Shown here: one piece after another, positions 1 to 32,000 of the stretch
How the letters are laid out: each line of letters starts with the position of its first letter
Numbering within the stretch: position 1 is the stretch's first letter
NCBI GenBank assembly: GCA_016699935.1
Contig: CP064992.1
Location: 90,001-122,000, forward strand
Length of the DNA stretch: 32,000 bases
From: Candidatus Saccharimonadota bacterium
GTDB taxonomy: Bacteria > Patescibacteriota > Saccharimonadia > Saccharimonadales > UBA4665
Direction: 5' to 3'
Translations under genes and position numbers: made by a program
The notes under the pieces: generated by a model
The model's input: only the letters and a program-made list of their open reading frames with translations
Told to the model about the DNA's origin: nothing
The model's database searches: none

Positions 1-417
1 ATGCAAATCATGCCCCATGAGGCTACTGATTTCGACCTCTCGACTTAGGAAACCGAGACTAGGTGGTAGTTTGCGCATAAGCGCCAAAAGCAAGGTGAAG
101 GTATATTCAGCAACAGTCGACTCACCGTAGGTTGGTACATTTGTTACTGTTATGCCACGTGCAGCTGCGGCTGCTAAGTCGACATTATTGAAGCCGGTCG
201 AACGGCAGGCTATGAGCTTGAGCTTTGGCATTTTTTCGATCATTTCAGCCGTCACTGTACTTGTCACGAAAACCGAAATAACTTCGGCTTCCGGGTCGCA
301 GTTATTTGCAGAAATACTTTCGATAATATATTCCCAGCGATGATCGGAATCTTTGAGACCATCTTCGAGCTGTCGCTGATCCAGTTCGGATGAGTCATAA
401 ATGTAGATAAGTGCCAT
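1..417 (-). CDS. D-isomer-specific 2-hydroxyacid dehydrogenase family protein, N-terminal 139 codons (gene continues beyond window start)
   Basis: The reverse strand from ATG (complement of 415-417) reads MALIYIYDSSELDQRQLEDGL...KLKLIACRSTGFNNVDLAAAAARGITVTNVPTYGESTVAEYTFTLLLALMRKL. This is a typical catalytic/NAD-domain junction of D-2-hydroxyacid (lactate/phosphoglycerate-type) dehydrogenases. It stays open to position 1 and is absent from the ORF track because it is truncated. Confidence 0.8.
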   Translation of the reverse strand, partial: MALIYIYDSSELDQRQLEDGLKDSDHRWEYIIESISANNCDPEAEVISVFVTSTVTAEMIEKMPKLKLIACRSTGFNNVDLAAAAARGITVTNVPTYGESTVAEYTFTLLLALMRKLPPSLGFLSREVEISSLMGHDLH

Positions 418-460
418 GATGGCTACAGTATGCCATAAGCGGAATGGAAAAGGTAGTGTG

Positions 461-565
461 GGGAGGTATGAGGCAAGGGATAAGAGATAAGAGTTAAGAG
501 ATATGAGTCTAGAGATAAGAGTTAAGAGATAAGAGATAAGAATTATGATTTATGAATTGAGAATG
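461..565. repeat. 15 uninterrupted heptanucleotide units (consensus AAGAGAT)
   Basis: The sequence splits in perfect register: gggaggt atgaggc aagggat aagagat aagagtt aagagat atgagtc tagagat aagagtt aagagat aagagat aagaatt atgattt atgaatt gagaatg. The GCGGCCGTAAGCCGC hairpin follows. Confidence 0.85.
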
Positions 566-851
566 CGGCCGTAAGCCGCTAGTAATCGTCGCGCAAGCGA
601 CATAATTAGTAGTGGCCCTCTGTAGGCGTCCCGGCATGACTGTTGTGAGACACTACAACACTTGCGAAAATGCGACGTGGCAGTGTTTTCGCGTTGTATG
701 TGCTCACAACAGTCACCGAGATGGTGAAAGCGGGCCGAGGTTTTTTGCCTACTTTTTGTCCGGTACAAAAAGTAGGTCGCTGCGCGGGCGCGAAAGCCCG
801 CATTGTCGGCCTGACAGTCCGAAAACTGCCTATTGCATGTATCTGCTGTAA

Positions 852-2162
<1,311 letters not shown>

Positions 2163-2327
2163 GACTGATTAACATCTGGAAGCGCGACTATTTTGTTTGC
2201 CCAAATGCTTAGATTGTAAGTCTGCACCGAACAATACGGCCAAGACGTTCTTGAACTAACTGAAAGAAAAGTACACAATGGATGCTGGGTATGCCTTTTA
2301 TACGCATGCATACCGAAAGGAGCACAC

Positions 2328-2519
2328 ATGGACGCTTATACATCATTGACGCTTTATCTATTTTACGTTTTTGTTGCTGCGCTTTTCTTTAGCGCAGTTG
2401 ACGAACGCTACAAGTGGTCCAGAATGGGTCGTTTTTATAGGGAAGATACCTGGTTGAACTTTCTTTTCAACTACGTTGTAATTGCTATCATCAGTGCTGC
2501 CTTTGATTTTTTACCATAA
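2328..2519 (+). CDS. hypothetical small membrane protein (63 aa, two hydrophobic helices)
   Basis: AAAGGAG lies 6 nt upstream of the ATG. The product has two hydrophobic segments (LTLYLFYVFVAALFF, FNYVVIAIISAAF). I recognise no family. Confidence 0.5.
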   Translation: MDAYTSLTLYLFYVFVAALFFSAVDERYKWSRMGRFYREDTWLNFLFNYVVIAIISAAFDFLP

Positions 2520-2651
2520 CAAGAATTCACGCTCATAGCGAACTAACAATCCACTGCCAATCTTGGCACATATTGCGATTGCCTGAGTTATGAAGTGAAA
2601 ATCCTCCCTGTAAATTTCCCGTCCCGGGTGAAATAATAGCCTTGGTGTTAT

Positions 2652-2894
2652 TTATGCGCCGAGAGATTTGAGGGCGTGGTATATGAGGAAGGCGGGCCAG
2701 ACGAGGGCTTTGAAAATGCCGGCGATGACAGACCAGAAACCGTCCGCTGTACTCATGTAATATACAAGCGCACCTATCATGCCCATGCTATAGACCGTAT
2801 TGCCGCCGCCTTGGCGTATAATTGTGCGGCTCCCACGTGTACTCCGACGCTCTTTCCTACCCACTACTTCTACGTCATCTACCTGTCGTGCCAT
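2652..2894 (-). CDS. hypothetical small membrane protein (80 aa)
   Basis: A charged N-terminus is followed by GGGNTVYSMGMIGALVYYMSTADGFWSVIAGIFKALVWPAFLIYHAL. This resembles a widespread small two-helix membrane protein, but that is from recollection only. Confidence 0.55.
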   Translation of the reverse strand: MARQVDDVEVVGRKERRSTRGSRTIIRQGGGNTVYSMGMIGALVYYMSTADGFWSVIAGIFKALVWPAFLIYHALKSLGA

Positions 2895-3102
2895 GTTTTA
2901 CCCTCTGTTTCATTTCCATTGTATCACTCTTCCCATGCCGCCCCTGTTATGCTACAATGTTTCAGCTGAAACTTGCGTTTTAAGACCAAAATACCAAACC
3001 AAGCAGCTTGTCTGCTGTTAGAATTTTGAGAAGAGAAACGTAGCACCAAGTCGAAGCTTTTGCCAAAAGGCAAAACGAGACAGTGTGTGTTAGTTTCGAC
3101 GA

Positions 3103-3177
3103 GGCCCCATCTTCTAACGGTTAGGAAATCGGGTTTTCATCCCGGCAATAGGAGTTCGATTCTCCTTGGGGTCACCA
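3103..3177 (+). tRNA. tRNA-Glu (anticodon UUC), CCA encoded
   Basis: Manual cloverleaf: acceptor GGCCCCA/TGGGGTC, D stem TTCT/GGAA, anticodon stem TCGGG/CCCGG with loop TTTTCAT, T arm AGGAG-TTCGATT-CTCCT, then discriminator A and CCA. Confidence 0.9.
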
Positions 3178-3207
3178 AAAGATTTTTCTTTCGTAGAAAG
3201 ATCTTTT
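3178..3207 (+). terminator. hairpin plus T-run after tRNA-Glu
   Basis: AAAGAT(tttt)CTTTC-gta-GAAAGATCTTT is followed by TTGTTT. Confidence 0.45.
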
Positions 3208-3218
3208 TGTTTAGGAAT

Positions 3219-3249
3219 GAACAACCCGCCTACGTGAGGCGGGTTGTTC
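3219..3249 (-). terminator. GC-rich hairpin downstream of surface-protein gene 3353-5155
   Basis: GAACAACCCGCC-tacgtga-GGCGGGTTGTTC forms a 12-bp perfect stem. The conserved box GAGCGGTCAGTC (3261-3272) lies on its gene-proximal side. Confidence 0.6.
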
Positions 3250-3352
3250 ACATAAGTCTAGAGCGGTCAGTCAAAATACCCAAAACTATTACTTACCAAT
3301 ATAGCACACTTTCGGCGGAAAAGCTAGTCCTTATCCACAATGACAGATGGAG

Positions 3353-5155
3353 CTAGAACTGTCGACGGCGGCGCATACTGAAACGACGCTGTGCTTGTGG
3401 GGCAAGCGGTGTGGCAGCTAGTGGATCTGACGACTCTAGTGGCTCTGCCAGCGGTAATGGTGAGGTGCCAAAATCGGCAGCCAGGTACGCCCGCTTGTGC
3501 TTGCGGAAGAGCAAGTGACGATACCAGAGGAATCCGCCAACAAGTGCCGCAGAAGCAAGAGCGATTATATTCCCGGCACCAGTGTTTGGTAGGGTTGCAG
3601 CCGGCGCAACACAGCGCGGATCGTCTCTGGGGATGCTTGCATCGTATTCACACGGGTTACAGCGTACGTCACCGACGGGGATGCCGGGTTTGCATTCGGG
3701 TACAGCAGGCTTGGAAGGCTCAACCATGGCATAGCAGTTAGACGAAGCAGCCTTTTCTTCGCCAAATACATCGAAGTAAAGCGTTGCAAAGGCACTGTAC
3801 TTGCCCTGTGTTGGGTAGATGTAGTCGGCAGTAATAGTACTACTCCCAGCGGTTGCGTTGACGCTACGGCTTTGGCCATCACCAAACACAAAGAGTGCTC
3901 GTTTTAGCACCGCTCCATTCGCTGTTTTGGACTCTGCTGTAAAGCGGTAACCCATGGTTTGCCCTGGAAGCAACGGGCCGGTAAGCCGCGAACACTCATA
4001 CAGGGGCTTCGGATTTGTTACAACCGCAGGGTCGCAGTCATCGTCTTTCGTAGGGTTACTAGGATCTACCTCTGGTGCGTTCACACAGGCAGTGTTGGTA
4101 ATGGCTTTGTCGGAGTAGGTTACCACTTTTGCGGTGATCTTTAGGGTTACGCTGGCACTGGGAGCAAGGCTAGGGATGGTGTGGGTGTAGCTTTTGCCGT
4201 CTGTTGCAACTTTGCCAGCATCGGCTTTCAAAAATTGGACATTCGCTGGCGCTTTGTCTGTCACGACTACATTGGTAAGAGTTTGTGTGCCTGTGTTTTT
4301 AACTACCAGGCTATAGACAAACTCTTCGCCGACATTGACTTCTTTTGTCTCGACACCGTTGACTTTTTTGTCTATGGAGACACCCGGGAAATCAACTCGT
4401 ATGGTCTGTTGACATGTTACGCTCGTGGCAGTTATGGTAGTACTCCCCGGAGCGGAGGCGAAAATGGTCAATTTGGCAGTATATGTCCCAGCGACTGTAT
4501 AAGTGTGGTCTACTGGGTCTGTCGGAGTTGTTTTAGTGACCGCAGGAGACCCATCGCCAAAGTCATAGACATATTTTGTTACTTGAGCCAAACCATTAGC
4601 AGATGCAGATGCAGTAAAACGGTAGGTGTTTGCCTTTCCAGCTACAGGAGTTTTGTTTAAAGTATTACAGGCTGCACCAGATGAGACCTTATCTCCAAAT
4701 ACCGGGTTACCACACGCATTCATAACGGTGAATTGTGGAGTCCCATTTCCATCAAAGAGAACTTTTACCGCAAAGCTACTGGCGCCAGAAGACCAACGTT
4801 GGCTTGGTGTCCCAGTATAGTATGTTTTTGACCCGATGGTCAGCGGTGTTGAGCTATTGTAATTAGATCGGCCCATGGTCTTGATATTTGTCATGACGGT
4901 TTGACCACCCACCACGACCCTACCGTCACGGTATACTGTTCCGTCTTTCGCGCCGCCCACAAACCTGCTGTAATCTGACGACGGCAACCCTGCATAGTTG
5001 AATATTGCTTGCAAATCGGTATGACCTAGCCCATCTTTATTTGTAGTAACTGTACTTATAAAACCTTGGTTTGAGGTAAAACCACAATAGACAATAGCAT
5101 TTGCATCACAATCGCCGGCATACGCTTTTGGCGCAACGAAACCAGCACCGAGCAA
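3353..5155 (-). CDS. LPxTG-anchored surface protein with DUF11-type and PKD-like modules; N-terminus unclear
   Basis: The C-terminus has LPNTGAG, a hydrophobic helix and RKHKR, which is a sortase sorting signal. It also has a DUF11-like module (SIDKKVNGVETKEVNVGEEFVYSLVVKNTGTQTLTNVVVTDKAP) and PKD-like modules (YVYDFGDGSPAV..HTYTVAGTYTAKL). The N-terminal domain is paralogous to 5408-7945. The ORF begins at TTG 5155. A signal-peptide-like extension continues in frame to ATG 5240-5242 but is interrupted by TAA at 5219-5221. Confidence 0.8.
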   Translation of the reverse strand: MLGAGFVAPKAYAGDCDANAIVYCGFTSNQGFISTVTTNKDGLGHTDLQAIFNYAGLPSSDYSRFVGGAKDGTVYRDGRVVVGGQTVMTNIKTMGRSNYNSSTPLTIGSKTYYTGTPSQRWSSGASSFAVKVLFDGNGTPQFTVMNACGNPVFGDKVSSGAACNTLNKTPVAGKANTYRFTASASANGLAQVTKYVYDFGDGSPAVTKTTPTDPVDHTYTVAGTYTAKLTIFASAPGSTTITATSVTCQQTIRVDFPGVSIDKKVNGVETKEVNVGEEFVYSLVVKNTGTQTLTNVVVTDKAPANVQFLKADAGKVATDGKSYTHTIPSLAPSASVTLKITAKVVTYSDKAITNTACVNAPEVDPSNPTKDDDCDPAVVTNPKPLYECSRLTGPLLPGQTMGYRFTAESKTANGAVLKRALFVFGDGQSRSVNATAGSSTITADYIYPTQGKYSAFATLYFDVFGEEKAASSNCYAMVEPSKPAVPECKPGIPVGDVRCNPCEYDASIPRDDPRCVAPAATLPNTGAGNIIALASAALVGGFLWYRHLLFRKHKRAYLAADFGTSPLPLAEPLESSDPLAATPLAPQAQRRFSMRRRRQF

Positions 5156-5348
5156 CCCCGCGCCGAATATCGCAAAACCTATCGCGAATATACTGCTTTT
5201 TCTTGTATATGTATTCTTTTAAATTTTTGCGACTCCACGCATGGCTGTTTTTCCTTTTTTAAAATCAATTCTGAGTTCATTTTCCCACAAAAGTTATCGG
5301 CTTGCAAGGAGGTTGGTGGTGGCATGGCTCTTTGCTCCTCGTTGCCAC

Positions 5349-5384
5349 AAAACGCCCCGCTGGTAAACCATGCGGGGCGTTTTT
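5349..5384 (-). terminator. hairpin terminator downstream of 5408-7945
   Basis: AAAACGCCCCGC-tggtaaaccat-GCGGGGCGTTTT. The box GAGCGGTCAGTC at 5391-5402 lies between the hairpin and the stop codon. Confidence 0.7.
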
Positions 5385-5407
5385 AAGAGTGAGCGGTCAG
5401 TCTTGCT

Positions 5408-7945
5408 CTAAGGTGAACTTTTTCTAGTCTCGGCAAGCCTGCGGCTCAGGAACAACCGATAGCCTATGGCGCTCAGGACACTTACGAATCCAAATAGTCC
5501 TATGACACTACCGGCACCTGTGTCAGGAAGAACCTGTGGTGTCGTAGGTGGAGTTACGGGTGGCGTGACTGGAGGTGTAACCGTCACGTTTGCCGTATCA
5601 CACGAATCAACTTCAGCTGGGTTTTCTGGGTTGACTTCTGGCGCGTTTACACAAGCTTTGTTGGTAAGACTTCCAGCTACATAAGTCGAAACCTTTGCGC
5701 TCAGAGTAAATACCATTTCCTCATTAATCTTCAGCTCAGGTATGGTGTACGTCCAGGTGTTGCCGACGATACTACCCTTTTCGGCGCTGAGAAGTGTGAC
5801 GCCAGCTTCTGGGATGTCGGTAACAACTACGTTTTTCATATCTACTTCACCAGTGTTTTTGACTACCAGCGTGTAGTTGAAACTTGCGCCGACAGCAACC
5901 TGAGTTGTCGTGGCGGTTTGTGCAACGTACTTATTAATGCTGATATTTGGGTTTTTTGGCATAGGAGGAGTGACGGTAACTGTGGCATCGTCACAAGCGT
6001 CGGATGCACCAGGGGTGCCAGGGTTAACTTCTGGAGCATTGACACAGGCTGTGTTTTTCAAAGCTGTAGCGACGTAAGTCATAACCTTGGCGGTAATGTT
6101 TACGTATTCGCTCTGACCTAGAGCAAGCTCTGGGATGGTATATGTCCAGGTGTTTCCAGCAATGCTACCTTTATCGGCGCTGACAAGCGTAATACCATTT
6201 TCTGGAGTGTCGCTAACAGCTACGTTTTTCAGTACGACATTACCAGTGTTAGTAACTTTGAGTTGGTAAGTAAAGTTTTGGCCAACAGCAACTTCGTCTG
6301 TTTTGCCGCCGTTTACTTTCTTCTCGATAGTTACAGCTGGGTCAGAAACTACCTTGACTGTTACGACAGCTGTGTCGCAAGCGTCTTGGTGAGTTGGGTT
6401 GGTTGAATCAACTTCAACTGCATTGACACAGGCTTTGTTGGTGATTGGGTTAGCGACATAGGCGTTAACCTTGGCAGTAATCTTGAAGGTCTTCGACTCA
6501 CCGATGGCTAGATCAACAGTGTTTGTCCACTTGTTGCTAACGATCGTACCGGCATCGGCACTCAGGAAGGTTACACCGGCAGGAGCGTCGTCGCTGACAA
6601 CAGCGTTGTCGAGGACAACGTTACCCGTGTTGGTAACTTTGACACTGTAGACGAAGTTTTCACCGACTGCGACTGGCAGGGTTTCAACATTGTTTACTTT
6701 CTTCTCAATGGTGACAGCTGGGTTCTTGACTGTTACGACAGCTGTGTCGCAAGCGTCTTGGTGAGTTGGGTTGGTTGAATCAACTTCAACTGCATTGACA
6801 CAGGCTTTGTTGGTGATTGGGTTAGCGACATAGGCGTTAACCTTGGCAGTAATCTTGAAGGTCTTCGACTCACCGATGGCTAGATCAACAGTGTGTGTCC
6901 ACTTGTTGCTAACGATCGTACCGGAATCGGCACTCAGGAAGGTTACACCGGCAGGAGCGTCGTCGCTGACAACAGCGTTGTCGAGGACAACGTTACCCGT
7001 GTTGGTAACTTTGACACTGTAGACGAAGTTTTCACCGACTGCGACTGGCAGGGTTTCAACATTGTTTACTTTCTTCTCAATGGTGACAGCTGGGTTAGGT
7101 GTCGTAAATGATTTTGTACATACAGCGCTGGTTGATCCAAAAGAATTCTTAGCCGATATAGTTACCTTTGCCGTATACGTTTTGTTGAATAAAGAGTAAG
7201 CATGTGTTGTATTTGCTGTATTGCTGCTTGTAGAAACAGTTTGCTGAACACCATCACCAAAGTCAAATACATAACTAGTTATGGACATGTTCGTTGAAGC
7301 AGCTTTCGCAGTCAATACATATTCTCTCAGCCTAGCAGTTGCGCTAACCTGTAAGTTTGTACAGCTAAGTGCGCGCTTCACTGGGGTAAATTTAATGGAA
7401 TTACCGCATATAGTCATGACTCCCGATATCGCTTGGCCTTTTTGGTCGAATAGTACGAGTACTGACTGTGTTTCTGAATAATTAGTAGATGCAGGACGGC
7501 TATAGACACCCGGCAATATTTGAGTTCTGCCGCTGCCACCCAGGCGAGTTGTGACAACAGCTCCTGTACCAACTAGTTCGCCGTTTACTTTGACGTCACC
7601 GTTTTTATAAACATACCCTAGTTTTGCATTGCTGGTATTCATGCCCGCAACGAGACTAGAAGAAAAACCGGACCAATTATAAACAGCTTGCAAGTCTTTA
7701 TGCCCTGCACCGTCATTATTTAACGTGTAAAAACTCTTAAATGACGAAACAAAAGCACTCTGAGACGTGCCATTCAAACCACAGCGTATGATATTGGTTG
7801 TGTCACACACTCCAGCATCCACTTTAGGTGTATTGAGTGCTGCACCTACAGCAATTGACGTAAACACCAAAAAGCCGCTAACGGCAGCTACAATAGCTTT
7901 TATTGGTCGATTTGATGACTTTCTAAATATAGTTATATGCTTCAT
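5408..7945 (-). CDS. LPxTG-anchored surface protein, five DUF11-type repeats plus PKD-like module (845 aa)
   Basis: GGAGGAAG lies upstream of the ATG. The N-terminal signal/TM segment is AIVAAVSGFLVFTSIAVGAAL. It has a PKD-like module (YVFDFGDGVQQ...) and five modules of the type TIEKKVNxxET..VAVGENFVYSVKVTNTGNVVLDNAVVSD. The C-terminus has LPDTGAG, a hydrophobic helix and SRR. Confidence 0.9.
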   Translation of the reverse strand: MKHITIFRKSSNRPIKAIVAAVSGFLVFTSIAVGAALNTPKVDAGVCDTTNIIRCGLNGTSQSAFVSSFKSFYTLNNDGAGHKDLQAVYNWSGFSSSLVAGMNTSNAKLGYVYKNGDVKVNGELVGTGAVVTTRLGGSGRTQILPGVYSRPASTNYSETQSVLVLFDQKGQAISGVMTICGNSIKFTPVKRALSCTNLQVSATARLREYVLTAKAASTNMSITSYVFDFGDGVQQTVSTSSNTANTTHAYSLFNKTYTAKVTISAKNSFGSTSAVCTKSFTTPNPAVTIEKKVNNVETLPVAVGENFVYSVKVTNTGNVVLDNAVVSDDAPAGVTFLSADSGTIVSNKWTHTVDLAIGESKTFKITAKVNAYVANPITNKACVNAVEVDSTNPTHQDACDTAVVTVKNPAVTIEKKVNNVETLPVAVGENFVYSVKVTNTGNVVLDNAVVSDDAPAGVTFLSADAGTIVSNKWTNTVDLAIGESKTFKITAKVNAYVANPITNKACVNAVEVDSTNPTHQDACDTAVVTVKVVSDPAVTIEKKVNGGKTDEVAVGQNFTYQLKVTNTGNVVLKNVAVSDTPENGITLVSADKGSIAGNTWTYTIPELALGQSEYVNITAKVMTYVATALKNTACVNAPEVNPGTPGASDACDDATVTVTPPMPKNPNISINKYVAQTATTTQVAVGASFNYTLVVKNTGEVDMKNVVVTDIPEAGVTLLSAEKGSIVGNTWTYTIPELKINEEMVFTLSAKVSTYVAGSLTNKACVNAPEVNPENPAEVDSCDTANVTVTPPVTPPVTPPTTPQVLPDTGAGSVIGLFGFVSVLSAIGYRLFLSRRLAETRKSSP
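6354..7097. repeat. tandem duplication, 2 x 372 bp (124 codons), near-identical
   Basis: Copy 1 (6354-6725) and copy 2 (6726-7097) differ at only two positions by eye. The protein shows SADSGTIVSNKWTHTVD versus SADAGTIVSNKWTNTVD. Confidence 0.9.
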
Positions 7946-8110
7946 ATTTCTTCCTCCGAAAGATGTTATGTCTATATACTATACTATTGGTTACATTATG
8001 TCAATTTTCTTTTTTAATTGCTTATGCTTACCACCTGAAGATGGTAATAATTCGGCTAATTTGATATGTCAGATAATTTGTCATGAAAGCGTAAATGATA
8101 CAGCCGGTCT

Positions 8111-8267
8111 TATATAACCTGAGTCTCAAAACCCCCAGGTTGTTATCCCAGCGAACGCTGGGATTCGGATAAATGGACTGGATTCCCGCCGAGTTTATCC
8201 TCAATTCGGTTGGGGGCAGGAATGACATAAGTACTAGTAGGGCCAGTTTTGAGACTCAAGTTATATA
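8111..8267. mobile_element. MITE-like non-autonomous element, copy A
   Basis: The terminal inverted repeats are TATATAACCTGAGTCTCAAAAC and GTTTTGAGACTCAAGTTATATA. Internal hairpins are ATCCCAGCGAACGCTGGGAT and TTCCCGCC...GGCAGGAATGAC. It has no ORF and is roughly 85% identical by eye to 14428-14575. Confidence 0.75.
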
Positions 8268-8328
8268 CAGTTATTGTGGGCATTCGTTTGTACGAGTGGC
8301 TGGGTGCTATGCGCTATTTTTGCTCAAC

Positions 8329-8367
8329 GCAAAACCCCGCATCTTTTTACAGAAAGCGGGGTTTTGC
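8329..8367 (-). terminator. hairpin terminator downstream of 8409-10622
   Basis: GCAAAACCCCGC-15 nt loop-GCGGGGTTTTGC. The box GAGCGGTCAGTC at 8373-8384 lies between the hairpin and the stop. Confidence 0.65.
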
Positions 8368-8408
8368 GAGTTGAGCGGTCAGTCGTTACTCTTTGTAATC
8401 GATAGAGA

Positions 8409-10622
8409 TTACTCGGCTAAACGACGGCTCATGAACAACCGATAGCCTATGGCGCTCAGGACACTTACGAGTCCGAACAGTCCAATGACACTACCTGCAC
8501 CCGTGTTTGGAAGCACTTGTGTGGGAGTGGTTGGCGTTGTAAACGTAACTGATTTCACGCAGTTGGCATTAGTTTGAGCGTAGCTATCGCTGCCATTCGC
8601 AGAAAATAGTAACTTTAGACTAACGCTGAACGTACCGTCATTAGCATAGGTATGTGTTGTTGTTGTATTGTTTGTAACGAGCGGAGTCGTACCGTCGCCC
8701 CAGTTGTACGTGACCATCTTTAGGCTGGCACCGTTTTTGGCGGTATAGTCAACTTTTGCGGTTACAGTCCGGTTCGTGCCTGCAGTGAGAGTCAATGCAT
8801 CACAGCTAAACACCGGCGCCGGAACATCAGGCTTCTTAACCGTCACGTCTGCGGTGTCGCAATCATCTTTCTTATTTGGTTCACTTGGGTTCACTTCTGG
8901 TGCATTTACGCAAGCAGTATTCTTGAGCGTACCCTGGACGTATTGCATGACCTTGGCTTTCAGAGTAAATGACTTACTTTCACCTACCTTAAGACTGGGT
9001 ATGACATAGCTCCATGCGTTGCCGTCTATAGTACCAACGTTTGCACTCACGAGTGTGACGCCAGCTTCTGGCTCATCGCTCACAAGTACATTCTTCAGGT
9101 CGACTTCCCCATCGTTGGTAACTTTTACCGTGTAGGTATAGTTGTTACCCACTTCGACTTCGACTGCTTTTTTACCTTCAACCCACTTCTCTATCTTGAC
9201 ACTTGGGTTCTTGGTAGTAGTGCTAAAAGCGACCGTCTTGCTACAAGCCGCGTTTGCAGCCGGAGCTTTATCGGCACCATTCACCGTAAAGAGCATATTA
9301 GCCTTCACCGTATAAGTACCATCGGCGGCATAGGTATGCGTGCCGGTCGTACCGGTGATGACATCTTGCTTACTATCACCCCAAACGAGGGTAGTGTTCT
9401 TGTACGTCGCACCATCTTTAGCGGTGTATGTAACTTCTGCCTTCACCGTACGAGTTTGGTAGTTTGGCGTCAGCGTCAGATCATTACAGCTATAGACAGG
9501 TGTCGGGTAATCACACGTTTTATTGATAGTCACGTCGGCGGTATCGGTATAGTCAGATCCACCGTTCATAGCCTGACCAATATTGGTCAGTTTGTTTGCC
9601 CCACAGGTAAGTTTGTCGAGTGCGGGCATAGTCGCTTGAACTGAACATAGGCATTTGAACCAGGAGCGTAGTCACCAATAATCTGACCACCATTGGCGAC
9701 AACTGCGTCGCTCAGAGCCATACCACTTGGGTTAGATCCGTTAAACAGCTTGACGCTACCGGGCACAATTGCCACATTAGCTGGTAGCTGATCACGCACT
9801 ACAACACTGTTAAGTGCGGTGTTGCCAGTGTTTTTAAACTCTAGCTGGTAAGCTACCGTAGCCCCTGGTGTGGTCGAAACGGTTTCGTTCCAAACACCAC
9901 TGCCTGGAATAGCCACTTTTTTTCTGCATCGTAAAGCCAGGATTTTGCATCTTGACTTTAACTTTCAGCGTTATGACATTTGCGTACTTGAAACAGCCTG
10001 GAATTATGCCGTCAGGTTGCGAAAGACCAATTGGTGCTCCGCTCGTTACAATACTGTCGCTGAGTTTAAGACCAGCTAAGCCGGCATAATTATTATAGGC
10101 AACAGCTGAGCCTGGGACATATTGAACGCTGAATTTATTTGCGGTTGTCGGGGCAACCATGTCTACCGTGTCATACACCTCTTTAGGTGAAGCATTGTCG
10201 GCACTTACGTATGCATTTGCACGCAGTACTGTGTCTGTGACACTCGGCAGCCATACGCGGACTTTGGTGTTTTTTGCAACCCCAACACCGCTATTGTTTG
10301 TGCCGTTCAGATTATCGGCTGCATTGTTGTGTACATAGACACGCAGCAAGACTTCTTGGCCGTCTTTTACAGTCATCTGGTGTGCAAAGCCATCACTATT
10401 TGTGTTGGCTGCGTCTTTCAGTTCAAAAAATGCTCGTTCATCACCTTCACGCGGATTATCCGTCATGGAGTTGAACGTCACATGGTCGGCAGGTTGTGCC
10501 ATTGTATATGTCTGCCTACTTGGACCCCACGCGAGCGCGCTCACTGCCACGCCTATAACGCCAGCTGTGAGTAATGCACTCAGAAGAGTCTTTTTAGACA
10601 GACGAGAAAATAATTGTTTCAT
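8409..10622 (-). CDS. LPxTG-anchored surface protein (about 738 aa reconstructed), two frameshifts
   Basis: AAGGAGAG lies upstream of ATG 10622, and the signal peptide is LLSALLTAGVIGVAVSALA. Track ORFs 9834-10622, 9587-9916 and 8409-9629 join at the A7 run 9914-9920 (..TMQKK|VAIPGSGVW..) and near 9633-9640 (..AYVQFKA|TMPALDKL..). DUF11-type and PKD-like modules are present (YNWGDGTTPL..HTYANDGTFSVSL). The C-terminus has LPNTGAG, a helix and SRR. Confidence 0.8.
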
Positions 10623-10639
10623 GCTTCTCTCCTTATTAA

Positions 10640-11400
10640 TTAAATACTCCTAAAGTCATATCTCTTGACTCATGTCTTAAATTTCCATCGGTTATTCAGT
10701 TGTTAAAAAACCATTTGCTGCATACTATCCACCTCACACAGCGTATTCTAGGCCATTTTATCATATTCATAATACATTGTCAACATTATTTCACAATAAC
10801 CATTAGCGGCTTGTGAGCCCTGTCATTCCGGACTTGATCCGGAACCCAGAACTATGTTTATGGTCATTGTCATTCCGAGCATTGTCGAGGAATATCCTAC
10901 TTTTTCGCATATCGGGACAAGAAGATCTTTCGACTCCACCCACTAAAGTGAGTTCCGCTCAAGATGACACATAAACTCTTGACTCATGTCTCATGCATCT
11001 TAACTCTAATTATTAAAGTACCATCAAGCCAGATCATTACAGAACACAAGACGCAGCTAAAGCTGCTTAATTAGCGATTATCCATTCGCCATTACCCATT
11101 GTAGTTGCATCGGCTTCGCCGACATTTCCAACTCATGTCATTCCCGCGCAGGCGGGAATCCAGTCAATTTATGGTCGGCTTCTCTACACATCTTCCCACT
11201 AATCTCTTATCTCTTACTCCTTAACTCTAATTTCATGGGGTAAAGCGGGTGGTATTGGTGATTGAAGATTGAGGAGTTTAGAGACAGGCGTAGGCCTATC
11301 AATACTCACATCAATCGACAATCGACCAATACCACCACGCTAGAGCGTAACGCTTTGCTCTTACGAGCTCGCTCTCAGTCCGAGGACTGATACCCTTTTT
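10640..11400. repeat. ORF-free cluster of short palindromic/hairpin repeats and heptamer-periodic tracts
   Basis: GTCAT-headed palindromes lie at 10822-10845, 10869-10893 and 11136-11160. The last is the exact reverse complement of 30344-30368. A long imperfect inverted repeat spans 11248-11336. Reverse-strand heptamer tracts lie at about 10655-10685, 10975-11025 and 11190-11240. Confidence 0.7.
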
Positions 11401-11464
11401 GCTAGATCACCTCCTTACGGAAGTAGGGCCTCACTCACGGTTGTGAGCAAGGTACTGCTGTTGC

Positions 11465-12725
11465 CTACGCCGGGGGTGGCGGAGGCGGAGGCAGCGACGC
11501 GGACTGCGTCGGCTGCGGGGTCGGCAACGGAGCCGGGGCTCCGTTGGCGGAGGGAGGACTGGGCCACCACTGTGGGTGGGGGCCGGCGACGGCGTCGCAC
11601 GCGGCGGGCTGCCGGGTGGGATGCCGTTTCCGGAATCCCGTGGTGGCGTCGCTGGCCGCGACACCTCCGTGCCGTTGTCTGGTGACGGGCCGTTCTTCGT
11701 CGACTGGCCGGGGACCTGTCCGCGGGACTGCGGGTCTGCACCCGGGTCCTTTGCACAGGTTCCATCGTCGCCGACTGGCTTGCCCTTGTCCGGCCCCGAG
11801 GGGCAGGTCTGAACGTTGTTGTCCGTCGGTCCCGGCAGGAAGATCTGGATCAACGTGACTCCATTGCCACACCGAGCCATCACCCACACGGAACGGATGA
11901 CCTTGCCGGCCTGGTCGACGAAGTCGATTCGGACAGCCTTCCGGTCTCCCGGATTTCGTTCGTCGTGGACGACGTGACCTGACCGCTCGAAACTCCCGTG
12001 TTCACCCCGTTAGCCGGAGCCTGGTCGGGGACGATTCGGGACTTGCCGAGCGCGAGGTACATGGTTACGACGTATTCCTTGGCCTTGTCCGACGCACACT
12101 GCGCGTTGCCGAGCACCGCCTGGTCCACGTCCTGCTCGAGCAGAAGCTTGATGGCTCCTTGAAGCGTCACACGATCGAGCTGGATCTTGCCCATCCATTC
12201 CTGTGCCGCAGCGGCTGCTTGCGCGTCCGTCGTGGCATCCTGGATGGACTTGAGACCATTACTGATCCACGCAAAGTTCGCGTGGTGGTCAGGCTGCCAG
12301 GCCCAGTTCATGCAAACGACCGGTGGGGTCGTAGACGGGCTGGCCGACGCGCGCTGTCGCCGAGGGCAGCGCGGTCGCCGAGGTGGCGGTGCTGGTTGCA
12401 CCGGCGCACGCCTTCGACTGAGCTGCCTTGGCACGATCGAGGTTCGCTTGGGCACCAGCGACCTTGGCGGCTTTCTCAGCCTCGGCAGGCGAGCCGACCT
12501 CGGGAACGAGGTCAGTGGCGGCCGCCAGTGCCGCTTGGGCGTTCGTCAGAGCGAGGTGGCCTGCTGGCAGGTCATCTGGTCGCTGACGAGCGCAGCCGGG
12601 GCGGATGACGGGAGGCTGCAGGCCGACAGGCCAGCAGCGATGGAGACAGCGAGGAGGCCAGTGGCCGCCAAGCTGCTCCGGACGGAGCGCGAACTGCGGG
12701 GAACCCGCAGGTTGATCACCTTCAT
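11465..12725 (-). CDS. putative lipoprotein with Pro-rich C-terminal tail (high-GC codon usage), several frameshifts
   Basis: GAAGGAGG lies 6 nt upstream of ATG 12725. The N-terminus MKVINLRVPRSSRSVRSSLAATGLLAVSIAAGLSAC is a signal peptide with a lipobox. Coding continues through at least three frame changes (about 12550, 12330 and 11930). One change reads ..NEIRETGRKAVRIDFVDQAGKVIRSVWV... The protein ends PAPLPTPQPTQSASLPPPPPPPA. The frame path and stop were chosen by GC3 and are uncertain. Confidence 0.6.
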
Positions 12726-12736
12726 GGTTGCCTCCT

Positions 12737-13453
12737 TCAGGCTGAGGTGGTCATGGAACCGGACGCGGGCGCGGCCGGTGTGGAGCTGTGGTCGACGACC
12801 GGTGAGGTCGGGACCGGTGCGGGGGCGGGTGCCGCCGCAGGGCGAGCTGGGGCCGGAGCCGGTCCGAAGACCGGGTGGTCGGCGGACGGGGGCGGCGGAA
12901 CCGCAACGGCGCGCTGAACGCGACGTTGTTCGCGGTCGAACCGCCGGTCTTCCCTCCAGCTGCGGAAACGAGCCCTCATGCGTGAGAAAACTCGCTTTAG
13001 CGAGCGCCTCAGCCGCATGAGACGACCAGTTGAACGGCGAGGCGCGATGCCCCAACCGTTGACTTCGACCTGGTCGCGCTCGGGGCGCGATGGCCAGATG
13101 GCCATGACGAACAGGGCGACACCCAGGAGGGCGACGCTGACCATCCTCATGGTCAGGCCGATGTCGGCCGTTACGCCGCGAGTCACGAAGACCCCCGTGG
13201 TCAGTGCGACCGCGAGCGCGGCATAGCCGAGAACGGTGGTCCATCTCCGCTGGTCCATGACACCCCAGATCATGACGATCAGGGCGAGAACGGACCAGCC
13301 GGCGGTGGCCCAGTTGAGCGACATGTCGCTGGTGAGCGCGGTCTTGAGACCTGAGGTCTCAGACGGGTGCCATGCCCACCAGTTGGTCGCGAACGCGACC
13401 ATCGTAGCGAGGGCGAGTGTCGCAACCAAGCGACGTAACTCGGTGAAGAACAT
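12737..13453 (-). CDS. hypothetical integral membrane protein (4 predicted helices, Ala/Pro-rich tail), high-GC codon usage
   Basis: AAAGGGGAG lies upstream of ATG 13453. The product starts MFFTELRRLVATLALATMVAFATNWWAW... with four hydrophobic spans and an Arg-rich then AP-rich tail. Its stop lies 11 nt before the lipoprotein start, giving an operon. The longer track ORF extending to 13825 runs into low-GC DNA and is not credible. Confidence 0.65.
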   Translation of the reverse strand: MFFTELRRLVATLALATMVAFATNWWAWHPSETSGLKTALTSDMSLNWATAGWSVLALIVMIWGVMDQRRWTTVLGYAALAVALTTGVFVTRGVTADIGLTMRMVSVALLGVALFVMAIWPSRPERDQVEVNGWGIAPRRSTGRLMRLRRSLKRVFSRMRARFRSWREDRRFDREQRRVQRAVAVPPPPSADHPVFGPAPAPARPAAAPAPAPVPTSPVVDHSSTPAAPASGSMTTSA

Positions 13454-14427
13454 GCTGATCTCCCCTTTCATGGGAGTTGTGGTTCGTAGTCGGCAGGTGC
13501 CGGCTACGGGCATCTCTGTCCCCGGGTGGGTCCAGACGATTCCTTTCTGTCGGGGGCGTATGAACGGACCCGATTCGAGGACTAACTCCCGTGGAGGAGA
13601 TGGCCGGGGTAGCGATGAATGTGGGGCTTCATCGGTACCACGGCCACCTCCTGCCTTGGAAAGAGATTGCATGCGTACAAACAGTTTTTTTACCTTTCTA
13701 GCAAAAAGGTTTTTAGTTACACTCATCAAAAAGACAAGCGGAGCTAAAGCGTTACAGTTTTCTGCTGCTAGGAGCGGCGGAGTATGTGAGAGGATTATCC
13801 TTCCACATGGCTCGACACTACTCAACCAGAGCAGAGTGCTACGGGTAATACTAGGGTACAGGCGTTCGGATGCTAGCGGCTATCATTGCACTGCTAGCCA
13901 TGGCTCGTAGAGATAAATACTAGCCATGTAATGCTAGCTACGTGCATTTCTACCTCTGTTATCCAAACTTCTGTACGGTATCACCCAGTAGCACTCTGCC
14001 CTAGCCTTTCTAGCGACAGGTGTTTTCTCCACTCCCGAGCGAACTATCCCCAGGGCCATGACAAATGAGCCATAGGCGAACGAGGCGATAGCCGAGCTTT
14101 AGGGCAAGAGGAGAGCTGTTTCGGATTTATTCCGAAACAGCGAGGAGAGCAAGGCTCCTTTTATGTTCCAAAATGATCTGACTTGTTAACGTACCCCTGT
14201 CGTAAGACTCCCGGGCGCGTAGGCTATAACAGCGCAAAATAGCAGGCGGTAATCCGTCTGCATCTGTTACTGTTTGTTGCCCACCTGTTAAAAGGGTTTG
14301 ATCCCTTTGCACTCGGTTATGGAGTTATCTCTGTCGCCCCACAACAAAGGATGTACACATATTAGCATCTATTTTGATTATTGTCAATACTTAACGTAAG
14401 CTTTATGATGCTTTGTCTATAGTGTTT

Positions 14428-14575
14428 AACCTGAATCTCAAAACCCCCACGATGTCATCCCAGCGAAGGCTGGGATCCAGATATTCGAAATGGATTCCCG
14501 CCGGAGTTTATCCTCAACTCGGTTGGGGACGGGAATGACACAAGTACAAATGGAGACGGTTTTGAGACTCAGGTT
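14428..14575. mobile_element. MITE-like non-autonomous element, copy B
   Basis: The terminal inverted repeats are AACCTGAATCTCAAAAC and GTTTTGAGACTCAGGTT. It has the same internal hairpins as copy A (GTCATCCCAGCGAAGGCTGGGATCC at 14454-14478). It sits 8 nt downstream of the histidine kinase stop. Confidence 0.75.
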
Positions 14576-14583
14576 GTTTATGT

Positions 14584-15864
14584 CTATTTTAAATTGTCTT
14601 TTGCTACAGGACTCCTGGCGAAGCGGAAGCCAAAGGTGCTGCCTTTGCCCTCTACGCTTTCAAACAGTATGCTGCCGCCCTGGACAACAACCACCTTTTT
14701 GGCCATATATAATCCTAACCCCGTCCCATCGGGTCGGGTGCGTTTGGCGTTTTCGGCACGATAAAACTTGGTAAAAAGATGTCGTTGTTCGGCGCGCGGC
14801 ACGCCTATGCCGCTATCTTTGACTGTAAATTCCACTGCCGAGGGCGTCTCTTTTAGCTCAATCAAAATTGTGCCACCCATTGGGGTGTAGTAAATAGCAT
14901 TATCGATAAGGTTCATCACCACCTGGTGCATCTTACCTTCATCGAGCTCAACAAGGCTAAAGGTAGACGGCATATCCCACGTAACCGTAATATTTTTTGC
15001 CTTGGCCGATTCATGCAGCTGAGCCACCTCTTGGTCAACGATGACACGCAGGTCAGTTGGCTGGGCCTCAATGACAAACTTACCCGTGTTCAACCGTGAT
15101 AGATTAAGCAAGTCGGCAATGAGGTTCACCATACGTTGACTACTGAGAAACGACTGCTTGAGCAGCTCTTCTTGCTGTGGCTTTAAGGGGCCTGCGTCGC
15201 CCTCCAGCACCATACTCAGGTAGCCCTTGACGCTCGTCAGTGGCGTACGAAGCTGATGAGAAGCCATAGAAATAAACTCGTCCTTGGTCTCATCGAGCTT
15301 CTTGAGCTTCTCGTTTGTCGCCCGGATTTTTCGCGTAGCCTCATCCACTCGTTGTTGCAGGGTCGTATTGAAAGCCTGTATCTCCTGGAAATGCTGCGCA
15401 TTCTGGATTGCTACAGCTAGTTCACCTGCTGTGATGGTCAAGAGATGTCGGTCCTGAGAGCTGTAGGGTTCACCATTTTTTTTGTGCCCAATCAGGATAT
15501 GCCCGACGATTTCCTTTTGTGTCTTCAAACGAAGGCTGAGTGCAACCTGTGCGCGAACCAACAAAAGATGGAGCGAGTTCTGCGAATCCGTTTCCTCAAC
15601 CTCAATGAGCTCTCGACGCTGTAATGAGAGCTGTTCACGAAAACTCTCCACATGAGGAGTCAGATGATGGTTCGGAAACGAAAGAGGCTTTTTATCATGT
15701 ACAAGAACATACTCTATAAAAGACGGCTTAAGAGCATTGGCTAAAACAGTGCGCGTGCCATCAAGTATTTTAGCCAGACTCGTTTCCACCGCCACAATAT
15801 CGCCAATCTTGTCAAGAACTTCCTGGAAATCATAGCTTTCGCGATAAAACAGCTGGTTAGTCAC
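14584..15864 (-). CDS. sensor histidine kinase cytoplasmic portion (GAF-like, HisKA, HATPase_c)
   Basis: H-box ISMASHQLRTPLTSVKGYL, N-box VVMNLIDNAIYYT, G-boxes VKDSGIGV and GTGLGLYMAK. The preceding roughly 170 aa look GAF-like (..IVGHILIGHKK..DRHLLTITAGELAVAIQNAQHF). Confidence 0.9.
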   Translation of the reverse strand: MTNQLFYRESYDFQEVLDKIGDIVAVETSLAKILDGTRTVLANALKPSFIEYVLVHDKKPLSFPNHHLTPHVESFREQLSLQRRELIEVEETDSQNSLHLLLVRAQVALSLRLKTQKEIVGHILIGHKKNGEPYSSQDRHLLTITAGELAVAIQNAQHFQEIQAFNTTLQQRVDEATRKIRATNEKLKKLDETKDEFISMASHQLRTPLTSVKGYLSMVLEGDAGPLKPQQEELLKQSFLSSQRMVNLIADLLNLSRLNTGKFVIEAQPTDLRVIVDQEVAQLHESAKAKNITVTWDMPSTFSLVELDEGKMHQVVMNLIDNAIYYTPMGGTILIELKETPSAVEFTVKDSGIGVPRAEQRHLFTKFYRAENAKRTRPDGTGLGLYMAKKVVVVQGGSILFESVEGKGSTFGFRFARSPVAKDNLK

Positions 15865-16736
15865 TCGATCAAAAAGTGCTTCATGTACTGGAACGATATG
15901 GCGAGTGGCATTAGCAATAGAGTGGATAGTATTTGCCGGAGCGTCTCTCTGTCTGGGCCATCAAAAAATACATTAATCACGCCGAAGAGTCCCGCTACAT
16001 AGATTCCAACCATACTGCCAACGACTAGGATGTATCCAACCGAACGAGCGAGAGCGGCACGTATATCAAAGAGTTTCTGTGCAACAATTGCGTACGCAAT
16101 TATGCTCGCGAAAGCGAATGTATACAGCGGGCTAATCGTGATAAAGAAAGTCGTTTTAAAAATTGGAGTAATGGCAAAATTGGTTATGGGTACAACGATC
16201 CAGACTAGTATCGACGCCAGCAAAAGAATAAATAGCTGATTTCGTAACTTGCCACGGGCTGAACGGAATTTGTGCACCAGTCTGTGAAAAGCCATTCCGA
16301 TCGAGAATGCAGCATGAGATATAAACAATCCCATTCCTAAGGCAGCTTGGGTAACTGGAGTACCCTCAGAAACCGAAACATTTTGTAAGACAAAAGGCGA
16401 CATAACTGCACCTGCAGTGATAGCACTATATACCAGATATATGACACAGCTGCGGCGTGAATATTTCCAGTGCGTCTCAGGAAATGTATGCGCAAACAAA
16501 TAGAAAAACGTGTTTTGCATAACGACCGAGAAAAATAATAATCGAACAATCAACAATATATGCGGCGAGTCCAATAAGACGATGCTGAGATAGCTTAACA
16601 AAGCCCACATAAGTGAAGCAACACCGATGATTGCAAACAAGATATTAGTAAGGTTGCGCCGCCCTTTGAGAACAACAAACAGTACAAGCACAAATTGGGC
16701 TAAACTGCTCATGATGACGCTTATCGTTAGTATCAT
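15861..16736 (-). CDS. polytopic membrane protein (7-8 helices), probable N-terminal sensor domain of the downstream kinase
   Basis: The 291-aa product is almost entirely hydrophobic helices. Its stop overlaps the GTG start of the kinase ORF (GAGTGACT). This is either translational coupling or an indel splitting one roughly 717-aa kinase. Confidence 0.7.
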   Translation of the reverse strand: MILTISVIMSSLAQFVLVLFVVLKGRRNLTNILFAIIGVASLMWALLSYLSIVLLDSPHILLIVRLLFFSVVMQNTFFYLFAHTFPETHWKYSRRSCVIYLVYSAITAGAVMSPFVLQNVSVSEGTPVTQAALGMGLFISHAAFSIGMAFHRLVHKFRSARGKLRNQLFILLLASILVWIVVPITNFAITPIFKTTFFITISPLYTFAFASIIAYAIVAQKLFDIRAALARSVGYILVVGSMVGIYVAGLFGVINVFFDGPDRETLRQILSTLLLMPLAISFQYMKHFLIE

Positions 16737-16775
16737 TACTACTAATGGTAATATATCATTAGAGAAATAACACGC

Positions 16776-17803
16776 ATGAATAAAAGAAACTATAGCGCAT
16801 GGCAGATCGACTCGAGAGAGTTCAATACATCTCTCACTTCAAACGAGAAATTATTGTATTTCGCCCGATACGCAATCTTGGCCCCATCTGGGCACAACTC
16901 ACAGCCGTGGCTTTTGACCCCCGCTCATGAATCCCTCTTGCTTACAGTTAACCCAGATCATCATCTTTCTGCTGACGGCTCGGGACTGCTGAGTGTTGAG
17001 CCGTTCATCAGTCTAGGGACATTTGTCGAAACATTCGTGTCGGCCGCACGGGGATTTGGTTACATGGTCAATGTTACTTTGTTCCCAGAAAAGCATGTCG
17101 TCGCTAAACTACAGCTTGGTGAGATCTGTGAAGCCGAACCCAGCCTGCTCAATGCAATCGTGAGACGAGTATCAAATCGCAATCCATTTGAAACCCAACC
17201 ATTGCATACTGATATCTTGCAACGCTTGGTGTCTAGATGTCCTAGTGGGGTTGCCGCACACACCGTCACGACGCAAAAAGACATTGCGTTCATTAATGAA
17301 CAGACAAGTGCTGCCATTCGCTCAATCATGGGAAAACAGGCTTACCGCAACGAGCTGAGCACATGGGTAAGGGGAAACCTAACACGTCGTTTTGACGGTA
17401 TGCCAGGCTTTACGCATGGGTTCGGGCTCGCTGCATCACTCATGGCAAAAATGGCCGTGAAACGTGGCGCAAGTCCTGGCGCACAGGTGAAAAAAGCTAA
17501 TTCACTCATAAAAATTCTGGAGCACTTTTAGTTATACGTGCGACCAAAGAAACTCCTGAGGCTTTTTTGAATGTAGGGCGTTGTTATGCACGCGCTTGCA
17601 TCATCACGACTCAAGCGGGACTTGCCACAAGTGTTCTAGCGGCATCAGCTATAGATGCAGAGACACGCCACAATCTTGCGCGCTATTTCCACCTTTCCGA
17701 TCGGCCAATCATGGTAATTCGCATAGGCAAACCGACGATACCAGCTAGGCATGGGCCGCGTTGGCCGCTTGAAGAGGTTATGACAAGCCAAGCCGAAGCA
17801 TAG
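16776..17803 (+). CDS. Acg-type nitroreductase-family protein, one frameshift
   Basis: The motifs are LYFARYAILAPSGHNSQPWLL and C-terminal ALLVIRATKETPEAFLNVGRCYARACIITTQAGLATSVLAASAIDAETR. These follow the two-lobed nitroreductase pattern of the actinobacterial Acg family. Track ORFs 16776-17531 and 17567-17803 join between 17497 and 17529. Confidence 0.7.
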
Positions 17804-18884
17804 TAGCCTGACGTTCGGCGCTCGCTGAAGTATCATGCACTGCCATACTGAACCAATCTGCGAATCGTACATAATAACGGCCTGACGCTAGTCCAGCGCC
17901 GAGGATTATTTGACGGATTGTGTATGCGGCCAGCCCCCGTCAACCGCAATTGTGCTGTATAGCTGGGGTCGGCCGACAAGTGATGTACCGATTTCGGTGA
18001 GTGATTGCAGCGCCCTCGTCGGCACATACTCCACCCCAACGAGCTGCACGGCATATCGTTTTGCATCTTCAGTGGTGATAATTCCTTTTGTTGGATGTCT
18101 TCACTGAGACCAGGGAGAGGCCATTGAATACATCAAGCGCTGGATCAAGATCATAGCGTTCTACGTCAATCAAAATCGAGTCACCCAGACTAGTAAACAT
18201 AAGAAGCGGCACACCATATGCTTTGGCTTTCACCCGAAGCTCCACCTTCATCTTAAAATCATCGATCTCGTCCACTACGACGGTGGTCTGCGGATCTTGG
18301 AAAAACTTATCAATATTATCGTCTCGTACCCCATTTTCAAAGGGAATGACATTCGCAAAAGGGTTGAGTTCGTAAATACGCTGCATCGTAAGTGCAAGCT
18401 TTTCTGCCCCGACGGCGGTTAGGGATTCCCTGAGACGGTTTAGGTTGGCTGTTTCGAGTGTATCGAAATCAGCCAGCTTGATGGTGCTCGACATTCCAGA
18501 ATACACACATGACAGCGCAATGCCCGAACCAACCGACATACCTGCAACGGCCACGGTACACGCGGCCAAACGAGCCTGTTCTTCGGCAGTAATTAGGAGT
18601 TTATTGCGATTGGTACGTAGTTCAAAGAGCGCCTCGTCGCTGACGCAGTGCAGTAGTACGCCTGACCACGGATAGTACACCCAGACCCCAGCGAGTTCTT
18701 CGGCCGGGTGAGCTTCGATGAAAGCTTGTCGCGCCTCAGCATCACCGGGAAACCGGATTTCAGCAAGTTCCACTATCTGACCAGCGTAGATATCCACCTC
18801 TTTCCATACTGGTTTTTCGCGAAGATGCGCTACCTGCTCGGTAGAAAATGCAGCTTCACGTAGTATAACTGGCACTTCAATCAT
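17778..18884 (-). CDS. ThiF/MoeB-type E1-like adenylyltransferase (resembles the N-terminal half of Rv1355c-family proteins), at least three frameshifts
   Basis: ATG 18882-18884 overlaps the upstream TGA (ATGA). The Rossmann region is VAVAGMSVGSGIALSCV..IKLADFDTLETANLNRL. After the track stop at 18069 the sequence continues in other frames: ITTEDAKRYAVQLVGVEYVPTRALQSLTEIGTSLVGRPQLYSTIAVDGG, then LAAYTIRQIILGAGLASGRYYV. The C-terminal end is uncertain. Confidence 0.7.
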
Positions 18885-20413
18885 GCCTTGACATCCTTTA
18901 CTACCCATTTTTGTTTCGTTCCTGGGCGAAAATACGTTGGGTCTTCGTAGTTCCATAAGTAGATAATTGGCATGGCATCGGGACCAATCATTTTATATGT
19001 CTCTCGATACTCTGAGCTTTCTTTCACTAAGCCTTCCTGGACAAACTGCAAAGTCTCTTCCCTCAATACATCACTCGGCTCAATGCCGTGCTTGAGCTCA
19101 ACATGGATAGAGAGCTCCTGACGCCCAGCATCGTTATAGTCAACTTGCATAGTAAATTTGCCTGTCAGCTTATGAATAAGGTCATCGTGCTGCAGGGCGC
19201 GTCGCACCATATCGGGGTACAGCTGAAAAGCATAGTAGCTAACACTAAAATCATTGCGCTCATATATGTAGACGTAGGGCAGGTTCCACTGTGTATCTGC
19301 AATACCCTGCTCGGCAGCCATCTGGGTTACATTGTAGCCCTTTTGGGCAAGCGTCTTGTGAGCTGTCTCGCGCGAGACTACGCCACCGTAGTCTTTGAGG
19401 TCATAGCGCACAAGTGGCAGCCCACTATCTGCCGTGCAGAATAAGCTGTTTTCAACTGCCTCAAAGTAAAACTGCTCGGGATTGTACTGAGCAAATGTTG
19501 GCTGGCGATCTTTCTCCGGGAATATCAACTCCAATTCATGTTGCGCAACAAGAGTCCGACGAATCATGATTGATTCTGGCGTTTCATGCGCCATCGTCCC
19601 CATATCGACCGTGCCGTAATGGTTGAGTGTCTGCGTGAGCACATCTCTCGCACCCGTCTTATGCAAGACGTAATCACGGAATTTCTCACTGAATGCTTCG
19701 GCTGAGAAGACAAATCCGACTTGTAGCTCCTTCCAATCAATACCCGCTCGTTCTCCGTCATCTAGGATATCTTTCAGGAACGGAGCATATGCGCCGATGA
19801 TAATTTGGTCAAAACTACCACCTAGCTGCTTCACGGCGTTTATAACTTCTTGTTTGTGTATACCAGGAGTAATGATGCTGAGATTGTAGCCACCTCTATC
19901 GGCAACAATCTTGAGAGCTTCATACGTAAAGAGGCCACCAATCCATGCCCCCATCGGAAACGCGACAATATAAAGTGTGGTTCGTTCGTGGATACGAAAA
20001 TTTGAGCGCATATACAGCTCAGCTGTCATAGCGTACTGGTTGTCTTGCAGATGTTTTCGAGGAAAATAATATGGCTGACCAGTTGAGCCTGAAGTAGTAG
20101 ATATAACCCACTGCCCATGCGCAAACTCACCATCCCAACACAGCATATCAACTGGATATTTCCGAAGGTAATTGTCTTTATCGATGGGTGGTATGCGATG
20201 AAAATCGTCACAACTTCTAACCTGGCTGGGCAAAAAGGCACGTGATTTCAGAAAATCTTTGTAGGCTGGAACCCTCTCGGCCATTGCGTGGAATTGTTTC
20301 AGAGCCCGTTCAGCCCCACGTTTTTGCCAGAGCTCTTCTGGGTCAGTTTGTAAACGCCAGTGCAGCCGCACTGCGTCTTCGTACTGTTTCATTTGTGTCT
20401 TTCGTGTGTTCAT
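18881..20413 (-). CDS. ANL-superfamily adenylate-forming enzyme, phenylacetate-CoA ligase / F390-synthetase-like
   Basis: AMP-binding P-loop STTSGSTGQPYYFPR. The overall layout (..VPAYKDFL..IPPIDKDNYLRKYP..) is typical of PaaK-like ligases. The start is uncertain: ATG 20413, ATG 20392 or GTG 20482. Confidence 0.75.
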   Translation of the reverse strand: MNTRKTQMKQYEDAVRLHWRLQTDPEELWQKRGAERALKQFHAMAERVPAYKDFLKSRAFLPSQVRSCDDFHRIPPIDKDNYLRKYPVDMLCWDGEFAHGQWVISTTSGSTGQPYYFPRKHLQDNQYAMTAELYMRSNFRIHERTTLYIVAFPMGAWIGGLFTYEALKIVADRGGYNLSIITPGIHKQEVINAVKQLGGSFDQIIIGAYAPFLKDILDDGERAGIDWKELQVGFVFSAEAFSEKFRDYVLHKTGARDVLTQTLNHYGTVDMGTMAHETPESIMIRRTLVAQHELELIFPEKDRQPTFAQYNPEQFYFEAVENSLFCTADSGLPLVRYDLKDYGGVVSRETAHKTLAQKGYNVTQMAAEQGIADTQWNLPYVYIYERNDFSVSYYAFQLYPDMVRRALQHDDLIHKLTGKFTMQVDYNDAGRQELSIHVELKHGIEPSDVLREETLQFVQEGLVKESSEYRETYKMIGPDAMPIIYLWNYEDPTYFRPGTKQKWVVKDVKA

Positions 20414-20542
20414 CTGTGAATAGGCGTATTGTAGCACGCAAGCACCAAGCCTCACTACGTTTGAAATACGAATTGACGTCACAATATTGTCATAGCTGCC
20501 TCAACCTGGTACAGTGTTACTTACTGTAAGAGAAAGCAAAAC

Positions 20543-21672
20543 ATGACATTCATCGCGCAACGCTTGAGCTATTTCGATAGCAGCGACTTTCGGGACGCTA
20601 TAAGTAAACAGAGCCTACTAACAGACCCCGTTGACCTCAGTATTGGTGTTCCAGAGGAATTAACACCCGAACACATCAAGGCGGCGGGGATCCGAGCTAT
20701 TACGGAAGACAAGACAACATATCTCCCAGCAAACGGGTTGCTTGAACTAAGGGAGGCGCTCGCCCACAAACTCCAAACCGAGAACAGCATTCCCTGCACG
20801 CCCGAAAGCGTCACGGTCGTTCCTGGACTGACTACTGGGCAGCTTCTAGTGTACCTGGCGGTTGTCGATCCGGAAGATGAAGTTATCGTCTTCGACCCCT
20901 ATTACCCACCCTATCCTCATCTCGCTAAGATGGTCGGTGCGAGCGTCACCTATGTTTCAACACTACCGACGTTTCAACCTGATCTGGCTGCTCTCGAGGC
21001 AAGCATAACCGATAAAACCAAATTGATTGTCATAAACAGTCCCAATAACCCGAGCGGTGCTGTCTATCCAGAGGAAACACTCCGGGCTATCGCTGCGCTC
21101 GCCGAAAAAAAAGCAACATACTAATCGTCTCGGATGAAATCTACGAATCATTCAGCTATGATACTCCTCATTTCAGCATCGGTAGCATCTACCCCAACAC
21201 CATCACTGTGAATGGCTTTTCGAAGGAGTACGCTATGACTGGCTGGCGCCTCGGCTATATCGCTGGACCACAAGAAATCATCGATGCTATCAATGAATTG
21301 CAGCAGTACGTTGTTATGTCAAGCTCCTCCATCGCCCAACATGCAGCATTGGCAGCGCTAAAACAAAAGCCGACGCATATCGTTGAAAAATATCGGATCA
21401 AACGCGATTACCTTGTTAATAGCCTAAAAGCTGCTGGTTACCATGTGATGGGCGCCGAGGGAGCATTTTATGTTTTCGTCAAAGCGCCACACAACCTGAC
21501 CGATGTCGAATTTGCAGAGCGAGCCAGCGCACGAGGGCTCATCGTCGTTCCTGGTAGGGCATTTTCACAGCTTCATGGTTACATACGTATTTCGTACGGC
21601 GCAAGTATGGACACACTACGACGAGGGGTTTCGATTCTCGAAGATATTGCCCAAGAGTTAAAAGATGCGTAA
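20543..21672 (+). CDS. class I/II pyridoxal-phosphate-dependent aminotransferase, one frameshift at an A8 run
   Basis: Motifs are INSPNNPSGAVY and NGFSKEYAMTGWRLGYIAGP (PLP-lysine motif). Track ORFs 20543-21124 and 21208-21672 join through ..LAEKK|NILIVSDEIYESFSYD.. at the A-run 21106-21113. Confidence 0.85.
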
Positions 21673-21707
21673 AAAGCATGCTTTGCTTCGCGTGGTAGAA
21701 TAAGCAT

Positions 21708-22073
21708 ATGAAGATTGCAATCGTAGAAGACGATCTGGCTATAAGCATGATGTATAGGATCAAGTTTGAGGCAGAGGGTTTCGCTGTCGAAACTGCAGCT
21801 AACGGTAAGCTAGGACTTGAGCTGATCGAATCCATGAAGCCAGATATAATCCTGCTGGACCTCATGATGCCCGTAATGACTGGTCACGAGATGCTGGCTG
21901 AATTACGCAAAACTAGCTGGGGCAAGGATATCAAAGTAATAATCCTGACTAATTCTGGCGAAGAACAGGCTCCGCCGAATCTAAAAGAACTGGACATCCG
22001 CCGTTACATCGTAAAAGCCGAAATGACTCCCCGCCAAGTTGCCGAAATGGTCAAAACCGAACTCGCCGCCTAA
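21708..22073 (+). CDS. stand-alone response-regulator receiver domain protein (CheY-like, 121 aa)
   Basis: MKIAIVEDD...PDIILLDLMMPVMTGHEML...VIILTN...YIVKAE carries the acidic pocket, the phospho-Asp (LLDLMMP), and the T and K signature positions. There is no output domain. Confidence 0.9.
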   Translation: MKIAIVEDDLAISMMYRIKFEAEGFAVETAANGKLGLELIESMKPDIILLDLMMPVMTGHEMLAELRKTSWGKDIKVIILTNSGEEQAPPNLKELDIRRYIVKAEMTPRQVAEMVKTELAA

Positions 22074-22085
22074 CCAAAATCGCGG

Positions 22086-22141
22086 CGTGAAAGCTCCGAC
22101 CTTTCACGTAATCAAAAAGCGTGAAAGGTCGGAGCTTTCAC
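22086..22141. repeat. REP doublet (inverted pair) flanking the RAYT gene, also a convergent terminator
   Basis: CGTGAAAGCTCCGACCTTTCACG (22086-22108) and its inverse CGTGAAAGGTCGGAGCTTTCAC (22120-22141). Each unit is itself a palindrome (GTGAAAG-7 nt-CTTTCAC). Confidence 0.85.
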
Positions 22142-22150
22142 AGAGAAGAC

Positions 22151-22759
22151 CTAGGGTGTATCTGGGTCGTCTGGGTTGTTCGCTAGTTGCCACTTTAACA
22201 GCGCTAATTCACGCATGGAATCTTGATATTCATCAACGAATTCCAGATATTCGCGTTTAGACCCAAATAAATCCAGAATTTTTCTGTGTGCAGCCAGCCC
22301 GGCGACGCTTGCAAACGTCGATAATACTGTATACTCGAATACGGCCATGCTAGATATTTCTCTGGGTTCAAGTGAATATAGCGTGAAATGTGGTGCAAAT
22401 AAGCGTCGGCATTGATTCGTGAAGCCTTGTATCGCCCCTGAAAAAAGACCACCAACCCGTGCATATCGATTATTGAAATACATAACGTAACCCGTTGTCA
22501 CTCTTCGCATCAGTTTTTCGACACCACGGTCACTTTCTTGGTACAGCAGTAAGTGAAAATGATTTGGCATAAGACAATACGCGAGCAGCTGGACTTCTGA
22601 ACCAATAACGGTAGCTTTGTGCCGGTTTGCTTTATTGTAATTCTCGCCAATCAAATACTTTTTGAGTAAGCCAAGAAAACCGTGTAATCCTGGGCGTCAA
22701 GGAATATTACACGTTTCTCCACGCCCCTGTTATACACATGGTAATACGTTTTTCGGCAT
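22151..22759 (-). pseudogene. REP-associated tyrosine transposase (RAYT, IS200/IS605 TnpA-like), multiply frameshifted
   Basis: Motifs lie across several frames: YYHVYNRGVEKRVIF, LLAYCLMPNHFHLLLYQ, GYVMYFNNRYARVGGLFQGRYKA and YLHHISRYIHLNPEK. At least four frame changes separate ATG 22759 from the stop at 22151. Confidence 0.8.
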
Positions 22760-22789
22760 ATTCTCGAACTGTGTTTCGACTTGCCATAG

Positions 22790-22876
22790 CGTGAAAGCTC
22801 CGACCTTTCACGTTTGAATATAGACTAAGATTGTCGTCACATGCAAGCATAAGCGTGAAAGGTCGGAGCTTTCACG
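22790..22876. repeat. REP doublet (inverted pair separated by 41 nt) on the other flank of the RAYT gene
   Basis: CGTGAAAGCTCCGACCTTTCACG (22790-22812) and CGTGAAAGGTCGGAGCTTTCACG (22854-22876). Both are followed by TTTG. Confidence 0.85.
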
Positions 22877-22902
22877 TTTGGAGGATGGGGTAGAATAGGG
22901 AG

Positions 22903-24224
22903 ATGGATATTGCGATTGTTGGATTTGCGACAGAGGAATTGTGAGTGCGAAATATTTCGCAGAGCATAAGCACAGGGTGACTGTATGTGACAAAAACACG
23001 AACCTAGTTATCCCTGAGAGCTATGAAAAGCAACTAGGTGATAAGTATTTGGCAAATTTGAACCAATTTGACGTGATTGTGCGAAGCGCTGGGATTCAAC
23101 CATCTGTTATTCTAGCCGAGAATCCGGGTGTAGAATCCAAGATTACGACGGCGGTTGATGAATTTCTGCGAGTTTGCCCGACAAATAATGTCATCGGCAT
23201 CACCGGCACCAAGGGCAAAGGCACAACTAGTACTTTGATAGCAAAGATGCTCCAAGCGTCTGGCAAAACAGTTTATTTGGGTGGAAACATTGGTCGCTCG
23301 CCACTCGAATTTGTGGACGATATCCAGCCAAATGACTGGGTAGTGTTGGAGCTAAGTAGTTTCCAGCTAATGGATATAAACCATTCACCGCACATTGGCG
23401 TCTGTCTAATGGTAGTACCGGAGCATTTAAACTGGCACGCTGATATGGCGGAATATATAAAGGCCAAAAGTCATCTTTTTGAATGGCAAAATAGCGATGA
23501 TGTCGCAATATTTTTCGCCGACAATGAGTTGTCAAAGGAAATTGCCCACAGTGGTGCAGCGCGTAAATTGCCCTTCTACGCCCCACCGGGTACATGGGTA
23601 AATGGCAATATGATAACCATCGACGGCCTAGAAATTTGCACGACAAACGACCTAAAACTGCTCGGAAAACACAACTGGCAAAACGTCTGCGCCGCCGTCA
23701 CAGCTGTCTGGCAAGCCCTTCAGCCAACTACCCCAGGTGAAATCGACAGAGTAAAAACCGCCATCCGAGACGTACTGACGACATTTACTGGTCTAGAGCA
23801 CCGGCTAGAATTTGTACGCGAACTCGACGGTGTGAAATATTACGACGATAGTTTCGGTACTACCCCAGAAACAGCCATTGTCGCTTTGCAGGCGTTTGAG
23901 AATCCCAAAATTGTCATCCTGGGTGGCTCAGACAAGGGCGCTTCGTACGACGAACTGGCACGCGTCGTGGTGGCAAGCTCCATGCGAAAAGCGCTCCTCG
24001 TCGGCGAACAAGCAGGAAGAATTCGGGCTGCGCTCGAGCAAGTTGGGTTTTCTGATTTCACGCCTGGCGGCAAAAGCATGTCAGAAATAATCACAAACGC
24101 CCGCCAGCATGCTCAACCTGGAGATGTTGTCCTGCTCTCAACTGGATGTGCTAGTTTCGGATTGTTTAAGGATTATAAAGATAGAGGCAACCAGTTTAAA
24201 CAAGTTGTGCAATCGCTCGTTTAA
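22903..24224 (+). CDS. murD: UDP-N-acetylmuramoyl-L-alanine--D-glutamate ligase, one frameshift near codon 12
   Basis: Mur-ligase P-loop GITGTKGKGTTSTLIAKML, HNWQNVCAA and GLEHRLEFV. The Rossmann N-terminus MDIAIVGFATE at ATG 22903 is in a different frame from ..SAKYFAEHKHRVTVCDKN (track ORF 22941-24224). Confidence 0.85.
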
Positions 24225-24846
24225 GCTCAGTGATGATGGCATTTTCTGGCTGTATCACCTCAGCTTTATCTCCGCTAATAACCTGAATTTCACTTTTTAT
24301 CCAATGGTAATGTGTGCACCCGAGCACGATCACATCTGCCCCAGCCTCTAGCACAGGTTCGATTTCTTCTCGCAAGCGAGCTTGGTTCATCGTATTGTGC
24401 TCTATAAGAACTGACCAGTCAGCACAGTCTGGCTCCAGCACTGTTACACCTTGAGCATAGAGCCGTTTTAGCTCGCCGTAGCGAGGACTCGTCAAGGTTG
24501 TTGGTGTCGCGCAAACGGCGATGACACCAGATTTTGTCAGTTCGGCAGCAGGCTTAACCATCGGCTCGACAGCGATGAGTGGAGTACTGAAATGCTCGCG
24601 CAGCCGTAGAATCAGCGTCGTCGTCACGGTGTTACAGGCAATCAGTACTACCTGGCAGCCGTCATCCACGAGAGACTGCACTACGGGTACTACGTAGCCA
24701 AAAAGTTCATCTGGTGTTTTTGTGGCATAGGGAAAATGTTCCGGTGAGTCATGGCGAAATACTACTTCGTGTTCGGGCAGCTCCCGCTCAATCGCTTTGG
24801 CGACACTGAGACCACCGACACCAGAGTCGAAGACACCTATTTTCAT
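24196..24846 (-). CDS. murI: glutamate racemase
   Basis: MKIGVFDSGVGGLSV.., IACNTVTT and VLGCTHY carry the two catalytic Cys motifs. The start at ATG 24846 lies inside the longer track ORF. The 3' end overlaps murD convergently by 29 nt. Confidence 0.9.
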   Translation of the reverse strand: MKIGVFDSGVGGLSVAKAIERELPEHEVVFRHDSPEHFPYATKTPDELFGYVVPVVQSLVDDGCQVVLIACNTVTTTLILRLREHFSTPLIAVEPMVKPAAELTKSGVIAVCATPTTLTSPRYGELKRLYAQGVTVLEPDCADWSVLIEHNTMNQARLREEIEPVLEAGADVIVLGCTHYHWIKSEIQVISGDKAEVIQPENAIITELKRAIAQLV

Positions 24847-24848
24847 AA

Positions 24849-25658
24849 TTATTTCGTGACACTTGCTTCGGCGGCGCGGATGGTGTTTTCGAAAAGGGCG
24901 CAAATGGTCAGCGGTCCCACACCGCCTTTGGTAGGAGTAATGGTCAAATCGTCACGTTCGTAGACATCCGGGTCAAGATCGCCAACGGTTTTACCCTTTT
25001 CACCTGCCACACCTGCATCGACGACAACGGCACCTTGTTTAATCATATCTGAGGTTATGAGTCCGGCTCGCCCAGTGGCTGTAATGATGACATCTGCTTC
25101 GAGCAAAAGCTCTTTTGTATTTGGTGTTTTGCTATGGATGAGTACAAAGTTGTAATCACTTTTGGTAAACATGTCTATGAGAGGTGCACCGACTAGTTTA
25201 CCGCGACCGACGAGGGCAATCCGCGACTTTTCGAGGTCGACATTATATCCAGCGAGAAGCCACAGTATGGCCATCGGTGTCGCTGGCGTATAAGGTGCAT
25301 ACTCGCCAAGACCATCGACATCTTTTTCTGGGGCTATCATATTGACGACCTCATCTGTCTCGCTAGCATCTGCTAGTGGTAATTGTACGATAATCCCATA
25401 CACACTCGGGTCGGCGTTCAAAGTTTCGAGAAGTTGCTTTACGTTTGCTTGCTCGACAAAATGCACATCAACCGCTGCACCGATATCCTCACCGTAGCGC
25501 TTTTTCATGCCCATATACGTTAGGCTAGGCCCGTGCTCTAGCGTATAGACTATTGCTAGCTTAGGCTGCACCCCCAGTGACTGCGTGAGTCGCCGCACTT
25601 CTTTGGCTTGGCGTTCTTTGATAAAGCCTGCTAGTTCTGATCCATTGAGTATTTTCAT
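24849..25658 (-). CDS. folD: bifunctional methylenetetrahydrofolate dehydrogenase/cyclohydrolase
   Basis: Motifs are GIIVQLPL, EKDVDGL, ALVGRGKLVGAPL, ADVIITATG and TPTKGGVGPLTICALFENT. The stop lies 2 nt before the murI start. Confidence 0.9.
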   Translation of the reverse strand: MKILNGSELAGFIKERQAKEVRRLTQSLGVQPKLAIVYTLEHGPSLTYMGMKKRYGEDIGAAVDVHFVEQANVKQLLETLNADPSVYGIIVQLPLADASETDEVVNMIAPEKDVDGLGEYAPYTPATPMAILWLLAGYNVDLEKSRIALVGRGKLVGAPLIDMFTKSDYNFVLIHSKTPNTKELLLEADVIITATGRAGLITSDMIKQGAVVVDAGVAGEKGKTVGDLDPDVYERDDLTITPTKGGVGPLTICALFENTIRAAEASVTK

Positions 25659-26171
25659 GCCCCCATTGTAGCAGAGCAGATATAGGAACTATTAATAAAA
25701 AGCTTCTCGGATGGTTGGTATTTATTGGATGGCAATCTTGAGGACTAGTACAGCTGAAATTGAGCTGTGTTATAGAATGAAACTGTGAAAGCGATCATTA
25801 AGAGCTACCACGATCCTGATGCTGATTTTGTAAACTTTACCCCAAAAAAATACAATTGGTCGTGCTTACTGAATCTCGCTGCAGGGCATGAAGATGGTTA
25901 GGATGGGGAGTAATTTGATATCATAGAGTACTCACCTCAGAAAGTAGCCGAAATGGCAGCACATGACGGCGTTGTTAACGAACGACACACTTTAAAAGCA
26001 TCTGATTTCAGAAAAATTTAAGCACTTTATCGAAAAATATGTAAACAGCTATGCAATAGGTGATCCATGGCAAGGTGTAGCCAATAATCTTTGTCGACTT
26101 GGCCATAGGGAATTTGAAGACGACTTAGAATCTGCGTAACCAAAAAACCCCAAAGTGGAGAGTTCTTGATT

Positions 26172-26248
26172 TGGAGGGCCAGGTGGGACTTGAACCCACG
26201 ACATTCTGCTTAAGAGGCAGACGCTCTAACCAGCTGAGCTACTGGCCC
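26172..26248 (-). tRNA. tRNA-Lys (anticodon CUU), CCA encoded
   Basis: The reverse strand reads GGGCCAG TA GCTC AGCTGGTTA GAGC G TCTGC CTCTTAA GCAGA ATGTC GTGGG TTCAAGT CCCAC CTGGCCC T CCA. It folds into a full cloverleaf of 77 nt. Confidence 0.9.
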
Positions 26249-26358
26249 ATAGGGGCGTATTCTTTGCTGCGATGGTAGGTATGTGGGTTGATACCAAAAC
26301 ACCCCTGTTTCTACAAGACCGAGATTATGATGGGACTCGTACATGGTAGACTATACAT

Positions 26359-27120
26359 ATGAAGAAAATTACACATGAGTCACTCAAGAAAATGAATCTC
26401 ATTGCCGGGTTTTTGCATCTAGCACAAGCGATAACAGTGCTCGTACTGAGTAAATCTTTTGCTATACCTGTTTCTGGTAATTATCTCGAGTTTGATAAAG
26501 CAACCGAATCGCTTCTGCCTGCTACGACGACACTTTTCAACGTCCAACTTCCTTGGCTTATTGCTGGCTTCTTTTTCCTGTCTGCCCTGTTTCATTTTCT
26601 AATTGCCTTCGTCTACAACAAAAAGTACAACGCAGATCTCACGCTCGGCATCAATAAGTTTCGGTGGGTAGAGTACGCTTTATCTGCCAGTGTCATGATG
26701 GTCGCCATAAGCATGCTTGTCGGCATTTATGATTTCAGCAGCCTACTCATGATCTTCGGCCTGACCGCCATCATGAATCTGCTGGGTCTTGTCATGGAAG
26801 TCCACAACCAGACCACCAAGAAAACTGACTGGCTCAGTTTCAACCTCGGCACCCTAGCCGGACTGTTCCCGTGGGTGGTCGTTGCTTTCTACATGTGGCT
26901 CGGTGCAGCCAATGGCAGTAGCGCCCCAACCTTTGTATATTGGATTTTTGTCTCAATCTTCGTGTTCTTCAGTTGTTTCGCCCTAAACATGGTGCTGCAG
27001 TACAAGCAGATCGGCAAATGGCGCGATTACATCTACGGCGAACGGGCCTATATAATCCTCAGTCTTGTGGCAAAATCTTTGCTCGCCTGGCAGGTCTTCG
27101 GCGGCACTCTCCGACCGTAA
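26359..27120 (+). CDS. heliorhodopsin (7-TM retinal protein, 253 aa)
   Basis: It matches heliorhodopsin 48C12 closely as I recall it: GFLHLAQ (His), SALFHFLIA (His), FRWVEYALSASVMM (Glu counterion) and GERAYIILSLVAKSLLAWQVFGGTL (Schiff-base Lys in SLVAKS). Seven hydrophobic spans are present. Confidence 0.9.
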   Translation: MKKITHESLKKMNLIAGFLHLAQAITVLVLSKSFAIPVSGNYLEFDKATESLLPATTTLFNVQLPWLIAGFFFLSALFHFLIAFVYNKKYNADLTLGINKFRWVEYALSASVMMVAISMLVGIYDFSSLLMIFGLTAIMNLLGLVMEVHNQTTKKTDWLSFNLGTLAGLFPWVVVAFYMWLGAANGSSAPTFVYWIFVSIFVFFSCFALNMVLQYKQIGKWRDYIYGERAYIILSLVAKSLLAWQVFGGTLRP

Positions 27121-27187
27121 TGATTGCATTCTGCATGCTTTCGCTATACTCTGGAAGAAAGAGGTTTAAGGGGAGGTTTAGCGTAGT

Positions 27188-28206
27188 ATGAATGGAACCA
27201 AGGTCACTATTAACCCACATGATTTATACATTGTTACCGGCACTGCGCACCCGAAATTAGCAGAAGAAGCAGTGGCCGCCATGGGCTTACGGCTCGGACC
27301 AGTCAATAGAAGGCGCTTTGCCAATAGTGAGCTATACGTACAGTACGAGCAATCCGTACGCGGCAAACATGTTATCATCATCAAACATTTGCGCATGATT
27401 ACAAACGAAACTTGTCTGTGAATGATGCTCTCATGGAAACCATGCTGCTTATAGACGCAGCCCGCCGCTCTTCCGCCCGTGAAATTACCGTCGTTATACC
27501 CTACCTCGGCTACAGCCGCCAGGACCGTAAGGCGAAAGGGCGTGAGCCTATCTCGGCAGCTGTGGTTACGCACATGCTCGAAAACAGCAGGAGCACACCG
27601 TTTGGTCACCATAGACATGCACTCTTCGCAGGTACAGGGGACATTCCATGGGCCGTTCGATCATCTTATTGCCGAGCGGCTCATTTTAGATGGCCTAAAA
27701 GCCGAGATGGGCGACCGAGACCCAGAACTCTTTGCGATTGTTTCGCCGGATACTGGGCGAGCAAAAGATGCTGAGCGAGCAGCTGATATCCTCGGTGTGC
27801 GTCTGCGGCACCTTCAAAAAACGCGCGACCCACGCGACAGCAGCAAACTTATCCGCCCCAAAAACTACAGGGCGTCGAAGGCCGTATATGCTTCATGACA
27901 GATGACATGATAGACACCGCCGGTACACTTATAACGGCCGCCGAGACGCTTCGCAAATCTGGAGCAACAGCTGTTATTGCCAGCGCTACACACGCCCTAT
28001 TGTCCGACCCGGCAATAGAACGACTAGAGGGAGGCGCTATAGATAAACTAATCGTAACAGATACGGTACCGGTGGATTATGCGAAAAAAGTGCTTGGCGA
28101 CAAGCTTACCATCATACCTGTTGCGCCTTTGATCGCAACAGCTCTCCATGAAATCGCCACTGGTGGTTCAGTATCTGACCTCTTTGAAGGCCGAAACTAC
28201 TCGTAG
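27188..28206 (+). CDS. prs: ribose-phosphate pyrophosphokinase, three frameshifts
   Basis: Motifs are spread over alternating frames: [69 protein letters not shown] and [13 protein letters not shown]. The shifts are near 27385, at 27573-27576 (A4) and near 27865 (C4/A5). Confidence 0.85.
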
Positions 28207-28237
28207 CCAGAGCCGGTTTGCGTACGTCGAGTACACT

Positions 28238-28474
28238 TTAGTTATTGCCTATGGTTTTCGTAAGCAGGTGGCGAGCGGCTGCAGAATGGACACATTCTGC
28301 CGGTGAGAGATGGATGCTCAGGGTTGGGCCAACCGTAATTACGTCTACCGTACACTGTAGCGGCTGAATTTGCTGGGATAATGCTACCTGTTGTGCCGCA
28401 ACGGGTGCCGTGGAAGCAACCACGTATACCGCCACGTAAATAACCGCACATAGCCGCCCCACCAAATGTCTCAT
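28238..28474 (-). CDS. hypothetical small secreted protein (78 aa)
   Basis: It has a signal-peptide-like N-terminus (MRHLVGRLCAVIYVAVYVVASTAPVAA). I see no SD sequence and recognise no family. Confidence 0.3.
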   Translation of the reverse strand: MRHLVGRLCAVIYVAVYVVASTAPVAAQQVALSQQIQPLQCTVDVITVGPTLSIHLSPAECVHSAAARHLLTKTIGNN

Positions 28475-28528
28475 AGCTTACACTGTAAGCTATTTTAGCC
28501 GTTGGTCAAGCTTTGTTTTTTGCAGAGA

Positions 28529-29140
28529 TTATATAAAGACAATTTGGCTGCCCGGGACATAGCGTTCGTAGAACTGGCCAACCGTGAGTATGCCGTCTGT
28601 GTCATCCCACGGATTGCTTTGCTCAAGTTTGAACATTTCCATAGCAAGCTTGCATGCGTAGATATACCCACCAGAAGGTTTGATGATATCCAGAAACTGA
28701 CTTACACCCGGTATGTCGAGCTCAGCCATTCGCTTTCGCGTCATGTGGGTGGCAAAAGTTCCCATACCAGATACCACACCTGCGATTTCTGGCATGTGCA
28801 TGTCAGGTTTACCGCTCATGGCAATGACCAGTACGTCGTAGCTGACAGTTTCGCCAGAATCAAGTTGGAGCGTTTTCTCGGCAGAGCGAACGCTTACCAC
28901 CTCCACCTGTAGGTGTTTGACCCCTCTTCGCAGTAAGCTTGCGGGGGGTTTACAGAGCTGACGCACTCGGTATCGCCCAAAGATCACACACAAAAAACCA
29001 GGCTGGTAATAGTGTGTAGTGGCGGGGTCAATCACCATCACATCGTGACCCGACTTCACTCGTTAATTTGCAAGCATTATCCCAGTCGTCCCGGCTCCAA
29101 CCATGACGATGTGCTTGTTTTTGGTCTCTTCTTAGCTCAT
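28529..29140 (-). pseudogene. remnant of an FAD/NAD(P)-dependent pyridine-nucleotide-disulfide oxidoreductase joined to a DsrE-like C-terminal region; two in-frame TAA codons
   Basis: The N-terminal part reads ATG-AGC-TAA-..KHIVMVGAGTTGIMLAN-TAA-RVKSGHDVMVIDPATTHYYQPGF (Rossmann dinucleotide fold, SQR/NDH-2-like). The C-terminal part YIYACKLAMEMFKL..DGILTVGQFYE..IVFI resembles DsrE-family tails. At about 200 aa it is too short for either family. The TAA codons lie at 29132-29134 and 29063-29065. Confidence 0.5.
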
Positions 29141-29277
29141 CGCAAAGAATCTTCTTACACACATCGTAGCACCGCATACATATACGCTCAAGCATAGACA
29201 GTCTCAGGAAACTCTCATGTCAGACTTGTACTATGTACCTGGCAACAAGAAGCATAATATATAAGGAGAGCGTGCCT

Positions 29278-29832
29278 ATGAAAAAACAAATTATCGCCGC
29301 AGGAGTTACCGCTACGGTAGCCGTTGCCGGCTTAACCGGGCTGGGAGTGGCCAACGCGGCAACCAACTCCTCCTCATCGAAACCTATGTCGGGTCTCGTT
29401 AGCGCCATCGCCAAGAAATTTAATCTCAAAGAAAGTGATGTACAATCAGTTGTCGATGCCAATCGAACAGAAATGGAAGCACAACACGAAACAGATGTAA
29501 AAGCACAGGTCACACAGCTCGTGAAAGATGGCAAGCTTACCAAAGCCCAAGCCGATCTCATCACAGCGAAACGTGCCGAGCTCCAAAAAACTCGTGAAAC
29601 TAACCGTACCAGCATGGACGGTAAAACTCACGCCGAGCGTAAGAGCGCCATGGATGCCGAGCGCACTGCACTGGACAAATGGTTTTCAGATAATAATATA
29701 CCGGCCGATTACCGCTACCTAGTCTTCGGCGGTGGACGCGGTCACGGCGGCTCCGGCGGCCCTCGCGGCGGTGGTCATAGAGACGGTACAAGGAGCAATT
29801 ATAACTATAGCTCCAGCTCTACAACAAACTAA
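29278..29832 (+). CDS. hypothetical secreted protein, helical Lys/Glu-rich core and Gly-rich tail
   Basis: AAGGAG lies 8 nt upstream of ATG 29278, and the signal peptide is MKKQIIAAGVTATVAVAGLTGLGVANA. The tail is GGGRGHGGSGGPRGGGH. Confidence 0.65.
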   Translation: MKKQIIAAGVTATVAVAGLTGLGVANAATNSSSSKPMSGLVSAIAKKFNLKESDVQSVVDANRTEMEAQHETDVKAQVTQLVKDGKLTKAQADLITAKRAELQKTRETNRTSMDGKTHAERKSAMDAERTALDKWFSDNNIPADYRYLVFGGGRGHGGSGGPRGGGHRDGTRSNYNYSSSSTTN

Positions 29833-29853
29833 TAATTTCATCCCACTTGCCCC

Positions 29854-29886
29854 AAACACCCCTTGTGATTTCACTTGGGGTGTTTT
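29854..29886 (+). terminator. intrinsic terminator after 29278-29832
   Basis: AAACACCCC-14 nt-GGGGTGTTT, then T-rich sequence, about 20 nt after the stop. Confidence 0.6.
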
Positions 29887-29954
29887 GTTCATCGCAACGA
29901 TCAACTATCAACATTCAAGTTATCAACAAACAATCAACTATCAACGAGCTCACT

Positions 29955-30003
29955 GGGAGTAAGAGTCATGAGTCAAGAGATAAGAATTATGAATTATCAA
30001 TGC
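29955..30003. repeat. 7 heptanucleotide units, short copy of the 461-565 tract
   Basis: gggagt aagagtc atgagtc aagagat aagaatt atgaatt atcaatg is followed by the GCGGCCATAGGCCGC hairpin. It is homologous to 524-580. A second 7-nt-periodic tract (aacgatc aactatc aacattc ...) lies at 29896-29950. Confidence 0.8.
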
Positions 30004-30441
30004 GGCCATAGGCCGCTAATTATTTATCGCGCGAGCGATTCAGCTAAGACGAGCATGCGGAGTCACCCGGCTACCATGTTGCCCAGGCTTTGCAACTTCC
30101 GTCAGGCGGCAAAACTTGTTTGAGTGAAAGGTAGGTTGCCAGTGGCAACCTACCTGGAGCGAGTTGTTTTGTCGGTTGCAAAACTGACAACCTGGTACCG
30201 ATTGACGGAGCTCTGCTCTTGATCTTTGCCCAGCTTTGCATCAAGGCAAAGCTGGTCGGCTGGCAGTCCGAGAACTGCCGAGTGAGTAAGGCTAGGTGAG
30301 ATTTTCAGGTGTAATGAGCGCATAGTCGCTGGAGCTAGCGTATGGATTCCCGCCTGCGCGGGAATGACAAGCGCAAGGGAAACAAGCTAGCTGTGTTATT
30401 CTCAGGTATAATTCAGGTATGACTACTACACTGGAGCTATT

Positions 30442-31194
30442 ATGAGACTACTTCTCGTCGAAGATGAACCAAAAATCGCCCGTGCTATCAAAATGGGTCT
30501 GGAGCAAGAACGCTCTACGGTAGAGGTTTACCACGACGGTCCGAGCGGTCTTGCCGCAGCACTGGGAGATGACTACGACGCCATTATCCTCGACCGCATG
30601 CTGCCCGGCGGCATGGACGGCCTCGAAATATGTGAAAAAATCCGTGAAAATAGCGTGAAAACACCGGTGCTCATGCTGACGGCTAAAGGACAAGTCCGCG
30701 ACCGCGTCAATGGACTCAATGCCGGAGCCGATGACTACCTGGTCAAACCATTTTCGTTTGAGGAACTGCTCGCCCGCCTGCGCGCCCTGACTCGCCGACC
30801 TCATGAGGTTAAAAGCACCATGCTCACTGCTGGCGACCTTAGCCTCGACCCTGTCACGTACGACGTCCGCCGCGCCGGCAAACCCATCGCCCTTTCCCAG
30901 ACCGAATATTCACTGCTCGAGTACCTCCTGCGCAACAAAGACCGGGTCTTAAGCAAAGACAACATCATCAACCACGTCTGGGACTTTGATGCCGATATTT
31001 TGCCCAACACTGTCGAGGCATACATTGGCTATCTGCGTAATAAAATAGACAAACCGTATCCCAAAAGACCACGCATTCACACGGTGAGGGGCTTTGGCTA
31101 CAAACTAGGGAAATTGACCAAAAATGAAGCACTTATTTCACTCGGCCACCTTACGTCTGACGGCATGGTACACACTCATTCTCCTCCTCATTAG
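30442..31194 (+). CDS. OmpR-family response regulator (receiver plus winged-helix)
   Basis: MRLLLVEDEPKIA..AIILDRMLPGGMDG..LMLTAK..DDYLVKPF is the receiver. LSQTEYSLLEYLL..TVEAYIGYLRNKI..IHTVRGFGYKL is the DNA-binding domain. The last roughly 25 codons overlap the kinase start and are probably an indel artefact. The true stop is likely near 31116. Confidence 0.85.
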   Translation: MRLLLVEDEPKIARAIKMGLEQERSTVEVYHDGPSGLAAALGDDYDAIILDRMLPGGMDGLEICEKIRENSVKTPVLMLTAKGQVRDRVNGLNAGADDYLVKPFSFEELLARLRALTRRPHEVKSTMLTAGDLSLDPVTYDVRRAGKPIALSQTEYSLLEYLLRNKDRVLSKDNIINHVWDFDADILPNTVEAYIGYLRNKIDKPYPKRPRIHTVRGFGYKLGKLTKNEALISLGHLTSDGMVHTHSPPH

Positions 31195-32000
31195 CCTACT
31201 TTTTAGTGTGATTGTTTTCAAATCGCAACTACCGAATTTCAGCGAGGTTTTGGCCCGGGCCATCTACAAAAACAGCAACTATTTACCGAGAGTGACTTGC
31301 TAGAAGAATGGCGAGAAGAACGGCTGAACAAAACCAAGTCGAATCTTGTCGGTCAACTGATGCTTTTAACGGAGTAGTTTTGGCATCGGGTGCTGTATGT
31401 AGTTACCTACTAGCCAGACGAACGCTACGACCTGTCGAGGAAGCTATGGAAGCACAGTCGCGGTTCAGTAGTGATGCTGCCCATGAACTGCGTACCCCAC
31501 TGACCATCATGCAGTCTGAAATAGAAGTCGGGTTGCGCGATAAAAAAGCAACCAAACAGTCACATAACGAGCTCCTAGCAAGTAGCCTCGACGAGGTGCA
31601 GCGCATGCGTACGCTAACAGATCGCTTGCTACTGCTGGCCAACAACCATGATATGACCCTCCTGCCGACTAATCTAGAAAATGCTGCTATCGAAGCCGTA
31701 AATCATGCCATACCCTTTGGCTCAGGCAAAAAGATTCGTATCGAGAATAGCGTAGGCACTTTGCAAGTTATCGGGAACGCTGATAGCCTCATTGATGTAC
31801 TAGTTATACTGCTAGACAATGCCGTCAAATACAGCCCGGCGAAGTCTACCATCACTCTTTCGGCTAGCGCTAAAGGGCAAACACGCCGAGATGCGAATAA
31901 CTGATAGCGGCGTGGGAATAGCCCCGTCTGATTTACCACATATTTTCGACCGTTTTTACCGGGCAGATGCTTCACGCAGCGCCCAAAACATCGCCGGGCA
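31124..32000 (+). CDS. sensor histidine kinase (partial, continues beyond window end), frameshifted
   Basis: ATG 31124 starts MKHLFHSATLRLTAWYTLILLLISLLFSVIVF (TM1). The H-box is FSSDAAHELRTPLT and the N-box is LLDNAVKYSP. After a shift near 31885 it reads ITDSGVGIAPSDLPHIFDRFYRAD. At least three frame changes are present. Confidence 0.8.

Follow-up and report, generated by a model that had tools for sequence, protein, structure and literature searches.

Characterized oxazolone synthetases (OxzB, TyzB/TyzC and TrzS) pair a ThiF-like enzyme with a flavin oxidase of the nitroreductase class (bioRxiv 10.1101/2020.06.11.147165; PMC10404671; PMC12856293), and ThiF together with an adjacent or fused flavin oxidase (FDO) is the signature by which oxazolone gene clusters are defined (PMC10404671, PMC12856293). 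In the tyrazolone systems OxzAB of Pseudoalteromonas rubra and TyzACB of Mycobacterium tuberculosis, the ThiF-like cyclase and the FDO desaturase are fused (Oxz) or encoded by separate, adjacent genes (Tyz), and an AHL-synthase-like N-acyltransferase acts with fatty acyl-CoA (bioRxiv 10.1101/2020.06.11.147165; PMC10404671). TrzS, which is Rv1355c, belongs to the N-acyl tryptazolone system TrzAS (Rv1356c-Rv1355c) of M. tuberculosis and has been shown biochemically to cyclize and desaturate N-acyl-Trp (PMC12856293).

Here we analyze a gene cassette at positions 14584-22073 of a 32,000-nucleotide stretch of DNA from a Candidatus Saccharimonadota bacterium (hereafter, the window). A preliminary description held that these genes match no known ubiquitin-like, TOMM or microcin-C logic; however, a ThiF-like protein with a flavin oxidase is the logic of the oxazolone synthetases. 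We propose, with a probability of roughly one half, that the genes form an operon directing synthesis of a small oxazolone-type (azlactone) heterocycle derived from an amino acid, and that they represent a CPR-specific variant of the OxzAB, TyzACB and TrzAS pathways.

At the center of the cassette are two minus-strand genes, encoding a PaaK-fold ANL adenylate-forming ligase with the P-loop motif TSGSTGQP (18881..20413; intact, 510 aa) and a ThiF/E1-like adenylating enzyme of the Rv1355c (TrzS) cyclase-half family (17778..18884). The ligase stop codon TGA (18883-18881) overlaps the ATG of the ThiF gene (18884-18882) as ATGA at 18881-18884, coupling the translation of two adenylating enzymes as had been suggested. 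A plus-strand gene for an Acg-type flavin oxidase of the nitroreductase superfamily (16776..17803) converges on the ThiF gene, sharing 26 bp with the 3' end of the latter, and a plus-strand gene for a class I/II PLP aminotransferase (20543..21672; Pfam Aminotran_1_2 on both fragments) diverges from the ligase, with 129 bp between the two starts. The intervening region (20414..20542) presumably holds promoters; sigma-70-like matches within it at 20461-20515 on the plus strand do not exceed the frequency seen in shuffled sequence. Flanking the set are a sensor histidine kinase (14584..16736, minus strand) and a stand-alone receiver-domain response regulator without an output domain (21708..22073, plus strand; 121 aa). 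All of the genes listed in the preliminary description thus lie at or near the positions it gave, including the convergent and divergent orientations, with one correction: the ligase starts at 20413 rather than 20482, as in the NCBI protein P0001, to which it is 100% identical.

Four of the six genes are interrupted, by six frameshifts within 7.5 kb. The breaks fall in a T run of the kinase (plus-strand A run ~15871-15875), an A run of the oxidase (17510-17514), the A8 run of the aminotransferase (21105-21112) and three sites in the ThiF gene (plus-strand runs 18113-18115, 18074-18075 and 17934-17938). This density, along with an NCBI annotation in which ThiF is a truncated 271-aa protein (P0121), could indicate that the cassette in this genome is a decaying, non-functional pseudogene cluster. 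We regard this as improbable, since every break is a 1-nt deletion in a homopolymer run, substitutions are not in excess, and unrelated genes of the window are split as well (an IS200-like transposase and, likely, PRPP synthetase). Moreover, one base added per site yields full-length open reading frames of 369 (ThiF), 342 (oxidase), 376 (aminotransferase) and 717 (kinase) aa. Repaired ThiF aligns without gaps to a relative, P0122, at 77% identity; the repaired kinase is 40% identical over its full length, and the aminotransferase 64% identical, to their counterparts at the related locus L001. The IPL68 locus tag, which we take to denote a long-read activated-sludge MAG set, also counts against decay. 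The frameshifts that had earlier been set aside for repair from reads are therefore probably assembly errors.

The cassette, which appears to be previously undescribed, is a tightly linked gene set conserved in hundreds of CPR/Patescibacteria: in a scan of genomes, 335 matching stretches were confirmed, nearly all of them labelled CPR. We analyzed 89 loci in detail, with denominators that vary by feature. The ligase and ThiF genes are adjacent in 82 of 84 loci (median gap, 23 bp), which answers the question of whether their pairing extends beyond this genome, and a 7TM kinase homologue is encoded no more than 6 kb away in 64 of the 65 loci with enough flanking sequence for it to be counted. 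Other members are less constant. An FDO occurs in 62/77 loci and is encoded on the opposite strand in 8/68, and a receiver homologue occurs in 48/75; the upstream position is held by an aminotransferase in 39/81 loci or an ELFV dehydrogenase in 34/81, never both, and by an MIO ammonia-lyase in two (L086 and L089). Recurrence of this arrangement in more than 80 loci from many CPR lineages is far above chance. In some organisms the central genes are fused, in either order (ligase-ThiF in P0242, ThiF-ligase in P0289), and P0284 is a triple dehydrogenase-ligase-ThiF fusion that follows the gene order. The ligase-ThiF pair is thus a real, translationally coupled and conserved unit.

Family placement of the ThiF-like protein provides the most direct tie to oxazolone synthesis. 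Beyond a Pfam ThiF domain (PF00899, E 4.7e-16), the window fragment scores 218 bits against NF005901, the Rv1355c family model, and the full-length P0122 reaches 279 bits across positions 14-349 of the 722 in the model, versus at most 69 bits for the next-best ThiF family. The resemblance to the N-terminal half of Rv1355c-type proteins noted earlier is thus a homology spanning the whole TrzS cyclase half, and ATP-dependent carboxylate activation would be a further shared trait. On these profile scores we place the protein in the Rv1355c/TyzB/OxzB clade. An AF2 model of P0122 (pLDDT 91.5) matches the folds of AclA, ThiF, MoeB and TcdA. The ThiF domain of the family is of the Rossmann type and carries the GxGxxG motif, the Arg finger NxNR and a Mg/phosphate-binding Asp, all aligning with TcdA; in our alignment (A3) the ATP-binding residues G115/S117/G119, N147-L-N-R150, K162 and D205-E-I-D208 show little or no variation. 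Oxazolone synthetases are also recognized by equivalents of the catalytic residues of TrzS, Asp217 in ThiF and Arg540/Gln651 in the FDO; the conserved Asp of the DEID motif here aligns with TcdA DAID, a comparison made to TcdA rather than to TrzS.

TcdA/CsdL, the tRNA t6A dehydratase, is the closest solved structure by sequence (E 1e-13). Working without a Ubl partner, this E1-like enzyme forms an oxazolone-type ring on an N-carbamoyl amino acid (PMC12596934); it differs in its size (~270 aa) and in acting on tRNA, and P0122 scores only 33 bits on its NCBIfam model versus 279 on that of the Rv1355c family. The fold also matches MccB, PaaA and E1 enzymes, raising the prospect that the cassette modifies a protein or peptide, as in Ubl activation, microcin-C-like or RiPP systems, and that a small gene for the substrate was overlooked. 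We give this almost no credence. Neighborhood clustering of 83 loci, using open reading frames of at least 70 aa, yielded no conserved small ORF, Ubl, E2, JAB, YcaO or precursor, in line with what had been observed for the window, and the search for Gly-Gly-ending small ORFs proposed earlier found no plausible one there. In addition, the genes are closely packed, with gaps of 5-130 bp, and the ThiF family placement is among small-molecule cyclases. Ubl-activating systems were accordingly rejected, for want of a ThiS/MoaD/Ub-like Gly-Gly partner, E2 or JAB in the 83 loci, as were TOMM, microcin C and RiPP ThiF systems, with a YcaO or precursor gene absent from the window and from those loci.

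The second signature component is the oxidase that overlaps the ThiF 3' end. Its fragments score 119.7 and 39.9 bits on NF047509 (Acg family FMN-binding oxidoreductase, FDO-B; cut-off 199 bits), and it also aligns to positions 366-547 of the Rv1355c model, in the oxidase half. Because ThiF and the oxidase of the window each match one half of a single model, the Rosetta-stone link previously drawn between them holds. Intact CPR relatives of the oxidase reach 173-197 bits on NF047509, just below its cut-off, versus 66-79 on the Rv1355c/TrzS oxidase half. The cassette thus resembles TrzAS in having a nitroreductase-superfamily partner, but the two functions reside in separate genes and these scores put the FDO nearer to the Acg (FDO-B) family than to the oxidase half of TrzS. 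This counts against an oxazolone product, as FDO-B enzymes are not known to be linked to oxazolones.

In place of the acyl-CoA N-acyltransferase found beside the known cyclases (OxzA, TyzA or TrzA), the position adjacent to ThiF is taken by the PaaK-fold ligase, and no N-acyltransferase family recurs in the 83 neighborhoods. The ligase has no Pfam match, and its family comprises 1661 cluster representatives at E<=1e-3. Its AF2 model (pLDDT 91.2) retrieves PaaK1 (2y27/2y4n; TM 0.80, E 2e-24, 16% identity) as top Foldseek matches; BT_0428 and 2-hydroxyisobutyryl-CoA ligase are other top neighbors, and ClxA and the amide bond synthetase McbA are among the matches with the same fold. Core motifs of ANL enzymes (TSGxxG, YG, RY...D and the C-terminal Lys) are invariant in the family, as are T107, S108, G109, G112 and K500 (alignment A2), and the P-loop and C-terminal Lys identify it as an ANL/PaaK-family adenylate-forming fold.

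Sources annotate this protein as a "phenylacetate-CoA ligase family protein", and weak N-terminal matches to PaaK models exist. On this basis, one could imagine a route by which aromatic amino acids and aryl acids are catabolized or salvaged, in which the aminotransferase leads to an aryl acid, the ligase forms the aryl-CoA, and ThiF and the oxidase are unrelated neighbors. We consider such a route very improbable. The PaaK equivalog models TIGR02155 and NF041878 give 31.7 and 33 bits against cut-offs of 646 and 700, no paa genes or indolepyruvate oxidoreductase occur in the more than 80 neighborhoods, and several proteins fuse ThiF to the ligase. At ~80 residues longer than PaaK, the window ligase instead forms a family of its own, and a canonical PaaK assignment within a phenylacetate operon, which the preliminary description had named as a ground for refutation, was rejected.

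The gene upstream of the ligase is interchangeable among an aminotransferase, a Leu/Phe/Trp-type dehydrogenase and an MIO ammonia-lyase, enzymes that have in common the capacity to deaminate an amino acid to a carboxylic acid. For the ELFV dehydrogenase the best match is the Trp dehydrogenase ScyB (249 bits versus at most 62 for Glu dehydrogenases), a result that may arise only because NCBIfam lacks models for Leu/Phe dehydrogenases. Flexirubin biosynthesis (FlxA/FlxY) is presumably a precedent for an MIO lyase feeding a PaaK-like ligase, and the NCBIfam FlxA/FlxY models were matched in our profile searches. The lyase argument for deamination draws on two loci, whose enzymes may be of either PAL or HAL specificity. 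Since aminotransferases and dehydrogenases are reversible, these enzymes could supply an amino acid rather than an acid.

We envision the following pathway. The upstream enzyme, an aminotransferase in the window and a Leu/Phe/Trp-type dehydrogenase or MIO ammonia-lyase elsewhere, would strip the alpha-amino group from an amino acid, probably hydrophobic or aromatic, to leave a carboxylic acid (a 2-oxo acid or aryl-acrylate). The ligase would then adenylate this acid and link it to an amino acid at the amine, standing in for the acyl-CoA N-acyltransferase of known pathways and generating an N-acyl amino acid. Adenylation of the free alpha-carboxylate by the ThiF-like enzyme would allow the amide oxygen to close a 5(4H)-oxazolone. 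Where present, the Acg-type oxidase would desaturate the ring, and an alpha/beta-hydrolase found in some lineages, sometimes fused to the oxidase, may process it further. As ~20% of loci have no FDO, among them the closest relatives (L001 and L003-L005), a desaturated oxazolone cannot be the universal end product. Compared with OxzAB and TyzACB, the acyl donor is probably an ATP-activated deaminated amino acid rather than fatty acyl-CoA; compared with TrzAS, a PaaK-fold ligase and a deaminating enzyme appear where a TrzA-type acyl-CoA N-acyltransferase would be expected. In our best reading, what is new is this replacement of the N-acyltransferase by a deaminase and an ATP-dependent ligase, and the wiring of the module to a two-component system.

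The nearest structural relatives of the ligase are CoA ligases, an observation that runs against amide formation by this enzyme. It may instead be an ordinary acyl- or aryl-CoA ligase that feeds an unlinked acyltransferase or some other fate, with ThiF performing a different ATP-dependent reaction on a different carboxylate (yielding a lactam, lactone or thiocarboxylate) and a product that is not an oxazolone. ThiF-like enzymes carry out many different chemistries (PMC12596934), and the fifth or so of cassettes that lack the oxidase would fit such a scheme. We nonetheless judge it rather unlikely: that ligase and ThiF are fused in either order, and also within the triple fusion, points to successive steps acting on a single intermediate, no acyltransferase recurs nearby, and ThiF belongs specifically to the TrzS cyclase family.

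A further departure from TrzAS is the conservation of a 7TM kinase and receiver beside the CPR cassette. The window kinase, described earlier as a 7TM-GAF protein, carries an N-terminal Pfam HisKA_7TM domain, HisKA and HATPase_c; its GAF match (E 4-6e-4) is below the Pfam threshold, but relatives have a significant GAF domain at the same position. Response_reg (E 2.4e-21) is the sole Pfam domain of the receiver, confirming it as single-domain. With the oxidase lying on the opposite strand in the window, co-transcription of the kinase with ligase-ThiF is not obvious. The analogy once drawn to the mycobacterial DosR dormancy regulon finds no support beyond the Acg-family resemblance. DosR/DosS pairs a LuxR/HTH-output regulator with a soluble tandem-GAF haem kinase; the cassette has neither, its 121-aa receiver lacking a DNA-binding domain and its kinase sensor consisting of 7TM plus one sub-threshold GAF, unlike DosS/T, and a DosR/DosS-type system was rejected.

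A parallel in genetic architecture, and in that respect only, is offered by the Legionella lqsA-lqsR-lqsS and Vibrio cqsA-cqsS clusters of autoinducer synthase, membrane kinase and receiver, in which a small-molecule synthase set containing a PLP enzyme likewise sits beside a polytopic membrane histidine kinase and receiver. As parts of the conserved module, the kinase and receiver may control the cassette or, alternatively, be responsive to what it makes. We speculate, as a tentative and on balance doubtful extension, that the module is a self-contained chemical signaling system widespread in Patescibacteria, in which the deaminase, ligase, ThiF and, where present, oxidase produce an oxazolone or N-acyl amino acid derived from an amino acid, the 7TM kinase is its receptor and the lone receiver is the output. 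If so, bacteria otherwise stripped of most biosynthesis would possess a candidate circuit for autoinducer signaling or host sensing, with the corollary that oxidases of the Acg type (FDO-B), among them Acg itself, an orphan dormancy protein of M. tuberculosis, would act on the same class of substrate.

ORF listing and family scans confirmed the gene set of the preliminary description. At its center, a PaaK-like ligase gene with the motif TSGSTGQP (18881-20413, minus strand) is coupled to a ThiF/E1-like gene (17778-18884, minus strand) through an ATGA at 18881-18884, in which the ligase stop overlaps the ThiF start. The ligase begins at the Met at 20413, giving a 510-aa protein identical to an NCBI Saccharibacteria protein. 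Convergent with ThiF, and overlapping it by 26 bp, lies the gene for an Acg-type flavoprotein of the nitroreductase superfamily (the oxidase; 16776-17803, plus strand), and 129 bp separate the ligase start from that of a class I/II aminotransferase gene (20543-21672, plus strand). A histidine kinase with HisKA_7TM, sub-threshold GAF, HisKA and HATPase_c domains (14584-16736, minus strand) and a 121-aa receiver (21708-22073, plus strand) complete the cassette. Between 14300 and 22400, neither sigma-70 promoters (15 found versus 11.3 in shuffled sequence) nor terminators (5 versus 8) rose above expectation.

Four of the six cassette genes are split. Comparison with relatives traces the splits to six lesions, each a one-base deletion in a homopolymer run: three in ThiF (plus-strand runs 18113-18115, 18074-18075 and 17934-17938) and one each in the oxidase (17510-17514), aminotransferase (21105-21112) and kinase (at about 15871-15875). 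Adding one base per lesion yields unbroken proteins of 369 (ThiF), 342 (oxidase), 376 (aminotransferase) and 717 aa (kinase), and the repaired ThiF aligns without gaps to a full-length relative (P0122) at 77% identity. The deposited annotation contains a truncated ThiF of 271 aa (P0121), as expected if the cassette in this genome were a genuine pseudogene cluster, but the homopolymer error signature at the lesions makes this unlikely. Because every lesion is a single-base homopolymer deletion and genes beyond the cassette are split too, among them that of an IS200-like transposase (22151-22654), the frameshifts probably reflect errors of long-read assembly and not decay specific to the cassette. 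Recoded UGA at the in-frame TGA codons of ThiF was rejected, since the flanking residues fit relatives only after frame changes at the homopolymers. Elsewhere in the window, a plus-strand ORF (27895-28206) covers only the C-terminal portion of phosphoribosyl pyrophosphate synthetase and is abutted on the same strand by an ORF lacking a Pfam match (27479-27898); together they are probably another split gene (27479-28206), which would fit assembly-wide indel errors.

Downstream of the receiver, genes for a Mur ligase (22941-24224, plus strand), an Asp/Glu racemase (24196-24903, minus strand) and FolD (24849-25658, minus strand) are syntenic with two Saccharibacteria loci (L001 and L003). This block (22941-25658) is missing from non-Saccharibacteria loci and is therefore housekeeping context outside the cassette. 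The frameshifted transposase gene, of IS200/Y1 type (RAYT-like) and on the minus strand, lies between the receiver and Mur ligase genes; these are only about 400 bp apart in relatives, so the transposase looks like a genome-specific insertion. Immediately beyond the kinase gene, on its 3' side, lies an island of about 2.2 kb (11400-13600) whose GC content is 60-72%, against about 48% for the genome. None of its ORFs matches a Pfam family; one opens with a lipoprotein-like signal (MKVINLR...GLSAC), and the 143-aa ORF at 11883-12311 matched among 5.8 billion proteins solely its own NCBI entry, the hypothetical protein IPL68_00615. With its Actinobacteria-like composition, the island could stem from a host or from chimeric assembly.

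More than 2000 proteins are closely related to the ligase, most of them labelled Saccharibacteria, and a filter-free search at E<=1e-3 returned 1661 representatives of 50%-identity clusters, making its family a large branch of PaaK that Pfam does not cover. Scanning one genome per species with a ligase alignment (A2) confirmed 335 matching stretches; this alignment was narrower than a first one of 30 diverse ligases (A1), which was too divergent. The best 80 of these 335 loci come from Saccharibacteria, Paceibacteria, and Doudna-, Magasanik-, Roizman-, Gottesman-, Woyke-, Kaiser-, Lipton-, Nomura- and Adlerbacteria. Several carry the label 'Gammaproteobacteria', which low GC and one 0.94-Mb chromosome suggest is unreliable.

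Component frequencies were obtained by unbiased ORF clustering and targeted tblastn across 89 loci, each count being limited to loci with enough flank. ThiF adjoins the ligase in 82/84 loci (median gap 23 bp), bearing out the expectation that the pair is conserved in related genomes, and the 7TM kinase is present in 64/65. The flavin oxidase occurs in 62/77 loci and a stand-alone receiver in 48/75. In the upstream position, an aminotransferase occurs in 39/81 loci and a dehydrogenase of the Glu/Leu/Phe/Val family in 34/81, and tblastn over the 89 loci found none with both. At two loci (L086 and L089), whose ligases are about 30% identical to that of the window, an MIO aromatic-amino-acid ammonia-lyase fills the upstream slot. 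Natural fusions join ligase to ThiF in either order (P0242, ligase-ThiF; P0289, ThiF-ligase), dehydrogenase to ligase (P0270), and dehydrogenase, ligase and ThiF (P0284). The original observation is thus real but understated, since the cassette is a widely conserved module of CPR bacteria (Patescibacteria).

About a quarter of loci (19/69; for example, L006 5406-7298, L084 9732-10607 and L019 6223-7113) add an alpha/beta-hydrolase as an accessory member, which is sometimes joined to the oxidase C-terminus in a fusion of about 630 aa and may act by opening or transferring a reactive ring. A 64% GC contig labelled Actinomycetota (L081; 10001-13418, 15316-17256) carries ligase, ThiF and oxidase beside an ArdC-primase gene, with no kinase or deaminase at the locus; its ligase shares 57% identity with the Saccharibacteria type. 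The set may have moved horizontally, on a mobile element, between Saccharibacteria and the high-GC bacteria that host them. On a 59% GC contig (L091, 6001-7503), a ligase-family member has no ThiF, oxidase or kinase nearby, so the family is not always tied to the cassette.

The window ligase had no Pfam match in the family scan and scored only 32-33 bits on PaaK equivalog models. When superposed on PaaK1, its AlphaFold model (pLDDT 91) reaches a TM of 0.80 at 16% identity; among the other matches of the same fold are 2-hydroxyisobutyryl-CoA ligase, ClxA and the amide bond synthetase McbA. Given this PaaK-fold model, ANL core motifs that are invariant across the family alignment, and the poor equivalog scores, the ligase is predicted to be catalytically active in adenylate formation and to represent a PaaK-fold family of its own. 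Canonical PaaK catabolism was rejected on the equivalog scores and gene context. Among the upstream enzymes, the dehydrogenase variant scores 249 bits against the tryptophan dehydrogenase ScyB versus at most 62 bits against glutamate dehydrogenases, and by sequence would belong at least to the hydrophobic/aromatic branch. The MIO lyase scores similarly on the NCBIfam PAL and HAL models (278 versus 272 bits), and its selectivity motif is ambiguous.

ThiF is likely a small-molecule carboxylate-activating cyclase rather than an activator of a ubiquitin-like partner. As scored on full-length P0122, it matches the Rv1355c family model at 279 bits across positions 14-349 of 722, the whole cyclase half, with the next family at 69 bits, and it carries conserved ATP-binding motifs. 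Among solved proteins, TcdA is nearest by sequence; by structure, the nearest are AclA (PDB 9EGB, top match of the model), ThiF and MoeB. Orthology to TcdA was rejected (33 bits versus 279 for the Rv1355c family). Searches for partner ORFs in the window and in clustered neighborhoods found none, upholding their reported absence beside ThiF, and both a ubiquitin-like/E1 system and a TOMM or MccB-type RiPP pathway were rejected. The oxidase best matches the Acg-family model, on which intact relatives score 173-197 bits, just below the cut-off of 199; its match to the Rv1355c oxidase half is weaker (66-79 bits). Acg-like oxidases in a ThiF context suggest a hypothesis for the function of M. tuberculosis Acg, Rv3127 and Rv3131.

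The preliminary description presented Rv1355c-type proteins as fusions of E1-like and nitroreductase-like domains; its view that no known logic applies did not hold, as oxazolone synthetases have now been characterized. Rv1355c is TrzS, which cyclizes N-acyl-Trp with ATP and then desaturates the product with O2 (PMC12856293; review PMC12596934). The ThiF-nitroreductase protein OxzB and its N-acyltransferase partner OxzA produce tyrazolones (bioRxiv 10.1101/2020.06.11.147165), as do TyzA, TyzB and TyzC of M. tuberculosis (PMC10404671). The closest known kind is the oxazolone synthetase pathway, of which the cassette appears to be a variant, and the earlier interpretation was partly right. In the Oxz, Tyz and Trz systems, an acyl-CoA N-acyltransferase supplies the N-acyl amino acid. 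The CPR cassette encodes no such enzyme; ThiF is instead partnered by an adjacent, sometimes fused, ATP-dependent ligase, preceded by an enzyme predicted to deaminate an amino acid.

We propose a chain in which the deaminase would turn an amino acid into an acid, the ligase would form an N-acyl amino acid, ThiF would close the oxazolone ring and the oxidase, if present, would desaturate it; an alpha/beta-hydrolase, where present, could process the product further. We give this chain a probability of about 0.5; its substrates, the formation of the amide and the final product are all inferred. The proposal draws on the placement of ThiF in the TrzS family, the recurrent association of ThiF with a flavin-dependent oxidase, the agreement of fusion order with gene order, and the fact that three mechanistically different upstream enzymes have only deamination in common. 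Weighing against it, the oxidase is missing from about 20% of cassettes and resembles Acg more than TrzS; in structure the ligase is closest to CoA ligases, and the aminotransferase and dehydrogenase reactions are reversible. Flexirubin synthesis, in which a lyase feeds a PaaK-like ligase, offers a precedent; flexirubin family models were matched in our NCBIfam searches.

The kinase stays with the enzymes even where the upstream enzyme has been exchanged, the oxidase gene inserted on one strand or the other, or a hydrolase gene added, and where it runs in the same direction it begins only 5-44 bp after the last enzyme gene. As a sensor it invariably carries the 7TM domain; GAF is found in some lineages and is absent from forms of 527-535 aa. 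These features are compatible with regulation of the operon by the kinase and, by architectural analogy to autoinducer synthase/receptor clusters, with sensing of the pathway product. A suggested parallel to the DosR dormancy regulon found no support: the receiver lacks a DNA-binding domain, and the sensor does not resemble DosS/T. At one locus (L087, 1273-3292), three consecutive stand-alone HisKA_7TM proteins (221-227 aa, without a kinase domain) lie directly upstream of ligase-ThiF-kinase, so the 7TM module can occur alone beside the enzymes. In at least eight loci, bactofilin and diacylglycerol-kinase-like genes follow the kinase (for example, L084 12306-13590 and L051 15495-16815).

Searchable literature on ThiF, oxazolone or phenylacetate ligase in Patescibacteria, CPR or Saccharibacteria contained no description of the cassette, and no ThiF or ligase gene was among the entries of the Southlakia Tn-seq tables. 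To our knowledge, oxazolone biosynthesis has so far been known from Proteobacteria and mycolic-acid Actinobacteria; if our proposal is true, it would extend to a new phylum-level group, via a deaminase-fed ATP-dependent ligase. The genomes of CPR bacteria are tiny, their biosynthetic capacity is small, and how these bacteria interact with hosts is poorly understood. Because a five-to-seven-gene cassette is kept in such genomes across many lineages alongside a membrane sensor kinase, it provides a testable lead to a metabolite of importance to these organisms.

Follow-up and report, generated by a model that had tools for sequence, protein, structure and literature searches.

An open reading frame in the 32,000-nt stretch of DNA analysed here (the window) very probably encodes an ordinary, functional heliorhodopsin (HeR) of the Saccharibacteria clade; from profile searches, alignments and a structural model, we put the probability of this reading at about 85%. 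The identification is correct but already known, as a 100% identical protein is deposited in GenBank under the name "heliorhodopsin HeR [Candidatus Saccharibacteria bacterium]" (accession number QQS18609.1). It is encoded on a single contig of 1,226,308 bp, a closed genome of 1.23 Mb, and a neighbouring hypothetical protein in the source carries the locus tag IPL68_00620. The phenomenon itself has been published for Saccharimonadia: a screen of 1,326 CPR genomes by Chiriac et al. (2022; PMC9166423) yielded 80 HeRs in this class, whose most frequent lysine motifs include SLVAK. The sequence contributes no new feature to that picture. Its practical value is modest: it offers an intact HeR from a closed Saccharibacteria genome as a representative for expression work or, should a related strain be brought into culture, for co-culture work.

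At least 6,706 homologues with E<=1e-10 were found among 8,000 candidates scored, and several of these are named as HeRs from Saccharibacteria or Saccharimonadales. A scan of species-representative genomes recovered 80 HeR loci with 58-89% identity, nearly all from metagenome-assembled genomes (MAGs) of Saccharibacteria or Patescibacteria, which, together with the name of the identical protein at NCBI, bears out an earlier reading of the sequence alone (the sequence-only reading) that the genome is of the CPR/Saccharibacteria type. The habitats of these loci were activated sludge, lakes, soils, bogs and streams. Many of the close relatives are MAGs of activated sludge or soil, habitats of uncertain exposure to light, and the source community of the present genome was apparently of the wastewater or activated-sludge type. 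The coordinates of the gene and of its neighbours are listed in Table 1.

Table 1. Features of the window, with positions counted from its first nucleotide
Feature	Position	Strand	Remarks
Enolase	855-1746		Split reading frame
Aminotransferase	20543-21672		Split reading frame
folD	24849..25658	-	Pfam; within conserved murD–murI–folD block upstream of HeR
Non-coding gap, folD to tRNA-Lys 3' end	25659..26171	.	513 bp, 40% GC
Terminator-like hairpin and T-run	26148..26160	-	Consensus scan; directly past tRNA-Lys 3' end
tRNA-Lys (anticodon CTT)	26172..26248	-	ARAGORN; Rfam tRNA, 74.8 bits; divergent from HeR
Candidate extended -10 element TGGTAGACT (TGnTAnACT)	26344..26352	+	Conserved spacing
HeR coding sequence	26359..27120	+	ATG start, 253 aa, intact ORF
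prs (ribose-phosphate pyrophosphokinase)	27188..28206	+	tblastn with intact prs of L001; 67 bp 3' of HeR
prs indel, -1	~27381	+	One base missing in ATCATCATC
prs indel, +1	~27581	+	Extra A in A-run
prs indel, -1	~27862	+	One A missing from A-run

Conserved residues, fold and predicted topology

The translation contains the motifs GFLHLAQ (residues 17-23), SALFHFL (75-81), FRWVEY (101-106) and GERAYIILSLVAKSLLAWQVFGGTL (227-251). It matched the Pfam family PF18761 over the complete profile (positions 1-242 of 242; E=4.8e-97; 324.5 bits, cut-off 26.7), and families other than Heliorhodopsin were absent from the Pfam results at E<=1. The match to the NCBIfam equivalog NF038020 ("heliorhodopsin HeR") scored 329.7 bits, where the cut-off is 100. 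The best sequence matches in the PDB were TaHeR (6is6; E=3e-75) and 48C12 (6su3, 6uh3 and 9ljj; E ~1e-58), with identities in global alignments of 50% and 47%, respectively. In these alignments, H20, H79, E105, S235 and K239 correspond to H23, H80, E107, S237 and K241 of 48C12 and to H23, H82, E108, S234 and K238 of TaHeR; R102, W103, Y106, S109, E147 and E228 are likewise conserved. The functional residues are invariant across 34 homologues of the Saccharibacteria type in the alignment of the clade.

A structural model was computed with AlphaFold2 using the 34 homologues as input (mean pLDDT of 73.7 and pTM of 0.72, i.e., moderate confidence). It comprises seven helices and, between helices 1 and 2, the beta hairpin typical of HeRs (strands 35-46 and 51-63), and it places E105 inside helix 3 (residues 98-120) and K239 inside helix 7 (residues 224-247). 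In a Foldseek search of the PDB with this model, the first ten matches were all HeRs, with TM scores of 0.78-0.85 (0.85 to 6is6) and E-values down to 5.5e-18. Lysine and arginine residues number 10 in the loops of the N-terminal side and 3 in those of the other side; by the positive-inside rule, the N-terminus is therefore predicted to be cytoplasmic, and the protein would have the inverted topology of its family.

The sequence-only reading had proposed a heliorhodopsin from the Glu in FRWVEY, two conserved His and the Lys in SLVAKS, which it took to be the Schiff-base lysine of the seventh transmembrane helix in a protein of inverted topology. The coordinates of the gene and the quoted motifs were found as described in the translation, the two profile searches lie far above their cut-offs, the four residues occupy the positions of functional residues in 48C12 and TaHeR, and the model and the charge bias agree with the proposed position of the lysine and with the topology. 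The protein does not fit a type-1 microbial rhodopsin (PF01036): it has no Pfam match to that family, its lysine motif is SLVAK (SxxxK) rather than DxxxK, and its N-terminus is predicted to be inside. Type-1 rhodopsins appeared in the Foldseek results only with E ~1e-3 and TM scores of ~0.66.

Retinal supply and proposed function

Domains of retinal or carotenoid synthesis were absent from the open reading frames of >=110 aa in the window, in agreement with the earlier remark that the window contains no gene for retinal synthesis. Rhodopsin-bearing Saccharibacteria were shown to lack blh by Jaffe et al. (2022; PMC9296517), who proposed actinobacterial hosts as the source of retinal, the known hosts of attached Saccharibacteria being Actinobacteria, and who cite a fast uptake of retinal by TaHeR via an opening in the protein. 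Because Saccharibacteria lack retinal synthesis according to this literature, retinal must come from the host or the community. We infer such scavenging from the sequence within the window and, for the lack of blh and crt beyond it, from the literature. Where the chromophore comes from and what is sensed are questions that earlier work on this lineage has raised and, in part, dealt with. A high-GC island at 11.35-13.65 kb was considered as possible evidence of an actinobacterial host and was discarded, as its largest open reading frame has only 7 homologues, all unnamed.

The residues that line the lateral fenestration of HeRs were taken from a preprint (bioRxiv 10.1101/2025.11.27.691015). F161, T165, G168, F204 and A208 are present, and the asparagine that is conserved in 48C12 (N207), TaHeR and Cv06 is replaced by the smaller serine (S205), as it is in 27 of the 34 members of the clade. 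Judged from these residues, the fenestration is compatible with the uptake of exogenous retinal and also with the exogenous carotenoid antenna proposed in the preprint.

The most likely working model, by analogy with characterised HeRs, is a light sensor that scavenges retinal and regulates a partner. Retinal from the host or the community would enter via the lateral fenestration with its conserved lining residues. Homology and alignment suggest that all-trans-retinal would form a protonated Schiff base at K239 in helix 7, with E105 in helix 3 as the single counterion and with H20 and H79 completing a proton-accepting cluster. Light would then isomerise the retinal and give rise to a signalling state that is long-lived and involves no net pumping of ions, as in 48C12, TaHeR, AbHeR, TfHeR and OcHeR, and this state may alter the activity of a partner protein via the cytoplasmic loops, as in characterised HeRs. 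For retinal binding, the photocycle and the absence of ion pumping, this model relies on extrapolation from proteins with 47-50% identity.

Candidate partners were sought by clustering the three open reading frames on each side of HeR at 82 loci. Recurrence was low: no family was found at more than 7 of the 82 loci, the most frequent being a cupin-like family (7 loci), a VKOR-like membrane protein and prs (6 each), and RmuC-like, rhodanese, ClpB-like ATPase and ABC exporter families (5 each). A conserved functional partner is therefore not callable, the best candidate (cupin-like) being present at only 7 of the 82 loci. The scattered neighbours fit the published view of HeRs as promiscuous light-dependent regulators; publications including PMC11109279 describe glutamine synthetase, photolyase or an ABC transporter as regulated or bound by HeRs, depending on the organism. 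According to Bulzu et al. (2021; PMC8612252), HeRs are restricted to monoderms, among which Saccharibacteria are counted, are tied to histidine kinases in a number of phyla (Patescibacteria among them), and in monoderms associate with two-component and oxidative-stress genes. The role proposed in the literature for HeRs of CPR bacteria is a response to light or to oxidative stress, the latter in PMC9166423. A surface protein in the window matched the LPXTG anchor with 19.5 bits, below the cut-off of 20.

A very unlikely alternative to the sensor is a device for light harvesting or ion transport, for example a proton transporter like the viral V2HeR3 or a two-antenna pigment with xanthophylls from the host surface. 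The residues reported to make up the carotenoid-binding fenestration (F161, T165, G168, F204 and A208) and the replacement of the asparagine by a smaller serine would suit an antenna, as would the attachment of Saccharibacteria to hosts, the known ones being Actinobacteria (PMC9296517). However, the antenna proposal comes from a preprint and rests on docking, and the window holds no pointer to energy coupling. Transport is opposed by TaHeR and 48C12, the characterised proteins most closely related to the present one, which do not pump, and by the fact that the transporting HeRs form a viral subfamily without the fenestration motif. Compared with either device, a retinal-scavenging sensor remains the better reading. 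The role of HeRs is still debated. That an organism unable to make retinal has a retinal protein is a curiosity; this point and the debate have both been published for this lineage.

Gene neighbourhood and inheritance

The candidate extended -10 element upstream of HeR is kept at an equal distance from the ATG in the window and in the related loci L001, L002 and L003, where the surrounding sequence is not conserved. Counted from its last base, TGGTAGACT is 7 nt away from the A of the start codon, and the region upstream of this codon lacks a Shine-Dalgarno sequence, which suggests that HeR may be transcribed from an extended -10 promoter into a leaderless mRNA. Between HeR and prs, a consensus scan detected no terminator, and in three genomes the spacer folded no more stably than shuffled sequence and contained no stable hairpin. 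The position of HeR directly upstream of prs was recovered as the sequence-only reading had given it, and its further claim that HeR is monocistronic is unproven: the gene has its own conserved promoter-like element, yet neither a terminator nor a stable hairpin separates it from prs.

This arrangement raises the question of whether HeR specifically regulates the adjacent prs in this clade and so couples light to nucleotide salvage, on the model of the HeR–glutamine synthetase and HeR–photolyase pairs, which we consider very unlikely. Every one of the five clade genomes (the window, L001, L002, L003 and L063) has prs 67-270 bp downstream of HeR and in the same orientation, although these genomes have reached saturated synonymous divergence, and the gap contains no terminator or stable hairpin. 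In a distant lineage (L046; 67% HeR identity), prs lies two genes downstream, and the literature, including PMC11109279, has precedents of HeRs that bind the enzymes of neighbouring genes. On the other hand, the adjacency is limited to one genus-level clade and one other locus out of 82, prs is outside the ten recurrent classes of HeR neighbours given in PMC11109279, and it has a Shine-Dalgarno sequence (GGGGAGG) and a conserved -10-like box (TATACT) of its own. These small genomes generally conserve gene order, so that adjacency alone is weak evidence.

Highly improbable is the combined version, in which HeR of this genus-level clade would switch the PRPP synthetase encoded next to it in response to light and would obtain retinal, and possibly a carotenoid antenna, from an actinobacterial host via the outward-facing fenestration. 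If it were true, an epibiont unable to make nucleotides de novo would gate its nucleotide salvage by light. The conserved adjacency, the lack of a terminator and the intact fenestration permit this reading, but no observation demands it.

The reading frame of prs is split into four by three single-base indels, as determined by DNA alignment with four intact orthologues. Since two of the three indels lie in A-runs and the genome is a single contig of 1.23 Mb, consensus errors of long-read sequencing are suggested over pseudogene formation, and the indels are probably assembly errors. The genes for enolase and an aminotransferase are split as well; HeR itself is unaffected by frame breaks.

The order of genes around HeR (a Y1-transposase-like gene, murD, murI, folD, tRNA-Lys, HeR, prs, and genes of a response regulator and a histidine kinase) is common to the window and L001 (CP064993.1) and is largely kept in L002, L003 and L063. 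In these relatives, HeR is 85-89%, folD 90-91% and segments of prs 73-98% identical to their counterparts in the window, and the folD orthologues of L001-L003 occupy an equal relative place. HeR has the same position in all four closest genomes. Pairs of HeR orthologues showed a dN of ~0.09, a pS of 0.66-0.79 (saturated) and a dN/dS of <=0.05. The gene is old, has been inherited vertically in this lineage and position, and is under strong purifying selection.

In place of the non-coding gap of the window, L001 has ~6 kb of genes (TetR, fasciclin, CHAP and APH). A tblastn search of the 513 bp with the genes that relatives have at this place found no gene remnants, and Rfam found nothing beyond the tRNA. 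In L004 and L005 (74% HeR identity), HeR is located within 5 kb of folD–murI–murD and beside a TetR–fasciclin pair. Because this pair stands beside HeR in L004 and L005 and is also present in L001, the gap in the window resembles a deletion scar more closely than the L001 segment resembles an insertion.

The sequence-only reading had pointed to a tRNA gene about 110 bp from HeR as a classic integration site. ARAGORN and Rfam confirmed a tRNA-Lys (CTT) 110 bp upstream of the HeR ATG, and the same tRNA stands beside HeR on the minus strand of L001 and on the plus strand of L002 and L003. If HeR were cargo of a mobile element integrated at this tRNA, it would have been acquired recently and horizontally. 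Besides the short distance, this reading could draw on tRNAs within 150 bp of HeR at 6 of the 82 loci and within 1 kb at 14, nearly always upstream, where mean density predicts 1.2 and 7.9 tRNAs, respectively. Moreover, L001 and L003 have an extra copy of the tRNA-Lys 3' end ~170 bp away, so the site was once an insertion target. However, the two copies enclose only these ~170 bp, with HeR outside, and the tRNA enrichment reduces to a handful of lineages. The 3' end of a tRNA is the usual side of integration; in the window, it faces folD and points away from HeR. A search of the 32 kb with the 3'-terminal 28 nt of the tRNA found no second copy, even with up to 3 mismatches allowed, and of the tRNAs located less than 1 kb from HeR at the 82 loci (n=16), none has a tail repeat that brackets the gene. 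No integrase domain was detected near HeR, its GC content (47.4%) is close to that of the window (49.3%), and a search of IMG/VR viral contigs with conserved peptide patterns found no relative. The adjacency of HeR and prs has been held at saturated synonymous divergence, the 85-89% identity of HeR tracks that of folD and prs, and even in L004 and L005 the gene is still close to folD–murI–murD and the TetR–fasciclin pair. With no bracketing att repeat, a normal GC content and synteny with relatives at saturated divergence, integration at the tRNA is the least credible of the readings and is largely refuted; HeR is not a recent insertion at tRNA-Lys.

As a side observation, a structured element follows the HeR-adjacent tRNA-Lys of L001 and L003. 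A terminator-like hairpin and a spacer precede a copy of the variable loop and the 5' strand of the T-stem, which is interrupted right after T54 by a conserved insert of ~95 nt; past the insert, the copy resumes with the remaining T-loop, the 3' strand of the T-stem, the 3' strand of the acceptor stem and CCA. L030 has an equal arrangement after a tRNA-Glu. The core pattern GGTGAGNNNTGCCNGTGGCANNNNGCAAGG was found in at least 120 stretches of metagenome contigs. Among the listed matches with full flanks (n=99), a tRNA on the same strand lies upstream in 50, with a median gap of ~75 nt, a tRNA lies downstream instead in 27, and none is nearby in 21; the upstream tRNAs represent 25 anticodon types among the matches listed. 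In L141, 4.2 kb of copper-resistance genes separate the tRNA from the element.

The three hairpins of the element are strongly supported by covariation: 96.4% of the cells are paired, 23 of the 34 pairs show compensatory changes, none of 500 shuffles reached the observed values, and the covariation of 0.548 contrasts with values of <=0.083 in slid controls. Rfam contains no matching family, and no recombinase was found to recur near the element. A covariance model of the element gave a best match of 15.8 bits in the window, which is not credible, and the element is absent there. It may be a miniature mobile element that restores the tRNA, an arm of an integrative element or an RNA gene. The element may hold more interest than the HeR finding.

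Comparison with known rhodopsins

The type-1 rhodopsins of Saccharibacteria (SacRs; PMC9296517) share the phylum and the dependence on exogenous retinal with the present protein. They belong to another family: SacRs are outward proton pumps with a DTS motif, an N-terminus on the outside and a DxxxK lysine motif, as opposed to SxxxK in the present HeR.

Among the characterised HeRs, 48C12, the founding actinobacterial member, has Foldseek TM scores of 0.78-0.82 to the model (6su3, 6uh3), and all of its functional residues aligned above, as well as R104, W105, Y108, E149 and E230, are conserved. Differences include N138, C166, N207 and Q213, which are replaced by T136, T165, S205 and M211, respectively. 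TaHeR from the Thermoplasmatales archaeon SG8-52-1 (6is6, 7u55) is closer: the identity of 50% extends over 244 aligned residues in proteins of equal length, the beta hairpin between helices 1 and 2 is shared, and the correspondence of residues extends to S112, which is S109 in the present protein. Unlike the CPR bacterium, its host is archaeal, and two residues at the fenestration differ, with Y164 replaced by F161 and N204 by S205.

The closest likeness is to the HeRs of other Saccharimonadia (PMC9166423; PMC8612252), with which the present protein shares the lineage, the SLVAK motif, the reversed topology and the small fermentative genome. As in the Patescibacteria described in PMC8612252, genes of a histidine kinase and a response regulator are located within 10 kb of HeR. 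Nothing substantial sets the present gene apart from these HeRs, of which it is one more member.

Surroundings of the heliorhodopsin gene

The heliorhodopsin gene and prs (ribose-phosphate pyrophosphokinase) were compared with the related loci of the closest clade (L001, CP064993.1; L002; L003; L063), and the coordinates of the features discussed are collected in the table. The extended -10-like motif TGnTAnACT ends 7 nt before the ATG of the heliorhodopsin gene, and no Shine-Dalgarno sequence is present before this ATG; judged from the sequence, the spacing of the motif and the missing Shine-Dalgarno sequence suggest a leaderless mRNA. The window and L001 have the adjoining tRNA-Lys gene on the minus strand, whereas L002 and L003 have it on the plus strand, with 100% and 96% identity, respectively. 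Because its strand differs among such close relatives, a small segment was inverted while heliorhodopsin–prs remained fixed.

The stretch that separates prs from the next conserved gene retains only a 176-aa fragment of a DsrE / pyridine-nucleotide-disulphide oxidoreductase, which in L003 and L063 has 383–491 aa and is encoded in a cluster of three genes that includes one for a Cys-rich protein. Also absent from this region is a NUDIX gene, which L001, L002 and L063 possess. Three two-component-system units are located at most 12 kb from the heliorhodopsin gene, and the pair of OmpR-type regulator and kinase has kept its place downstream of it in L001, L002 and L063. The IS200-like Y1 transposase fragment recurs in L001, L002 and L003 with an unchanged placement relative to murD, and thus represents an old fixed copy and not an active element.

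Coordinates of features in the window and in related heliorhodopsin loci or metagenome stretches (L-numbers)
Feature	Sequence	Position	Strand	Remarks
Enolase	Window	855-1746		Split across frames
Three consecutive large surface proteins	Window	3353-9629	-	DUF11, DUF7507, PKD repeats
High-GC island	Window	11350-13650		60-74% GC vs ~48% genome GC
7TM-HisKA/GAF histidine kinase	Window	14584-16736		Two-component unit
Aminotransferase	Window	20543-21672		Split across frames
Stand-alone receiver	Window	21708-22073		Two-component unit
IS200-like Y1 transposase fragment	Window	22151-22654		167 aa, weak Pfam match
tRNA-Lys	Window	26172-26248	-	Adjoins heliorhodopsin gene
TGnTAnACT	Window	26344-26352		Conserved in four genomes
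prs	Window	27188-28206		Split across frames
prs to next conserved gene	Window	28207-29232		DsrE / oxidoreductase remnant
OmpR-type regulator + kinase	Window	30442-31904		Two-component unit
Three-hairpin element	L001	9627-9901	-
Three-hairpin element	L003	9596-9872	+
Three-hairpin element	L030	6838-7110	-
Three-hairpin element	L082-L201			Further instances

Split genes, probably misbinned contigs and the high-GC island

Comparison with four intact orthologues revealed that the splitting of prs is due to three single-base indels, of which two lie in A-runs. The split prs, enolase and aminotransferase genes are probably long-read consensus errors and not pseudogenes. Saccharibacteria-type heliorhodopsins (67–71% identity) were also encountered on contigs whose bins were assigned to Burkholderiaceae, Conexibacteraceae and Dormiibacterota (L015, L043, L062), which is probably due to binning errors. 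Two heliorhodopsin paralogues (L037 and L056) are encoded ~54 kb apart on a single Saccharimonadales contig (DASTXH010000031.1).

The high-GC island contains long ORFs that overlap on both strands, its GC3 phase shifts as if a single minus-strand gene were frameshifted, and a Pfam search of the island yielded no matches. Its 362-aa ORF has only seven homologues, all unnamed, including an identical one (IPL68_00620). One of the three surface proteins has a sub-threshold match to an LPXTG anchor.

A three-hairpin element in partial tRNA copies

A conserved element of ~95 nt with three hairpins and the core GGTGAG-hairpin-GCAAGG was present in several related loci and was not found in the window. 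It occupies a precise site, following T54 in the T-loop, within a partial copy of a tRNA 3' region that extends from the variable loop through CCA. A complete tRNA of matching type is located ~75 nt upstream of this copy. There were at least 120 metagenome matches, and the upstream tRNAs represent 25 anticodon types among the matches listed. A search of Rfam gave no match, no recurrent recombinase was found near the element, and one instance carries a copper-resistance cargo of 4.2 kb. Covariation was strong, with 96.4% of cells paired, compensatory changes in 23 of 34 pairs, and values as high as these in none of 500 shuffles. The element may be either a miniature mobile element that restores the tRNA, or an unknown RNA.
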